Shown: positions 1 to 64,000 of the stretch, piece after piece | Layout of the letters: each line of letters starts with the position of its first letter | Numbering within the stretch: position 1 is the first letter of the stretch | Assembly: GCA_017513085.1 (NCBI GenBank) | Contig: JAFWDK010000022.1 | Span: forward strand, 68,919-132,918 | Origin: Clostridiales bacterium | Lineage (GTDB): Bacteria > Bacillota > Clostridia > Saccharofermentanales > Saccharofermentanaceae | Length of the DNA stretch: 64,000 bases | Direction: 5' to 3' | The notes under the pieces: generated by a model | Seen by the model: only the letters and a program-made list of their open reading frames with translations | Told to the model about the DNA's origin: nothing | The model's database searches: none | Program-made: the position numbers and the translations under genes

Positions 1-696
1 TCGGATGTCCTTCCGGACGGAAAAGCGGAGATCGTGACGGAACTTCAGAAGCAGGGCAGTGTCATCATGGTCGGAGACGGCATTAATGATGCGCCGGCGC
101 TGACGACGGCCGATGTCGGGATCGCCATCGGAGCCGGCACGGATGTCGCCATAGAGAGTGCGGACATTGTACTCATGAACAGTTCTTTGACCGATGTTCC
201 GGCCGCGATACGCCTTAGCAGAAAGACTCTCCGAAACATCCATGAGAACCTTTTCTGGGCTTTTTTCTACAATCTGATCTGCATACCGGTTGCTGCCGGT
301 ATCCTGTCCTGGAAGATGAATCCGATGCTGGGCGCCGCCGCCATGAGTATCTCCAGTTTTACAGTCTGCATGAATGCGCTCAGGCTCAATCTCTTTAAGA
401 TGCGGGATCCATCCCGCGACAAGCCTCTTCACAGGGGAACCCTGAAACAGATAACGATCCCGAAAAGGAAGAAAGGAAGTGTAACCATGAAAAAAACATT
501 GAAGATCGAAGGCATGATGTGTGAGCATTGTGAGGCTTCCGTGAAAAAAGCACTGGAGGCTCTGCCTTTTATCACCAGCGCGATTCCGAACCATTCTGAG
601 AACATCGCGACAGTAGAGGTCGAGGGTGATTTTGATGAGGAAAAAGTCCGCGAAGTGATCGAGGGAAAAGACTATAAGTACCTGGGCGCGGAGTGA
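1..696 (+). CDS. copA: Heavy-metal (Cu-type) P1B ATPase, 5'-truncated by the window edge, with C-terminal HMA domain
   Basis: Frame is open from base 1. Hinge motif [28 protein letters not shown] motifs NLFWAFFYN and AAAMSISS typical of Cu+ ATPases, C-terminal GMMCEHC HMA motif. Confidence 0.88.
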
Positions 697-713
697 GCGG
701 AAAAGCCGATCTT

Positions 714-751
714 CAGCACAGAGGATGAGTGGATCCTCTGTGCTGTTTTTT
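714..751 (+). terminator. Rho-independent terminator
   Basis: 13-bp perfect stem cagcacagaggat/atcctctgtgctg followed by T6. Confidence 0.9.
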
Positions 752-868
752 GTAGCCGAAACTTAATAATACGTCATAAAAGGCGGTGCTTTTTGTGATA
801 GAATCAAATTATCGATAAATATGTCTCCGATGGGGTGAATCTCGGACGAGGGTAAGGAAGGTGATTTT

Positions 869-1468
869 ATGGATCTTGTAAAAATGCTTCTCAGCAATAT
901 GACTTCGGAGTCTTCGCTTTCTGCGTTGACAGGAAAGACCGGCGGTTCGGCAGATCAGGTCGAGAGTGCCATTACTTCGGCGATTCCGTCTTTGATCGGT
1001 TCGATGACAAAGAATGCTTCCTCGTCGGATGGTGCAAAATCACTGTTGGGTGCTCTGTCTCAGCATAAAGATACGAATTCGATCTCTTCTCAGATCGAGA
1101 ATGCCGACGAAGAGGACGGCGGCAAGATCATCGGCAAGATCATGGGTGGCGATAAGGACGATTTCATTTCCAAGATCGCTTCTAAGTCCGGCCTGAACCT
1201 GGGTCAGACAAATTCTGTATTGAGCTCTATCGCTCCGGCGATCCTCAGCTTTATTTCCGATATGGCGAAGCCGGATACGCCTGAATCCCAGGCGAAAGAA
1301 GCGGCAGAGAGAGCGGAGAAGGCAGCGAGCGATGATTCTTCTTTCCTCGGCGGTTTTTTCAAGAGCTTCTTGAAGAGCGGTGACGATAAAGAAGACGATG
1401 GCAAGTCCGATTCTGATTCAGGATTTGACGGCGGCGATCTTCTTGGCATGCTGAAGAAGTTTATGTAA
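869..1468 (+). CDS. DUF937 (YidB-like) domain protein
   Basis: Gly/Ser-rich helical pattern (AIPSLIGSMTKNA..GAKSLLGALSQH; DGGKIIGKIMG; SGLNLGQTNSVLSSIAPAIL); RBS aaggaaggtg upstream. Confidence 0.7.
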   Translation: MDLVKMLLSNMTSESSLSALTGKTGGSADQVESAITSAIPSLIGSMTKNASSSDGAKSLLGALSQHKDTNSISSQIENADEEDGGKIIGKIMGGDKDDFISKIASKSGLNLGQTNSVLSSIAPAILSFISDMAKPDTPESQAKEAAERAEKAASDDSSFLGGFFKSFLKSGDDKEDDGKSDSDSGFDGGDLLGMLKKFM

Positions 1469-1582
1469 TCTCACATTGTTTTCATTTCTGTCCCGGGATC
1501 GAAGATTCGGTTCCGGGCAGATATATATTATTGCAAAGAGCGTGTTTTCGGGGAACAAAGAAAAATAAGGAAGGTTGATTTT

Positions 1583-3208
1583 ATGAAACTTAGAAGTAAA
1601 TTGACTACTGTTTTTGCAGTTGTCCTTTCTGTTGTGCTGGTACCGATTGCGGCGTCGAAGATACATCTTGAAGATGTATCGGAAGTGTCAGGCGTTCTTT
1701 CTGTCCGTCAGCAGGCTTGTTCCCGCGCTGTCGAGCAGAACCTGGGCCGGGAACCGGAGGCGACAGTCACACCGCCTGTATCTCCTACACCGACACCGGA
1801 AGGAATGCCGATCAACGACAGTAATTTCCCGGACGCCATGTTCCGCGAATATGTTTTCCGGTACGATGCGAACCGGAATGGTTATCTTACAGAAGACGAG
1901 ATCGCAACCATTACGGATATCCTTTGTCCTAAGAAGGGGATCACGAATCTGTCCGGCATCCAGTACTTCTCGAACCTCAGGAATCTTGTCGTAAATGATA
2001 ATGCGATCACTTCTGTGGAGCTTCGATACAATACTAATCTTGAGATCCTTTATATCAACAACAACAACCTCCAGTCTCTGGACATCAGTCACAATCCGAA
2101 ACTGAGGATGCTGGTGTGCTTTAATAATCAGCTTCCCAGTCTTGATGTTTGTCAGAATACCAAACTGGAGAGTCTGGATTGTTCCACAAACAGGATCAAA
2201 TACATTGATGTCAGTAAATGCGCAAACCTTTGTAATTTGAAGGTGGAAGGCAATCAGCTTACCTATCTTGATATTTCCCGCGTGCCTTTGATCAAACAGA
2301 CGTATGAGACCGGTACCCGAAGTGAAGCAAACGGAAAAGTCTATTACCATATGTCGGCAAACAACAAGATCTACATGTTCAATGTGGATGCAAGCGTGCG
2401 CGTCAGTTCCGATGGAACCGGTTCCCCGTTCCCGACCCCGTCTGACCCGACTCCTTCTCCGAACGACCCGTCTTTCGGCGATTTCGTAGAACGTCTCTAC
2501 AAGGTCGCGCTTGGCCGTGATTCTGAACCGGAGGGAAAAGCTTTCTGGATCAATAAAGTAGTTAAAGAAGGTGCGACCGGTGCGGAGTGCGCCCGCTACT
2601 TCCTGCTGACGGCTCCTGAGTTTATGAACCGCAAGCTCCCTAACGAAGAGTTCCTGGAGACTTTGTATCACACGTTCTTTGACCGTGAATCAGATGAGGT
2701 AGGTAAGGCTTTCTGGCTGGATCAGATGACTAAGGGCACACCCAAAAAAGATGTGGTGAATGCTTTTATCGAGTCTGAGGAGTGGTGTGATATCTGCGCA
2801 ACATACGGAGTTAAGTCCGGCGCAGTAGCGCATAAGGCAAAGATCGTTTCCAAGAATGCAAAAGCATTCGCGACCCGTCTTTATACTTGTTGCCTGGGCC
2901 GTGCGCCTGAGGAAGGCGGCTTGCAATACTGGGGCCTGGCATTAACGAATCTGGAAAAATCCGGATTTGCAGCTGCCTACCAGTTCTTCCATTCTGAAGA
3001 ATTCAACAATTACCGTTTCTCGGATGGCGAATACATTCGACGTCTCTATACCACTTTCATGGGCAGAGAACCGGAAGTAAACGGATTTAACTTCTGGCTG
3101 AATGCTCTGGCTAACGGAACTGATCGCGATACCGTACTGGTTGAGTTTGCCAAGTCTACGGAGTTCGGTAATATCTGTCTCACATATGGTATCGACCGAG
3201 GTGTGTAA
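1583..3208 (+). CDS. Secreted LRR surface protein with C-terminal DUF4214-type repeats
   Basis: Signal peptide, NFPD..FR cap, LxxLDxSxNxxL repeats, PT linker, then repeated FVERLY..LGR.....G..FW units. Confidence 0.85.
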   Translation: MKLRSKLTTVFAVVLSVVLVPIAASKIHLEDVSEVSGVLSVRQQACSRAVEQNLGREPEATVTPPVSPTPTPEGMPINDSNFPDAMFREYVFRYDANRNGYLTEDEIATITDILCPKKGITNLSGIQYFSNLRNLVVNDNAITSVELRYNTNLEILYINNNNLQSLDISHNPKLRMLVCFNNQLPSLDVCQNTKLESLDCSTNRIKYIDVSKCANLCNLKVEGNQLTYLDISRVPLIKQTYETGTRSEANGKVYYHMSANNKIYMFNVDASVRVSSDGTGSPFPTPSDPTPSPNDPSFGDFVERLYKVALGRDSEPEGKAFWINKVVKEGATGAECARYFLLTAPEFMNRKLPNEEFLETLYHTFFDRESDEVGKAFWLDQMTKGTPKKDVVNAFIESEEWCDICATYGVKSGAVAHKAKIVSKNAKAFATRLYTCCLGRAPEEGGLQYWGLALTNLEKSGFAAAYQFFHSEEFNNYRFSDGEYIRRLYTTFMGREPEVNGFNFWLNALANGTDRDTVLVEFAKSTEFGNICLTYGIDRGV

Positions 3209-3250
3209 TACGCGGGCAGATCTATAAAGAACACCAGATAGATCAATAAA

Positions 3251-3312
3251 CAGAAAAAGATATACCCTGCCGGTTAAAAGAGGAAGCAATGACAAACCGG
3301 CAGGGTATTCTG
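3251..3312. terminator. Probable bidirectional terminator between convergent genes
   Basis: 14-bp inverted repeat ataccctgccggtt/aaccggcagggtat with an A-tract on the left. Confidence 0.75.
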
Positions 3313-3348
3313 TTGAAGGGTATCGCTTTCGAAAAGTGTCAGATCTGA

Positions 3349-4107
3349 TCACCAGCCCAGATCCATGAGCCAGTTGTTTATTGCGCGCTCGCGGTCACGG
3401 GCGGACAAACCTTCGGGTGTTTTATATTCGCTTCTGATATTGCCGTCAGCGATATAAAGAACACGGGAGCAGCGGGAAGCAACTTTTGCATCGTGAGTAA
3501 CCATCAGGATGGTGGTACCGTCTGCATTCAGTTTTTCGATCTCTTCCATGACTTCTGAAGAAGACTGGCGGTTCAGTGCACCGGTCGGCTCATCGGCGAA
3601 AAGGATCTTCGGGTTATTCACCATGCTTCTGGCGATGCATGCACGCTGGAGCTGACCTCCGGAAACTTCGTTAATATCGTTATCCGCAATCTCAATGATG
3701 CCAAGCTTGCGCATCAACGCCTCGCAGCGGGCGACTTTCTCCTTACGGCTTTCTTCGCTTTTGTCGCACTCGATCGCCGGAAGGAGAATGTTATCCATGA
3801 TCGTCAGATTTTTCATCATGAACATTTGCTGGAAAATGAAGCCCATGTCGTTGAGACGTACGGACGCAAGTTCTTTTTCCGACAGAGTCGAGATATCTTT
3901 TCCATCAAGAATGACTTTCCCGGAAGTGGCCTTATCCATACCGGACACAGCGTAGAGAAGAGTGCTTTTGCCTGAGCCGGACGGGCCCATGATGCCTACC
4001 ATCTCTCCTTCTTCAATGCTGAAGTTGACATTTTTAAGGACATTGTTCTGGCGCTTCTCGATAACATAGGTTTTGCAGAGATCTCTGATTTCCATTAACT
4101 TTTTCAT
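3349..4107 (-). CDS. ABC transporter ATP-binding protein (LolD/MacB-like)
   Basis: Walker A GPSGSGKST, signature VSGGQLQR, Walker B ILFADEPTG, H-loop VTHD. Confidence 0.95.
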   Translation of the reverse strand: MKKLMEIRDLCKTYVIEKRQNNVLKNVNFSIEEGEMVGIMGPSGSGKSTLLYAVSGMDKATSGKVILDGKDISTLSEKELASVRLNDMGFIFQQMFMMKNLTIMDNILLPAIECDKSEESRKEKVARCEALMRKLGIIEIADNDINEVSGGQLQRACIARSMVNNPKILFADEPTGALNRQSSSEVMEEIEKLNADGTTILMVTHDAKVASRCSRVLYIADGNIRSEYKTPEGLSARDRERAINNWLMDLGW

Positions 4108-4144
4108 ATTTTTATTCCTCCGTATTGTTAGCCTTGGTGGCAGA

Positions 4145-6508
4145 TCATTCGATATTTGCGGTGTCGCTGGACTTGATGGTTTTGCTCGAGAGCGAGGTGA
4201 AGAACGCGACGATCAGGGTTGTCAGGATGATGATCCCGGGGTAGATCAGGAAGATCTGAAGCGGGTCGATGGCGTAGTCGATCTTTTGCACGCCCATCAT
4301 GCCGAAGATCGGGCTGATGCACAGCTTCGTCATAGGGATGGAGAGCGCGATGGAAAGAAGCATGGAGAAGAGTGTGACGATGCCGAATCTCAATACATGC
4401 CAGCGGCAGATGGTACTATTCTTAAATCCGATGGCTTTAAGAAGCGCGATCTGGCTCTTCTCGTCGGCGATGAAGGAAACTTCCATCATGATGGTCACCA
4501 GGATCACGATCAGGATCGTGACTGCGAAAAGCAGATACTGTACGGCAACCATGGTAGGTACGACACTAATACAGGATGCGACATACTCTGCGCAATTTTC
4601 TACATTATCGTGTATGAAATTCTGTTTAATGATCTCTTTTCTTTCTTCGATGACTTTACTGTTTGGATGGTCGTCAAAATCGATCTGGAAAGCCATTGTT
4701 GAGGTCATGTATTTCGGATCGACCGGTGCATCCGGATGCAAGCGCAGGATCTCGCCCATCTGGTTAAAGGACTGGTAATATCCGGTAATAATACAGTCGA
4801 TCTTTTCTGTAACGAAATCGATCGTGATGATGTCGCCGATCTTAAGATTCAGCTTATCGCTTAAAATCTTCGTGATCGCCACTTCGTTTCTGTTCTGCGG
4901 ACGGCTTCCTTCGAGAAAAACAAGGTCTTCGAATTTGGTACGGAAGCCATGTTCACAGACCACACGGTTGCTTTTGCCATTGAATTCTATGCTGTAAGTG
5001 AACTGTCCTTCCTGAGAGAAGTGTCCGGGAATACCGAGTTCGGCGAGCTTCTTGTCTTTCTCGTCAAAGTAGTTTTCCATGTATTCCTTATCATTTCCCA
5101 TGAGCTTCATTGATTCGGAAACACTATCTATATAGAGATCACTTCTGGTGCCAAAAGAACCGATCAGGTTTTCGCTTTGCATGGTGTTGGTGGTGTTGAC
5201 CAGCATCAGTACGAAGAGCATGCACAATGTGAATGCAAGGATGATGGAGAAATAGCGCTTCGGACCGCTGACGGTATCGTTGATGGATAGAAAAGAACTT
5301 ACGCTGCATCTCTTTGTGCGGTTCAGGTGAAGCTTGCTCTTCTTATGATAGCGCTCACCGCTTTGACCTGCGCGAATGGCATCAACCGGTGTTGCTTTCT
5401 TAACGATCTTAGTTGCCAGGTAAGCAAGCAATACGATGGTGATCACAACGAGCAAAGCACCTATTGCGTTGATCAGGATTCCGAAGTTGTTGCCGAGGAC
5501 CATGTTATCGGTTACCGAGGAAAGCAACAGCTTTGTCAACGGGATGCTGAGGAAGAAGCCCAGAATAGAACCGATGATGGCTAGTCCAAGATATTTTGTC
5601 AGATACAAGGAACGGATCTTTCTGTTATTGATGCCGATGGCTTTCATGACGCCGATCTCTCTGTATTCTTTGGAGATCGTGAAGGAAAGCGAGACTTTCA
5701 AAACCACGAAGGAAAGAATGATCAGGCATATGGAAAGAAGCAGCACGATGAATGCTACGATCATGTCCATGACATAACACATGGCTATGAGGGAGGCGGG
5801 TTTGGCAAGGGAAAAATTGCAATCGGAGATCGCTTCTGTAACTGCATCAGTATCGGTGGTGTCGAGACAGCAGATCTGACCGGAATACATTGTGGCGATT
5901 TCTTCATTAGTGGCAAGCTTCTCATAGTCTTCCGTGTGCATCAGGATACGGGTATTGCCCATAAAATCAGATCCCAGAAGGGCGTCCTTGACTTTTCCGT
6001 CTATGATGAGCCTCAAAGAAATACCGCTCTGACCGATTTCGATGATGTCGCCCGGCTTGAGATTATTTTTGCTCATAAAGCTACCGGTTACATAACAGTG
6101 CCCAGGTTCCAGTGCTTTTGGCGTCTCATTATTCTTATCGAAAAAGTGGAAGGTTGTCTTTGAATAATCCTGCATGATCAGCACGTTCCGTGTATCGATA
6201 CTGCTTCCGTCGACTGCTTTCAAGGAATCCTGTGAAGCATAGATCACTGTATCCATACGATACGAGGTGATAGACGGTTCCGTGGCAAGAATATCATCCA
6301 GCGCGCCAACTGAATCCTTACCCATTGTGATAATGATGAAGTCTCCGACTCCGGCTTTCTCCAGATAATAGCCGGTCCCGTTCATGATCGTGATTACGTT
6401 ATTCAGGCCTGCGCCCACGAACATGGCTGCCAGAGTGATAAAGAGCAGTACGATCAGGTTCATGGTCTTTTTCTTTTTCAGTTCCTTTTTTAATATACGT
6501 AGAAACAT
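4145..6508 (-). CDS. ABC transporter permease, FtsX family (two FtsX domains)
   Basis: Two motifs EYREIGVMKAIG and EKSQIALLKAIG, multiple TM helices, adjacent ATPase. Confidence 0.92.
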   Translation of the reverse strand: MFLRILKKELKKKKTMNLIVLLFITLAAMFVGAGLNNVITIMNGTGYYLEKAGVGDFIIITMGKDSVGALDDILATEPSITSYRMDTVIYASQDSLKAVDGSSIDTRNVLIMQDYSKTTFHFFDKNNETPKALEPGHCYVTGSFMSKNNLKPGDIIEIGQSGISLRLIIDGKVKDALLGSDFMGNTRILMHTEDYEKLATNEEIATMYSGQICCLDTTDTDAVTEAISDCNFSLAKPASLIAMCYVMDMIVAFIVLLLSICLIILSFVVLKVSLSFTISKEYREIGVMKAIGINNRKIRSLYLTKYLGLAIIGSILGFFLSIPLTKLLLSSVTDNMVLGNNFGILINAIGALLVVITIVLLAYLATKIVKKATPVDAIRAGQSGERYHKKSKLHLNRTKRCSVSSFLSINDTVSGPKRYFSIILAFTLCMLFVLMLVNTTNTMQSENLIGSFGTRSDLYIDSVSESMKLMGNDKEYMENYFDEKDKKLAELGIPGHFSQEGQFTYSIEFNGKSNRVVCEHGFRTKFEDLVFLEGSRPQNRNEVAITKILSDKLNLKIGDIITIDFVTEKIDCIITGYYQSFNQMGEILRLHPDAPVDPKYMTSTMAFQIDFDDHPNSKVIEERKEIIKQNFIHDNVENCAEYVASCISVVPTMVAVQYLLFAVTILIVILVTIMMEVSFIADEKSQIALLKAIGFKNSTICRWHVLRFGIVTLFSMLLSIALSIPMTKLCISPIFGMMGVQKIDYAIDPLQIFLIYPGIIILTTLIVAFFTSLSSKTIKSSDTANIE

Positions 6509-6617
6509 CTTTCATCCACCTTATTGTGTTTTTTTGCTCCATGATCGGCCCTTTGTTCCCGTGATGGTTTGTTTGCGTTGGCTATTATGAACGCAGGGCC
6601 TCTCATGTTGTGGCTCT

Positions 6618-6651
6618 ATCATACTGCTTGAAATATTAAACAATCATTAAA
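6618..6651 (-). promoter_or_regulatory. Promoter -10 (TATGAT) with TTTAAT-N5-TTTAAT direct repeat, a putative OmpR-family binding site
   Basis: attaaa at 6635-6640 and 6646-6651 (11-bp period), 11 nt upstream of TATGAT on the minus strand. Confidence 0.55.
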
Positions 6652-6708
6652 TGGTTTTTGGTATGAACGAAGGCCGGTGAGTGACCACGAAAAAAGTTTT
6701 GAAAAAAA

Positions 6709-6737
6709 TGCAACGTTTTACATACTTCATTCGTCTA
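6709..6737 (+). promoter_or_regulatory. ECF-sigma-type promoter TGCAAC-N17-CGTCTA
   Basis: Matches the AAC...CGT consensus of Firmicute SigW/SigV/SigM-type promoters, preceded by an A-tract. Confidence 0.6.
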
Positions 6738-6825
6738 ATAATCAGATGAGACAATTCGATCGGCCGAAAAGAGAAAAATCGCGCGGGAAATCGGCCGGAA
6801 TCGAAATCAAGGAGGAAGATAGAAT

Positions 6826-8187
6826 ATGAAAAAGAAATTAGTATCAAGTATATTGGCTGCTTTCATGATCACGGCCATGCTATCTGGCTGTTCATCAAAA
6901 GCCGCAGATACCACAAGAGCTAACAAGTCCGTCAGTATGGCAAATGCAGTAGCCGGAGACAGATCATATCTTGCAGAACAGACAACATTTGCTGCCGATA
7001 AGGAATATTTTTACGAAGAGGAAAATGCGGACGACATTGATTTTGCCTACGAAACCACAGCAGCAATGCCTGCCGGCAATACGCCGACAGAATCGGATAG
7101 CTCTGCACCGGTGTCCGAAACGGCCGGAAACGCAGATACCAAAGTGGATATTTCGAAAGAAATGCTGGTATATCGTTGCAGCATGGCAATGGATACGACC
7201 GACTTTGAAAAAGCTCTTTCTCTATTGAAGGCAAAGATCAGCGAATACCACGGATTTATTGAAAAAGAAAACCAGACGGACGGAAGCTTTTCAAGTGGCC
7301 GGTATCTGATTGAAGAAGATGAGAAAGATTATTACTACTATGCCACGATCCGTATTCCTTCCGCGTATTACGAATCTTTTGTTTCTTCAACAGAAGGCAT
7401 CGGTATCCTTCGTTCGAAAAACTCCAGCGTGGACAACGTGTCCACCCGTTACGGTACGTTGAAGAATGAACTGGAGATCTACGAAGCGGAGTATCAGCGC
7501 TACCTGAAGCAGTATGAAGAGACCCAAGATGAGAAGATTGCCTTGCAGGTCCAGAGTGAACTGCGGAGAATGGCACTGACGATCTCTGACCTCAAGACGG
7601 AGATGAGCATGCTCGAGAGCGATGTTGCCTATTCCTATGTTTCTGTGACGATCCATAAAGTGACGCAGAGACAATTGGATGAGGAGAAAAAGAGAAAAGA
7701 AGAAGAGCAGAAGAGACTCGAAGAAGAACAAAAGAGACTCGAAGAAGAACAAAAGAAGAAAGAAGAAGAGGAGAAATTCAGCAACCGTGTTTCCAATGCG
7801 GCGAAAGAATCCTGGGAAGAATTCCTGGCATTTATGGAAGGTATCCTGCTTTTCTTCATCCTCAACTGGTGGACGCTTCTGATCCTGTTGATCGTTGCGG
7901 CAGTAATCTTCTTTATCATCCGTCATCAAGTGAAAAAGGCAAAGAAAAAAGCAGCTGTCCGTAATGAAGAGCAGCAGAAAAGACAGGAAGCATATCTGGC
8001 GGCGAAGTACGGATCGGCCGTAAATCCGGGAAAAACTGAAAACGCAAATGGCGAGAAGCCGGACGCGATCAAGACTCCTGAGAAAGTAAAAGCCTCTGTT
8101 TCGGAAGCACATAATGCCGACGGGAAAGCAGTTGAAAAGGCAGAAGAGAAGAAAGCCGATGACAAGAACGAGGAACAGAAGAAATAA
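6826..8187 (+). CDS. DUF4349 domain lipoprotein with coiled coil and C-terminal TM helix
   Basis: Lipobox LSGC; ATIRIPS...DNVSTRY...LESDVAYSYVSVTI pattern; TM near the C-terminus. Confidence 0.8.
   Translation: MKKKLVSSILAAFMITAMLSGCSSKAADTTRANKSVSMANAVAGDRSYLAEQTTFAADKEYFYEEENADDIDFAYETTAAMPAGNTPTESDSSAPVSETAGNADTKVDISKEMLVYRCSMAMDTTDFEKALSLLKAKISEYHGFIEKENQTDGSFSSGRYLIEEDEKDYYYYATIRIPSAYYESFVSSTEGIGILRSKNSSVDNVSTRYGTLKNELEIYEAEYQRYLKQYEETQDEKIALQVQSELRRMALTISDLKTEMSMLESDVAYSYVSVTIHKVTQRQLDEEKKRKEEEQKRLEEEQKRLEEEQKKKEEEEKFSNRVSNAAKESWEEFLAFMEGILLFFILNWWTLLILLIVAAVIFFIIRHQVKKAKKKAAVRNEEQQKRQEAYLAAKYGSAVNPGKTENANGEKPDAIKTPEKVKASVSEAHNADGKAVEKAEEKKADDKNEEQKK
7699..7761 (+). repeat. 21-bp tandem repeat (3 imperfect copies) encoding EEEQKRL heptads
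   Basis: gaagaagagcagaagagactc / gaagaagaacaaaagagactc / gaagaagaacaaaagaagaaa. Confidence 0.85.
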
Positions 8188-8336
8188 GCATCTTTCCGAC
8201 GGGAAGGAATTCCCGTAAATCATAGAATGCAGCTTCCAACGAGGGAGGCGATTCCAAAGAAGTACTACCCTCCTCTGGCAAAAAAGCAGAAAAAGAAACG
8301 AAAAAGAAACTGAAAAACTTCTTTGGAAGCATGAAG

Positions 8337-8395
8337 AACACCGGAACACCTGACCACAATCACCCAATGTGGCCGAAAGGGTTCCGGTGTTTTTT
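8337..8395 (+). terminator. Terminator-like hairpin between convergent genes
   Basis: aacaccggaac/gttccggtgtt outer stem followed by a T-run. Confidence 0.7.
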
Positions 8396-8404
8396 ATGTA
8401 GAGA

Positions 8405-9766
8405 TCATGCTTTTTTCACAACGACGGTAACTGCGAAAGTCTGGTCATTTTCCCGGTTTTTATTCTCCACCCCGATCTTGGCAAAGATGTCTCCGTTCAT
8501 CATGCGCATAAGGCTTCGGGCGATGTAAAGACCCAGACCGGAACCGTTGACCTTGTCGGCATTGCTTCCACGATAGAAGGACTCGAACAGGTGAGGCACT
8601 TCATCTTCCTGGATAGAGCATCCGCTGTTGGTTACCGTGATCAGACGGCAGTCTTCTTCGTCCGAAAAAGAAATCTTGACCCAGCGTCCATCACCATATT
8701 TGATCGCGTTTTCCAAAATGTTCTGCAGCACCTCCTCCAGGCGGGCCGAATCTCCGAAAAGAAGAACATCCGAGTATTCTTCCATGGAAAATGAAGTGTG
8801 CAGAGAAGAGAATTTTTCACGATATAACACATCAATGCGCGACATAACTTCATCCAGATAGAACTCATTGATCACTACTTCCAGATTCAGAAAATCTTCT
8901 TTGGAAGCTGTGACGATATCCGCTACATACTTTTCGATCTGTGATGCATTGTGGGCAATGCCGGAAACAGCTTCGCGGCGCTTCTCCTCAGTGTCGTAGA
9001 GGTTCTCATCCAGCGCTCGCGCATAAAGCTTGATGGCGGAAAGCGGAGTCTTTATGTCGTGTGACAGAGAAAGGATCAATGTCTTCTTGTCCTTTTGCAA
9101 AGCGAGCTCGCGCTCTTTGTTGGATTCAAGATTATCACGGAGCATGTTGATCCCCCACAGGAATTTACCGAAAAATTTATTCTGATCTGCCTTGACCGGC
9201 ACGCTCAGATTTCCACGGGCCAGCTCGATGGAAAGATTGCTCATCTTGTGGAAGGGGCGCAGGACCTTCTGATTCACATAGATCAGGATGATCACAGTAA
9301 ATATGAAGCAGGAGAGCATACCCAGATCCATGTAAAGAAGCGGGCGGATATCCGGTTTGATCTCATATTCAAAACAGATGATCTTTCCGAGAACTTCCCG
9401 CACCTCGTAATTGTTATTGATCACTTCATTGGCCTGGAACAAGGATACGCGGATCAGAGATGGGTATTTTTTTATATCAAAATTCCCGGTTGACGAGATA
9501 TGAGAAGTAAAGGACTGCTCCTCGTCACGACGGTAATCGAAAATGAAATCGCCGCTATCCTTGTATTGATCTGCAAGTTCGATCGCTGCACGGGAAATAT
9601 CGACACGATACTGCCGGTTGGCGTCCTGACGAAGGCTTCCAAGGACCAGGAAATTGCAAACGCCGAAAAAAAACAGTTCCATCACCACGATCACGATGGC
9701 GATGCCCCGGAATTTTCTCAAGCCGGAGCTTTGTTTATAATTCTCGGCTTGATGTCGTTTACTCAT
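8405..9766 (-). CDS. Membrane sensor histidine kinase (HAMP-HisKA-HATPase)
   Basis: H-box LSHDIKTPL, N-box NILENAIKY, G-box GSGLGLYI, two TMs. Start placed at ATG 9766 overlapping the regulator stop (ATGAGTAA). Confidence 0.93.
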   Translation of the reverse strand: MSKRHQAENYKQSSGLRKFRGIAIVIVVMELFFFGVCNFLVLGSLRQDANRQYRVDISRAAIELADQYKDSGDFIFDYRRDEEQSFTSHISSTGNFDIKKYPSLIRVSLFQANEVINNNYEVREVLGKIICFEYEIKPDIRPLLYMDLGMLSCFIFTVIILIYVNQKVLRPFHKMSNLSIELARGNLSVPVKADQNKFFGKFLWGINMLRDNLESNKERELALQKDKKTLILSLSHDIKTPLSAIKLYARALDENLYDTEEKRREAVSGIAHNASQIEKYVADIVTASKEDFLNLEVVINEFYLDEVMSRIDVLYREKFSSLHTSFSMEEYSDVLLFGDSARLEEVLQNILENAIKYGDGRWVKISFSDEEDCRLITVTNSGCSIQEDEVPHLFESFYRGSNADKVNGSGLGLYIARSLMRMMNGDIFAKIGVENKNRENDQTFAVTVVVKKA

Positions 9767-10421
9767 AGCGGTATCCTGTTCCCCACACGGTGATGATGTG
9801 CACCGGCTTTTTCGGATCCTCTTCGATCTTCTCACGGAGCCACTTAATATGGACCGTCAGTGTCTGAATTTCCGATTCGCTGTCCGCACCCCAGATCGTA
9901 TTAAAAAGATATTCTTTCCGCAAGGTAGTGTTCTTGTTTTCGATGAGCAGACGAAGAAGAGAAAACTCCTTTTCTGTCACGACGATCGGTCGGTCATTCA
10001 CAAAAAGCGTCCTTTGTACGGTGTTTAATCTCAAAGGTCCATCAACGATTTCCTCTACTGCATATTTGCGCTTGAAAATGCCACGGATCTTGGCAAGCAG
10101 GATATCAATGTCGTACGGCTTCTCGATATAGTCATCCGCACCCAGCGCCAGCCCCTCGAGCTTGCTGTCCTTGTCGCTCTTGGCACTTGCAATAATGATG
10201 TGCGTATTGGAGGACTCACGGATCTTGCTGCACACGGCAAACCCATCGATCCCCGGCAACATGATATCCAGTACCATAAGTTTGGCTCCGTACTTCTCAA
10301 AAAGCTCTAGCGCCCGTTCTCCTGTCGGTGCGATGGCTACAGTGTAGTTTTCTTTTTTCAGAAAGTCGGAAAGAAGATTCCCGATCTCCTGATTGTCTTC
10401 ACAGATAATGATGTCCGGCAT
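9759..10421 (-). CDS. OmpR-family response regulator
   Basis: Receiver ED..LDIMLPG..GADDYIEKP; winged helix TVHIKWLREKIE..ITVWGTGY; RBS ggag before ATG 10421. Confidence 0.95.
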   Translation of the reverse strand: MPDIIICEDNQEIGNLLSDFLKKENYTVAIAPTGERALELFEKYGAKLMVLDIMLPGIDGFAVCSKIRESSNTHIIIASAKSDKDSKLEGLALGADDYIEKPYDIDILLAKIRGIFKRKYAVEEIVDGPLRLNTVQRTLFVNDRPIVVTEKEFSLLRLLIENKNTTLRKEYLFNTIWGADSESEIQTLTVHIKWLREKIEEDPKKPVHIITVWGTGYRYE

Positions 10422-10600
10422 TGAGTATCTCCAGTTTCTATCTCGCAAAATTATCGGATTATACGTTTATTATATCATGCAACAAATTTGCTCATGAAAT
10501 GCTAATCGGAAATAGGAATATGTTTCGATATTTCAGACCGGCAGCTCTTGTTGGAAAGAGGCGCAGATATTAGAATAGTCGAAGAAGGAGGAACTAAAAC

Positions 10601-11731
10601 ATGACACAGCTGAATCAGAGCGTCAAGAAGCATTCCTGTCCGACATGCGGAGGTCAGCTCACAGTTGACATCGCCAGTCAGATGTATGTATGTCCTTTCT
10701 GTGGTGTGAATTTCGACTACGAGTATTTCCGTGAAGACGATGTACTGGCACGTGCCTCCCGCGCATTGCAGGCCAAAGAATATAAATCGGCCGGAGAAGC
10801 TTACGATTTTATGCTGACTAAGGATCCTCACAATTTCGAAGCATTGCGTGGAAAAATACTTGTTTCCGCCGGCATTCCGACGATTCAGGCTCTTCGTCAG
10901 CCGGAGACGCTTCGTGGCATGAACTATAAAGTGGTACAGGATAATGTACTTCATGCGGTCGAGGTGTCCCAACCGGAACATACAGGCTATTTTTCCAAGA
11001 TGCAAGAGCTTCTCAAGACGGGAAAAGCGTATCAAAGCGAGGTCGGGAAGACCAGTTTGTCCCGTAATGAGCGGAAAGAGCAATATGCACGCATCCGCAG
11101 ATACGAACACAAGATCGATGAAGAGTACCTCAACTTTCCCGATCGGTGGGATCATGACGAAGTTACATCGGTTCATCCGAAGACCACGATCTTCGGCGCT
11201 CTGGCCATCTACGGTGTGTGGGTCCTGCTGATGGTGATCCTCCTGGGTACAGTAGGCGGGAAATCCTATTCATCCGATACTTCCCGGAAAGCTTCAATAA
11301 GCATCGTTACTTCGATCGTTCAGCCCGGGGCTAAAACAAGCGATCAAAGTTCGAAGAGCAAGGAAAACAATACGATCTCGAGATATTTGAAAGATTACGA
11401 TAGGCTAATCGCTCAGCCTTCCAGAGAAGCGAAAGAGAAGGAAGAAAAGGAGACGACGCGTTTTCTCTGGGGCTTGATCATTCTTCCCGGCCTGGCAGTG
11501 GCTGCATTTGTGGCATATTCAGCTTGGAAGTGGAATAACATCAAGCAATTTGAGGAGAAGATCCGACAGGAAGAAAAGATTGCAGGAGAGATCACTTCGC
11601 AGGTCAATCAGCATGAAAGTGAAGCGAACCGCCTTCGTGCGCAGATCAATAAACTATATTCAGAAATGATGAAGCTGGATCCCATGCCGGAGGCCATGCT
11701 GCCTTGGCCGAAGTCGAAAGAAAATAAATAA
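10601..11731 (+). CDS. Zinc-ribbon membrane protein of unknown function
   Basis: N-terminal CPTCGG..CPFCG, TPR-like helical segment, two TMs, C-terminal coiled coil; RBS aaggagg. Confidence 0.75.
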   Translation: MTQLNQSVKKHSCPTCGGQLTVDIASQMYVCPFCGVNFDYEYFREDDVLARASRALQAKEYKSAGEAYDFMLTKDPHNFEALRGKILVSAGIPTIQALRQPETLRGMNYKVVQDNVLHAVEVSQPEHTGYFSKMQELLKTGKAYQSEVGKTSLSRNERKEQYARIRRYEHKIDEEYLNFPDRWDHDEVTSVHPKTTIFGALAIYGVWVLLMVILLGTVGGKSYSSDTSRKASISIVTSIVQPGAKTSDQSSKSKENNTISRYLKDYDRLIAQPSREAKEKEEKETTRFLWGLIILPGLAVAAFVAYSAWKWNNIKQFEEKIRQEEKIAGEITSQVNQHESEANRLRAQINKLYSEMMKLDPMPEAMLPWPKSKENK

Positions 11732-11813
11732 GTACAGCCGCTATAGAAAAAGAAACATCTTCACATATATGTGGTATACTTGTATGTAAGTTAAATGAAA
11801 GTGGGTATTTCTT

Positions 11814-14744
11814 ATGGGTTTTACATTGTCGAAGAAGAGTATTATGGCCGGAGAAGTAGCATTCATTTATGACTCGGAGATACCGAGTGGCGTAAAAAAG
11901 ATCACGGAGAAAGTCATAAGCGATCTGAAGGCAGTGTTCGGCGAGGGCCCGGAAGCCTATGATGCGAAGAAGCTTACCAAGGCGGTATCCGCCCGTATAA
12001 AATACCCGATCCTGGTAGGGATCTGCGGCTGTAACATACTTACAAAGCTTGAGAAATCAGGCCGGATCGACTTATCTGATGTGACAGGCAAGAGAGAGGT
12101 CTACCAGCACAAAGTCGTGGAAGATTTCCCACAGGAAGTATTAAATGGAAATAAAACGAGTGCACTCGTGATAGCAGGTTCTGATAAGCGGGGAGTCATC
12201 TACGGACTTTTCGCTCTGTCTGAGAAACTGGGAGTATCTCCTTTCATCGATTGGCTGGATGTGCAACCGGCGAAGAAGAAAGAATTTGAGTTCCCGGCTA
12301 AGTATATGTTTACATCCCGTGAGCCGTCTGTACGGTTCCGTGGCTTCTTCATCAACGACGAGTGGCCGGCTTTCGGCAACTGGTGCAACAAGCGTTTCGG
12401 CGGTTTCAATGCCAAGTGCTATGAGCATGTTTTCGAACTGCTTCTGCGCTTGAAAGGTAACTATATGTGGCCGGCTATGTGGTCAGCGATCTTCCCGAAC
12501 GATGGACCGGGACTGGCAAGTGCGGAACTGGCCGATGAGTTGGGTGTAGTCATGGGAATGTCCCACCATGAGCCATGCCTGCGTCAAGGCGAGGAATATA
12601 AATATCTTCGCGGACCGGGCTCCATTTACGGAGATGCCTGGAATTTCCTTTCCAACGAGAAAGGCATCACGAAGTTCTGGGAAGATGGACTTAAGCGTAG
12701 CGGCAAGTTCGAAAATGTCATCACCGTAGGCATGCGCGGCGAGGCAGATACTGCCATTATGGGCAAGGACGCGACCTTGAAGGATAATATCGATCTTTTG
12801 CGAAAAGTACTGAAGACACAGAATAAGCTGATCCGTAAATACGTTAATCCGGATCTGGACGAAGTGCCTCGTATGCTGGCGCTTTATAAAGAAGTGGAGC
12901 CATATTTCTATGGCGATGAGAAGACCCCCGGCCTCATGGGCGATCCGGAACTTGACGGCGTGACCTTGATGCTGTGCGACGATAACTACGGAAATCTCCG
13001 TACCGTTCCGACTCCTGAGATGCGGGAACATAAGGGCGGGTATGGTATGTACTATCACTTTGATTATCACGGATTCCCGATCTCTTTTGAGTGGTACAAT
13101 ACGACGCACCTTTCCAAGGTCTGGGAGCAGATGACCATGGCGTATGATTTCGGCATCCGGGATCTCTGGATCGTCAACGTCGGTGACATTTTCAGCAATG
13201 AATATCCGTTGGCTTTCTTCCTTGATCTGGCGTATGACTTTGACCGTTGGGGAACATCTAATAAAGACGCAGCTCGAGAGTACACGAAGCATTTTGTCGA
13301 CAAAAACTTCGGACAGGAGCTTGCGCCTTCGCAAAAGAGAAAGACGTCTGAACTTCTTCTCGGCTATACCCGTATCACGCATGCACGCCGTACGGAAGCT
13401 ATGAATGATTCGGTCTATGCGCCGTTCGCGTATGGCGAGACGGAGGCACTGCTTTCCAAGATCGATTCACTTATGAAAGATACGAAGAAACTGTACGGAA
13501 ATCTTTCCGGAAACGCCGCATATCGTTTTTATGAGATCGTATATCTCCCGCTGATGGCGAATCTGAATGTTCATAAGATGTGGCTGCTCACGACACTGAA
13601 CCACGCATATGCCAAGCGGGGCAGTACATATGCCATGACTTTGGCGGATGAGATCGATGCGTGCATGACGGAAGACCGCGAGATGGTTTCCGAACTTCAT
13701 AAGATCCATAAAGGTATGTGGTACGGAATGGGTCTGTCTGAGCATATCGGCTTTAAAAACTGGTGCGAAGAGGGATGCCAGTATCCTGTGATCCATACTT
13801 TTGAGCCTGCAAATAAATCGCGTCTGATCGTGGCGGTCCCTGGCACAGAGCAGTATTCCGAGGGTGGATTCTGGACACGCCGCACGCTGTTGTTCCCGTA
13901 CTTTATGGATCCTCGTTGCGACCGAGGAGTCATCGAACTGACCACGGCTTGTGCCACGAATGTGGCTTTTGAAGCAGAGTGTGACGAATCCTGTATCTTG
14001 CTATCCGAGACGAAAGGCGTGGCACGTGCTTTTGAGAGAAAGACACTGGTAGTCAGACTGAATCGTGAAAAGCTTGCGAAGACACAAAAGGAAGCTACGA
14101 TCACCGTGAAGAGCGGAGACGGATTTGTCAGGATCCTGGTTCCGCTTCCGGCTAAGACCAAGGTAGCTTCTTCACGCATGGCAGATCCGGCGGAAGCCAA
14201 TACGTTCCCGCTTTGTGAAGAGATCGGATTTGTTTCTATCGAAGCAGATCACTATAATGCCAAGACTTCCGGTGCCAAAGGTGATTTCGAGATGATCCCG
14301 GATTATAACCGTGGCTTTGCCGGCATGAAGGCCTACCCGCAGGATCGTACTTTCACGGCAAAGAAAGACGCTCCGACATTAACATATCGTGTGATCGTTC
14401 AGGAGGCGGGAAGTTATACACTTCGCCTGATGACCAATCCCGGCAACCCGCCGAGCAAGATTCCGGAACTGTTCTGCGGAGTCGCTGCCAATGGCGGCCG
14501 GATGAAGAAGATCAATACGATCCGGGACGGCTTTGCAGTCGGCGACGGTAACGATATATGGAGCAAGGGCGTGCTGGATAATCTTCGCACAACAGAAGTA
14601 TCGCTGGATCTGCAAAAAGGACCGAACACGATCGACATCACGGCAATCAGCCCGAATTTTGTCCTTGAGAAACTAGTGCTTTTCAAAGAGGGAAGGGCAC
14701 CGATGGATTCCTATCTCGGACCTACGGAGACATGGCACTCCTGA
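11814..14744 (+). CDS. Glycoside hydrolase family 115 (alpha-glucuronidase)
   Basis: GSDKRG.IYG, PSVRFRGFFINDE, LLRLKGNYMWPAMW, SHHEP, GMRG, DDNYG, YYHFDY, WIVNVGD; no signal peptide. Confidence 0.93.
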   Translation: MGFTLSKKSIMAGEVAFIYDSEIPSGVKKITEKVISDLKAVFGEGPEAYDAKKLTKAVSARIKYPILVGICGCNILTKLEKSGRIDLSDVTGKREVYQHKVVEDFPQEVLNGNKTSALVIAGSDKRGVIYGLFALSEKLGVSPFIDWLDVQPAKKKEFEFPAKYMFTSREPSVRFRGFFINDEWPAFGNWCNKRFGGFNAKCYEHVFELLLRLKGNYMWPAMWSAIFPNDGPGLASAELADELGVVMGMSHHEPCLRQGEEYKYLRGPGSIYGDAWNFLSNEKGITKFWEDGLKRSGKFENVITVGMRGEADTAIMGKDATLKDNIDLLRKVLKTQNKLIRKYVNPDLDEVPRMLALYKEVEPYFYGDEKTPGLMGDPELDGVTLMLCDDNYGNLRTVPTPEMREHKGGYGMYYHFDYHGFPISFEWYNTTHLSKVWEQMTMAYDFGIRDLWIVNVGDIFSNEYPLAFFLDLAYDFDRWGTSNKDAAREYTKHFVDKNFGQELAPSQKRKTSELLLGYTRITHARRTEAMNDSVYAPFAYGETEALLSKIDSLMKDTKKLYGNLSGNAAYRFYEIVYLPLMANLNVHKMWLLTTLNHAYAKRGSTYAMTLADEIDACMTEDREMVSELHKIHKGMWYGMGLSEHIGFKNWCEEGCQYPVIHTFEPANKSRLIVAVPGTEQYSEGGFWTRRTLLFPYFMDPRCDRGVIELTTACATNVAFEAECDESCILLSETKGVARAFERKTLVVRLNREKLAKTQKEATITVKSGDGFVRILVPLPAKTKVASSRMADPAEANTFPLCEEIGFVSIEADHYNAKTSGAKGDFEMIPDYNRGFAGMKAYPQDRTFTAKKDAPTLTYRVIVQEAGSYTLRLMTNPGNPPSKIPELFCGVAANGGRMKKINTIRDGFAVGDGNDIWSKGVLDNLRTTEVSLDLQKGPNTIDITAISPNFVLEKLVLFKEGRAPMDSYLGPTETWHS

Positions 14745-14745
14745 G

Positions 14746-15762
14746 TTAAGGAGTGTATATTGCCAGTCTGTTGTAGAGGCTGTTATACGGGTTCTCTACA
14801 TCTTCGAAATACATGGCAAGAAAGTCCGGATCAAGGCCTTGTGGGTTCATGATGGTGCCGTCCGGTGTCATGATGATCTCGACAGACCGTGCATAGAAGA
14901 ACAGGAGATCTTCTCCACGGTGTTCTTTCAGGAACAGGTCTAATTCCGCAAAGCTGTCTTTACTCTTTCCAAGCGTAAAGTGGATCTGTCCATCTTCGCC
15001 ATCCACCCGGAAGAGAGTGATCCTGGCAATAAGATCTTCTCCGTTATAGATGAAGTAGTCCCGGACGCTTTGATCAATGGTCAAGGATTCACCGGACACT
15101 CCCTCGTAGGAGATATGACAAAAACCGTCTGTTTTGAATTGGAGATTATCTGTCGGCGATTTGTCTGAACTTAGGATCTCTTTCAAAAATCCATGGTTTT
15201 CCGTGAAAAAGGCTTCTGCCTCTTCGTTGGTGATAGGTTCTCCGACAAGAACGATGCTGAGATCTGAAGGGAATTGCGGTTTGGTCAGGACCACTCCGCT
15301 TGTTTCATCGCCGGAAAGACCCGGATGATCCGTGCTTTCTCTTCTGGTATCTTCTATGGTTTCTTCTATGGTTTCTTCTGTGACTGCGGTATTGGATTCC
15401 TCATATGTCAACTGAGCCTGGTTAAGTTCAGTTTGATCAGCCAGAGTGGGATCCGATACTTGCGAGTTATGCTCTATTATTTTGTGGTCATCCCGGTCAT
15501 TTCCCGTAATGCCGCCAGCAGTTGTGGGTACAGTGTTTTGGGTTCTTTTTCCGAAGAATCCTCCGTACCAGAGGCCGATGCCGACAAGTGCCACGGCAGC
15601 AATGTTTCCGGCAATGATCATGAATGTCCGCAGGTTTTTTCTGCGTCGTGAAGCGTCAACGGAAGTCACGCTTGTGATTTGAGGCTTCGTTTCTTCATGG
15701 GCTTCCAGGATGTATTTCTCGTCGATGTCGCCAAGGATCTCAAATAAAGAATCATTCTTCAT
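14746..15762 (-). CDS. Putative anti-sigma factor (single TM)
   Basis: Overlaps the ECF stop (ATGA); N-terminal LFEILGDIDEKYILEA helix, one TM, extracytoplasmic domain. Confidence 0.7.
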   Translation of the reverse strand: MKNDSLFEILGDIDEKYILEAHEETKPQITSVTSVDASRRRKNLRTFMIIAGNIAAVALVGIGLWYGGFFGKRTQNTVPTTAGGITGNDRDDHKIIEHNSQVSDPTLADQTELNQAQLTYEESNTAVTEETIEETIEDTRRESTDHPGLSGDETSGVVLTKPQFPSDLSIVLVGEPITNEEAEAFFTENHGFLKEILSSDKSPTDNLQFKTDGFCHISYEGVSGESLTIDQSVRDYFIYNGEDLIARITLFRVDGEDGQIHFTLGKSKDSFAELDLFLKEHRGEDLLFFYARSVEIIMTPDGTIMNPQGLDPDFLAMYFEDVENPYNSLYNRLAIYTP

Positions 15763-16319
15763 GAAAGCAGACCTCCTTCCAGTAAAAGAGTGCGTAATTG
15801 TTTCTTAAGTCGGTTTAGGGTTACGGATACAGAGTTTTCTGTCATATTCATTCGATCGGCGATGTCTTTGATGCTGTCTACGTACCAGAAACGGCAAACG
15901 AAGATCTTTCTTTTTTCAGGTGTAAGGGAGGATAAAAAAGTATTCACCACATCCAGTAATTCACGCTTTAAGAGTTCTCCGTCGGCTGTCTCGCTTCCCT
16001 CGATCACTTCACTGAGTTCATCCAGTACAAGAGGAAAATCTCCACCTCCGCGCTTGGCGGCGTGGTTTTTCTTATAGAGGTTGAGCGCCAGATTTCGAGT
16101 GATCCGGCCGAGAAAGGGTGCGATTACGTCGGGCTTTTTCGGTGGGATCGAGTTCCACAAGGACAGATATGCGTCATTTACACATTCTTCCGTGTCTTCG
16201 GTATTGTTTAAAATATTGTGTGCAATAGAATGGCAGAAACGACCGTACTTTTTCGATACAGCTTCAAGAGCCTGTTCGCTCCTTTCAAAAAATAATTGTA
16301 CGATCGAAGCATCGTCCAT
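15759..16319 (-). CDS. ECF RNA polymerase sigma-70 factor
   Basis: Region 2 (DTEECVNDAYLSLW..FLGRITRNLAL) and region 4 (SIKDIADRM..NSVSVTLNR); RBS ggaggtg. Confidence 0.93.
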   Translation of the reverse strand: MDDASIVQLFFERSEQALEAVSKKYGRFCHSIAHNILNNTEDTEECVNDAYLSLWNSIPPKKPDVIAPFLGRITRNLALNLYKKNHAAKRGGGDFPLVLDELSEVIEGSETADGELLKRELLDVVNTFLSSLTPEKRKIFVCRFWYVDSIKDIADRMNMTENSVSVTLNRLKKQLRTLLLEGGLLS

Positions 16320-16343
16320 CCAAACTCACCTCCCTTCGTAAAT

Positions 16344-16372
16344 ATTAACATATTTGAACTGCAAATCTTACA
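16344..16372 (-). promoter_or_regulatory. Candidate autoregulatory ECF promoter TGTAAG-N17-GTTAAT
   Basis: Lies just upstream of the ECF gene RBS; bipartite ECF-like layout. Confidence 0.4.
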
Positions 16373-16477
16373 ACTAGTTTTACGCGATTGTTACTGTTTT
16401 GTGGAGAGTTGCCGAGAAGTCTTATGAATGGCTTTTTTTCAGTATAATGAAGATACTACCGGAAAAGGGAGAATAGT

Positions 16478-18727
16478 ATGAGAAGAAAGCGACAGATACT
16501 TACTGCCTGGTGTACGATGGCGATCGTCTTTTCGATGATCGGAGGCAGCGGATGCACAAAAACGAATCCGTCTTCGACCATTTCCGAACACCATTCGGCT
16601 ATTTCGACAGACATATCGGTGAATACGCCGACTCCGACGGATACACCTACACCCACACCGACTCCGGATCCGGCTACGCTGATCAAGAATGAAGCGTTAG
16701 CGCTTGCCGAAGAGGTCGGCATGCCGGAAGAAGCACTTCGGGAGAAATACGAGTTTTTCCTGGAATATATGGATTGTGTCAAGAATAACCCGAATCTCAA
16801 TGGCTACAGGGGATATGCGGCACAGATCTTTCCCGTGGTCGCGGACCATCTGAAAGACGAAAACAAAGACCTGTTTTTAGGAAAACTTCGCGAACTGGTC
16901 ATGGAGACACAACAACTGTCTTCTACACAGGCAGGGGTGTGCTACCAGGATGATTGTTATATAAAAGTGTCCGATTCGGAAATGGCACAAAGCGAAAATT
17001 ACTGCATTGCCACGATATTTCACGAGTTGATGCATTTCGTGGATTATTACATTGACGGGGAGCACATGGACGAAGCAGTCTATGTCGGAGATAAATACAT
17101 CCGGTACGAAGATATGACAGATGAAGACTGGAATAATATGTCGGACATGCTTGTCGCGCATTTTATCATCGAAGGTGGCGCAGAGCTTTATTCGGCTAAG
17201 TACTTCATCAGGAGCATATTGTCTTATAAAGTGAGCGTCAATTTTCTGACGGGCCTTGAAATGATATTCGGAAGTGATGTTGTAGGATCGCTGTTTTTCT
17301 CCGGCGAAAGCACTATGGAATTCGTAAAACTTATGCAAGCGAGCGGTTTTACTAACGAAGAGATCAACAGAGCGGTCCTGACCCTGAATTATTATACATA
17401 TCCTGAACGGTTCGATAAGCCATACAAGCCGCTTTTTCCGGAAGAGATACTCATACGGTTGTACCGGAACAGGAAAGGGGACACTTGGAAAGAAGACAAG
17501 GAATTCTGTCATGTTCTTGCTTGTGTCCGATCCAATTATGAACGAACAGAAGAAAGCGAGTATGATGATTTCCTGGAGACTCTGAAGATCGATTATACAG
17601 GATGGGAAGATTGGAAAACGGAGTTACTCGAACAGATCGATCCTTCGATTTATGCAGTTTTCTGGAGCCACACAACGGATGGAATCTATCTTGACGGGAA
17701 ATTCTGCATCTCTGCCAGGATCTATACCGATAAGGATGATAACGATTATTATCAGCAAACACTTACCTTCGACTATGATTTTGAAAAAGAAAAAGTCAAT
17801 TCGTATGTGATTTCGGAACTGCCCTGCCCGAAGAAGATCCCGGATCCTGTTCCGTCAGGCGCGGAACTGGATAAAAGATTGGATTCTTTTGAGCACGATC
17901 ATGCACCCATGCATGCGCAAAAAGTGCAGGAAGGGGCGTTTTCCGATCTCCACGATCTTTATGCCCATTCGACGGAGATCGGAAATAAATATGGAGTAAC
18001 GATCCGGATCTGCGATCTGGTTCCCGATGACTACAAGTGGATGCAGAGGGAGACCTATGGTTCGGAAGAACGCAAAAACATTCAAAACTGTCTGGATAAG
18101 ATCGATGAAACGCTTGCGCAGTTCCCGGAAGGATACTTCGACCAGTTGAATTACGGATACTGGAGAGGTCTTGTGATCAGCCTGATCGATAATGACGACA
18201 TAGAGTATTATACCCGCAAATCATTCTATGACGGTGAATACCATATGGGAGTTTTTCTTACCGGTACGGAGAAAGGTCTGGAAACACTGGAAGAAGAATT
18301 GATCAAGAGTGTCTTCTACTATACGGAGATGCGTCTTCGCTTGATCTCGGAGAATATGCAGGAACCGTATTTCTCCGATATAACCTGGCGGGAAACCTAT
18401 AACCCGATGTACTTCCGGTATCGCGGAGAGAATACCGAACAATGGATCCAGCCATACTACGAGGAGTACAAAGATTATGTCGTTTCCAAAGAAGCGATGG
18501 AGACAGACTACAGCGACCGTTTCTGTCTGATGACGTATCTGATGAAGGCCGCATCTGATCCGGAAGCGAAGGTCATTACTCAGCCTTGCGTGGACAAAGC
18601 AGAGTACTACTGCGATTGTATAAGAAAATGTTTCGATACTTCCGGATGGCCGGAGACCTTGCCCTGGGAAAAAGCACTGGCAGACATGAAAGCAAAGCTT
18701 TCCCTGGAAGAGGAGGAGTCAGCATGA
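16478..18727 (+). CDS. Lipoprotein, putative zinc metallopeptidase (paralog of 43229-45433)
   Basis: Lipobox GSGC, PT linker, HELMH and downstream EGGAE (gluzincin-like third ligand). Confidence 0.7.
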   Translation: MRRKRQILTAWCTMAIVFSMIGGSGCTKTNPSSTISEHHSAISTDISVNTPTPTDTPTPTPTPDPATLIKNEALALAEEVGMPEEALREKYEFFLEYMDCVKNNPNLNGYRGYAAQIFPVVADHLKDENKDLFLGKLRELVMETQQLSSTQAGVCYQDDCYIKVSDSEMAQSENYCIATIFHELMHFVDYYIDGEHMDEAVYVGDKYIRYEDMTDEDWNNMSDMLVAHFIIEGGAELYSAKYFIRSILSYKVSVNFLTGLEMIFGSDVVGSLFFSGESTMEFVKLMQASGFTNEEINRAVLTLNYYTYPERFDKPYKPLFPEEILIRLYRNRKGDTWKEDKEFCHVLACVRSNYERTEESEYDDFLETLKIDYTGWEDWKTELLEQIDPSIYAVFWSHTTDGIYLDGKFCISARIYTDKDDNDYYQQTLTFDYDFEKEKVNSYVISELPCPKKIPDPVPSGAELDKRLDSFEHDHAPMHAQKVQEGAFSDLHDLYAHSTEIGNKYGVTIRICDLVPDDYKWMQRETYGSEERKNIQNCLDKIDETLAQFPEGYFDQLNYGYWRGLVISLIDNDDIEYYTRKSFYDGEYHMGVFLTGTEKGLETLEEELIKSVFYYTEMRLRLISENMQEPYFSDITWRETYNPMYFRYRGENTEQWIQPYYEEYKDYVVSKEAMETDYSDRFCLMTYLMKAASDPEAKVITQPCVDKAEYYCDCIRKCFDTSGWPETLPWEKALADMKAKLSLEEEESA

Positions 18728-18842
18728 AGAATTCAGTGCTTTTGAAGTTGAAATGCTGAAAAGATGTGTTATACTTGCATATGCTGTGTATTTATAACCT
18801 ATTATAAGACTATTATAAGAAACCCGAGAGTCGGAAGATCTG

Positions 18843-20189
18843 ATGAGAAGTTGGCTGCTAAGTAATAAAAATATAGAGAAAAACAGTTATATCTGGAATA
18901 TGGCCGGAAGCATGCTCAATGCTTTCCAGACTGTGATCATGTATATGATCCTGGCCCGTACCGTGGGAAACACGCAGACCAGCGTTTTCTCCATCGCATA
19001 TGCTCACGCAAGTTTGTATTTGAATTTAGGAAACTACGGAATGCGTAATTTCCAGGTTTCCGATATCAAGAAGAAGTATTCTTTTAACGAGTACTTCGTA
19101 TCCCGTTTGATCTCTACGGCGATGATGATCGCCTTTGCACTCGTGCACCTCTTTTTCATCGTTCGCTCAAACAGTTACACCAATGAGAAGATCTGGATCA
19201 TGATCTGGATGATCCTTCAGAAATCCGTGGATGCGATCGAGAATGTCTACCACGGACAATATCAGCAGAATAACCGTCTGGATGTCGGCGGACGCTGCAT
19301 GACGGTCCGTATGATCCTTCTGTATATCTGCTTTGGCACGGCGCTGATCGTAACGAAGGATCTTCTTGTATCCCTTGTTTTTTCCACGATCACGACGTTC
19401 CTGTTCTTCGTGATCCTGACCGCCTGGACGCGTCATCTGGCGACCAAACCGGTGGAGAAGGAAATGCCGGAGGGCGCTGCAGAACCGAAGAGACTGATCT
19501 GGCAAAAGGTCGGAGCTCTTTTGTGGCACTGCTTCCCGCTGTGCGCCGGTCTGTTCCTCTCGTTCTATATCGGCAATGCGCCGAAGTATGCGATCGATGC
19601 TATCTTCCCGGATCTTCAGGCCAGGTATAACTATATCTCCATGCCGGTGTTCGTAGTCGGTATGCTGAATAATTTTATCTTCATGCCGCAGATGACATCT
19701 TTATCCAAACTCTGGCAGAACAGGGATATGAAGAAGTTTACCAGAAAGATCCTCATGCAGGTATTGATCCTCGCGGGTATCACGGCAGTTTGCCTTGCCG
19801 GTGCATTCCTTCTCGGTATTCCGGTGCTGTCCTTCCTTTACAGCACAGATCTTGCCGAGTATAAATCCGCGCTTCTTATCCTGATCATCGGAGGAGGATT
19901 CCTGGGATTGACCGGTTTCCTGAATGCCGTGATCACGATCATCCGTTGCCAGAAATTCACGATGTTCGGCTATGCGGCAGTCGCTTTGGCAGCATTACTG
20001 CTTTCCAACAAAGTGGTGGAAAAATATGAAGTGAATGGTGCTTCCGTGCTGTACCTTGCGCTAATGGCAGTACTGAGCCTGATTTTTGTTATCATGCTGG
20101 TGATCGGGATCCAGGTTAAAAAGAACAAGCCTGATCTCAAAACAGTATCCGAGGATGAGCGGGCAGCAGCAGGAGATTCGAACTCTTAA
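18843..20189 (+). CDS. Wzx/MOP-family oligosaccharide flippase
   Basis: Many TM helices; KNSYIWNMAGS, YGMRNFQVSD, NAPKYAID pattern of clostridial polysaccharide exporters. Confidence 0.8.
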   Translation: MRSWLLSNKNIEKNSYIWNMAGSMLNAFQTVIMYMILARTVGNTQTSVFSIAYAHASLYLNLGNYGMRNFQVSDIKKKYSFNEYFVSRLISTAMMIAFALVHLFFIVRSNSYTNEKIWIMIWMILQKSVDAIENVYHGQYQQNNRLDVGGRCMTVRMILLYICFGTALIVTKDLLVSLVFSTITTFLFFVILTAWTRHLATKPVEKEMPEGAAEPKRLIWQKVGALLWHCFPLCAGLFLSFYIGNAPKYAIDAIFPDLQARYNYISMPVFVVGMLNNFIFMPQMTSLSKLWQNRDMKKFTRKILMQVLILAGITAVCLAGAFLLGIPVLSFLYSTDLAEYKSALLILIIGGGFLGLTGFLNAVITIIRCQKFTMFGYAAVALAALLLSNKVVEKYEVNGASVLYLALMAVLSLIFVIMLVIGIQVKKNKPDLKTVSEDERAAAGDSNS

Positions 20190-20211
20190 AAATCTACCGG
20201 GGGGAATACGG

Positions 20212-20236
20212 AAAACCCTTGCAGGCAAGGGTTTTT
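20212..20236 (+). terminator. Rho-independent terminator
   Basis: aaaacccttgc/gcaagggtttt stem with T-run. Confidence 0.7.
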
Positions 20237-20241
20237 GGAAT

Positions 20242-20270
20242 TTGACAATAATGAACGATAGCGTTACGAT
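20242..20270 (+). promoter_or_regulatory. SigA promoter
   Basis: TTGACA-N17-TACGAT. Confidence 0.75.
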
Positions 20271-20287
20271 AAATAAAAAACGGTGGC

Positions 20288-21985
20288 ATGGGTGTGAGTA
20301 CGCGTAAGTATTTTTTAATCTCATTATCGACGGTTTTTGTTTTGACACTTATATTATTGATCACTCGCGGGATAGTGTATGAAACGGTCGATGATTTTAA
20401 TGTCATGTACTCTATTGCCGGGTACAAATCAGGCGCGCCTTTTTGGCAGTTAACTTTCTATAACTGCATTTATGCAGGATTTATCAGCATTTTCTATCGT
20501 ATAACGGGATATATCCAGTGGTATACCGTATTCCAGATCATATGTATTTTTTCCAGTCTGGTCGTGATCATGTTCGCCTATCTGCGCATTGCCAAATGCA
20601 CAAAGAAGAACATTTGGATCGCAATCGCTATTTTCTCAGGCCTTTATATTTCAGCATATATGTATATCCTGCAACGTATGCAGTTTACGACCACTGCCGC
20701 CATTATGGGCGCAGCAGGCGTCAGCATGATGTATCTTTTCCTGGAGGAAGGGAAGAAGAGAGAGCTTTTGATCTCCTGCGCTTTTATTCTCGGTGCATAT
20801 CTCAACCGACGCTTGGCCGGTCTTTTCGTTATCGCTCTTTGGGGTGGACTTTTTGTTGTACATGAGATCATCGAGTGGAAGAAGAGAGACAAGAAAGAGC
20901 TTGTGAAGCGTTGCGCGATCCTTGCAGGCTGTATGCTGATCGTTCTGGGCATCCGTATTGCCGACCAGTATGTGAAGCGGACCAAGCTGAACAAGGACTA
21001 TATGGTCTACGATGAGTACCGTGGCAAATTCCAGGATTACCAGAAACCCAGCTATGTGGATAACCGCGAACTCTATAACAGTGTGGGCTGGGACGATAAG
21101 GTCTATTCTCTGGTCAATGCACTGATCTATATCGACCCTCGGATCAATGAGGAGAGCTTCCGGACACTTGTGGAATCGGATGCTTTCCAGTCGCATCTGC
21201 CGTTTAAGGATGCGGTCAAGATGTTTACCGAACTGTGTCAGACAGAACCTGCAGCGGAGATCAGCGTGATATTGCTGATCACATTTGCCGCTTTTGCAAT
21301 CATGTTTGCCCATATCACCAAGAATAAAAAGACGCTTTTGCTGGCGATCTATTCTGTCTGTGCCTGGCTGGCGTTTGTCGTATATCTGTCATATTCAGGA
21401 CGTCTGCCATTACGCGTCGGCCTTTTGGTCACACTTCCGCCGATGACCTTGCTTTTGATGATCGCTACTGCTGAAGTTATAAGACGTAACAAGAAGATCG
21501 ATCTTCTCCGTGTCTGTCTGCTTCCGCTTCTGATCGCACTGAGCTTCTCCTCGGTCAACAACATTTATGTCCGCCTGAGCAGTAAGGACTCCTATTCCCA
21601 GAAGATCATGTTCGACTTTGAAAACTACGCGCTCAGCCATCCGGATAAAGTCTTCCTTCACGACTACACGATCTGTAATGTATATAATGCTTATTCGGCG
21701 ACACATGTTTATGTCAAGAAAAAGCCTACAAATATTATCCTGTCCGGCGGAAGTTATACTTACAGCGCCTGTTACTATGCGCAGCTGGCCGCCAATCATC
21801 TCAGCAAGTTTGATGGTGAAACCTTGTTGCAGGATGGTGTGTTCTTCGTATGTGATAACAACCGGAGAGGCATGCCGACATTTATAACGCAGTATTTGCA
21901 GTCTCTTTACGGGAAAGGAGTTAAGTGTGATCTGGTGGAACTGATTTCAGATGGGGATGTGGCCATCTACAAGTTTCACACTTGA
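20288..21985 (+). CDS. Polytopic membrane protein, probable GT-C-fold glycosyltransferase
   Basis: Many TMs, acidic ETVDD motif right after TM1, large extracytoplasmic loop and tail; next to GT2 and flippase. Confidence 0.55.
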   Translation: MGVSTRKYFLISLSTVFVLTLILLITRGIVYETVDDFNVMYSIAGYKSGAPFWQLTFYNCIYAGFISIFYRITGYIQWYTVFQIICIFSSLVVIMFAYLRIAKCTKKNIWIAIAIFSGLYISAYMYILQRMQFTTTAAIMGAAGVSMMYLFLEEGKKRELLISCAFILGAYLNRRLAGLFVIALWGGLFVVHEIIEWKKRDKKELVKRCAILAGCMLIVLGIRIADQYVKRTKLNKDYMVYDEYRGKFQDYQKPSYVDNRELYNSVGWDDKVYSLVNALIYIDPRINEESFRTLVESDAFQSHLPFKDAVKMFTELCQTEPAAEISVILLITFAAFAIMFAHITKNKKTLLLAIYSVCAWLAFVVYLSYSGRLPLRVGLLVTLPPMTLLLMIATAEVIRRNKKIDLLRVCLLPLLIALSFSSVNNIYVRLSSKDSYSQKIMFDFENYALSHPDKVFLHDYTICNVYNAYSATHVYVKKKPTNIILSGGSYTYSACYYAQLAANHLSKFDGETLLQDGVFFVCDNNRRGMPTFITQYLQSLYGKGVKCDLVELISDGDVAIYKFHT

Positions 21986-22011
21986 AAATATAGAATAGAG
22001 GTTCGTTTATT

Positions 22012-22968
22012 ATGGAATTTGTAAAAGATCTTGTCAGCATAGTTATTCCTTGCTATGGAAGTGAGAAAACTCTCAAGGGGGTTATTGATGAGCTTGTCTC
22101 ACTTTTTGCGCAGCAAAGCCGTTTCGATTATGAAATCATTGCCGTAAACGATGCGTCTCCGGACAAAGTGTATGACGTCATTCAGGAATGCGCGAAGCAG
22201 AATCCGAAAGTTAAGGGTATCGATCTGGCGATCAACCGTGGCAAGCACTGTGCGATCCTGGTCGGATATGCGCATGTTTCCGGTGAGTTTGTCGTGAACC
22301 TGGATGATGACGGACAGTGCCCGGCAGACCGTATCTGGGATCTTCTTAAACCTTTGGATGAGGGCTATGATATGGCCATGGCAAAATATGCGCAGAAGAA
22401 AGAAAGCTTCATGAAGAAATTCGGAAGCTCTGTAAATGACCGCATTTCCCGTAGTCTTCTGAATAAGCCGAAGGGAATGCGTTTTACGAATTTCATTGCC
22501 AGGAAGCGCTTCGTGACAGATGCGATGAAGAACTATAAGATGCCTTATGCCTATCTGGAAGGCCTGTCCCTTTGCACGACCAGAAACGTGAAGATGGTGG
22601 ACATGGAAGAAAGATCCCGTGCTGCAGGCCGTTCCGGCTATACTTTTGCCAAATCCTTCAAGCTCTGGATGAACGGATACACGTCTTTTTCTGCCAAACC
22701 GCTCCGTGTATCCACATTTGCAGGTCTTTTCCTGGTTCTGGCGGGAGTCGGCATCATGATCCTTGATCTGATCTTCTGCCTCGCCAAGTACTCGACTGAC
22801 CTTCAGTTCCTCCTTCTTTTGGGAGTGATCTTCTTCCTGTTCGGCATCGTGCTTCTGGCGCTGGGTATGCTGGGCGAATATGTCGGAAGAATATTTGTTG
22901 CGCAGAATACAGCGAATCAGTATATAATAAGAGATAAGTGCAATCTTGAAGATGATTCGCACTGTTAA
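22012..22968 (+). CDS. GT2 polyprenol-phosphate glycosyltransferase (GtrB/ArnC-like)
   Basis: SIVIPCY, VNDASPD, NRGKHCAILVG, LDDDGQ, R.AG.SGY, two C-terminal TMs with GEYVGRI. Confidence 0.9.
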   Translation: MEFVKDLVSIVIPCYGSEKTLKGVIDELVSLFAQQSRFDYEIIAVNDASPDKVYDVIQECAKQNPKVKGIDLAINRGKHCAILVGYAHVSGEFVVNLDDDGQCPADRIWDLLKPLDEGYDMAMAKYAQKKESFMKKFGSSVNDRISRSLLNKPKGMRFTNFIARKRFVTDAMKNYKMPYAYLEGLSLCTTRNVKMVDMEERSRAAGRSGYTFAKSFKLWMNGYTSFSAKPLRVSTFAGLFLVLAGVGIMILDLIFCLAKYSTDLQFLLLLGVIFFLFGIVLLALGMLGEYVGRIFVAQNTANQYIIRDKCNLEDDSHC

Positions 22969-22987
22969 GATTTAACGGAGGTCTGAT

Positions 22988-24184
22988 ATGAGTAAGGTAT
23001 TGATGGTGCTTGGCGCCAGCTTTCCTCAAGCAAAACTGATTGAGGCAGCAAAACGATTGGGGTATAAAACGATTGTTGCAAGTATTCCGGGTGAATATCC
23101 GGGTCTTCAGGTAGCGGATCAGGTGGAATATGTGGACATTAGTGATCCGGAGGCGGTATTGGAAGCCGCGAAAAAGAATAATGTGGATGGCGTGGCGACA
23201 TGCTGTCTGGATACAGGCATCCGTGCTTTGGGCTATGTATGTGAGAAGATGGGCCTCCCGGGTCTTTCTGCCGTTTCCGCGCAAAGATGCAATGACAAGC
23301 TGATGATGAAGAAGGCTTTTAAAGAATATGGCGTTACATCTGCCCGTTACGAAGAAGTCACGAATCTGGAGGAACTGCTTTCCGCAGCCGGCGATCTTGG
23401 TTATCCGATCGTGTTGAAGGCACTGAACCAGCAGGGCAGTAAGGGTGTTTACATTTGTCATGATGAAGCAGAACTCCGTGACAGTTATGCGAATCTTCAG
23501 AGCATCGTTGAGGCACCGCTATGTATCGTTGAAGAATATATTTCCGGTTATGAGCTGGGTGCTCAGGCATTCGTATATCAGGGGGAGATCCTCTATATCC
23601 TGCCGCACGGAGACAATACGTACATGAGCCGTACAGCAGTTCCGATCGGACACTATGTGCCGCTTGGAATTTCCCAGGAGCTTTACGATACAGCGGTCGT
23701 TGAGTGCGAAAAGGCGATCCGTTCCATGGGTCTGGATAACTGTGCAGTCAACATCGACCTGATTGCCAAGGATGGCAAGATCTACCTGATCGAGCTGACC
23801 GGTAGAGCCGGCGCGACATGCCTGCCGGAGATCATGAGTCTGTACTTTGATTTCGACTACTACGAGATGATCGCGTATACGGCAGTTGGCGGAAATGCCA
23901 AGGAGTTCTTCGCTAAGAAGAGCGATAAGAAGCCGGGTGTGGCTGCCCGTATGATGCTTTCCGAGGTTTCCGGTGTAGTCAAGAGCGTCTCCTATGATGA
24001 GGACCTGGTCAAAGATCCACGTGTCAAAGACTTCTCCCTTATCATTCATAAGGGAAGTCAGGTCAATGCTTTTACCAATGCGAAAGACAGGATCGGTCAG
24101 ATCGTAACGGTAGGCGATACCTACGAGGAGTGCGATAAGCTGATCAACGATATCGAGAAGAGTCTGGTCATTGAGTTTGAGTGA
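22988..24184 (+). CDS. ATP-grasp domain ligase
   Basis: DKLMMK, GYPIVLKA..QQGSKGV, IVEEYISG, IELTGRAG. Confidence 0.88.
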   Translation: MSKVLMVLGASFPQAKLIEAAKRLGYKTIVASIPGEYPGLQVADQVEYVDISDPEAVLEAAKKNNVDGVATCCLDTGIRALGYVCEKMGLPGLSAVSAQRCNDKLMMKKAFKEYGVTSARYEEVTNLEELLSAAGDLGYPIVLKALNQQGSKGVYICHDEAELRDSYANLQSIVEAPLCIVEEYISGYELGAQAFVYQGEILYILPHGDNTYMSRTAVPIGHYVPLGISQELYDTAVVECEKAIRSMGLDNCAVNIDLIAKDGKIYLIELTGRAGATCLPEIMSLYFDFDYYEMIAYTAVGGNAKEFFAKKSDKKPGVAARMMLSEVSGVVKSVSYDEDLVKDPRVKDFSLIIHKGSQVNAFTNAKDRIGQIVTVGDTYEECDKLINDIEKSLVIEFE

Positions 24185-24228
24185 TATCGGAAGATATGCT
24201 TCTTGCTGATTATTGCGATTTACATAAT

Positions 24229-24265
24229 GAGGTGTCTCAAAAAAATTGAGGCACCTCTTTATTTT
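24229..24265 (+). terminator. Rho-independent terminator
   Basis: gaggtgtctcaa/ttgaggcacctc stem followed by tttatttt. Confidence 0.8.
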
Positions 24266-24393
24266 GCAACTGCCTTGCTTAAAATTTTCAAGGTAAATTT
24301 ACAATATTGTCATTAAAGATGGTGGCGGCGAAAACGATCGCAAAGTAAAATATGATTGGGTAGTGATATACAAAAAGAATGGAGGAGCGGAAT

Positions 24394-27300
24394 ATGAAAA
24401 GAAAATTCATACTATCGCTAAGTGCGGCAATGGTCGCTTGTATATGTTTTGCAGGGGCCCCTGCTGTTTTGGCGGAAAACAATGCAGCGGTGATCAGATA
24501 CGATTATGAAGAACAGGATGCGGCAGTATTTTCGGATGAAGATAGTGCAGCAGCATATCTTCGGGATCAGATGGTTCAAAGATACACGACCATCACAGTT
24601 CGTTATCACGTAGATAATGGTGTTTTGCCGAAAGGTACTGCTGAGAGTATCTACAGGAAAGTCTTTGACAGAGATGCGACGAGTGTGGCGGCAAATGCGA
24701 AGATCTCTGACTATCTGCGCTTTAGTGTCAGATCCCAGGCAAAGACGACGAATATCGTTGGAAACGGGGACTACGATCTGGTATATACGATCGAATATAT
24801 TCCCGGCTCTTCCAATGCGACCGAGTCATCAGTAGATGCATTTGTTGATAACTTCATTAGTACGAACGTGACCGGCAAAAATCTCTCGGAATATGACAAG
24901 GTAAAGTTGGTCTACGATTACATAGCCAAGAATGTCTATTACGATCATGACTCGTATGACAACGAAACAGCAAACAACACCTGGACAGAAGCACATACTG
25001 CGTATTCGGCTCTGAAAAAAAACAAATCTGTCTGCCAGGGCTATGCTATGGCGACGTATCGTCTCCTGACACAGATGGGGATCGAGACCCGTTTCCTTCG
25101 TGGAGAAGGCTGGAAAAACAACGATCCGACAAAGCGGGACGTGCATGACTTTAATATGGTCAAGGTAAACGGCAAGTGGTACTACCTGGATTCGAACTGG
25201 GGTGCCATGTTCAAAGAACAAGTCGGCGGAAAAGTCGGTGACGTCGATTACACATGGTTCCTGAAGAGTAAACAGGATTTTGTGTATCATGCTGTAGATG
25301 AAGCCAATATCCAGCCGGATCTGGATACCAGTGTAGTGCAGCAGAACAATTCCTTTGCCGATTCTGATGCTATCAAGATCTCAGGCTATGCTCCGTCTTA
25401 TACCTTATACAATATGGATGGACAGTATCAGAATGTCGACGGTAAGGTCGTTGTCCTGACATTTATCCGTACTTCTCAACAGACAGGGTTGTATGCCAAT
25501 ACGGATTATTGGACAACACAGCTTATGGATAGCAAAAACAGCATCAATTACAGTGATGTGGTGTATTACATTGTGGATGTCAGCAAATCTCCGAATCGCA
25601 ATGCTCTAGCGCAACTGGTAAATTTGGGAGCTAATCGTTCCCAAATTATCTGCATCAGCGATGCTTATAATACCCAGGCATACTTGGAGAATGTCGTTTC
25701 GGAATTTGCCGCAAATGCCGGTTATACATCCTTCGATGAGAACTTCAGCTTTTCTTTCCCGTTCACTTGTGTAGTAGACCGTTCCGGAAGGATCGCCTAT
25801 ACATTCAACCCGGGAAGAAAAACAAATGGTTCATCTCTCCCTGTCTACCTTACTTCCGGTAATCTCAACAGAAAACTGGACTATCTGCACCAGAATCCGA
25901 CTTCCGATACCCGTGCAAACCGTGGACTTCCGGGCAAAGCCGCGACGATCGGCATGCAGAGACCGGATGGTACCGGAAGCTATGCAGGTACCCTCACCGG
26001 AGTTTATGAGAATATGGAGTATAGAAAGCAGGGCACGTCCGTATACTACCCGGGCAATAGCACCGGAAACGTGACCGGACTTACGGCGGGTACTTACTAT
26101 GTCCGTTACAAGGGCACCAATACGTATAAGCCATCTCCTGATAAAGAACTGCTCGTTGCTGCGGCGGCTCCGAGATCCGGCATTACGTCAGAAAGCCGCA
26201 AGGATGGTTCTATCTATGTGTCCTGGCCGGCAGTTCCTTATGCTATCGGCTATCAGGTCTATCGAAGCACGAAATCCGATGACTTAAACAGCTATGCGCT
26301 GGTTGGCACAGTCCAGGCATCTGCGGCAGCCGGTCCGTCATTTACGGATACCAGTGCTTTGCAAGAAGGAACGACTTATTACTATCGTATCAAATCGTTT
26401 ATCAAGTCAAAATCCGGAAAGATCGTGCAGTACTCGGATCTGGCACTGTCAGGTTATACCGGTAGAACTTCCCGCAAGGCGGTCAAGATCATGAGCGCCG
26501 GTACGGCGATCACGAAGAAGCAGGGCCAGGTAGGACTGAACTATACCTTGAAATACGTGATCTCCAGTGCTTTTGCCAATGAGTCATTGAAGAGCGTCAC
26601 GATCGAAGATCCGACGATCGCTACCATTACATCTTTGGGCTCGGATGGATCGATCAAGATCACGAACAAGAAAGTTGGTACAACAAATCTGGTCGTTACA
26701 TTAAATAGCGGATTCCAGGCAAAGTGCGTACTTGAAGTCATGAGTTCTGTATCGCTGAAGGAAAAGACGATCGATCTAAGTCTCATCCGAAGCTCGGATA
26801 CGACGAAAGCCAACCAGTATAAGCTGGTTCCGACAGTATACCCGAGCACGGTGACGGTAACCTACCGTTCCGGTAACACGAGTGTCGCAACCGTCGATGC
26901 AAACGGCTTGATCACAGCAAAGGGCGTGGGCAATACGCGCGTATATGCCAAGAGTTCAAAGGGCGAAGAAGTGAGCGTGCTTGTCCGTGTTACCCAGAGA
27001 GTCTATGTTTCTTCTGTAAAGGCCGCGTACTCCGAGAAGACCATCTTTGCCGGAAATACGTTCTCTTTCTCGAATCTCACGATTCAGCCGTCAAATGCCC
27101 AGGTCCAGTCGATCACCTATTCGGTTGGTAATACCGGTATTGCTACGGTGGATAGTTCCGGTCTGGTTACCGGTGTGGCAAACGGCAATACGTATCTGAC
27201 CATCGTGGTCAAGGATGTCAGCGGTGCTTCCGTTTCGACAAAAGTATTGCTCCATATCCGTGAGATCGCGCTGACAAAGATCAACCTGAGATATGCGGAA

Positions 27301-27768
27301 AAGACGATCGTGCAAGGAAGAGAATTCCAGTTCATGGCGAAACTTGAACCTGTTAACACGACTATGAAAGACATCAGATTCCGTACCGGAAATACTTCGA
27401 TCGCGACCGTGGATGCAACAGGTAAGGTGAAAGCGATCGGCGTGGGCAGCACCTGGCTTTATGCCGAGGCGAAGAACGGAATGAGCGCGAAAGTCCTGAT
27501 CAAGGTCGTGCCGTATGTTCCGATCCAGTCCTTCTCGATCCGTTACGTAGAAAAGTCGCTCAAAGTAGGTTCTCAGTTCCAGTTTACAGCTGTGATCACA
27601 CCAACCAATGCGACGGATAAGACCGTGACATTCCGTACCGGAAATACTTCGATCGCGACTGTAGATGCAACCGGAAAGGTTACGGCAGTCTCTTCGGGCA
27701 ACACCTACCTGTATGCAACCAATGCAGATGGTGTAACAGTAAAATGCCTCTTAAAGATCACAAGATAA
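24394..27768 (+). CDS. Secreted transglutaminase-like protein with FN3 and Ig-like (Big_2) repeats
   Basis: Signal peptide; VCQGYA..HDFNMVKVNGKWYYLD (Cys-His-Asp); VSWPAV..GYQVYRS..YYYRIK FN3; repeated (S/T)GNTS(I/V)ATVDATG.V.A units; RBS ggagg before ATG 24394. Confidence 0.85.
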   Translation: MKRKFILSLSAAMVACICFAGAPAVLAENNAAVIRYDYEEQDAAVFSDEDSAAAYLRDQMVQRYTTITVRYHVDNGVLPKGTAESIYRKVFDRDATSVAANAKISDYLRFSVRSQAKTTNIVGNGDYDLVYTIEYIPGSSNATESSVDAFVDNFISTNVTGKNLSEYDKVKLVYDYIAKNVYYDHDSYDNETANNTWTEAHTAYSALKKNKSVCQGYAMATYRLLTQMGIETRFLRGEGWKNNDPTKRDVHDFNMVKVNGKWYYLDSNWGAMFKEQVGGKVGDVDYTWFLKSKQDFVYHAVDEANIQPDLDTSVVQQNNSFADSDAIKISGYAPSYTLYNMDGQYQNVDGKVVVLTFIRTSQQTGLYANTDYWTTQLMDSKNSINYSDVVYYIVDVSKSPNRNALAQLVNLGANRSQIICISDAYNTQAYLENVVSEFAANAGYTSFDENFSFSFPFTCVVDRSGRIAYTFNPGRKTNGSSLPVYLTSGNLNRKLDYLHQNPTSDTRANRGLPGKAATIGMQRPDGTGSYAGTLTGVYENMEYRKQGTSVYYPGNSTGNVTGLTAGTYYVRYKGTNTYKPSPDKELLVAAAAPRSGITSESRKDGSIYVSWPAVPYAIGYQVYRSTKSDDLNSYALVGTVQASAAAGPSFTDTSALQEGTTYYYRIKSFIKSKSGKIVQYSDLALSGYTGRTSRKAVKIMSAGTAITKKQGQVGLNYTLKYVISSAFANESLKSVTIEDPTIATITSLGSDGSIKITNKKVGTTNLVVTLNSGFQAKCVLEVMSSVSLKEKTIDLSLIRSSDTTKANQYKLVPTVYPSTVTVTYRSGNTSVATVDANGLITAKGVGNTRVYAKSSKGEEVSVLVRVTQRVYVSSVKAAYSEKTIFAGNTFSFSNLTIQPSNAQVQSITYSVGNTGIATVDSSGLVTGVANGNTYLTIVVKDVSGASVSTKVLLHIREIALTKINLRYAEKTIVQGREFQFMAKLEPVNTTMKDIRFRTGNTSIATVDATGKVKAIGVGSTWLYAEAKNGMSAKVLIKVVPYVPIQSFSIRYVEKSLKVGSQFQFTAVITPTNATDKTVTFRTGNTSIATVDATGKVTAVSSGNTYLYATNADGVTVKCLLKITR

Positions 27769-27812
27769 CCGGGCAGCCTGGAAGGGCTTAACGAAAGATC
27801 TGAATTATCGGG

Positions 27813-27845
27813 AGAACTGCTCCACTGGGGCAGTTCTTCTTATTT
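27813..27845 (+). terminator. Rho-independent terminator
   Basis: agaactgctcc/ggggcagttct stem followed by a T-rich tail. Confidence 0.7.
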
Positions 27846-27864
27846 CTCGGCATTTTGCTCATAT

Positions 27865-27893
27865 TTGACTTTGGTAGGGTGATTCACTATAAT
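27865..27893 (+). promoter_or_regulatory. SigA promoter
   Basis: TTGACT-N17-TATAAT. Confidence 0.8.
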
Positions 27894-27922
27894 GACATCG
27901 CTTATATCATATATTATGGGAG

Positions 27923-29071
27923 TTGATTGTTGTGCACGAAAAGAAACTAGCGATTATTGGGGCTTCTTTGTTTCAGGTACCACTTATCCTGCAGGCAAAG
28001 AAAATGGGGTTAGAGACGCATGTTTTTGCTTGGGCAGCAAATGATGTAGGTGAGCCGATTGCCGATCATTTCTATCCGATCAGCATTACGGAAACTGATG
28101 AGATCCTGAAAAAATGTCAGGAGATCGGCATTGACGCCATCTGTACCATTGGTTCAGACCTGGCTACGATCACTGTTAATAAGGTGGCGAAGGATCTGGG
28201 TGTGAACTGCAATTCTGTTGAGTGTTCCCATATTGCCACAAATAAGCACCAGATGAGACTTGCTTTCGAAGCGCACAATGTGCCTTCTCCGAAGAGTATC
28301 CTGGTGGAGAGCATCGACGATCTCAAGGGCATCAAGCTTGAATACCCGCTGATCGTTAAGCCGACAGACCGTTCCGGCAGCCGTGGTATCAATAAGGTAA
28401 ATAATGAAGAAGAACTCATCAAGGGCATCGAGGATGCCAAGAACAATGCTTTTGAGAAGAAGGCACTGGTCGAGGAGTTCGCAACCGGTCAGGAATACAG
28501 CGTAGAGTGTGTTTCGTATCATGGCGAACACCACATGCTGACTATGACGAAGAAATATACGACAGGCGCACCGCACTTTGTTGAGACCGGACACCTGGAG
28601 CCGGCCCCGGAAGTGAACTTTACTTACGAAGGCATCCGGAAGATCGTGTACAATGCACTGGATTCCCTTCAGATCCGTGAAGGCGCTTCGCATACCGAGC
28701 TGAAGGTTGCGGAGGATGGTTCCGTGAAGATCATCGAGATCGGTGGCCGTATGGGTGGCGATTTCATCGGAAGCCATCTGGTCCAGCTTTCTACCGGTAT
28801 CAATTTCGTTAAGGATGTAATCGACGTAGCCTTCAACAAAGAGCCGGATTACACACCGTCTCTGCATTGTGGTTCTGCTGTTATCTTTATGGTGGACGAA
28901 AAAGAGATGTCCAGATATAAGAGAGTCAAGGCAGAGCATCCGGAGTACATCATCGAAGAGAAAGTAGATGATCTGGTGAAAGGCGAGCTGCATGACAGTT
29001 CCGAGAGAAAAGGATACTGCATCCTCCAGTCTGAAGACAAAGCATATCTGCAGGATCTCATGGAGAGCTGA
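27923..29071 (+). CDS. ATP-grasp domain ligase (second copy; true start may be GTG 27932)
   Basis: NKHQMR, YPLIVKPTDRSGSRGI, LVEEFATGQEYSVE, HTELK, IEIGGRMGG. Confidence 0.88.
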   Translation: MIVVHEKKLAIIGASLFQVPLILQAKKMGLETHVFAWAANDVGEPIADHFYPISITETDEILKKCQEIGIDAICTIGSDLATITVNKVAKDLGVNCNSVECSHIATNKHQMRLAFEAHNVPSPKSILVESIDDLKGIKLEYPLIVKPTDRSGSRGINKVNNEEELIKGIEDAKNNAFEKKALVEEFATGQEYSVECVSYHGEHHMLTMTKKYTTGAPHFVETGHLEPAPEVNFTYEGIRKIVYNALDSLQIREGASHTELKVAEDGSVKIIEIGGRMGGDFIGSHLVQLSTGINFVKDVIDVAFNKEPDYTPSLHCGSAVIFMVDEKEMSRYKRVKAEHPEYIIEEKVDDLVKGELHDSSERKGYCILQSEDKAYLQDLMES

Positions 29072-29123
29072 TAGCCGGTTCGTAGACACCTGAAGTCAGA
29101 AAAAGCGAAGTTTTCTAGCATCA

Positions 29124-29158
29124 ATTCCTCCTTTCTTTCTTATAAGAAGGGAGGAATC
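29124..29158. terminator. Hairpin after the ATP-grasp gene
   Basis: attcctcctttct/agaagggaggaat inverted repeat, T-rich sequence downstream. Confidence 0.55.
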
Positions 29159-29217
29159 GTTGTATTCTTTTTTTCAGGAGTATAGAATACTCTCGGAAGA
29201 AACAACGACAGGAGATT

Positions 29218-30348
29218 TTGCGCATGGCAGCAGATGAAAAGAAGTATAAGTTATTGATCATCAACCCGGGTTCTACTTCCACAAAGGTGAGCCTTTTTGA
29301 GAATGAAACTTCGGTATTTGAAAAGAGTCTTTTTCACGATGCGGACGTATTGCTTTCGTTTCCGCACGTAAATGACCAGATGCCTTTCCGTTATGAAGTC
29401 ATCTTGAATATGCTGAAAGAAGAGGGATATGAAGCTTCGGAGATCGACGTTTTTGTCGGCCGTGGCGGTTCGGCCTGCACGCAGCCGGGCGGTATCACGA
29501 AGATCGACCAGAAGCTCTACGACGATACAGTTGCTGCCGTCGGCGGAAGTGAGCATCCGGCGAAACTGGGTGTTATGCTGGCATGGAAATTTGCGCAGGA
29601 ATTTAACAAACCTGCTTTTACCTTGAATCCTACCAATGTGGATGAATACGGCGACTACGCAAGATTGACCGGTATTAAAGGGATCTACCGTGTATCCCAC
29701 TCTCATGTTCTGAACCAGAAAGCCGTAGCGGAATATCACGCAGAACACGTTCTGAACAAGCGTTACGAAGACTGTAATTTCGTAGTTGCTCATATCGATG
29801 GCGGTATCACAGTCAGCGCGCACGACCACGGCAAAATGGTGGACGGCAACATGGGCGCAGACGGTGAAGGTGCTTTTACACCGACAAGGATCGGCAGCGT
29901 GCCGGTATTGTCTCTTCTGGATTACATCGAAGCACATTCCATAGATGATGTCCGTCTCCGCTGCTCCCGTGCAGGCGGCTTTGTCGATCTGTTTGGTACG
30001 GCGAATGCAGATACAATCCATGAACTCCTGGAAAAGGGTGACAGAAAAGCAGACCTCGTCTGGAACACGATGCTGTATCAGATCTGCAAGATGATCGGTG
30101 AGATGAGCTGCGTATTGTGCGGTAAGGTCGATGGCATCCTTCTGACCGGCGGACTTCTCCGTTTTGCTGATGTCAAAGCAACGATCGAGAAGCGTTGCGG
30201 TTGGATCGCTCCGATCACGGATTATCCGGGTGAGATGGAGCAGGAAGCACTGGCTCTTCCGGCACTGAAGGTCATGCAGGGTAAGATCACTCCTCTGACC
30301 TATACGGGAAAGCCGGTATGGGATGGTTTTGAAGGACTGGATCTGTGA
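29218..30348 (+). CDS. buk: Butyrate kinase family (ASKHA) carboxylate kinase
   Basis: LIINPGSTSTK, VGRGG, H.LNQKAVA, VAH..GGITVSAH..GK.VD, ILLTGG, YPGE.E.EALA. Confidence 0.88.
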   Translation: MRMAADEKKYKLLIINPGSTSTKVSLFENETSVFEKSLFHDADVLLSFPHVNDQMPFRYEVILNMLKEEGYEASEIDVFVGRGGSACTQPGGITKIDQKLYDDTVAAVGGSEHPAKLGVMLAWKFAQEFNKPAFTLNPTNVDEYGDYARLTGIKGIYRVSHSHVLNQKAVAEYHAEHVLNKRYEDCNFVVAHIDGGITVSAHDHGKMVDGNMGADGEGAFTPTRIGSVPVLSLLDYIEAHSIDDVRLRCSRAGGFVDLFGTANADTIHELLEKGDRKADLVWNTMLYQICKMIGEMSCVLCGKVDGILLTGGLLRFADVKATIEKRCGWIAPITDYPGEMEQEALALPALKVMQGKITPLTYTGKPVWDGFEGLDL

Positions 30349-30371
30349 GAAGTAACAAGGAGGAATCAACT

Positions 30372-31367
30372 ATGAGTATGCTGGAAAAAATCAAGAACAA
30401 GGCACGTGCTAACGTGAAGAAGATCGTACTTCCGGAGGGCGATGAACCACGTACAGTGAAGGCTGCGGTGCAGATCGTAAAAGAGGGTCTGGCTACCCCG
30501 ATCCTTCTTGGTGCTGCAGACAAGATCGCTGCAGTCGCTTCTGAACAGGGCGTAGATATTTCCGGGATCGAAACGATCGACCCGGCAACAAGTGAGAAAG
30601 CAAAAGAATATGCGCAAGTGCTTTTTGAGCTGAGAAAGGCGAAAGGCGTAACCGAAGAGGATGCCGCGAAGCTGGTTTCTGATCCGATGTATTACGGCAT
30701 CATGATGGTCAAGCTCGATGAGGCGGACGGCCTCGTTTCCGGTGCGGTGCATACGACAGGCGATATGCTTCGTCCGGCATTGCAGATCATCAAGGCGAAG
30801 CCGGGCATGTCGATCGTGTCCAGCAGCTTCCTGATGGAGTGCCCGAACAAGGAACTCGGTGAGGATGGTCTTCTGGTTTATGCAGACTGTGTCGTGAATC
30901 CTTGCCCGAATGCGCAGGAACTGGCGCAGATCGCAGTATCGGCTGCAGAGACGGCGAGAGTCCTCTGCGGTATCGAAGAGCCGAGAGTAGCACTTCTTTC
31001 CTTCTCCACGAAGGGCAGTGCCAAGCACGATCTGGTGACCAAAGTCCAGGAAGCAACAAAGATTGCACACGAACTGGCACCGGATCTCCTTCTGGATGGC
31101 GAGATGCAGTTTGATGCGGCACTGGTTCCGTCCGTTGGCGCTTCAAAAGCACCGGGCAGCCCGGTCGCCGGCCGTGCGAATGTCCTGATCTTCCCGGATC
31201 TGCAGGCGGGTAACATCGGTTACAAGATCACTCAGCGTATCGGTAATGCAGATTGCTTTGCTGTGCTCCAGGGTCTTGCTAAGCCTTGTAATGACCTGTC
31301 CCGTGGATGCTCTGTCGAGGATATCGTCAATACTGTTGCAATGACGGCGGTACAGGCAACCTGCTAA
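30372..31367 (+). CDS. pta: Phosphate acetyltransferase (short class)
   Basis: IVLPEGDEPR, ADGLVSGAVHTTGD.LRPALQII, SFSTKGSA, DGEMQFDAA, FPDLQAGNIGYK, NDLSRGCS; RBS aaggagg before ATG 30372. Confidence 0.93.
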   Translation: MSMLEKIKNKARANVKKIVLPEGDEPRTVKAAVQIVKEGLATPILLGAADKIAAVASEQGVDISGIETIDPATSEKAKEYAQVLFELRKAKGVTEEDAAKLVSDPMYYGIMMVKLDEADGLVSGAVHTTGDMLRPALQIIKAKPGMSIVSSSFLMECPNKELGEDGLLVYADCVVNPCPNAQELAQIAVSAAETARVLCGIEEPRVALLSFSTKGSAKHDLVTKVQEATKIAHELAPDLLLDGEMQFDAALVPSVGASKAPGSPVAGRANVLIFPDLQAGNIGYKITQRIGNADCFAVLQGLAKPCNDLSRGCSVEDIVNTVAMTAVQATC

Positions 31368-31413
31368 AAAATAGCACAAGTGATACAATAAAGAAAAAAC
31401 TCCGGAGGAGAAT

Positions 31414-32313
31414 ATGGACGAACAGAAGAAACAGCAATGGATCAAAACCGTGCAGGATTTTACTGCGATGACAGGCATTTATCTGCCGGATGATGTGGAA
31501 GCTCAGCTTCGTCACCTGGCCGAGGTGGAAACCGTGGAACATGCAAAAACCATGTATTCCTGCATGATCGAAGATCTTTCGCTGGCTAAGAAGCTTCATC
31601 GTCCTCTTTGTCAGGATACAGGTGTCCTTCAGTATTTTGTAGAAGTTGGCACACAGTTTCCTTATCTTGATGAGATCGAGGATGTACTGGTTCAGGCGGC
31701 TAGAAAAGCAACGCTGGAGACACCTCTTCGTCCAAACGTGGTGGAACCGCTTGGCGAGCATAATACCGGCGATAATACCGGATATGGCGCGCCGTATATC
31801 GAATATGATCTGGTACCTGGCGGCAAGGATCTTCGCCTCCGTATGTATATGGCCGGCGGCGGATGCTCGCTTCCGGGCAGAAGCAAAGTGCTTATGCCGT
31901 TAGAGGGTGTAGAAGGTGTTAAGAAATTCGTCTACCAGACGATCTTAGACTGGGGCGTAAATGCATGCCCGCCGCTTTGCATCGGTATCGGACTGGGCAC
32001 TTGCGCGGCAACATCAGCGATGCTTTCGAAGAAAGCTCTTCTTCGCCCGATCGGTACACATTCCAAGTATGAAAAAGTAGCGAAACTTGAAGATGAGATC
32101 CGTGACGGTCTCAACTCTATGGGTATAGCACCTCTCGGATTCGGCGGATCGAACACGGTATTGAGTGTCAATATCGAAGCCGCCGCACACCACCCGGCAA
32201 CGCTCGGTGTAGGTATTACTACAGGCTGCTGGGCAACACGTCGTGGGGAGATGATCATCCACGAGGATCTTTCCTACGAGATATTGTCCCACAAGAAATC
32301 CCTGGAGGTATAA
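31414..32313 (+). CDS. ttdA: L(+)-tartrate dehydratase alpha subunit (class I fumarase family, Fe-S)
   Basis: [42 protein letters not shown] closely follow E. coli TtdA as recalled. Confidence 0.85.
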
Positions 32314-32317
32314 GAAG

Positions 32318-32899
32318 ATGAAGAAGATTTTAACTACACCGATCTCGTATGATCAGATCAAAGACCTGAATATCGGAGATACTGTTTATCTTACCGGTTA
32401 CCTCTCAACCTGCCGTGACAGCGGACACCGTCGTGTCGTACAGGAAGGGATCATGCCGACGAAAGTGGAACTCAAGGAAGGCGCGATCTTCCACGCCGGC
32501 CCGATCGTAGGAAAAGACGAAAACGGCAAGCAGTATATGGTTTCCATCGGACCGACTACGAGTCGAAGAATGGAATCTGCTGAGGCTGAATTCATCGAGA
32601 AGACGGGAGTACGTCTTGTTATCGGTAAGGGTGGCATGATGGAGAAGACCGCAAAAGCATGTAAAGAATTCGGCGCGATCCACTGTGCTTTCCCGGGTGG
32701 CTGCGCAGTTGTTGCCGCACAGGAAGTCGAGGAGATCGAAGACGTAGAGTGGATGGATTTCGGTATGCCGGAAGCGCTCTGGATCATGAAAGTGAAGGAG
32801 TTCGGACCGTTGATCGTTTCGATCGATACGAAAGGAAACAATCTTTTCGAGAATAACACGAAGATATTTAAGGAACGCTTTGATAAACTTGTCGACTAA
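32318..32899 (+). CDS. ttdB: L(+)-tartrate dehydratase beta subunit
   Basis: [51 protein letters not shown]. Confidence 0.85.
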
Positions 32900-32908
32900 G
32901 AGGTAAAG

Positions 32909-33976
32909 ATGAAGAAGAGATTCTTGCCTTTGCTTGTGATCCTGCTTGCGTTGGCCGTGGTTTTAATGGTCGTGGTCATCATGCGTTCGATCCTGAGGAA
33001 GAATGCTTCTTTAACAGCCGGCAGTGAGACAGTGCCGACATATACCTATTCAGATCCGTCGCTGATCGGAATGAATATCAGCGATATGGGTCAGGAGATC
33101 TTGGATTCTGTAGATTATTCTACCCGTGGACGTGCTTCGTATCAGAAGGGCGTAGTGGAAAAGGACATTGAAGCCTATCAAGGACGCGGGTACTCCGGAT
33201 GGCCTTCGGACGTACAGGTGGAGTCCTCACTCTCAATAAGAAAATACGGTGACGATCAGGTGTATTCGCTTCAAGACCCGCAAAACCCGGATTCATACGA
33301 CCGGATAGTGCTTTTCGTGCATGGCGGCGGATATATCATGGATCTTTCGCAGTCGACAGTTAGTCTGTGTGACGAGATCAGAAAGACGACTCATTCCCGG
33401 GTGGATATCCCGCTTTACCAACCGATCTATAATGCTAACTGTGAAGACGCCTATGAGTTACTCCTGAATATGTATAAGGACCTTCTTTCCGAAGGCAAAG
33501 AACTCGCCATCATGGGTGATTCGGCCGGTGGCGGTCTGGCGCTCGGTTTTACGCTTTATCTTCGTGAATTGGGCATGAAGGTCCCGGACAAGATGGTGCT
33601 GATCTGCCCGTGGGTCGATGTCACGCTATCCAATCCGAAGATCGGGGAGTATCAAGAAAAAGACCGGCTTCTCGGCGTATATGGCCTGACTCTTCTGGGG
33701 AAAATGTGGGCGGATACGATCGATGTTCAAGATTACCGCGTAAGCCCGATCTATGGTTCTTTTGGCAAAGAAAAAGAAATGCCGGATACACTTCTCATCT
33801 GCGGAACAGCAGATATCATGTACCCGGACACGGAACTTCTTTATGAAAAACTGAAAGCGGAGGGCCATAAAGTCCGGATGATCATTGGGGAAGGGCTTTT
33901 CCATGTGTATCCCATGTTACAGATCCCGGAGGCGTTTACGACCAGAGCGATCATCGAAGAATTCCTCGCTTCTTGA
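32909..33976 (+). CDS. Membrane-anchored alpha/beta hydrolase (HSL-type esterase)
   Basis: N-terminal TM; HGGGY, GDSAGG nucleophile, D and H (GLFHVY). Confidence 0.88.
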   Translation: MKKRFLPLLVILLALAVVLMVVVIMRSILRKNASLTAGSETVPTYTYSDPSLIGMNISDMGQEILDSVDYSTRGRASYQKGVVEKDIEAYQGRGYSGWPSDVQVESSLSIRKYGDDQVYSLQDPQNPDSYDRIVLFVHGGGYIMDLSQSTVSLCDEIRKTTHSRVDIPLYQPIYNANCEDAYELLLNMYKDLLSEGKELAIMGDSAGGGLALGFTLYLRELGMKVPDKMVLICPWVDVTLSNPKIGEYQEKDRLLGVYGLTLLGKMWADTIDVQDYRVSPIYGSFGKEKEMPDTLLICGTADIMYPDTELLYEKLKAEGHKVRMIIGEGLFHVYPMLQIPEAFTTRAIIEEFLAS

Positions 33977-33979
33977 GGA

Positions 33980-35605
33980 TCACTCCCATTTCAGGATCGG
34001 ATCTAGAAGGGCGGAGACTTCATCTGCCATTTCCTTGGGCATTCTTTCAAATGACGCTACATGTGAAGCTTCCGGCAAAGTGTAGATATGAATGTTCTCA
34101 TTATCCGTCACATCCGGAAGCCGTACGGAGTACCAGACATCTGCTGCGCCATAGACCATGACGACAGTACTCTTTGTCTCATGTGACCACTTGACCATGT
34201 TGTTATATAAGGTCGGATCAAAAGTGAAAGCCTGATACTGTTCCGGGGTAAAGACCATACGGAAAAGAAGTCCTTTCTCCATATCCTCCGTGACTACGAG
34301 TTTAGCGCCGGAGCCATCTTTTTCCAGTGCTGCACGAAGGAAAGAGAAGTCGTACTCATGCTCGCCATTCTGCTTGGCTGCCTGCACATAGTAAGCAAAA
34401 TATTCGGAATTGTGCGCCCAGACATTTGCAGGGTTGGTATCGTAGATGAGTTGCAATAGGAGATCAAGATATTCCGAACCCCCGGAATCCTTCTGATCCA
34501 GAATATTCCGGATAAGCTTGAAATCCGGGAAATACTGCCAGGTGGTCGTTGCAAATTCCAAGACAGCCATATCAAAGAGAATGTCCGGTGTTACGAAATC
34601 CGTAAAAACACATCCGTCTTCAATACCTTTCTGATAGTATTTCGGGGCTAATACATCGCGATGCTTGATGGCTTCGACCTGAAACTCCAAGACCAGATCA
34701 CGGTACTTTTTTGCCTGGTCCTTTCCATAAGCAGTATCGCCGATCTCGGTATAGATATAATCAAAGAAACCCGGTGCATCCTGATCCGAGCCTCCCGGTG
34801 CTACGAAAGATACAAAAACGTCAGCATCTTCCGGGTGAAAATATGATTGCATGTGTGTGAGCTGACCGCCCTTGCTGGCTCCGGTGAACATGCTCTTTCC
34901 GTGAAGGATCTTCTTGAACTGCGTAATGATGAAATGAAAGTCTTCTGCAGCATTTTCAGCGGTCAGATATTCCCAGTAATCCAGAGAATCAATGGAGAGG
35001 CCATCCGGTACGGAGCCACCAAAGAAACGATGCTCCATCTGGACTTGGTTGGTGTTATAGAACCATGATAGATCGCGCCTTGAATCGAAGGCAGAAAATT
35101 CCATTTCATAGAGATTATAACCATCGCATAGAAAAGTGTTAGTAGCTTTTTCGTCGACAAATATGAAAGTCGTTCTTAATGGAAAAGAACCTTTAGCCGG
35201 CTCTTTCCAGTCCAGTGGCATATCAAAAATGACGGTATATTTATCCGCGATCTGGTTTGGTGCTCCTGTCTGGATGATCGCCGATTTTTCACAGGAGCGG
35301 ACTCTTTCCAGATTCTTGATCTGATCTTCCAGGGTTGCTTCGCCAGAAGCACTGGAAGATGCCGCCGTAGTGTCTTCTGTTTCAGAAGAAGTTGTCTCCA
35401 GGGAAGAGCTTTCGTCCGATGATTCGGTTTCAGAAGAAGATTCCGTCTTTTCTTCTGAAGAAGTTGTTTCCTCAGTAGTTGTTGTCTCTTCCGTAGAAGT
35501 CCTTCTTGATTTAGATGATGACGCTGTTTTTTCTGAATGACAACTGCACAGCGAGAGAATCAGTGCTGCTGAAAGAAGGGTAGATATGATTTTTCTGTGT
35601 AACAT
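33980..35605 (-). CDS. Lipoprotein serine peptidase, S37/S28-like (tripeptidyl aminopeptidase-like)
   Basis: Lipobox LCSC, S/T/E-rich linker, EHRFFG.S.P, YLTAENAA.D.H, GASKGG, YG..D.W; RBS ggaggt before ATG 35605. Confidence 0.78.
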   Translation of the reverse strand: MLHRKIISTLLSAALILSLCSCHSEKTASSSKSRRTSTEETTTTEETTSSEEKTESSSETESSDESSSLETTSSETEDTTAASSSASGEATLEDQIKNLERVRSCEKSAIIQTGAPNQIADKYTVIFDMPLDWKEPAKGSFPLRTTFIFVDEKATNTFLCDGYNLYEMEFSAFDSRRDLSWFYNTNQVQMEHRFFGGSVPDGLSIDSLDYWEYLTAENAAEDFHFIITQFKKILHGKSMFTGASKGGQLTHMQSYFHPEDADVFVSFVAPGGSDQDAPGFFDYIYTEIGDTAYGKDQAKKYRDLVLEFQVEAIKHRDVLAPKYYQKGIEDGCVFTDFVTPDILFDMAVLEFATTTWQYFPDFKLIRNILDQKDSGGSEYLDLLLQLIYDTNPANVWAHNSEYFAYYVQAAKQNGEHEYDFSFLRAALEKDGSGAKLVVTEDMEKGLLFRMVFTPEQYQAFTFDPTLYNNMVKWSHETKSTVVMVYGAADVWYSVRLPDVTDNENIHIYTLPEASHVASFERMPKEMADEVSALLDPILKWE

Positions 35606-35633
35606 ATGTGGGACCTCCACTTAGAATAAGACC

Positions 35634-35668
35634 ATTATACGTAACGAAGGTCCGGATAGAGTGACAGT
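35634..35668 (-). promoter_or_regulatory. Promoter motif ACTGTCAC-N19-CGTATAAT (copy 1)
   Basis: Same two boxes with identical spacing at 45466-45500. Confidence 0.6.
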
Positions 35669-35686
35669 TCTCTCATGATAATTTGA

Positions 35687-37027
35687 TTAATGGTTTTCAG
35701 ATCCGCCAAGTGAAATCCTTTTCTCGACTTCTTCCAGACTGAGGTCATGCTCTTTGGCAATGCGGGCCAGGTCTTCATATTCAAACTTGACGCGAGTCAC
35801 ACCATACCCGCTGGACACCTTGCGCCGTACAGGCCCAAACGATGTATCGATCGTTTCGATCTTGCGGTCTAAAACATAGCGCTGGTAAGTCAGTTCCCGG
35901 ATACCGATCGTGGTCGTATTTGCAAAGATCAGCTTGACCATTTTTTCACGGTCCGAAGGCTTGCAGAGCATCCGTAACAGAATACCGGGACGGGATTTCT
36001 TCATGCCGGCCGGAACAGTATAGACCTCGTTAGCTCCTTCAGAAAGGAACTTTTCCATGGCAAAAGCAACCGCCTCGGCGGTCATATCGTCCACATTACA
36101 GGAAAGCTCAATGACTGTATTTCCGTCTTCACATGAAGCCGTATGTTCTGGTTCAGTAACGGATACAGCTTCTTGTGGCAGGGAAGGGGAGGCCGGCAGT
36201 TCTGTTTTCTCACCGATCATAGCGCGCACGCAGTTAGCCTGAGGGAAATCTTTCTTTCCCATACCATATCCGATCGCTTGGGTGGACATCATCGGCTGGG
36301 AGCCGAAGCGTGTGGCAAAATGCTTGAGAAGCGCGGCACCGGTCGGTGTGCAGAGCTCACCCTGGATATTCCCGCCATATGTCGGGATATTGCGAAGGAT
36401 ATAAGCCGTAGCCGGCGCAGGGACCGGAAGAATGCCGTGCGCGCAGTGCACCTGCCCGCTACCGACATGGATCGGCGATACGACCACTTCGTCCGGTTTG
36501 AGTTTGTGCATCAGGAGACAGACAGCTACGATATCCGCTACAGCATCCATCGTTCCCACTTCATGGAAGTGGATCTGGTCGACAGGTCTTCCATGAACGT
36601 GGCTTTCCGCTTCTGCGATCTCCTGATAGACTGCCATGACATCGAGTGCGACCATAGTAGGGAGCGAAAGGTGTCCTGTCACAATATGTTCGATGTCGTG
36701 AAGGCTGCTATGATGATGGGCATGGTCATGAGAATGGTCGTGCCCGTGCTCATGCTCATGTTCATGTTCATGGTGGTGCTCGTGATCATGGTGATGTTCA
36801 TGCTCATGAAGATGCTCATCTTCCTCTTCACCATCAACGGTGACAGAAACATGTGTGCCGGTGATCCCGCACTTCACGGCAGGATCGGCCGAATATCTGA
36901 CACCGGGGATCCCCAGGGAATTCAGTCTGGCGACAAAAGCCTCGCGGTCCGGAAGAAGCTCAAGGAGAGCGGCAGTCAGCATATCGCCGGCGGCACCCAT
37001 GGAACAATCGATGTACAGTGTTTTCAT
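35687..37027 (-). CDS. larC: Nickel pincer cofactor biosynthesis protein LarC
   Basis: YIDCSMGAAGDM, long His-rich tract, HFHEVG..DAVADI, CAHG.LPVPAPAT, ELCTPTGAA, NVDD, MKKSRPG, TTTIGIR, K.EYED. Confidence 0.95.
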   Translation of the reverse strand: MKTLYIDCSMGAAGDMLTAALLELLPDREAFVARLNSLGIPGVRYSADPAVKCGITGTHVSVTVDGEEEDEHLHEHEHHHDHEHHHEHEHEHEHGHDHSHDHAHHHSSLHDIEHIVTGHLSLPTMVALDVMAVYQEIAEAESHVHGRPVDQIHFHEVGTMDAVADIVAVCLLMHKLKPDEVVVSPIHVGSGQVHCAHGILPVPAPATAYILRNIPTYGGNIQGELCTPTGAALLKHFATRFGSQPMMSTQAIGYGMGKKDFPQANCVRAMIGEKTELPASPSLPQEAVSVTEPEHTASCEDGNTVIELSCNVDDMTAEAVAFAMEKFLSEGANEVYTVPAGMKKSRPGILLRMLCKPSDREKMVKLIFANTTTIGIRELTYQRYVLDRKIETIDTSFGPVRRKVSSGYGVTRVKFEYEDLARIAKEHDLSLEEVEKRISLGGSENH

Positions 37028-37779
37028 TTTTTCGCCTCCATATGGTTGATCATGCTGGCCAGATAACCCGCGCCAAAACCATTGTCGATATTCACAACGG
37101 AAACGCCGCTGGCACAAGAATTCAGCATCGAGAGAAGAGCAGATAGTCCTCCAAAAGCAGCGCCATAGCCGACGCTGGTCGGTACGGCAATGACCGGACA
37201 ATCGGCAAGGCCTCCGACCACACTTGCAAGTGCGCCTTCCATGCCTGCGATGGCAATGATCACACTCGCATTCATGATTTCTTCTTTGTGGTCCAGAAGA
37301 CGATGAAGACCGGCAACACCGACGTCATAGAGACGAACTACTTCGTTTCCGAATATTTCAGCTGTACGGGCCGCTTCCTCAGCTACGGGAAGATCACTTG
37401 TCCCACCGGTGGCAACTACGATCCTGCCTATTCCGTCAGGGGCAGGAATATCACCGATGAAGCCTATCTTCGAGTCAGCGTAATAGGTGAGGGGATGAAC
37501 TTTCGTGATCTCCTCCGAGGCTTCCTGCGAAAGTCTTGTGATCAGGACCCGGTTCTGACCGGCACGGATCATGACATCGAGGATTGCGATCATCTGTTCA
37601 GGAGTCTTGCTTGCGCCATAGATCACTTCGGCCACTCCCTGACGCACCTTCCGGTGAAGGTCGACCTTGGCAAATCCGATATCTTCATACGGGGCAAGCT
37701 TCAGTTGAAGAAGTGCCTCATCAACGGATAGTTCACCTTTACTGACTTGTTCAAGAATGTGTTTTACTTCAGTTTTCAT
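37024..37779 (-). CDS. larB: Nickel pincer cofactor biosynthesis protein LarB (PurE-like)
   Basis: D.HR..RQG..EVIYG.SKT, GTSDLPVAEEA, DVGVAG.HRL, AGMEGAL.SV, PTSVGYG, LNSCASG..VVNIDNGFGA. Confidence 0.95.
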   Translation of the reverse strand: MKTEVKHILEQVSKGELSVDEALLQLKLAPYEDIGFAKVDLHRKVRQGVAEVIYGASKTPEQMIAILDVMIRAGQNRVLITRLSQEASEEITKVHPLTYYADSKIGFIGDIPAPDGIGRIVVATGGTSDLPVAEEAARTAEIFGNEVVRLYDVGVAGLHRLLDHKEEIMNASVIIAIAGMEGALASVVGGLADCPVIAVPTSVGYGAAFGGLSALLSMLNSCASGVSVVNIDNGFGAGYLASMINHMEAKK

Positions 37780-37791
37780 AATTCCGCCTTC

Positions 37792-37825
37792 AAAAAAACG
37801 GCTCCGCGGAAACCCCGCGAAGCCG
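37792..37825 (-). terminator. Intrinsic terminator immediately upstream of larB
   Basis: Minus strand cggcttcgcgg-ggttt-ccgcggagccg-TTTTTTT, ending 12 nt before the larB ATG. Confidence 0.8.
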
Positions 37826-37843
37826 CCGTTTGTAACAATGTTA

Positions 37844-38161
37844 TCAGTTCTTCTTCGAAAGGAGCGCGCCCTTGACGACACCCTTCGGATCTTTGATCAA
37901 GAGCTTGATCAGCCAGATGATCAGGCCCAGTGCCACGACAGTCAGACCAAGGAATAAATCATTGAGCATATCCTGTGCGGCAGGATGAAAAAACTCTTCC
38001 TTCAGTTCAGCGTACTCGAAGACCGCATCGACTGTCCACATCAGGGAAGCACCCCAATAGATCAGGGAAAGTGTTCCGACATGCATATCGTCATTCGGAG
38101 CATGTTTATACCAAACTATAGTCGATATAATTGCTGCAAATACAGTAATTAATAAAGTCAT
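37844..38161 (-). CDS. Small membrane protein (3 TM), unknown function
   Basis: 105 aa, hydrophobic; YWGASLMWTVD motif; RBS aaggag. Confidence 0.75.
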   Translation of the reverse strand: MTLLITVFAAIISTIVWYKHAPNDDMHVGTLSLIYWGASLMWTVDAVFEYAELKEEFFHPAAQDMLNDLFLGLTVVALGLIIWLIKLLIKDPKGVVKGALLSKKN

Positions 38162-38175
38162 ACGATTACTACTCC

Positions 38176-38583
38176 TTACTTCTTGTTAGCAGCAAGCTTG
38201 AGTTTTGCGGCTTTCTTCTCGAGCACGCTGGAAACGATGACCATGCCTGCCCATACGGCAGTTACCAGAAGTGCCATTGTGACACCGACGGTGGACATCT
38301 CATGAAGCATCTCTGCTTTGCTTTCCGGATCACCTGCTGCGGTCAGGAAAGGAAACCACGGTACGACTTCTCCGTGCCAGACGTGTTCCAGAGCCAGAAG
38401 AGCAGATCCTCCCCAAAGAAGATTGTTGAGCCATCCGAGTTTTCTGGAAAAAGAAGTCTTCTCAATGATCTCATCGTGTGATCCGGAATGAGAGATCTTC
38501 TGGGATACCTCATGTTTTTTCAAAACTTTTGCGGCAATTGTCGTGACGATCGCTTCTGCTGCAGGAACTATAAAACAAGCCAT
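38176..38583 (-). CDS. Small membrane protein, unknown function
   Basis: N-terminal MACF, LWGGS.LLALEHVWHGE..P.FPFLTA, MLHEM; RBS aaggagg. Confidence 0.78.
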   Translation of the reverse strand: MACFIVPAAEAIVTTIAAKVLKKHEVSQKISHSGSHDEIIEKTSFSRKLGWLNNLLWGGSALLALEHVWHGEVVPWFPFLTAAGDPESKAEMLHEMSTVGVTMALLVTAVWAGMVIVSSVLEKKAAKLKLAANKK

Positions 38584-38661
38584 TTTTGTCCTCCTTGTTT
38601 ATTCAGACAAAGAAATACTTTTCTTCTGTCTACTCACCCATAATATATTCAATACTCATTT

Positions 38662-38691
38662 ATTATACTTTTTTTGCCCTTATCTTTTCAA
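38662..38691 (-). promoter_or_regulatory. SigA promoter for the membrane-pair/larBC unit
   Basis: TTGAAA-N18-TATAAT. Confidence 0.55.
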
Positions 38692-38847
38692 GGGAGAAGC
38701 TATCGATGACAAATAATGAGAAGTCCCAACAAGTGGATCATTAAGTTTCAAATTTTTTAACATTTGCATGGTGTTTCTATTATTTGTAGGAAGTATAATA
38801 ATCTTGAGGACTGTTGCGATGGTTCAGGCAGGGGAAGGAGAAGGACG

Positions 38848-41466
38848 ATGTTTACTTGGAATTTCCAATATATGTCCAAAGTTCGTTTGGCGGAAACGCT
38901 GAAGCAGTTGAATTTGGATGTGAGGCAGAACAGTGTCTTGATCCGGATCCATACAGCGATCCACCTGGAAGATGAAGCAGTGGATCTGGCCAAATTTATC
39001 AAGAGCATCGTTCCGCAAGCCTCGATCCTTGGAACGAGCACTTCAGCAGTGATCTATCGAGGGAAATGTCTTTCTAACCAATGTGTGATATCCGTGACGC
39101 AGATGAATGGCGGAACGGTCAGATCAAAGATGTATTCACTTTTCGATGAAACAGACGGAAAGCAGATTTCCGCGCCGAGTGTTGCGGAGTGCATCCGGGA
39201 GAGTATCATCTTTGAAGATACGAAACTTCTGCTTACATTCTTTACTCCATCCTATCGTGACGTGTCTACTTTTGTCGTTGCCTCCAACGGCGTTTTCCCG
39301 GGCGTTCAGATGATCGGCGGAGTCACGGATCATCCGACCGTGAACACCAATAACGAGGGTTTTGTATTTGATGAAACAGGATGGTCAGATAAATCAGCGA
39401 TCTTAGCTTCTTTTTCCGGCGAAGAACTGGAAAGTTTTACGGCCTGTGCCACCGGTGTACAGACGATCGGAGAAGAATGTGAGATTACGGACATCCGTAA
39501 GTCCGTGATCCTTTCTATCGATGACAAAAATCCGGAAGAGACTTTCTGGACGGGTACGATCGCGGGATTAACGGAGATCGAGTCCCTGGCAGAGCTTTTC
39601 CCGTTCGCATATTCCGAAGCAGAAGAGATCCCGGTCTATTTGCGGATCGAAAGGAACAGGAGTCCTCTTGAGATGGAGAAGGATAATCTTTCGGAAGATC
39701 AGGATGAAGATGCTATCCAGAGCGAATCCGATACGGACATGCGACGGGATCTTCTTTATACGAACTGTTTTCTGAAACAAGGACTGCGCATCAAGAAGGG
39801 CTTTATACATGACAGGAAGATCGTCGCCGATAATCGGGATATGTTCCGGAGGATCGAGAGTTTTGAGAAGGCGGAGACGATCTTCGGATATGCTGATAAT
39901 GTACGCACCCGGATCTACGGGAACTGCCTGAGATGGGAGCTTTCCACCTATGAAAAGTCGAATATTTGCGGATGTGTGACGAATGGCGAGATTGCTTCGC
40001 ATGGAGATAAGAATACTTTTTCGAACTGTTCTTTTGTATTGACGGTAGCCGGTGAGAAACCGTTCCCGCAGGAATACAATCCATATGCGTTTTCACATAC
40101 GGATATGCTGACATCGGATCATCAGGACCTTCTCAACTATCTTCTTGAAATGGAAGAGAAACTCGATCACTGTGATTATCGGAACGGGTTGGATGAGATA
40201 AAGGGATTTGTCCGTGAATGTGAGACGCTGCTTCTTTATTCCGAAAGCGAGGAAATACCGAATGCAGCGGCGATGAATATGGATATCAAGGTTCGGGGAT
40301 ACGACAGGGTGTGCATGATCAATGTCATGGAAACTGCCGAGATGGAAAAAGTTTTCCCGACGCACTTGATCGATCTGACATACAAAAACTATATATCCAA
40401 GTGTTCGTCTTTCGTAGGGGCTAAGAAATATCACATGTATATTCTTGATAAGTGGCACATCGCGATTGCAGAGCCTTCGTACAGGGTCGCACTGTCAAAA
40501 TTCGTAAAAGATATGGAGAATCTGCAAAGAGAACTCTTCGAGTATTCTGACGAATTGATCGCTATCGTGCCGATATTCTGTGTGATCGATGGATGTGTGG
40601 CAGAGACGCTGGATTCGACATATTATTCTGCACGTGTGGAGATGATAAATAAGAATATGCAGTTTTATGTCTGCGAAGCATCTTCCGTGGAACACCTCGA
40701 TGAGAACAGTATCCGGGAGCGGTATCATATGGTCAATGTGATCAACTATGCGATCGCAAATGATGGTGTTGTTCCGTATTTCCAAGGAATTTATGATAAC
40801 AAGCAGCTTTGTATCCATCACTATGAGGCGTTGATGCGGCTTCGCGATGAGAACGGGAAGATCTATTATCCGAATAGTTTCCTTGATGTCGCAAGAAATT
40901 ATGGCTTGCTTTATGATGAGATCTCTAAGATCATGATCCGAAAAGTGTTCGAGCGGTTCCGGGATAAGGAAGGCCTCAGCGTGAGTATGAATCTGGGCAT
41001 CCGGGATATCAAGAACAAAGAGATCACGGAACTGATCTACGATGAACTGGCGAAATCACCGCACCCGGATAACTACATTTTTGAGATACTGGAAAATGAA
41101 GATGTAGCTGACTACAATGAGCTGGTAGCCTTTGTGGATCGTGTTCACGAGATGGGTGGCTTGATCTCCATAGATGATTTCGGAAGCGGTTTTTCCAACC
41201 TTCAGCATCTCTTGAGCATACATTCCGACTTCTTGAAAATTGATGGATCGATCGTTGTAAATTGTTGTAACAGTAAGGAATCAGAAAATGTGATCGCTTT
41301 GATCACGGGCTGGAAAAAGTTAAGCGCAAACAGGATCGGAATCGTTGCGGAATTCGTGGAGAATGACGACATTCAGAAGAAACTGATGATGTACGATGTG
41401 GATTATTCGCAGGGATATCTTTTCTCGAAGCCTTCGCCGCATCTGGAGGGAGAGCAGAAAGAATGA
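38848..41466 (+). CDS. FIST-domain EAL phosphodiesterase (c-di-GMP) with degenerate central domain
   Basis: N-terminal ILGTSTSAVI..CVISV FIST-like region; YFQGI..YEALMRL, SMN, FEILE, IDDFGSGFSN, LKIDGS, VAEFVE, YSQGYLF; RBS ggag before ATG 38848. Confidence 0.85.
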   Translation: MFTWNFQYMSKVRLAETLKQLNLDVRQNSVLIRIHTAIHLEDEAVDLAKFIKSIVPQASILGTSTSAVIYRGKCLSNQCVISVTQMNGGTVRSKMYSLFDETDGKQISAPSVAECIRESIIFEDTKLLLTFFTPSYRDVSTFVVASNGVFPGVQMIGGVTDHPTVNTNNEGFVFDETGWSDKSAILASFSGEELESFTACATGVQTIGEECEITDIRKSVILSIDDKNPEETFWTGTIAGLTEIESLAELFPFAYSEAEEIPVYLRIERNRSPLEMEKDNLSEDQDEDAIQSESDTDMRRDLLYTNCFLKQGLRIKKGFIHDRKIVADNRDMFRRIESFEKAETIFGYADNVRTRIYGNCLRWELSTYEKSNICGCVTNGEIASHGDKNTFSNCSFVLTVAGEKPFPQEYNPYAFSHTDMLTSDHQDLLNYLLEMEEKLDHCDYRNGLDEIKGFVRECETLLLYSESEEIPNAAAMNMDIKVRGYDRVCMINVMETAEMEKVFPTHLIDLTYKNYISKCSSFVGAKKYHMYILDKWHIAIAEPSYRVALSKFVKDMENLQRELFEYSDELIAIVPIFCVIDGCVAETLDSTYYSARVEMINKNMQFYVCEASSVEHLDENSIRERYHMVNVINYAIANDGVVPYFQGIYDNKQLCIHHYEALMRLRDENGKIYYPNSFLDVARNYGLLYDEISKIMIRKVFERFRDKEGLSVSMNLGIRDIKNKEITELIYDELAKSPHPDNYIFEILENEDVADYNELVAFVDRVHEMGGLISIDDFGSGFSNLQHLLSIHSDFLKIDGSIVVNCCNSKESENVIALITGWKKLSANRIGIVAEFVENDDIQKKLMMYDVDYSQGYLFSKPSPHLEGEQKE

Positions 41467-43199
41467 TCAGTGGAAACAGTAAAAAAACGATCGGACTGGT
41501 CCTGGAAAATGTTTGGACGGATTTTGCGGAGGAGTTTATCCGTAACGTGGTCAGCGGTATCCGTCAGCGGAAAGATCTGAATCTTGTGGTCATAGCGGGT
41601 AAATTTGATGGTTATAAGGATGATAATCCCAGACACCATTTTCATCGTCTTGTCTACAACTCGATCTATCAGTTAAGCGAGAATTGTCATTTTGATGGTC
41701 TGATCGTTTGCCTGGGTAGTATGGCCAAGATCGAGGATGAGGATACGAACCGTCTTTTGTTTGATAAGATCAAGCACGTTCCGATGGTATTCGCTGTGTC
41801 CGAGTCAGATCAGCATGTAAGTGTCAATTATGACAATGAGCCGGGTATCCGTGAAGCCGTAGAATGCCTCGTGAATGTGAATGGCTTTACTAAATTCTGC
41901 ATGCTTGGCGGTAGAGTGGATAATCTTGATTCGAGAAGAAGAAGAAAGATCTACGAAGATTGCCTGAAAGAATACGATGTCGGGTTTTCCGAAGAAAACT
42001 ATCAGAGTACGGATATGTCTTTCAACTGCAAAAAAGAAGCGGCAGCTCTTCTTGACCGGAATCCCGGTGTACAGGCGATCTTTTGTGTAAATGACAGTGT
42101 GGCGGTTGGTCTCTTTGCTGTTATGGAGCAACGTGGACTGGTTCCCGGGAAAGATATTATGGTATTCGGTTTTGACAATACCAAGATGGCAGGTCAGATG
42201 ATCCCGACGTTGACTTCGATCGGTGCCAATGATACGACTTTAGGACGCAAGTCTCTGGAGATGCTTCTGCAGTTAATGAGCGGGGAGACGGTCAGATCCA
42301 CGCAGATCTCTACACGCCTTTACGGACGGGAATCCTTTGACTATGAGATGTACGACTATACAAGGCAGGAGATGATGAATGTGGATTCTGCTTTTGTCTA
42401 CCGTATGTTTGATGATTGTTTCTACCGGTACCGCTATGAACATATTGATCGGGAAGATGTAAACTTGAAGAGACTATTCTTCGAGTTTACGACAAGGATC
42501 CTTACAGCCTTGAAAAACCGCTACATGAGTCGTGAAGAGTTTAGGGAGACGTGCGAACTGATCGATATCTTTTTTGCAAATGGCGCAATCAATTATACCG
42601 ATGCGAAGAAATTTATCTGGAGTGTGGATAGATTCCAGGAAGCGATTGATATGGTACATTCTTCCGCTGATGGGATGGCGAACAGATATATAAATATGCT
42701 TTTTGCCAGAATGCGTGACCGTGCGATCGTGGCACAGGCGGAGAACACCATCCGGGAAAGAGATATGCTTTTTAAATCCAGGCAGAATCTTCAGGACTTC
42801 ATGATTGAAACCATGAATTTTGATCAGACCCAGACGGACAAAGCAGATCAGGTGATCAGCAGGCTTCACCTTCTGGAACTTAAGAATGCTGTACTCTTCC
42901 TTTTTGATGAACCGGTCGAATATAAGGAAGGCGTGGACAACATCTTCCCGGAGACGATACGGCTTCGTTGTGGAATTAAGGATGGAGAGCTTTTCATCCT
43001 TCCGAAGGAACGGCAGACCTGTCGTCTTAAAGAGATGTTCAGAAGAATCGAGATCCCGCCGAAATGCCGGGAGAATGTTGCTTTCCCTGTGCTTTGCAGA
43101 TCCAGGATATATGGATTCCTTATCAGCGCGATCAGTGGGGATATCTCTTCTATGGGAGAATTCTATGCGGAGCAGATAGGAAGGCTTCTTGAGACGTAA
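41463..43199 (+). CDS. LacI/periplasmic-binding-protein-type ligand-binding protein lacking HTH and output domain
   Basis: KTIGLV, YDNEPGI..AVE.L, AIFCVND..A.G, VP.DI.VFGFDN, PTLTSI; overlaps the EAL stop (ATGA). Confidence 0.8.
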   Translation: MISGNSKKTIGLVLENVWTDFAEEFIRNVVSGIRQRKDLNLVVIAGKFDGYKDDNPRHHFHRLVYNSIYQLSENCHFDGLIVCLGSMAKIEDEDTNRLLFDKIKHVPMVFAVSESDQHVSVNYDNEPGIREAVECLVNVNGFTKFCMLGGRVDNLDSRRRRKIYEDCLKEYDVGFSEENYQSTDMSFNCKKEAAALLDRNPGVQAIFCVNDSVAVGLFAVMEQRGLVPGKDIMVFGFDNTKMAGQMIPTLTSIGANDTTLGRKSLEMLLQLMSGETVRSTQISTRLYGRESFDYEMYDYTRQEMMNVDSAFVYRMFDDCFYRYRYEHIDREDVNLKRLFFEFTTRILTALKNRYMSREEFRETCELIDIFFANGAINYTDAKKFIWSVDRFQEAIDMVHSSADGMANRYINMLFARMRDRAIVAQAENTIRERDMLFKSRQNLQDFMIETMNFDQTQTDKADQVISRLHLLELKNAVLFLFDEPVEYKEGVDNIFPETIRLRCGIKDGELFILPKERQTCRLKEMFRRIEIPPKCRENVAFPVLCRSRIYGFLISAISGDISSMGEFYAEQIGRLLET

Positions 43200-43228
43200 A
43201 CTGACGATCCGGAAAAGAAAAAGCAGCG

Positions 43229-45433
43229 TTAAGCTGCTTTTTCCTGACTGCCTGATTTCTGATCTTCTATCCTCTTTTCCCAGACCGTGTTTTCCGGCCA
43301 TGATGCATCGTCGAAGGCTTCACGGATGCAGGCGCTATAGAATTGCGCTTTTTCGAGGCACTCTTCGGTGAGTGCTTCTCCTTTCAGAAGTGCAGCCATC
43401 AGTTGAGAACGTTCTTTTGGCGCGCATCGCATCGAAGTGAAAGAGACAACGTATTTTTTATTTAATTCGTATTCCTCTTTCACGAAATCATCACTTATAT
43501 AGCCGTAGTAAGTAAACCCTTTCGGATTTTTGGTGATCCAGACTTCTTCGGAAAAATGCGGCTCTTCCAGGTTTTCGAAGTAGTTCTGAAGCTTGAGGTC
43601 CACTGCAGAGAAGATGGCATCACGGAGGATATCTTTCATGGTGGAAAGGGTTTCATCTGATCTACAGTCAAGACAGATATTTATGCGGTAACCGTTATCT
43701 GTGGAGTACACCTGGAGTTCGTTCCAAAGAGGACGGTCGGCAATAACGATTTCAAATCCGGAATAATAGCCGTAGTTGAATTGATCGAAGAAGTCTTCAG
43801 GGAAGTCGGCGAGTACTGCTTCCAAGTGATCAAGCGCTGTCCGGATATGGGAGGGCTCGCTGATCGCCTTGGAGCAATCGATATACGAAGGTATATTCTC
43901 TCCGAGATAGATGCTCATACCATACTGATTTCCGATCTTTGCCGCACGTTCGTAGGATTCTTGAAGATCGGAACTGCCGGCATAGGCAGACTGTTGATGT
44001 GCTGCGGCATTGTCATGTTTTAGAGAAAGGAGTCTGGCATCCAGAGCGTCTCCGGGCGCAGATGCTGCCGGGACCTTTTTTGGGAATGCGTGGGAGTAAA
44101 GTTCATGGGACCGGATAGATTTATTTTCAAAATCATAGTCGATAATGAGCGCAGAAGAACTGAGTTTCTTTGTATCGTCGACCGGATACAGGCCACATGT
44201 CAGATAAGGCTTACCATCCAGAAGAACTACTGAAAGAATAGTCATAATGTCGGCATCGTTGACTTGAGACACCTGGCTTGTCAGGCTTTTGGAAAAGTCC
44301 CACATGTCCGGAAAATCCACATCGGTGTGCTTCATTTCGACCTGATAACTGAAGCTTTGATGGATCTGCCAGAGGATCTGGTAAAACACTTTATCTTCCT
44401 TCCAGTTGCTGCCCTTTACATGTGTATAAAGATCGATCAGGACATCCTCGTAACGGATCGGATCTTCCGGCATGTCTATGCGCTGATAGGTGTAGAAATT
44501 GAACGAATCAAACAAATGACAGATCTTCTCCGGGCTGTATCCGGCATCTTCCAGTAGACGAATAAACTGCATACTGGAATCGTGGCTGAAAAAGATCTTG
44601 TCCAGTGTTTCACTTCCGTAGATCCATTCCAATCCGGTGAGAAAACTTGTTTCACAGTAATATGCCCGCGGTGTTTTGGAAAAATATTTTCCCATGAAGA
44701 GCTCGGCGCCCCCCTCGGTGATAAAAGCAGCATCGCAGCAGTTATCGACATAGTCGGAGGCATGCGCCCACTCTTCGTCAGTATAATCGTCCTGGTATGT
44801 GAACCTTGTATCGGTGTAGTATACATCATCTGTTTTCTTACCGTCGACCGTATCGTCGATAAAGTGTATCAATTCGTGAAATGCAGTGGTGTAGGTCGAT
44901 TCGGTTTCGTACACGATACCATCACCGTAAATACGGATCTGGTTACTCTGTTCGATGTATTCGCCTGCCGCGTCGGATAGCACGAGAGATTTCATGAGCA
45001 GATCCTTCAGATTACTCATGAAGTATTCTTCATTTTCCGTGGTCAGATGATCCGCGAGGACCGGAAACACGTGAAGCGCATATGCTCGCCATTCGCCGAG
45101 TTTCGGGTTGTTTACCACGATATCGGCATATTTCAGGAAAAGGTCGTACTTACCGTGAAGTTCTTCATCCGTTACGCCAAGCTCCGCGGCCAGTGCTTTT
45201 GCCTGCTGCTCGATAGGATCCATGGGCTGCGGATCTGTAGTTTCGGATGTGCTGTCCGTGGTATCATCGGAAGGTTCTTCTTTTCCATTATCCGTTTCCG
45301 AAGAAACTGCCGTAGATAAGGCTGTTGTGCCTTCTGTTGACGAAGACGCCCGGCGGCAGGCCGTCGTGCCAAACATGGAAAGAGCCAGCGCGCTTGCCAT
45401 CAGAGCGCAACTTACTTTGTTGTATTTATGCAT
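43229..45433 (-). CDS. Lipoprotein, putative zinc metallopeptidase (paralog of 16478-18727)
   Basis: Lipobox TTAC, S/T linker, HELIH and EGGAEL; colinear similarity to 16478-18727. Confidence 0.7.
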   Translation of the reverse strand: MHKYNKVSCALMASALALSMFGTTACRRASSSTEGTTALSTAVSSETDNGKEEPSDDTTDSTSETTDPQPMDPIEQQAKALAAELGVTDEELHGKYDLFLKYADIVVNNPKLGEWRAYALHVFPVLADHLTTENEEYFMSNLKDLLMKSLVLSDAAGEYIEQSNQIRIYGDGIVYETESTYTTAFHELIHFIDDTVDGKKTDDVYYTDTRFTYQDDYTDEEWAHASDYVDNCCDAAFITEGGAELFMGKYFSKTPRAYYCETSFLTGLEWIYGSETLDKIFFSHDSSMQFIRLLEDAGYSPEKICHLFDSFNFYTYQRIDMPEDPIRYEDVLIDLYTHVKGSNWKEDKVFYQILWQIHQSFSYQVEMKHTDVDFPDMWDFSKSLTSQVSQVNDADIMTILSVVLLDGKPYLTCGLYPVDDTKKLSSSALIIDYDFENKSIRSHELYSHAFPKKVPAASAPGDALDARLLSLKHDNAAAHQQSAYAGSSDLQESYERAAKIGNQYGMSIYLGENIPSYIDCSKAISEPSHIRTALDHLEAVLADFPEDFFDQFNYGYYSGFEIVIADRPLWNELQVYSTDNGYRINICLDCRSDETLSTMKDILRDAIFSAVDLKLQNYFENLEEPHFSEEVWITKNPKGFTYYGYISDDFVKEEYELNKKYVVSFTSMRCAPKERSQLMAALLKGEALTEECLEKAQFYSACIREAFDDASWPENTVWEKRIEDQKSGSQEKAA

Positions 45434-45465
45434 GTCCCAATACCTCGCATGAGATTGATAATGAG

Positions 45466-45500
45466 ATTATACGAAAGAGTTCAGGATAAATGGTGACAGT
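45466..45500 (-). promoter_or_regulatory. Promoter motif ACTGTCAC-N19-CGTATAAT (copy 2)
   Basis: Same boxes and spacing as 35634-35668. Confidence 0.6.
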
Positions 45501-45552
45501 AACGAAATAATCAAAAAATCCGAATACTTGGGGCATTTACGGCCGGAGTCGA

Positions 45553-45581
45553 TTGAATCCGGATGCTCTTCAGAGTATAAT
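45553..45581 (+). promoter_or_regulatory. SigA promoter
   Basis: TTGAAT-N17-TATAAT. Confidence 0.7.
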
Positions 45582-45608
45582 TTTTTCAAAAAACAGACGG
45601 TATAAACG

Positions 45609-46310
45609 ATGGCTTACATTGAATTTCAAGACGTAAAAAAGATATATAAGACCGGCGATGTGGAAGTCCACGCGCTGGACGGAGCTGACTTTTTGATTGA
45701 AAAAGGCGAGCTCTGTGTAATATTAGGACAGTCAGGCGCGGGTAAGACGACGCTTCTGAACATTCTTGGCGGGATGGATACGTTGACGAGCGGGACAGTA
45801 CTTCTGGACGGGCAGAAGATTTCGTCGCTCCGGGAGAAGGAACTGGCCAATTACAGAAGAGTGGATGTCGGATTTGTCTTTCAGTTTTATAACCTGATTC
45901 CGAACCTGACGGCGATCGAAAATGTTGAGATGGCGTCACAACTGGTTTCTGATCCGATGGATCCGGATGCGATCCTCGAAGATGTCGGTCTTTCCGATCG
46001 TAAGAAGAACTTCCCGGCTCAGCTTTCGGGAGGTGAGCAGCAGCGTGTGGCGATTGCCAGGGCAGTTGCCAAAAATCCGAAACTGCTTCTTTGCGACGAA
46101 CCGACCGGTGCGCTCGATTATCAGACGGGAAAATCGATATTGCGTCTTTTGGCAAGACTTTGCAATGAGCGGCACATGACGGTGGTGATCATTACGCACA
46201 ATTCCACTTTGGCCGCCATGGCGGACAGAGTGATCCGCATCAAGAACGGCCGGGTCATTAGTAATGATGTAAACCCGAATCCGAAATCCGTGGAAGAGAT
46301 CGAATGGTGA
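45609..46310 (+). CDS. ABC transporter ATP-binding protein
   Basis: [39 protein letters not shown]. Confidence 0.95.
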
Positions 46311-46317
46311 GGCGGAC

Positions 46318-48924
46318 ATGAAGCGCAGTTACTGGAAGATCGTTTTCCGATGCATAAAAGGAAGTCTGATGAGGTATCTGGCGATCCTGGCGATCATCGC
46401 GCTGGGAGTCGGTTTTTTCTCCGGATTGAAGAGTACGATGCCGGCTTTCCTGGCGACCGGCGATAAGTATGTACGAAACCAGGCTCTTTTTGATTACCGG
46501 ATCCTTTCCAACATCGGTTTTGATGACGGCGATGTCAAGAAGATCGGTGATCTGATCGGTGTTCGCGCATGTGAAGGCGCTGTGTTTCAAGATGCTCTTG
46601 TGACCCGTCAGAAGAACCGCATCGAAGGAAAAGAAGATATCGTTTCGGTCGTGCGTTTTCACACGATCACGGAGTATGTCAACAAGCTTGATCTTATCGA
46701 AGGAAGACTTCCGGAAAAAAAGAATGAAGTCGTTGTCGACGCATATGCGTGCCCGTCCGACTTCCTGGGAGATCGGTTGATCCTTTCTGCAGAGGATGGA
46801 TTCGCCGCTTCGGAATATGAAGTGGTTGGCCGCGTGCGTTCCCCGTATTACATGAATTTTCAGAAAGGTACCTCCGAGATCGGTGATGGTTCGGTGGACT
46901 TTTTCGCCTTTGTACAGAAAGATGGCCTGACATACGAGGCATATTCGGAGGTTTGGGTAAAACTTGATAAGGATCCGGAAGCTTTTTCCGATGAGTACGA
47001 CGAGTTTGCCGAGGAGCAGAAAAACATACTGAAACCACAGGTGGAAGAAGTGGTTACGGCCCGCTATGACCGACTGAAAAAATCGATCGAAGAAAAGTAC
47101 GCGGCGATACAAAAAGAAATCGAAGAGAGATATGCCCGGCTGGCGATGGAAACAGGACTTAGCAAGGACGAACTGGAGGCACTCATCCGTGATGGTGTCA
47201 TCGCGCCCGTAGAGGTTGAAGAGCCCGATACAAAGGATATGACGTTTCCGTCTTCAGCTGAGACCTATATCCTCTCGCGCGATACGAATGTCGGCTATGT
47301 GACTTTTGGAAATGATGCGAAGATCGTGGATGGTATTGCTCAGGTCTTCCCACTCTTTTTCTTCGCACTGGCTGCGCTGGTATGCTCTACGACCATGCAG
47401 CGCATGGTCGCCGATGAGCGAGGTGAGATCGGTACGATGCGTGCTGTGGGATATACGAAATTCTCCATCGTTCTGAAATATATCATCTATTCCGGTTCTG
47501 CATCCGTGATCGGTGCGATCGGCGGATTTGCCGCGGGAACGAAGGTGTTTCCGTTTATTATCTGGAAAGCCTATGACATGATGTACGGTTTTGCCCCGAT
47601 CACGTTCACAACGGAAGTTCCGCTTCTTGTGATCTCACTTATTGTTTCGATCATGTGTTCCGTAGGTGTAACGATCGTGACGTGTTTCCGTGAATTTACG
47701 GAATCCCCTGCGGAACTGGTTCGTCCGAAGGCTCCGCCGTCCGGAAAGAGGATCTTTCTCGAATATATTACTCCGTTATGGAATCGTCTTTCGTTCCTGC
47801 ACAAGGTTTCTGCAAGGAATATTTTCCGTTTTAAGAAAAGAATGTGGATGATGCTGATCGGTATAGCCGGTTGCACGGCGCTCCTGATCACCGGTTTCGG
47901 TCTCAAGGACTCGATCAATAATCTTATCAATTTTCAGTTTGACGAGATCATGACGTATGACGTCGCGGTGAGTTTCGAAGACGGAACAACGGAACAGGAA
48001 ATGAAAGATCTCTTGGCGGATACGGGTGAGAAGACGCAAACGGAAGCAGAGACGATCCTGATCCGAACGGAGAGAATGAAGCACACAAGTAAGAGTGCGA
48101 TCCGTGATGTAGAGCTTTTCGTCGCGGACGATCCTTCTTTTTCAAAATTCGTGAATCCGCATAACGGAGATGAAGAGTATCCTCTTCCGGAAACCGGCAA
48201 GATCGGGATCAGCCTGAAACTTGCCGAAAGCAATGATCTTTCGGTCGGAGATGCGATCACGCTGGAATATGGTGAAGAGGGAAGATCGATCACTTGTCCG
48301 GTCGCATACATATTCGAAAACTATACCTACCACTATGCAATTATGGATGCGTCCACATATGCCAGTGCTTTTGGAGAAGAATACAAACCGAACAGTGCGC
48401 TGATACGTGTTCCTGATGCAAAAGCATATGAATACGGTTCGGCGATCGGGTCGGGTGATCATGTCCAATCGTGGAATGTCATGAATGAGGGAAGGAAGAG
48501 CTTCTCAAAGACGATGGAGAAGATGAACTATGTCGTTGCGCTGGTTATAGTTTGCGCGGCGCTCCTTGCCTTCATTGTGCTTTTCAACCTCAACAATATC
48601 AATATCGCCGAGAGAACGCGTGAGATCGCGACGCTCAAGGTCCTTGGATTCAAGAAAAGCGAGACGGGAAGCTACGTGTTCCGGGAAAACTTTATCCTTT
48701 GTATTCTGGGCTTTATTCTCGGCATCCCGCTGGGCGTGCTCCTGCACCGCTTCGTGCTTTTTCAGATCAAAATGGATATCGTGACCTATAAGGTCGTGAT
48801 CCTTTTCCAGAGTTATATCTTCTCGCTGATCCTGGTAATGCTTTTCTCGCTGGTTGTAGACCTTCTCATGCGTGGCAAGATCCGTCGAATCGATATGACG
48901 GAATCCCTGAAAAGCATCGAATAG
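46318..48924 (+). CDS. ABC transporter permease, FtsX family
   Basis: TTMQRMV.DERGEIGTMRAVG and NINIAERTREIATLKVLG; multiple TMs. Confidence 0.92.
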   Translation: MKRSYWKIVFRCIKGSLMRYLAILAIIALGVGFFSGLKSTMPAFLATGDKYVRNQALFDYRILSNIGFDDGDVKKIGDLIGVRACEGAVFQDALVTRQKNRIEGKEDIVSVVRFHTITEYVNKLDLIEGRLPEKKNEVVVDAYACPSDFLGDRLILSAEDGFAASEYEVVGRVRSPYYMNFQKGTSEIGDGSVDFFAFVQKDGLTYEAYSEVWVKLDKDPEAFSDEYDEFAEEQKNILKPQVEEVVTARYDRLKKSIEEKYAAIQKEIEERYARLAMETGLSKDELEALIRDGVIAPVEVEEPDTKDMTFPSSAETYILSRDTNVGYVTFGNDAKIVDGIAQVFPLFFFALAALVCSTTMQRMVADERGEIGTMRAVGYTKFSIVLKYIIYSGSASVIGAIGGFAAGTKVFPFIIWKAYDMMYGFAPITFTTEVPLLVISLIVSIMCSVGVTIVTCFREFTESPAELVRPKAPPSGKRIFLEYITPLWNRLSFLHKVSARNIFRFKKRMWMMLIGIAGCTALLITGFGLKDSINNLINFQFDEIMTYDVAVSFEDGTTEQEMKDLLADTGEKTQTEAETILIRTERMKHTSKSAIRDVELFVADDPSFSKFVNPHNGDEEYPLPETGKIGISLKLAESNDLSVGDAITLEYGEEGRSITCPVAYIFENYTYHYAIMDASTYASAFGEEYKPNSALIRVPDAKAYEYGSAIGSGDHVQSWNVMNEGRKSFSKTMEKMNYVVALVIVCAALLAFIVLFNLNNINIAERTREIATLKVLGFKKSETGSYVFRENFILCILGFILGIPLGVLLHRFVLFQIKMDIVTYKVVILFQSYIFSLILVMLFSLVVDLLMRGKIRRIDMTESLKSIE

Positions 48925-48942
48925 CGGGGAGAGCCGGCGATC

Positions 48943-50238
48943 TCATGATTCGAGGTACAACGCTTTGATACAGACATTGTTCGGGGTGTATTCCATGCCG
49001 AATATTTCTTTTGCGGACGGATCGGACATATCGATCCATTTGCCGTCTTTAAGGATAAAGGACTGCCCGGCCTCTGAACCGGAAACGTAATACACACCAT
49101 GATGGGATTCCGGAACTTCTGATTCGACCGGGATCGCGGAACTGTACGTGATAACGATCGAATAATCCTCAACATCGAGCGGGGAATCCAGATCGATCAC
49201 ATAGTAGCCTCCGTAGGTAAACTCCGCTTCTTTAGTGGCCAGAACTTCTGTCATGGATGCATCCCGCACTTCGATCTTGATCCTGGTAGCGGAAGGATCC
49301 AGCACATAGTCATTGCCTAACACATTTCTGATACCCACATATGTACCTACTGCAGCCAGTTTTCCCTTTTCGTGGAAGACATTTGCAGCCATGTTCTGAT
49401 CACCGGTATCGATCGAATCGAGACAGCCGCCTTCGTAACTTAGGATCTTCGAGTATTTATCCGAAACATAAAGAAGACTATCGTAGACGAGATTGGAATC
49501 ATAAGATATCCAGAAATAGCCGTCATTTGCGTAGTCCGGTCCCATGCTGTCTTTGGCCAGCCATGCTCCGTCATTCTTCGGGAGATCCTTGCCCAGAAAT
49601 GCTCCGAAATACTCTTTCGGGAAATAGTCGTCCCAGCCTACCAGACAGATCTCGTGATGCAGATCGCCTTTCTTTGCCGGATCATCGTAAAGTGTATAAT
49701 ATCCGTGATCCGATCCATAAAAATTTGCGCCACCGAAACTAATGCCAGCCATGACAGAGCCTCTGGTCTTGATGATCTCCTGGATCTGTTCGCGGGTTGC
49801 AAAACTGTATGGTTCATTGTTTTCATCCGAGCCGGAATAAATAGGCGCCTCGACCAGCGCATATCCGCTATCGCCGATTCCGTTGGACAAAGAATTGATC
49901 ACGATGGAACCCTTGCCCGGAGTAACATTTACATCCAGATCGTAATGCCACCCTTCTTCATGTCCGGTCAGAACACTTTTCAGAATATCGACCGGTGTAA
50001 AATCAAGTTTTTTGCCATCACGGACCAGGCTGCTGATCAGTATCGATGAAGTGGCCGCATGTCCCCAGCATCCACCGCTTCCTTGTTTGGTGACTTCCGA
50101 GGATATACCGTTATCCACCTGGGAATAGTAACCTTTCTTCCCATGCACATAGTCACCCTTTTTTCCGCAACTTCCAAGCGCTAAGATCATCGCTGTCACG
50201 AGGGTCAGCGAAACCGTGTTTTTCCATGTGTTTTTCAT
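48943..50238 (-). CDS. Lipoprotein papain-family (C1) cysteine peptidase with lectin-like C-terminal domain
   Basis: Lipobox LGSC; QGSGGCWGHA, HEICLVGWDD, GAWLAKDSMG..GYFWISY; C-terminal AANVF..L.AVG..GYY.IDL..P.E. Confidence 0.85.
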   Translation of the reverse strand: MKNTWKNTVSLTLVTAMILALGSCGKKGDYVHGKKGYYSQVDNGISSEVTKQGSGGCWGHAATSSILISSLVRDGKKLDFTPVDILKSVLTGHEEGWHYDLDVNVTPGKGSIVINSLSNGIGDSGYALVEAPIYSGSDENNEPYSFATREQIQEIIKTRGSVMAGISFGGANFYGSDHGYYTLYDDPAKKGDLHHEICLVGWDDYFPKEYFGAFLGKDLPKNDGAWLAKDSMGPDYANDGYFWISYDSNLVYDSLLYVSDKYSKILSYEGGCLDSIDTGDQNMAANVFHEKGKLAAVGTYVGIRNVLGNDYVLDPSATRIKIEVRDASMTEVLATKEAEFTYGGYYVIDLDSPLDVEDYSIVITYSSAIPVESEVPESHHGVYYVSGSEAGQSFILKDGKWIDMSDPSAKEIFGMEYTPNNVCIKALYLES

Positions 50239-50537
50239 TTTTCTCCCGGCTTTTTTGTAAAAAGCTTATCCCCTTTGTATATCTCTTTCTTCATCTTGAT
50301 TCTAACAAACGTTCGAACGGTCTAATACCCGACAAAAACTCACAGATGACAGGACAATGTTCAGAGTATGCTTTTGGCCTTTTTTACATATTTATAGCAT
50401 TTATAGCAATAAAATCGACACGAAAAAAAGAAAACAACATAAATTCATAAATATTTGTGATAAAATACGCTACGTATTTGTATGGATTGGCTGCTGTGCA
50501 AATATAAAGAATAGCTTTTAGAGGAAGGAAAAAAAGA

Positions 50538-53168
50538 ATGAAAAGGCTAGCTAAGATTTTAGCCGCATCTTTAAGTGCGGCTGTTGTCTTGCCGACTTTC
50601 GGTAAGATCGGTGTTGATGCGACAGGCGGAGTTGCCATCAACGAAGAAAACTTCCCGGATCCGAACTTCCGGGCGTGCATCGTTAGAGATTTTGACGATG
50701 ACAAGAACGGCTATCTGAGTGATAGCGAGATCCAACTGATCTGGAATGTTCACTGCGAAAACAGTGACGTATACTCGGTAAAGGGTATTGAACACTTTCC
50801 TTATCTTAAGGGTCTTTGGTGTAAAGGAAACCATATTACGGAACTTGATCTTTCGGGAAACCCGGATCTCCGTGGTATCTGGTGTTCTTTTAACGATTTT
50901 AAATCTCTGGATTTTTCAGATTGCCCGAAACTTGAGTGGGTCTACTGCTTTAACTGCAATCTGGAAAGCCTGAATGTCCGCAATAACCCGGAAATGGCAT
51001 ATATCGAGTGTAATGCCAATCCTAAGCTCAAAGAACTTGATCTTTCTCAGAACTTTAAGTTGGAGAACCTGTTCTGCAGTGAATGCGGTCTTACTTCTTT
51101 GGATCTGTCGACTTGCCCGCTTCTTTGCGAACTGGCCGCTTTCAAGAATGATCTGGTATCTCTCGACGTTTCCAACAATCCGAATCTGAAAAGACTGGAT
51201 TACTGGCACAACGCCCGTCTGGGAAATGTTGATGTAAGTAATCTTCATGGTCTTCAGTATCTTAATTGTGCATGGACTAACGTAACGAAGCTCGATGTCA
51301 GCAATAACCCTGAGCTGGTTGAACTTGTTTGCAGTTATAACAAGGGGCTGAAGTCCGTGGATCTTTCCCACAACCCGAAACTTGCATATCTGAACGTAGA
51401 GATCGACGTCAATATGACAAAGTTGGATCTCTCCCATAACCCGAGACTTTTCCATCTGTATGCTTTCGGTATGTCCAGCCTGGATACTATCGACATCAGT
51501 AAGAACAGCCGTCTTTGCAAGGCATATAACGAGGGTACATATGTACACGAGACGGAAAACCTCGGCTATGTATATTCCAAGACTCTGGATTACGGCGGAA
51601 GTGAAGATCCGTTCGATGATCTGAAGCATATCGTTGTTTTCGATGACCGTGCGACGATCATCGGTAAGTACAATGGTACAAACGATGTTCCGGATAGTGT
51701 ACTGGATACAAATGACGGTCACTCTGATTCTGAACAGTTTGCTACACGTGCACAGGCTATGCAGCTTCTCTATGAGAAAGCCGGAAGTCCGGCTGTTGAG
51801 GGAACTTCCCGATTCAAGGATGTTGATCCGGCTGCGTCTTACGCTAATGCTGTAAAGTGGGGCGAAGACCATAAGATCTGCTTTGGTTATCCGCAGATCT
51901 GCTCGAATAATTTCTGCCCGGATGAGTTGATCTCCAGACAGGATTTCTCCCTTATGGCGCACAGATATGCAGATTGCCTGCATTTCGGTACTGCTTTTGA
52001 CTATGGTAGAACAGACTGGTTCGATGATTTCTTCGACATTGATTTCTATTGCTGGGGTACTTTTACCTGGGCGATCCAGTGGAGAGTATTGAAGTATGAC
52101 AAAGATAGCAATCTCTGCAAGCCTCGAGGAAGACTGACTGTTGCCGAGCTTAAGGCAGGCGTAGATGAGATCTTCGATCTTGACGAGGGTGCATCCTATT
52201 CCGATAGAGTCGGTGGTAACCATGGTGCACCGACGCCGGTTCAGCCGACTCCGACAACAGCACCGGGTCAGCCGACCGCTGCACCGCAGCCAGGTGATCC
52301 AAATCCGACGACTGCTCCGGTACAGCCGACAGCAGCTCCGGTACAGCCGACAGGAGCGCCGGTTTCACCGGCTCCGGCAACTCCGACTCCTACGCTGACA
52401 CCGGTCCCGGAGAAAGAACCTTCTATTGCAGATTTCGTTGAGCGTCTCTACACGATCGCGTTGAACCGTGAATCCGAGCCGGCAGGAAAAGCTTTCTGGG
52501 TCAAGGAGATCGAAGACGGTAACCGTACAGGCGGTGACTGTGCTTACTTCTTCCTGATCGAAGCACCGGAGTTCCAGAACCGTGGATTGGGTGACGAAGA
52601 TTTCGTTGAGACACTTTATAAGACATTCTTTGATCGTGCTTCCGAAGCAGACGGTAAGGCTTTCTGGGTAGGTCAGCTGAAGAATAAGACGATGACCAGA
52701 GATCAGGTCATCATGGGCTTCATTGATTCGAAAGAATGGTGCAATGTCTGCGCGACATATGGAGTGAAGTCCGGCGCACCGACTGCCAAGGCTGAAATTG
52801 CTTCGAAGAACGCGATCAACTTTGCCACACGTCTTTATACCTGCTGCCTCGGAAGAGAAGCAGAAGAGGGCGGCCTGAAGTACTGGTCGTTGGCACTTAC
52901 CAACCTTGAGCAGACTGGCTGCAGTGCAGCGAAACTGTTCTTCACAGGTAATGAGTTTGTTGGACTCAATCTCAAGGATGATGAGTATGTGACAAGACTT
53001 TATTTGACCTTTATGGATCGTGAACCGCAGGCGGGCGAAGTTTCCTACTGGGCAGGCGAGATTGCCAAGGGTACACAGACCAGAGACAGCGTACTTGCTT
53101 TCTTCGGACAGAGTGAAGAGTTCACGGAAATCTGTAAGAAGTATGGTATCGATCGTGGCACGATGTGA
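50538..53168 (+). CDS. Secreted LRR surface protein with SLH-like region, PT-rich linker and DUF4214-type repeats
   Basis: Signal peptide; NFPDPNFR cap; many LDLSxNxxL repeats; TRAQ..LY...F.DV...YANAVKW...F.P...I.RQ SLH pattern; C-terminal FVERLY module. Confidence 0.87.
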   Translation: MKRLAKILAASLSAAVVLPTFGKIGVDATGGVAINEENFPDPNFRACIVRDFDDDKNGYLSDSEIQLIWNVHCENSDVYSVKGIEHFPYLKGLWCKGNHITELDLSGNPDLRGIWCSFNDFKSLDFSDCPKLEWVYCFNCNLESLNVRNNPEMAYIECNANPKLKELDLSQNFKLENLFCSECGLTSLDLSTCPLLCELAAFKNDLVSLDVSNNPNLKRLDYWHNARLGNVDVSNLHGLQYLNCAWTNVTKLDVSNNPELVELVCSYNKGLKSVDLSHNPKLAYLNVEIDVNMTKLDLSHNPRLFHLYAFGMSSLDTIDISKNSRLCKAYNEGTYVHETENLGYVYSKTLDYGGSEDPFDDLKHIVVFDDRATIIGKYNGTNDVPDSVLDTNDGHSDSEQFATRAQAMQLLYEKAGSPAVEGTSRFKDVDPAASYANAVKWGEDHKICFGYPQICSNNFCPDELISRQDFSLMAHRYADCLHFGTAFDYGRTDWFDDFFDIDFYCWGTFTWAIQWRVLKYDKDSNLCKPRGRLTVAELKAGVDEIFDLDEGASYSDRVGGNHGAPTPVQPTPTTAPGQPTAAPQPGDPNPTTAPVQPTAAPVQPTGAPVSPAPATPTPTLTPVPEKEPSIADFVERLYTIALNRESEPAGKAFWVKEIEDGNRTGGDCAYFFLIEAPEFQNRGLGDEDFVETLYKTFFDRASEADGKAFWVGQLKNKTMTRDQVIMGFIDSKEWCNVCATYGVKSGAPTAKAEIASKNAINFATRLYTCCLGREAEEGGLKYWSLALTNLEQTGCSAAKLFFTGNEFVGLNLKDDEYVTRLYLTFMDREPQAGEVSYWAGEIAKGTQTRDSVLAFFGQSEEFTEICKKYGIDRGTM

Positions 53169-53170
53169 GC

Positions 53171-53280
53171 CGCAGAACTGATTCTTCGTCGCTGGTCCTC
53201 AGAAAGCAGTTCTGCTTCGCGGAGAGAGGAGTGCAGGATTGCGGCTGGGATCAGATGGGATACAAGATAAGGGTATCCGA
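53171..53280 (+). repeat. Short palindromic element plus GGATAC/GTATCC hairpin (copy A)
   Basis: GCAGAACTG..ttcttcgtcgctggt..cctcagaaa..CAGTTCTGC and gggatacaaga..ggtatccga, both shared with 63773-64000. Confidence 0.75.
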
Positions 53281-53300
53281 TAAATAGATAAACAAAGTGA

Positions 53301-53337
53301 AGGGCGGATTCCGGGTGACCGGGATCCGCTCTTTTTT
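53301..53337 (+). terminator. Rho-independent terminator
   Basis: agggcggattccgg/ccgggatccgctct stem plus T-run. Confidence 0.85.
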
Positions 53338-53382
53338 GTGGGAAAACTTTGATCAGCTACGATACAAGGTTGCGATTTCTGA

Positions 53383-53934
53383 TTACTTAAGGTTCTTGTA
53401 CATCAGGATCTCATCGTGGTATGTTCCGTCATCGAACAGAAGGGCATTGTGGCGGCGCCCGGTCTTGATAAAACCACACTTGCGGTAGAGTGCCTGTGCC
53501 TGCTCGTTTTCGACAACGACTTCGAGATCGACCTGGTGCCAGCCGATCTGAGCCGCCAGTTCGGTCATGTAATTGATCATGGCTGTTCCGATGCCCAGTC
53601 CCCAGAATTCTTCATAAAGCGCGATGGCAAGAGAGCATCTGTGACGGATCTTCCTTTTTTCTCCGATTCCGCTGATGCTTCCGTTTCCGGCGATTTTGCC
53701 ATCTACGACAGCTGCCATCATGATCGTGTATGGGTCTTCCAATAATCTTCCAAGGATCTCCTTCTCGCCTTCCAAAGTATAGTTTACTTCATCCGGGTTA
53801 CGAAGAAGGAAAGGAGTTTCGGCCGAAGTTTTCTTGAGATATTCCAACATACCTTCTGCCAGATCCGGCGCATTGGGGCGAAGAATGCAGGTTCTTCCAT
53901 CTTTCAAAGTGATTTCTCTTTCCAAAAAGCGCAT
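53383..53934 (-). CDS. GNAT family N-acetyltransferase
   Basis: FWGLGIGTAM motif A, LEV...N..A.ALY.K.GF; RBS gaggtg before ATG 53934. Confidence 0.9.
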   Translation of the reverse strand: MRFLEREITLKDGRTCILRPNAPDLAEGMLEYLKKTSAETPFLLRNPDEVNYTLEGEKEILGRLLEDPYTIMMAAVVDGKIAGNGSISGIGEKRKIRHRCSLAIALYEEFWGLGIGTAMINYMTELAAQIGWHQVDLEVVVENEQAQALYRKCGFIKTGRRHNALLFDDGTYHDEILMYKNLK

Positions 53935-54027
53935 ATCGGGACACCTCGTTTCTTTCGTTTTTCTCATTGTATCGGGACACGGAAAAAGAAACAAGTATGC
54001 TGCTGGTATAAGACCTCGAAGAAAAGA

Positions 54028-55968
54028 TCACATTCCGAAAGAAGTGTTTTCCCGGCAAACAAAATAGTTGAAACGAGGGTCATAGATGATTTCGATGCCT
54101 GTCGAGAAGGTCTGCCCGTAGCGGTTTTTGATAATGCTCAGTTCCAATTCGCGCGGGTTCTTCTCTTTCGCCTCTTCGAGATAGAAGTCACGTTCGTCGA
54201 CATGGGAGAAGTGGAAAGTGATCAGCACATCTGTAGCGGCCTCGATCCGTCGCAGATATGAAAGTGTTTCTTTATCCTCGACACCTTTCTTGATCGGATG
54301 GCTCCATGAAGAGATACACAGTATCGGGATCTCGAAATCTCTAGCCAGACGGCTGAGCGCACTGACATTTTTGTCCACGAAGAAATTATCTTCGATCTGC
54401 TTTTCTTTTACGGATACGAACATTCCTTGAAGAGAGTCAATGATGACGATCGGAGAAGTGTTATTCGTTACACTTCTGTACAATGCCAGTTTTTCCCGAA
54501 TATCGTCAACGGAGATGCTTCCGGTCAGGTCATAGATGAACAGATGATTGGCGTAAGTTCTGTATTCGTTGATACTGGAACCCAAAACGGAGATCTCGTC
54601 ACGACTGTAGCTTCTCCACTTGCGGCCATCTGCAACACCCAGGCCGGACTTGGCATAACTAAGCGGAATGTTATGCTTTTCACAGTATTCATATGTTTCT
54701 CTGCTGATCGACTTGCTGATCAGGTCCTTCTTGGACTGCGACAGAGAGAAGAACAGGACATCCTGACCTTGCTTGGCCAGATTATCTGCTATCTGCACCA
54801 GGAAAGTGGTTTTGCCGAGAGAAGAGGCCCCACCGAAAACATAAAGTCCGGGGAAGAGTCCGCCGTCTAAGGCTTCATCCAGCCCGGAAAAACCGGTTTG
54901 CGGAAGAGTTTTAGAGGCACTGGATTTGATTTCCCGCAGAAGACCGGAGACAGCACTTCCTGCCGAGAAGCCGGAAAACTCTTCGCGTGCGCATTCGATC
55001 TGATCCGGAAGAGCAAAAGCCTGCTTGGTGGCAGATTCGATATTTGCGCGAAGACCGGACATGTCTTCCACTAAGCGATGATTCACATCTTTATATCCGC
55101 TGGAGATCTCCGGATAACTCAAGAAAGCAATCTTGCGCTTCTTCAGTTCAAGCGAAAGGAGCTCATTCAGATCATTGGGCAGACAGAGGATAAGAGGAAC
55201 TTTAGGGACCTGCATATCAATATCTTTTACCAGAAGTGACAAAGAGAAGGAGGAGAGGATCGCTATGGCCTGCCCGCCCAGCTGGATAATGGAGAGGGCG
55301 TCGAAAATTCCACCGCAAACGAAGATAGGTTCTTCGCTTTCGTCGAGAAGACACTGTCCGTTGAAGATCTTGGCAGTACCATGTTTCCTGAACTTATGAC
55401 GATTTCTCGTAACATTCATTTCCACGTCGATATTTCGGGCTTCGTATGTTGATTCAGAAGTCGGAAGGATGACGGCACGGTAGGACTGTCCTGTGATTTC
55501 ATCTACAAAGTTTTCGTCATAGCCGAGATAGAAACGTTCGATCATCTCATCGCTGATGCCTCTTTTGCGGAAGTAATTCGTCTGAGAGACATTCTCGTGA
55601 CAATCCAGAATATACTCTGACATCTTTCTGGAGGAGTCTTGTTCCCTAGGTTCTTCCGACGGTGCTTCGTGTATGAGCTCCACGTCATAGATTGAACAGG
55701 CTTCAAGGAAGATCTTCGAGTAATTCTCGGAAGATGCATAAAGTTTGACTTTCTTAAGGTCAGCAAGAAGCTGGAAAATGTCAGATGTTTTCTTACATGC
55801 AGGACAATAAAACTCTTTCGCCGCACTGCCGTAATACAATCCGGACTCGCCTTCTTCTTTCCCGTAATGGCAGGCAGGGCAGACATATGTCTTTTCAGAT
55901 GCTTTTTCAAGAAAAATCGGCATCTGACCCTTGATATAATCCATGGCATCCTGGTAATTCAATTCCAT
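54028..55968 (-). CDS. Primase-helicase fusion (Zn finger, TOPRIM-like, DnaB-like SF4 helicase), catalytically degenerate
   Basis: CPAC..CPAC; YF.KRGIS; IFVCGGIFDALS; YKDVN; TGF..LD.ALDGGL; GASSLGKTT; IIDSLQ; LARDFEIP; IIKNRYG. Confidence 0.82.
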   Translation of the reverse strand: MELNYQDAMDYIKGQMPIFLEKASEKTYVCPACHYGKEEGESGLYYGSAAKEFYCPACKKTSDIFQLLADLKKVKLYASSENYSKIFLEACSIYDVELIHEAPSEEPREQDSSRKMSEYILDCHENVSQTNYFRKRGISDEMIERFYLGYDENFVDEITGQSYRAVILPTSESTYEARNIDVEMNVTRNRHKFRKHGTAKIFNGQCLLDESEEPIFVCGGIFDALSIIQLGGQAIAILSSFSLSLLVKDIDMQVPKVPLILCLPNDLNELLSLELKKRKIAFLSYPEISSGYKDVNHRLVEDMSGLRANIESATKQAFALPDQIECAREEFSGFSAGSAVSGLLREIKSSASKTLPQTGFSGLDEALDGGLFPGLYVFGGASSLGKTTFLVQIADNLAKQGQDVLFFSLSQSKKDLISKSISRETYEYCEKHNIPLSYAKSGLGVADGRKWRSYSRDEISVLGSSINEYRTYANHLFIYDLTGSISVDDIREKLALYRSVTNNTSPIVIIDSLQGMFVSVKEKQIEDNFFVDKNVSALSRLARDFEIPILCISSWSHPIKKGVEDKETLSYLRRIEAATDVLITFHFSHVDERDFYLEEAKEKNPRELELSIIKNRYGQTFSTGIEIIYDPRFNYFVCRENTSFGM

Positions 55969-56196
55969 AGAAACTGTTCCCCCCGGTTTCGTATTCTCCT
56001 TATACACCAGTAAAGCCGAAAAACAGGGAAAAGTAAAGGTTTTTAGATAAGAAACATGGTTTTTCCGGTTGTTTGATTGAAACAGGGATGACACTGACTC
56101 TTCGAAATCAGATGTCAAACAATTTCTCATTTATGATATCGACCTGCGGACCATTTCTATACTCCGAGAGCGTCAACAGGAAACAGAAAAAAAGCA

Positions 56197-56205
56197 TGCT
56201 ATAAT
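56197..56205 (+). promoter_or_regulatory. Extended -10 promoter element
   Basis: TGCTATAAT upstream of the GH8 gene. Confidence 0.6.
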
Positions 56206-56247
56206 GAATACTATCGTTAAGTGAGAAGCACTAAGGAGGGGATCATC

Positions 56248-57393
56248 CTGGACAAGAGAACATACCGGAACGTCTTTTTGGAGATCGGAAAGACGGAAGA
56301 GGAGATAGAAAAAAAGATCAAAGAAGCTGTGCAGACATTCTTTTTTGATGAGAAGGAACGTATCTACCATGAAGCCGGTGAGGACATGGGGTATTTGGAA
56401 GATACGGGTAATCATGACGTGAGGACGGAAGGCATGTCCTATGGCATGATGATGGCCGTGCAGCTGGATAGAAAAGATATCTTTGACCGGATATGGAAAT
56501 GGGCGAAGACATATATGTATATGGATCAGGGAGATAACGAAGGATACTTCGCCTGGTCCTGCAAGACGGACGGAACAAAGAATGCTTTTGGTCCTGCACC
56601 GGACGGAGAAGAGTTCTTCGCTATGTCACTGTTTTTTGCTTCACACAGATGGGGCGATGGAGAAGGGATCTTCGCATATAGTGAACAGGCCGGATCGATC
56701 CTTCGCGCATGCCTCCACAAGGGAGAAAACGGACGCGTGGGCGCGCCGATGTGGAACCATGAGAACCATCTGTTTCTTTTTGTGCCGGGATGTCCGTTTA
56801 CTGATCCGTCGTACCATTTGCCGCATTTTTATGAGCTTTTTGCATTGTGGGCGGATGAAGAGGATCGGGATTTCTTCCGCCAGGCCGCGACGGCGAGCCG
56901 GGAGTATCTGGTCACAGCCTGCCATCCGAAGAGCGGACTGAATGCTGAATATGCACATTTCGATGGTTCACCGGTAGAGGAGAAATTGCCCTGGGGATAT
57001 TTCGGAGATTTCTTCAGTGATGCTTACAGGACTGCTGCCAATATCGGTCTGGATGCGGAATGGTTTGGAAAAGATGCCGGACAGTTCAGCATCCCGCTTC
57101 GTATGATGCAATTCTTCGGAACTGATCTTGAGGCGGTAAGGTGCGCTTATAAGATCGACGGGACACCACTGGAACGTCCTGTGCTTCACCCGCTCGGGCT
57201 TCTTGCCACGATTGCGCAAAGTGCCCTGACTGTACCACATAGTGATGCGGAAGGAAGTGCTTTTGCCGTAGCAAGAAAATGGGTGGAATGGTTCTGGAAC
57301 CAGCCGCTCCGAAAGGGCAACCGCCGCTACTATGACAATTGCCTGAGTATGTTTGCGCTTCTGGCGCTATCCGGAAATTACCGTATATGGTGA
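56248..57393 (+). CDS. Glycoside hydrolase family 8, reducing-end xylose-releasing exo-oligoxylanase-like
   Basis: YRNVF, DVRTEGMSYGMM, FAWS, PAPDGEEFFAM, FTDPSYHLPHFY, SDAYR, RYYDNCL; no signal peptide. Start is uncertain (GTG 56221 or CTG 56248). Confidence 0.9.
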   Translation: MDKRTYRNVFLEIGKTEEEIEKKIKEAVQTFFFDEKERIYHEAGEDMGYLEDTGNHDVRTEGMSYGMMMAVQLDRKDIFDRIWKWAKTYMYMDQGDNEGYFAWSCKTDGTKNAFGPAPDGEEFFAMSLFFASHRWGDGEGIFAYSEQAGSILRACLHKGENGRVGAPMWNHENHLFLFVPGCPFTDPSYHLPHFYELFALWADEEDRDFFRQAATASREYLVTACHPKSGLNAEYAHFDGSPVEEKLPWGYFGDFFSDAYRTAANIGLDAEWFGKDAGQFSIPLRMMQFFGTDLEAVRCAYKIDGTPLERPVLHPLGLLATIAQSALTVPHSDAEGSAFAVARKWVEWFWNQPLRKGNRRYYDNCLSMFALLALSGNYRIW

Positions 57394-57431
57394 ACGACGG
57401 ATCATGAGTAGGGAATACCGGCCCGTGGTCT

Positions 57432-58202
57432 TTACGGCTGTTCCGGGATCCAGCACATATAATATCCGCAGTTCGGATCACACGGGAAATCCTGGAGCTG
57501 TTCTTTGGTCAGGGTGCCTTGAAGGGTGATATCAGCGGATCGTAGATAGCCGCAGGAAACATTCTGTACCCGATGCACATCGTAACCCAGTTCCGAAAGC
57601 CGCTTCAGTTCAGCTTCCATTCTTTCGTCGATCGTTGCTTCATTATTGCCGAAAGATATAGTTTCTCCGCTTTCCGTATAGAAGACCAGCTCGATATTGA
57701 TTGCGACTTTCATATGCGGATCAGCATCGTCATGAAGCAGTACCGAGAGCTGGCTGCATGAATTGATCTTTCCGCGGCCAGGTACGTACTCATCCCAGCT
57801 GCATTCTTGTTCCGGAGCCATTCTTACATCGTCCGCGAAAGTGGGATCGCTGGCAAAAGACTCTTCAGTCGGAATCGTGGTCGTCTCAGAAAAAGTCGTC
57901 GTCGGCGGATTCGCTTCGGTAGGAGGAAGATCCGACGGAATATATGGAATAGTGGTCGCATAGGTTGAGCTTTGTATCATATTATTGTTATTTATCTGAG
58001 TGAAAAGCACTATCGTTCCGCCGATCACAAGGATTCCGGCGGCTGCGACGCCTATGATGTGCCACGGGATGATGGAGCGGATCTTCGGGCGGGTAGAATG
58101 TTCCTTAAAGGAATAGTCGGCAGCTTCCTCAATGTGTTTTTCCGAAATGCCGGTAATGGCCTCGAAGATCTTATCTTCTTTTTCCAGTCTGTCATTACTC
58201 AT
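57432..58202 (-). CDS. Putative anti-sigma factor (single TM)
   Basis: ATGA overlap with the ECF gene; IFEAITGISEKHIEEA helix, one TM, P/T linker. Confidence 0.7.
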   Translation of the reverse strand: MSNDRLEKEDKIFEAITGISEKHIEEAADYSFKEHSTRPKIRSIIPWHIIGVAAAGILVIGGTIVLFTQINNNNMIQSSTYATTIPYIPSDLPPTEANPPTTTFSETTTIPTEESFASDPTFADDVRMAPEQECSWDEYVPGRGKINSCSQLSVLLHDDADPHMKVAINIELVFYTESGETISFGNNEATIDERMEAELKRLSELGYDVHRVQNVSCGYLRSADITLQGTLTKEQLQDFPCDPNCGYYMCWIPEQP

Positions 58203-58756
58203 ATCGCCACTCCTTCCTTTTCCAGAAAGGTCTTCAGTTGCTTACGTAAGGCAAACAGTTTTTGTGATAACTGGTTCGAAGACATGCCTGCTTTATTTGC
58301 CAGATCGGAAACTGCGTCTCCGAACCAATAGCGGCGTACAAATAGTACCCGATCCTTCTGGGCGAGGCTATCCAGCCAATGATCAATGATCTTGGAAAGC
58401 TCATGCATTTCGATGGCTTTTTCCACATTTTGGGAAGAAGGAACTATTTCAAAAAGTTCGTCCAGGGATTGCATGATACCGAAATTTCTTTTCTTCGCTG
58501 TCCGTTTCCGGAAAACCATCAGTGCCAGTTTTCGGGTGATTCCGCCTAAGAAAGCGCGAAGAGAATTCGGTCTTGTCGGAGGGATCGCATTCCAGGCGGC
58601 AAGCATGGTATCATTGACGCATTCTTCCGAATCTTCATGGCTTTCCAAAAGATTCCAGGCGATAGCATGGCAAAAACTTCCATACTTCTTCTGTGATTCG
58701 GAAATTGCATTCTCATCCCGTGAAAAATATAGTTCAATGATACTCTTGTCTTCCAT
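58199..58756 (-). CDS. ECF RNA polymerase sigma-70 factor (paralog of 15759-16319)
   Basis: KYG.FCH.IA.N.L...DSEECVND...WNAIPP..P..L.AFLG.ITR.LAL; FVRRYWFG. Confidence 0.92.
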   Translation of the reverse strand: MEDKSIIELYFSRDENAISESQKKYGSFCHAIAWNLLESHEDSEECVNDTMLAAWNAIPPTRPNSLRAFLGGITRKLALMVFRKRTAKKRNFGIMQSLDELFEIVPSSQNVEKAIEMHELSKIIDHWLDSLAQKDRVLFVRRYWFGDAVSDLANKAGMSSNQLSQKLFALRKQLKTFLEKEGVAI

Positions 58757-58761
58757 CCCAA

Positions 58762-59250
58762 TCACTCAAGCGTGTAAAAATTCATGTACTGGTTTTCATT
58801 ATACTCTACAAAGAGATGATGCGGGTATTTCTCGCATGTATAGACGGCCATACCTACTTTCAGATCCACTCCGGTGGCAACAAAGTCTTCCTCAGGCAGT
58901 TTTCTTACATCCACATGCTTGATCGTGCCGGCCTTAGTAAACCCATCCGGAAGTTTATCGGAAAAACCTTGGTTGCTATAACGGAAGAGTTTACCGTTAA
59001 GCCAGATCTGTGGAAGCTCGATCTCCACAGCGCCGACTCCGGTCGGAGAATCGACGATGTCAGGTTCTATAGTGTCGTGGGTATACCAGCTGACATTTCC
59101 TTCATCATCAACATCTAAGATCACACCCTTCGCGGTATAATATGTTTCTTCTTTTGCCGAGCATCCTGCGGATAAAAATGTTATTCCGAAAGAGATCGTT
59201 GCAACAGCAACTGTAATATATCGGAGCAAGATTTCATTTCGCTTTTTCAT
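58762..59250 (-). CDS. Hypothetical lipoprotein
   Basis: Signal-like N-terminus with LSAGC; RBS aggagg before ATG 59250; abuts the ECF gene. Confidence 0.65.
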   Translation of the reverse strand: MKKRNEILLRYITVAVATISFGITFLSAGCSAKEETYYTAKGVILDVDDEGNVSWYTHDTIEPDIVDSPTGVGAVEIELPQIWLNGKLFRYSNQGFSDKLPDGFTKAGTIKHVDVRKLPEEDFVATGVDLKVGMAVYTCEKYPHHLFVEYNENQYMNFYTLE

Positions 59251-59618
59251 ATCGGTCCTCCTTCCTAAGACCAAGGCATCGTGGGATGCATTTTATGACA
59301 ATCGTTTTGTTGTTTATGGCCTTCACTATATTAGTTGCATATTTTAGCCGGATATTTGAATCAAAACGAAAAAAGAACTCACTAATCCATATTCATTATA
59401 CTTCTTCATCATGTATTCTCTAGCGGAAAATTGTCCACGAATGTTTGTATATGTTCAGAAAGTGACGTAAGATTTGCGACAAAAAAGTATGAAATGCGAA
59501 AATTTGAAATCTTCTGATACCTTAGACTATCACTATTGTCTTCGGGGGGAATTTGTTGTTTTTTCACGACACGGATTGAGACATGCCTTTTATTGGATAA
59601 TATTGGAGGGATGTAACA

Positions 59619-62600
59619 ATGATGACGAAGACCAGGGGATTTCTGTCTGCATGCGCAGGTATTTTGACTGCCATTATGTTGACGAATATGTTTACTCCGT
59701 TTACGGAAAAATCACTTGCCTATGAAAGTGAAGAGGTGGACACGCCGTTGCTCGCTTCTGCTGCGATGCCGAAAGATGTGGATTCATCCGTCGATATCGA
59801 TCCGAATTTTAAAGTGCCGTATGTTTCGACTTATTATTTTAATCCGAAGCCTACGATCAACGATACGATCAAGATCCCGCTTTATCTCACAGACTATGAG
59901 CAGTCTGAATACTTAAAAAACGATACTTCAGGGAGACTTAATCTTCTTTATGAAGTGGACGGGGTCAAGAAGACCATCAATAGCATTCCTTTGGGTGACT
60001 ACACCTTAACGATAGGGAAACTAAGTGAAGGAATGCATCGGTTAGCGATCCAGGCCGTTGATCCGAAGACTGGTTTGAAATCTCATAAGCTTTATAACGA
60101 ATTATGGGTGGTAAATCCTTCAAAATACAACATTTCTCAATCTCAGACGTATATCATGACCGAAGCGGATCTTAAGACCTATAAGATCAAGAATAACAAT
60201 AGTACAAATGCAAATGACTTGATCAATACAAGAGACGGCCTGACGAAGCTTTTTGCGCAAAAACAGGCAGAAGGATACAGGAAGATCGTTCTTCTCAAGG
60301 GCACATACCGCATCAACGGAGAAGAAGCCCGCAAGAACAGTATCACTATACCTTCCAACTTTACCGTAGATATGAATGGCAGTACTTTCAAAATGGAAAA
60401 GTTCAAAAGTAACGCCAACGGATCGATCGTCTGTATGATGAATGCTGTAGATGCACATCTGATGAATGGCACACTGGAGGGCAACCGCTTCGAAAGGAAG
60501 GCTGATAAACTGGAATCCGGTCCCCTTGGAGAAAGCATTAATACAATCTTTCTTGAGGGAAGTCAGTATTGTTCGGTAACGGGTCTGACGATTCAAAATT
60601 CTACAGGTCACGCTATTCTTACCATGTATTCTCAAGAGCGTGGTGCAAATATTTCAATGACGAATTTTTCCCGTTCACTCATTGTCAATGGAAAGGAAGT
60701 GCCCAACAGTAAATGTAGTACCAGTTCGATGCTGGATATTTCTTCCATATTGAAAGTCGATCCGGAAAACCGGTATATGTATGTCGGACATCCAGGAGGA
60801 TATAAAGGTCAATTGGGAGATTCTCCGGTCATATATGTGTCTTTCTATGATGCCAATCAGAAATTTCTTGAAACCGTAACCGGATTCCAGTTCAGAAAAA
60901 TGCGTATCGTGGATGGCGCAAAATACGCAAGAGTTTCTTTCCTTGGAACGCAGTTTCCATATTCGGAAGCGAAATTCAGTATGCATATATATACTCAGCA
61001 GAATACGGATTATTTTGAAGTCAGCAATGTGCATTTTATCGATACAAGAACAACGGCTCTAGCTCCTACTGCTGTGACAAATATGCTGATCCGTGACTGT
61101 AAGTATACAAGATGCGGAAATAGTATTACTCCTTGCGAAGTTGACTTTGAGGATGGACAGGAGGAGTGCCAGGATCTCTACTACATGAATAATGAAGTGC
61201 TGGAGAGGACCAAAAACAACACATGTACAGTTGTTGATAATATCGGTTATAACCATGTTTACGAAGGAAATATAAACCATAAGATGGAAATAAGAAATCG
61301 TGTAATCGGCGGAGTGATCCGAAACATTAACGATGGATGCTCCCGTGTATACTGGCGGCTGGCCTTCAAAGATCAAGGTGCTTATGGAAGAATCTATAAC
61401 AATAACTGTGGTGCGATCAATTTTTCCGGCGAATTCAGTTCTCCAACCGGCTGTGTCGAATTCCGGGTAAAGAATTGTACGATCTATAATCAAGATCCCA
61501 ATGTCGACATGGACACGAACACGTGGGTAGGAGCGGTTGCGAAGAAGGTCACATATGAAAACTGCAAATTCCCTTGGTTCGCCGGTTCCAATGCGACATT
61601 TGTCAATTGCTCGCTGACGCCGGTCCATGCAATAGGAAATAACCTTTATTTCTATAATTGTACGATTGGAGCAAGTGGTAGTGTCAGCCAATATAACTTA
61701 AGCAACGTGGATAATGTGACCAGAGTGTTTGATAACTGTCATTTTATTGGAAAGACCGAGTTTAAAAACTATGGACTCAAGTCCGCTACATTTACAAAAT
61801 GCACTTTTGACGATCTTGGCATGATCCCATGTGTCGGAAATACTGACGAATTGCTTTTCTTTGATGAATGTACGATCAAGTCTTCCGATGATAAGTTCCT
61901 TGAAGTAGGTGCGTGGACATACTCGATCGGAAATATCCATGTGTTATTCCGAAATTGCAATATCACGCATACCGGTAAAACATTTATTTACATCACCGCA
62001 GCAACGCTGGATGAGAGTCAGATCATCTTTGATAACTGTAAGATCAATAAATCCTCAGGCACACTTCTGTCGGCGTATCCGCATGCGGATAAAGATAAAA
62101 AGCCTGACTGGTCGATCGACATCTATTTCAATAACACCTCGACAGATCCCAATCTGACGATCGATACAAAGAATGTGGATTTTAATATTGTCCATATTTT
62201 CCACGATGTACAGGTAAAACCACCCAAGACGCCGACAAAAACACCTACGAAGACGCCCACTAAGACGCCAACAAAAGCACCAACAAAGACACCAACAAAG
62301 ACACCAACAAAGACACCAACAAAGACACCGTCTGTGACTCCGACCAAAGCGCCGACAGGTGTACCCGGTAAGATCACCCCGACCAAGGCGCCGACAGGTG
62401 TACCCGGTAAAATTACCCCGACCAAGGCGCCGACAGGTGTACCGTCCAAGGTGCCGACGAAGACGCCAAGTGTGACACCGACACGTGCACCGGGAGTGAG
62501 CCCGACAAAGGTTCCGACACGTGTACCGGGCCCGACAAGTATGCCGACTCCAAGACCAACATCGGTGCCGACGAAAATACCGACCCGGGTACCGACAATA

Positions 62601-63770
62601 ACTCCGACTCCGACGCCGGAAGTACCATTTGTAAGAATGCCGGATGTGATCGGCATGAACTACCGTGATGCGAAGAGTCAGATCACCAGAGAATTGAAGA
62701 GCGCCGGATTCAAAACGGTCGAAATCGAATATGAATGGAAACCGTGCACGGATCCGGAAATGAATCTTACTGTTTTGGAGACGGACCCGGAGGCAAATGA
62801 AGTAGTCTATCTGGTTGATACCTCGATCACGGTAAAGATCGTCGTCGCGAAACTTGATTCCGAACCGATGCCGACAAGTACCCCGGTTCCGACTTGGACC
62901 CCGACAAAGGCGCCGACCATGGCCCCGACGGGCGCGCCAACCAGAAAGCCTACACCTACCCAGGCACCTGTTCCGACAGGCGCGCCGGGAACGACAGTTA
63001 CGCCGACACCGACACCGGCTCCGACGATAGGAGATTTCGTCGAAAGACTTTACACGATCGCACTGGACCGTGCATCCGAAGCGGAAGGAAAAGCTTTCTG
63101 GGTCAACGAGATCGAGAGCGGCAACCGTACAGGTGGCGATTGTGCCCACTTCTTCCTGATCGAAGCACCGGAGTTCCTGAACCGCGGATTAGATGATGAA
63201 GATTTTGTCGAGACACTTTATCTGACATTCTTCGACCGTGCGTCGGAGACCGACGGCAAAGCATTCTGGGTAGGCGAACTCAAAGCAGGAAGACTGACCC
63301 GAGAAGATGTCATCAACGGCTTCATCGATTCCACGGAATGGTGCAACGTTTGTGCGACCTATGGAGTCAAATCCGGTGCACCCCATGCGAAAGCAGAGAT
63401 CGCTTCGCAGAATGCGATCGACTTTGCGACCCGTCTGTACACATGCTGCCTCGGAAGAGAAGCGGAAGAAGACGGACTGAAGTACTGGAGTCTGGCACTG
63501 ACAAACCTCGAGCAGACAGGATGCGGCGCGGCCAAGCTGTTCTTCACAGGCGATGAGTTTATCGGACTGAAACTCAACAATGAAGAATACATCATCAGAC
63601 TTTATACGACCTTTATGGATCGTGAACCGGAATATACAGAAGTGGTTTATTGGGCGGGAGAGATCCGGAAAGGCAGACAGACACGTGACAGCGTGCTTGC
63701 ATTCTTCGGAAGCAGCGAAGAGTTCACGGCCATCTGCAAGAAATACGGCATCGATCAGGGCACAATATAG
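59619..63770 (+). CDS. Large secreted protein: right-handed beta-helix region, PT/K-rich linker, PASTA-like domain, DUF4214-type repeats
   Basis: Signal peptide; L.KGTYRI..I.IPSN.TVDMNGSTF and repeated F.NC.I strands; TPTK repeats; VRMPDVIGMNY.DAK; FVERLY module. Confidence 0.8.
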   Translation: MMTKTRGFLSACAGILTAIMLTNMFTPFTEKSLAYESEEVDTPLLASAAMPKDVDSSVDIDPNFKVPYVSTYYFNPKPTINDTIKIPLYLTDYEQSEYLKNDTSGRLNLLYEVDGVKKTINSIPLGDYTLTIGKLSEGMHRLAIQAVDPKTGLKSHKLYNELWVVNPSKYNISQSQTYIMTEADLKTYKIKNNNSTNANDLINTRDGLTKLFAQKQAEGYRKIVLLKGTYRINGEEARKNSITIPSNFTVDMNGSTFKMEKFKSNANGSIVCMMNAVDAHLMNGTLEGNRFERKADKLESGPLGESINTIFLEGSQYCSVTGLTIQNSTGHAILTMYSQERGANISMTNFSRSLIVNGKEVPNSKCSTSSMLDISSILKVDPENRYMYVGHPGGYKGQLGDSPVIYVSFYDANQKFLETVTGFQFRKMRIVDGAKYARVSFLGTQFPYSEAKFSMHIYTQQNTDYFEVSNVHFIDTRTTALAPTAVTNMLIRDCKYTRCGNSITPCEVDFEDGQEECQDLYYMNNEVLERTKNNTCTVVDNIGYNHVYEGNINHKMEIRNRVIGGVIRNINDGCSRVYWRLAFKDQGAYGRIYNNNCGAINFSGEFSSPTGCVEFRVKNCTIYNQDPNVDMDTNTWVGAVAKKVTYENCKFPWFAGSNATFVNCSLTPVHAIGNNLYFYNCTIGASGSVSQYNLSNVDNVTRVFDNCHFIGKTEFKNYGLKSATFTKCTFDDLGMIPCVGNTDELLFFDECTIKSSDDKFLEVGAWTYSIGNIHVLFRNCNITHTGKTFIYITAATLDESQIIFDNCKINKSSGTLLSAYPHADKDKKPDWSIDIYFNNTSTDPNLTIDTKNVDFNIVHIFHDVQVKPPKTPTKTPTKTPTKTPTKAPTKTPTKTPTKTPTKTPSVTPTKAPTGVPGKITPTKAPTGVPGKITPTKAPTGVPSKVPTKTPSVTPTRAPGVSPTKVPTRVPGPTSMPTPRPTSVPTKIPTRVPTITPTPTPEVPFVRMPDVIGMNYRDAKSQITRELKSAGFKTVEIEYEWKPCTDPEMNLTVLETDPEANEVVYLVDTSITVKIVVAKLDSEPMPTSTPVPTWTPTKAPTMAPTGAPTRKPTPTQAPVPTGAPGTTVTPTPTPAPTIGDFVERLYTIALDRASEAEGKAFWVNEIESGNRTGGDCAHFFLIEAPEFLNRGLDDEDFVETLYLTFFDRASETDGKAFWVGELKAGRLTREDVINGFIDSTEWCNVCATYGVKSGAPHAKAEIASQNAIDFATRLYTCCLGREAEEDGLKYWSLALTNLEQTGCGAAKLFFTGDEFIGLKLNNEEYIIRLYTTFMDREPEYTEVVYWAGEIRKGRQTRDSVLAFFGSSEEFTAICKKYGIDQGTI
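62221..62456 (+). repeat. Coding tandem repeats: 12-bp (TPTK) and 39-bp (PTKAPTGVPGKIT) arrays
   Basis: caccaacaaaga x4 perfect at 62278-62325; ccgacc-initiated 39-bp units at 62340, 62379 and 62418. Confidence 0.9.
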
Positions 63771-63772
63771 GG

Positions 63773-64000
63773 CGCAGAACTGTTGGTTCGCAGAACTGTT
63801 TCTTCCTCGCTGGGAACGCAGAACGGTTTCTTCGTCGCTGGTACTCGGCGTGCTACGCGCGCCTGCGTAATCGCTCCTCAGAAACAGTTCTGCTGAGAGA
63901 GGCGGCCGGGAGCGAATCCGTAGCGTGGTTCTCACAGTGATGAGACGCAGGCCGTCGAGTTGGATGGAATCCGTGGGGATACAAGAATAGAGGTATCCGA
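63773..64000 (+). repeat. Palindromic REP/MITE-like element with triplicated left arm plus GGATAC/GTATCC hairpin (copy B)
   Basis: cgcagaac(t/g)gtt at 63773, 63789 and 63817; right arm agaaacagttctgc ending 63893; ggatac..gtatcc at 63977-63998. Confidence 0.78.

Follow-up and report, generated by a model that had tools for sequence, protein, structure and literature searches.

A chromosomal relative of plasmid and phage primase-helicases in Clostridia with catalytic residues replaced in both enzyme domains

Zn-finger/TOPRIM/DnaB-type primase-helicases replicate small plasmids and phage-like elements. Here, we describe a chromosomal member of this group, from a gut bacterium, in which catalytic residues of both enzyme domains have been replaced, a loss that the alignments indicate is real, targeted and inherited. 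The gene lies at positions 54028..55968 (minus strand) of the window, by which we mean the whole 64,000-nucleotide stretch of DNA that was analysed. We consider it probable that its product is an exapted, non-catalytic, NTP-binding and probably ring-forming protein that is kept by selection and whose catalysis was lost in two steps.

The gene comprises 646 codons plus a stop and encodes a Zn finger, a primase-like domain, a linker and a DnaB-type domain. A longer frame of the same open reading frame (ORF) is possible from 56130; the annotated start is preferred because five orthologue lineages, with products of 645-646 aa, share its methionine (M1 is invariant). The Zn-ribbon (residues 30-58, CPAC...CPAC; 55795..55881, minus strand) has all four Cys. 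The primase-like catalytic core (residues 111-310; 55039..55638, minus strand) retains 16 of the 18 family-conserved positions, which together with an alignment to T7 gp4 from residue 111 bears out the overall primase fold. None of the Pfam Toprim models PF13155, PF13362 and PF13662 matches the window protein (P0002) at E<=0.01, and the Pfam DNAG_N match is weak. P0003-P0011 likewise carry none of these Toprim models and have PF03796 throughout, plus PF13481 in two, whereas relatives at <=42% identity do carry PF13155/PF13362 in precomputed Pfam assignments. The linker (residues 311-355; 54904..55038, minus strand), which includes a helix that in the prediction packs against the adjacent subunit, leads into the DnaB-type RecA-fold domain (residues 356-646; 54031..54903, minus strand), recognised by Pfam DnaB_C (PF03796; 1.4e-23, residues 357-634, 84.1 bits vs a cut-off of 27). 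The protein also matches PHROG 239 'DNA primase/helicase' (2.6e-27), and all NCBIfam DnaB models stay far under their cut-offs (75.6 bits vs 385). An AF2 model of P0002 (mean pLDDT 85.4) aligns with both domains of T7 gp4 chain 5ikn_D (model 111-641, 442 residues, Z 20.8, rmsd 18.0) and with 1q57_A (Z 20.5, rmsd 9.7). Its helicase half is closest to DnaB 4esv_B (Z 27.2, rmsd 3.4, 271 aligned), which together with SPP1 G40P 3bh0 (Z 27.0, rmsd 3.7, 275 aligned) gives the best structural matches for residues 322-646. The intact 646-codon ORF with Zn finger, primase-like and helicase domains described in the initial annotation is borne out by the ORF call, Pfam, PHROG and the fold.

In DnaG-type primases, a TOPRIM Glu and the leading Asp of the DxD motif are required as metal ligands. 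Here, the Glu is replaced by Gly219 (codon GGT, 55312..55314, minus strand, within VCGGIFDALS) and the first Asp by Pro264 (codons 264-266, Pro-Asn-Asp, in LPND; 55171..55179, minus strand), and five residues are deleted after the DxD site relative to active relatives. Across an alignment of 229 sequences (the gene and 228 relatives), the TOPRIM Glu is E in 219; the others are the nine sequences of a clade made up of a five-sequence inner clade, to which this gene belongs, and a four-sequence middle clade (P0008-P0011), together with one truncated sequence that has a gap. The first Asp is likewise D in 219 of 229, the exceptions being the nine clade members and P0091, and both ligands are kept in 219 of the 220 sequences outside the clade. 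Three other acidic TOPRIM positions (D223, D266 and D294) are retained. The Zn ligands C30, C33, C55 and C58 are invariant in the nine-sequence clade, and their columns hold Cys in 222, 150, 221 and 222 of the 229 sequences, respectively. Judged from the residues, primer synthesis would be lost.

The nucleotide-binding parts of the helicase domain are better preserved than its DNA-binding loops. Walker A (SLGKTT, residues 383-388, with GKTT at 385-388; 54805..54822, minus strand) is kept, with its Lys present in 229/229 sequences, as are the Walker B Asp511 (54436..54438, minus strand; D in 229/229), Gln514 and the arginine-finger strand K614-N-R616 (54121..54129, minus strand; K in 225/229, R in 223/229). 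The catalytic Glu, E in 223/229, is Ser at codon 410 (TCG, 54739..54741, minus strand; FSLSQS vs FSLEMS of Geobacillus DnaB), and the exceptions are four inner sequences plus P0140 and P0228. The five inner sequences read S, S, E, A and S at this site, with Glu retained in P0005; the codons TCG, TCC and GAG, plus the Ala in P0006, are consistent with a path Glu>Ala>Ser. The Tyr of DYLQ that follows D511 is Ser in all five inner sequences. At H3, the family form SSLNR/SSFNR has become SSWSH (residues 553-557; 54298..54312, minus strand), with substitutions at 555 and 556, where relatives have Leu/Phe and Asn, respectively, and no clear counterpart of the Arg, at which one alignment places His and the other Lys560. 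The H4 DNA-binding loop reads LRRIEAATD (residues 572-580; 54229..54255, minus strand) where relatives have FKESGxIEYxSD, so that E-S-G is absent, and a new L-[KR]-[KR]-I pattern is conserved across the five orthologues. This set of residues suggests that helicase catalysis and translocation have been lost, and a residual or altered ATPase may be conceivable given that P0005 keeps the helicase Glu. All motif changes listed by the initial annotation (VCGGIFDALS, PND, FSLSQS, SSWSH and RRIEAATD) are present, and so are the motifs that it gave as kept (the four Zn Cys, GKTT, Walker B D511 and K614-N-R616).

The replacements are unevenly spread over the protein and over the clade. A total of 84 columns are conserved in at least 90% of the 220 active relatives, and 54 of them are still invariant. 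The inner clade changes 2/18 such positions in the primase domain (both metal ligands), 17/61 in the helicase and 0/5 in the Zn finger; at the same columns the middle clade has two primase-domain and three helicase changes, and its helicase motifs are intact. In a 64-row tree (quick IQ-TREE, SH-aLRT), inner and middle sequences form one clade with support 100 and a stem of 0.73; the inner stem measures 0.89 and the inner tips 0.15-0.19. A larger clade of 44 rows, supported at 100 and drawn with its internal branching unresolved, contains both the inner-plus-middle clade and a 34-row active group. As read from the alignments, the loss is shown to be two-step, with the TOPRIM ligands going first, in the nine-sequence clade, and helicase remodelling following in the five-sequence sub-clade, a stepwise pattern seen in 30 and in 229 sequences. 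The targeted loss in both active sites that had been proposed is real and inherited but not simultaneous, given that the TOPRIM went first and P0005 keeps its helicase Glu. Likewise, conservation of the acidic-residue loss among orthologues holds for the TOPRIM Glu and Asp (9/9 clade members) but not for the variable helicase Glu. Compensating acidic residues had been named as evidence to the contrary; among 29 positions newly acidic in the inner clade, none adjoins the lost motifs along the sequence. The net charges of the domains fall among those of active relatives and do not decide the matter. A search for middle-clade loci in genome contigs, viral contigs and 300 genomes of the order found none, and there were none among the metagenome matches listed.

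Self-association was predicted with three copies of residues 320-646 and scored 0.54 vs 0.01 for the best control; the mark of the test is reached by 20/30 proteins solved as pairs and 1/23 solved as single chains, and the calibration set did not use three copies. At least 89% of contacts recur between runs, and the partner pLDDT is at least 77. The predicted interface places linker helix 324-353 on the neighbour's residues 410-501, with the P-loop and residues 614-618 at the interface. The pass in this test may stem from likeness to solved DnaB/gp4 rings. With the same two caveats, three copies and ring-likeness, the predicted ring interface would also suit a still working motor or replication protein (a helicase or ATPase) in which only the primase is dead and which works for a host pathway or for an integrated element that has escaped recognition. 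The retained Walker A/B, Gln514, Lys614/Arg616 and TOPRIM acids (D223, D266, D294) fit such a protein, as do the helicase Glu of P0005 and a sister middle clade that looks primase-dead and helicase-intact. We nevertheless regard a working motor as unlikely, because the 17 changed helicase positions include both DNA-binding loop motifs and because the catalytic Glu drifts among S, A and E in the inner clade where it is nearly fixed in the family. Nor do the surroundings suggest a replicon: mobile-element genes are absent from all three loci inspected (the window and two orthologue loci), and the DNA up- and downstream of the three orthologue loci shows neither conserved non-coding elements nor iterons nor a block resembling an origin. 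A promoter/terminator scan was not above shuffles (3 vs a mean of 3.9; 4 vs 3.3).

The gene is patchily distributed, being present in 2/142 genomes of the family. It is an accessory gene, not a fixed host gene, because only 1/23 other species of the genus has it and because the closest species, G130 (DnaB 93% identical), is without it at the syntenic locus, which is variable; G130 is 84% complete and a copy elsewhere in it is possible. Absence from close relatives, which the initial annotation had taken as counting against its reading, is thus largely what we observe. The 3.06 Mb genome holds no second copy; the only matches in it are its genuine DnaB (26% identity) and one more protein with a RecA fold. 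The P0005 gene and a dnaB lie on one 201 kb contig.

Three orthologue DNA sequences give pN of 0.13-0.15 vs pS of 0.65-0.73. The corresponding dN/dS is approximately 0.05-0.10 overall and, where computable, 0.10-0.12 in the primase-like part and 0.07-0.09 in the helicase, values that are upper-bound estimates given that dS is saturated and that come from only three DNA sequences. Both halves are at most approximately 0.12, in line with the expectation of dN/dS below 1, and the linker is the least constrained part (0.17-0.27). No frameshifts occur in the five species-level lineages, all of which are full length, as are approximately 12 further near-identical members; one copy in the middle clade is split (P0247 plus P0249). 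P0002 and P0005 are 75% identical, vs 68% for DnaB of the same two genomes (G000 and G120). The gene is under strong purifying selection and is not decaying. A neutrally decaying relic of a dead plasmid or prophage, its frame intact by luck, could account for the patchy occurrence, the variable locus and the split copy, but is very improbable in the face of the low pN against saturated pS, the uniformly full-length lineages, the 54/84 invariant columns and a conservation beyond that of DnaB. As for selection for a non-catalytic role, the purifying selection and the targeted, inherited residue loss speak for it, and the accessory rather than fixed status of the gene speaks against it. So low a dN/dS is unlike an arms race, which we count against our best explanation. 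Pieces of the gene occur in assembled contigs of metatranscriptome libraries from three studies, in which DNA carry-over is possible.

The gene is flanked by a GNAT gene (53383-53994, minus strand) and a GH8 gene (56221-57393, plus strand). Integrase, relaxase and phage Pfam families are missing from the 40 ORFs scanned across the window, there is no tRNA and flanking att-like repeats amount to chance-like 14-26 nt matches; the description of a gene alone between GNAT and GH8, with no signs of a mobile element, therefore stands. PADLOC gave weak matches at domain level, to the DnaG-like part of a DRT model (7.2e-09, residues 177-246) and to mad8 (3.4e-04), and no defence-system partner genes were seen beside them. 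The surroundings are not a recognisable defence island. The GNAT ORF starts 33 nt past the stop codon on the same strand, an arrangement that would suit a two-gene module with the downstream acetyltransferase, for example a sensor plus an effector. This reading is largely refuted by absent synteny and we give it very little credence: at L006 the orthologue has no GNAT and is followed by a terminator-like hairpin and then a convergent DUF4214 gene, at L023 there is again no GNAT and an SPFH gene comes next, and the GNAT itself has no PADLOC match. Conserved synteny, raised as a check in the initial annotation, was not found, given that no neighbour is shared and the GNAT is missing at both other loci with DNA. 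With no conserved partner or neighbour, context gives no hint of role.

The exapted, non-catalytic protein that we favour would have arisen from the Zn-finger/TOPRIM/DnaB-type primase-helicases of small plasmids and phage-like elements of Firmicutes. In the first step, which the alignments show, the TOPRIM Glu and first DxD Asp were replaced and five residues deleted in the ancestor of the nine-sequence clade, leaving all helicase motifs intact, which is the state of animal Twinkle. In the second, likewise shown, H3 (SSLNR), the H4 KESG loop, DYLQ and K528/Q529 were rewritten on the long stem to the five-sequence sub-clade, and after this helicase remodelling the catalytic Glu was free to vary (S, S, E, A, S). 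The product presumably keeps a gp4/DnaB-like fold and head-to-tail assembly through the linker helix, and would bind NTP at its subunit interfaces; with neither priming nor translocation, it would stay in place and bind DNA or a partner protein in a nucleotide-dependent manner. The cellular role is the weakest step of the proposal. The sensor, decoy and regulator put forward in the initial annotation are candidate roles; our leading guess, a tentative one, is interference with the replication of related plasmids or satellites, which might consist in occupying their priming or loading sites or in poisoning their helicase rings. It is conceivable, if doubtful, that a bacterium captured the replication protein of its own plasmids or phage satellites, disarmed both enzymes and kept the product for replication immunity. 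Locked with NTP and unable to translocate, such a ring or subunit would either sit on the priming or loading sites of related replicons as they arrive or co-assemble with their primase-helicase and poison it; the primase-dead, helicase-intact middle clade would then be an evolutionary intermediate.

The three-part architecture and the fold are in common with T7 gp4 and PHROG 239-type proteins. Plasmid and phage proteins align with P0002 over 96-100% of its length at 30-33% identity, and in the tree it nests inside their family. These active relatives include replication genes of small S. thermophilus and L. delbrueckii plasmids and of S. suis phages, and genes of 13-15 kb circular capsid-encoding elements with ParA. 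In contrast to this family, the present gene has lost the Glu and the first DxD Asp of its TOPRIM domain, the catalytic Glu of its helicase and motifs H3 and H4. It is chromosomal and solitary, and neither ParA nor capsid genes nor any other genes of an element adjoin it. DnaB and SPP1 G40P share the DnaB_C Pfam match; here, the N-terminal domain of DnaB is replaced by a Zn-finger plus primase-like module, and a separate DnaB is encoded in the same genome. Replication proteins that became pseudoenzymes are familiar from eukaryotes, the dead primase of Twinkle being an example. Twinkle has lost the Zn cysteines, which this gene keeps. Animal mitochondrial Twinkle is a gp4-type protein that retains an inactive primase domain, as in this gene, and both ssDNA binding and helicase activity still draw on its N-terminal domain (abstract of PMC2241861). 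Twinkle chains 7t8c_A and 7t8b_A are among the top fold matches of the model. The middle clade (P0008-P0011) is its direct bacterial parallel and this gene stands one step further, differing in that Twinkle is essential and an active helicase, whereas this gene is accessory and has lost its helicase motifs. The engineered mutants T7 gp4 E343Q and T4 gp41 E227Q carry a substitution at the same catalytic Glu, and the titles of PDB entries 6n7i, 6n7n, 6n7s and 8gao ('stalled primosome with mutant gp41-E227Q') point to stalled rings with nucleotide and ssDNA. These are laboratory point mutants with intact DNA-binding loops, in contrast to the natural loss and rewritten loops seen here. Full-text searches of the open literature on the plasmid family and on dead DnaB-like or primase-helicase proteins returned nothing directly relevant, and no bacterial chromosomal primase-helicase that is doubly inactive yet strongly selected.

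Together with its relatives, the gene provides a natural three-stage series in one protein family, from fully active through primase-dead to doubly dead, and poses a testable question: what does a hexameric-helicase scaffold do when it binds nucleotide yet is immobile? If interference with related plasmids or satellites is true, it would be a new principle for bacterial immunity and plasmid incompatibility, and an immunity factor of this type would represent a novel type of defence, built on a 'dead replisome part'. If instead the protein takes part in DNA transactions of its host, rumen and gut Clostridia would have a new accessory factor.

The gene is a single open frame of 646 codons on the minus strand (54028-55968) that encodes a primase-helicase fusion. 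A longer frame, from 56130, is also open in the window, and the start is placed at 55968 because five orthologue lineages, of 645-646 residues each, share that first Met in the alignment. In a Pfam search its protein, P0002, matched DnaB_C (1.4e-23, residues 357-634) and, weakly, DNAG_N, with no Toprim family at E<=0.01; PHROGs assigned it to phrog_239 'DNA primase/helicase' (2.6e-27), and every score against the NCBIfam DnaB models was far under the cut-off. An AlphaFold2 model built from 30 relatives has a mean pLDDT of 85.4, and its top Foldseek matches are T7 gp4 (5ikn, 1q57), human Twinkle (7t8c, 7t8b) and DnaB (4esv). A second-look structural alignment covers both gp4 domains with residues 111-641 (5ikn_D, Z 20.8, 442 aligned, rmsd 18.0; 1q57_A, Z 20.5, rmsd 9.7), the large rmsd reflecting domain arrangement, and fits residues 322-646 to DnaB 4esv_B (Z 27.2, rmsd 3.4, 271 aligned). 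By descent and fold P0002 is a member of the gp4/plasmid primase-helicase family, but judged by its catalytic motifs it passes as neither a TOPRIM primase nor an SF4 helicase.

The initial annotation had described catalytic acidic residues replaced in both domains, and all its residue claims hold up in a phmmer alignment with Geobacillus DnaB and in the family alignment. In the former, FSLSQS pairs with FSLEMS, SSWSH with SQLSR and LRR...IEAATD with RESGSIEQDAD; in the latter, VCGGIFDALS lies where the family has V/I-x-E-G-x-x-D-A-L/I-S, and LPND where it has D-x-D. Kept in the family alignments are the four Cys, GKTT, Asp511 and Lys614-Asn-Arg616.

A word-indexed search found 86 relatives, and an exhaustive HMMER search at E<=1e-30 yielded 1,568 representatives. 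The closest form an inner clade (P0002 and P0004-P0007, 75-77% identity to P0002; P0003, 99% identical with an alternative start, is placed with it) and a middle clade (P0008-P0011, 46-49%), neither with a Toprim model in precomputed Pfam annotation. The remaining relatives are at most 42% identical, and nearly all carry Toprim_2 (PF13155), many Toprim_3 too. The P0008 cluster also holds two fragments, P0247 (154 aa) and P0249 (476 aa), each from a 5843-nt contig, which are probably one split or frameshifted middle-clade gene copy.

We aligned 229 sequences (all fetched proteins minus P0001 and P0003), sampled as best matches to the query and not as a random draw from the family. At the TOPRIM Glu position 219 of these carry E; Gly replaces it in all five inner sequences and Ser or Ala in all four middle ones, and the only other departure is a gap in one truncated sequence. 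DxD likewise keeps its first Asp in 219/229, the exceptions being the nine clade members and P0091, and the helicase Glu is E in 223/229, the exceptions being four inner sequences, P0140 (Lys) and P0228 (Ala). The middle clade retains SLEQS, SALNR, KESGxIEYGSD and DYLQ, and the inner clade carries SL[S/A/E]QS, S[SA]W[SNT]H, L[KR][KR]I[EA] and DSLQ. Conservation of 90% or more among the 220 sequences outside the nine-sequence clade defines 84 columns; of these, both clades have changed 2 of 18 in the primase domain (in the inner clade, both metal ligands) and none of 5 in the Zn finger; of 61 helicase columns, 17 are changed in the inner clade and 3 in the middle clade. In a quick maximum-likelihood tree of 64 sequences the inner and middle clades are a single clade (SH-aLRT 100), nested within the active family, where it joins a 34-row active group in a 44-row clade (support 100, inside drawn unresolved); the inner stem is long, at 0.89 changes per column, against short tips of 0.15-0.19. 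These relatives show that catalytic residues were lost in two steps in the P0002 lineage, those of the TOPRIM domain before those of the helicase.

P0140 and P0228, otherwise ordinary members of the family, keep the TOPRIM Glu and DxD, which suggests that helicase catalysis was lost independently elsewhere in the family.

The initial annotation had expected purifying selection, and Nei-Gojobori comparison of the three inner-clade genes with DNA (the window, L006 of genome G120, and L023) agrees. Whole-gene pN is 0.13-0.15 and pS 0.65-0.73, and because dS is saturated the dN/dS values are rough upper-bound estimates: 0.05-0.10 for the whole gene, 0.10-0.12 for the primase-like part where computable, 0.07-0.09 for the helicase part and 0.17-0.27 for the linker. 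P0002 and P0005 are 75% identical, and between their two genomes the identity of the true DnaB proteins is 68%. By these estimates the gene is under constraint and not decaying. At site 410 the three genes have the codons TCG, TCC and GAG, and P0006 has Ala, which fits a path Glu>Ala>Ser once constraint on the residue had lifted.

The gene lies between a GNAT acetyltransferase gene downstream on the same strand (53383-53994, minus) and a divergent GH8 glycoside hydrolase gene upstream (56221-57393, plus). The rest of the window encodes LRR/SLH/DUF4214 surface proteins, ABC/FtsX transporters, two-component systems, glycoside hydrolases and central-metabolism enzymes. As initially reported, no integrase, relaxase or phage family was found among 40 ORFs scanned across the window with Pfam, and no convincing repeat flanks the gene; there is no tRNA in the window, and nothing stands out in G+C composition. 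The 3.06-Mb genome holds no second copy, and the host's own DnaB is just 26% identical to P0002, over the helicase part. The proposed conserved synteny, with the GNAT gene as partner, did not hold: immediate neighbours differ at all three loci with DNA, being GNAT and GH8 in the window, a convergent DUF4214 gene with an upstream small ORF and FMN-reductase-like gene at L006, and ABC/FtsX upstream and SPFH downstream at L023.

At E<=1e-20, just two of the family's 142 species genomes, the window's own and G120, have a match, as does 1 of the 23 other species of the genus. Searching 300 genomes of the order with a middle-clade query gave matches at E<=1e-40 in three, the third being an active-type protein 38% identical; the middle-clade proteins come from Clostridiales MAG contigs of up to 95 kb. 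The possibility that close relatives lack the gene was thus largely realized, with no copy found in the 84% complete assembly of the nearest species, G130 (DnaB 93% identical to that of the host), but G120 (68%; others 58-65%) has one. The corresponding stretch of G130, from the LRR-DUF4214 gene to a 1383-residue surface-protein gene, is about 31 kb (contig C64, about 43600-74600; L163, L164) where the window has 6.4 kb (53169-59618), replacing six genes: GNAT, primase-helicase, GH8, a 256-aa ORF, an ECF-type sigma factor and a 170-aa ORF. On the LRR-gene side, the half of the G130 interval that is sequenced encodes a polysaccharide deacetylase, an HTH-TPR regulator, GH39, AraC/GyrI-like and LemA proteins and others, with no mobile-element hallmark. 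Given the differing neighbours, the distribution and the 201-kb contig that the P0005 gene shares with dnaB, the gene is chromosomal yet accessory, in a fluid region and without a conserved partner.

Three window proteins (52229-53169, 1583-3208 and 59619-63770) carry a DUF4214 C-terminal module of the LRR/SLH surface-protein type, which also matches about 40 places in G130 at 69-84% DNA identity and appears to be a C-terminal module shared across a very large family of surface proteins in the genus. Two ECF-type sigma-70 genes (58199-58765 and 15759-16319) each overlap a downstream Pfam-less ORF (57432-58202 and 14746-15762) by a few bases, and are possibly sigma/anti-sigma pairs.

Near-identical DNA occurs in animal gut metagenomes from 14 studies. 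Assembled RNA-library contigs from three studies cover portions of the gene, one of 942 nt covering 55051-55991, which is a weak hint of transcription given that these are assembled contigs only and DNA carry-over is possible. Relative to the window, one metatranscriptome contig (X16) has a 1-nt insertion at 55976, just before the start codon; this is a strain difference in the 5' leader.

Plasmids of 6.7-10.8 kb from Streptococcus thermophilus and Streptococcus sp. encode full-length relatives, about 30-33% identical, as their large ORFs; further relatives come from Lactobacillus delbrueckii and Limosilactobacillus plasmids of 6-14 kb and from two phages of Streptococcus suis. Active IMG/VR relatives at about 30% identity sit on contigs of 13.3-14.8 kb, of which L104, L111, L114 and L116, as whole contigs, have identical terminal repeats (107 or 127 nt) that indicate circular assemblies. 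L108 (1-13696) encodes TerL, ParA, primase-helicase, portal, S78 prohead protease, major capsid and HNH proteins, and the 36% relative at L024 adjoins ParA. Judged by sequence, the IMG/VR contigs form one family of small circular elements that encode capsid proteins and ParA. With relatives on such plasmids and capsid-forming elements, the ancestor of the gene was a replication protein of replicons of this kind. The metagenome that contains L023 is also the source of L108/L033.

For P0002 the analysis establishes the fold, which nucleotide-binding residues are kept, which catalytic and DNA-loop residues are gone and in what order, and purifying selection. DnaG- and gp4-type primases are not expected to synthesize primers when the TOPRIM Glu and first DxD Asp are absent, and RecA-fold hexameric helicases are not expected to translocate on NTP when the general-base Glu and H3/H4 loops are absent. 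P0002, having lost these residues, would have neither primer synthesis nor NTP-driven translocation. Residual motor activity, the third-ranked reading, is improbable. According to PDB titles, gp4 and T4 gp41 with this Glu mutated in the laboratory continue to assemble into rings, stalled and bound to nucleotide and DNA. A three-copy prediction of residues 320-646 passed (score 0.54, best control 0.01) a mark that 20 of 30 proteins with pair structures reach, as does 1 of 23 with single-chain structures, in a job set up differently from the calibration, and the pass may be mere likeness to solved DnaB/gp4 rings. Runs share at least 89% of contacts with partner pLDDT of at least 77, and the linker helix is placed on the neighbour subunit with the P-loop and residues 614-618 at the interface. 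On our reading P0002 is probably a static nucleotide-dependent ring or oligomer, acting through binding. Among cellular roles we rank first, tentatively and with some doubt, interference with related replicons: it is favoured by where the gene came from, by its patchy distribution as an accessory gene and by active relatives that share the habitat (L108/L033), although dN/dS is low, there is no defence-island context and PADLOC matches are weak. A host DNA-transaction scaffold or regulator ranks second.

In full-text literature searches no bacterial doubly inactivated primase-helicase surfaced. The nearest described parallel is animal Twinkle, primase-dead and helicase-active (PMC3610141, PMC6299598, PMC2241861). 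The middle clade appears to fit the same state, primase-dead with helicase motifs intact, and the inner clade would be one step further. The clean loss pattern gives a testable three-stage series within the family.
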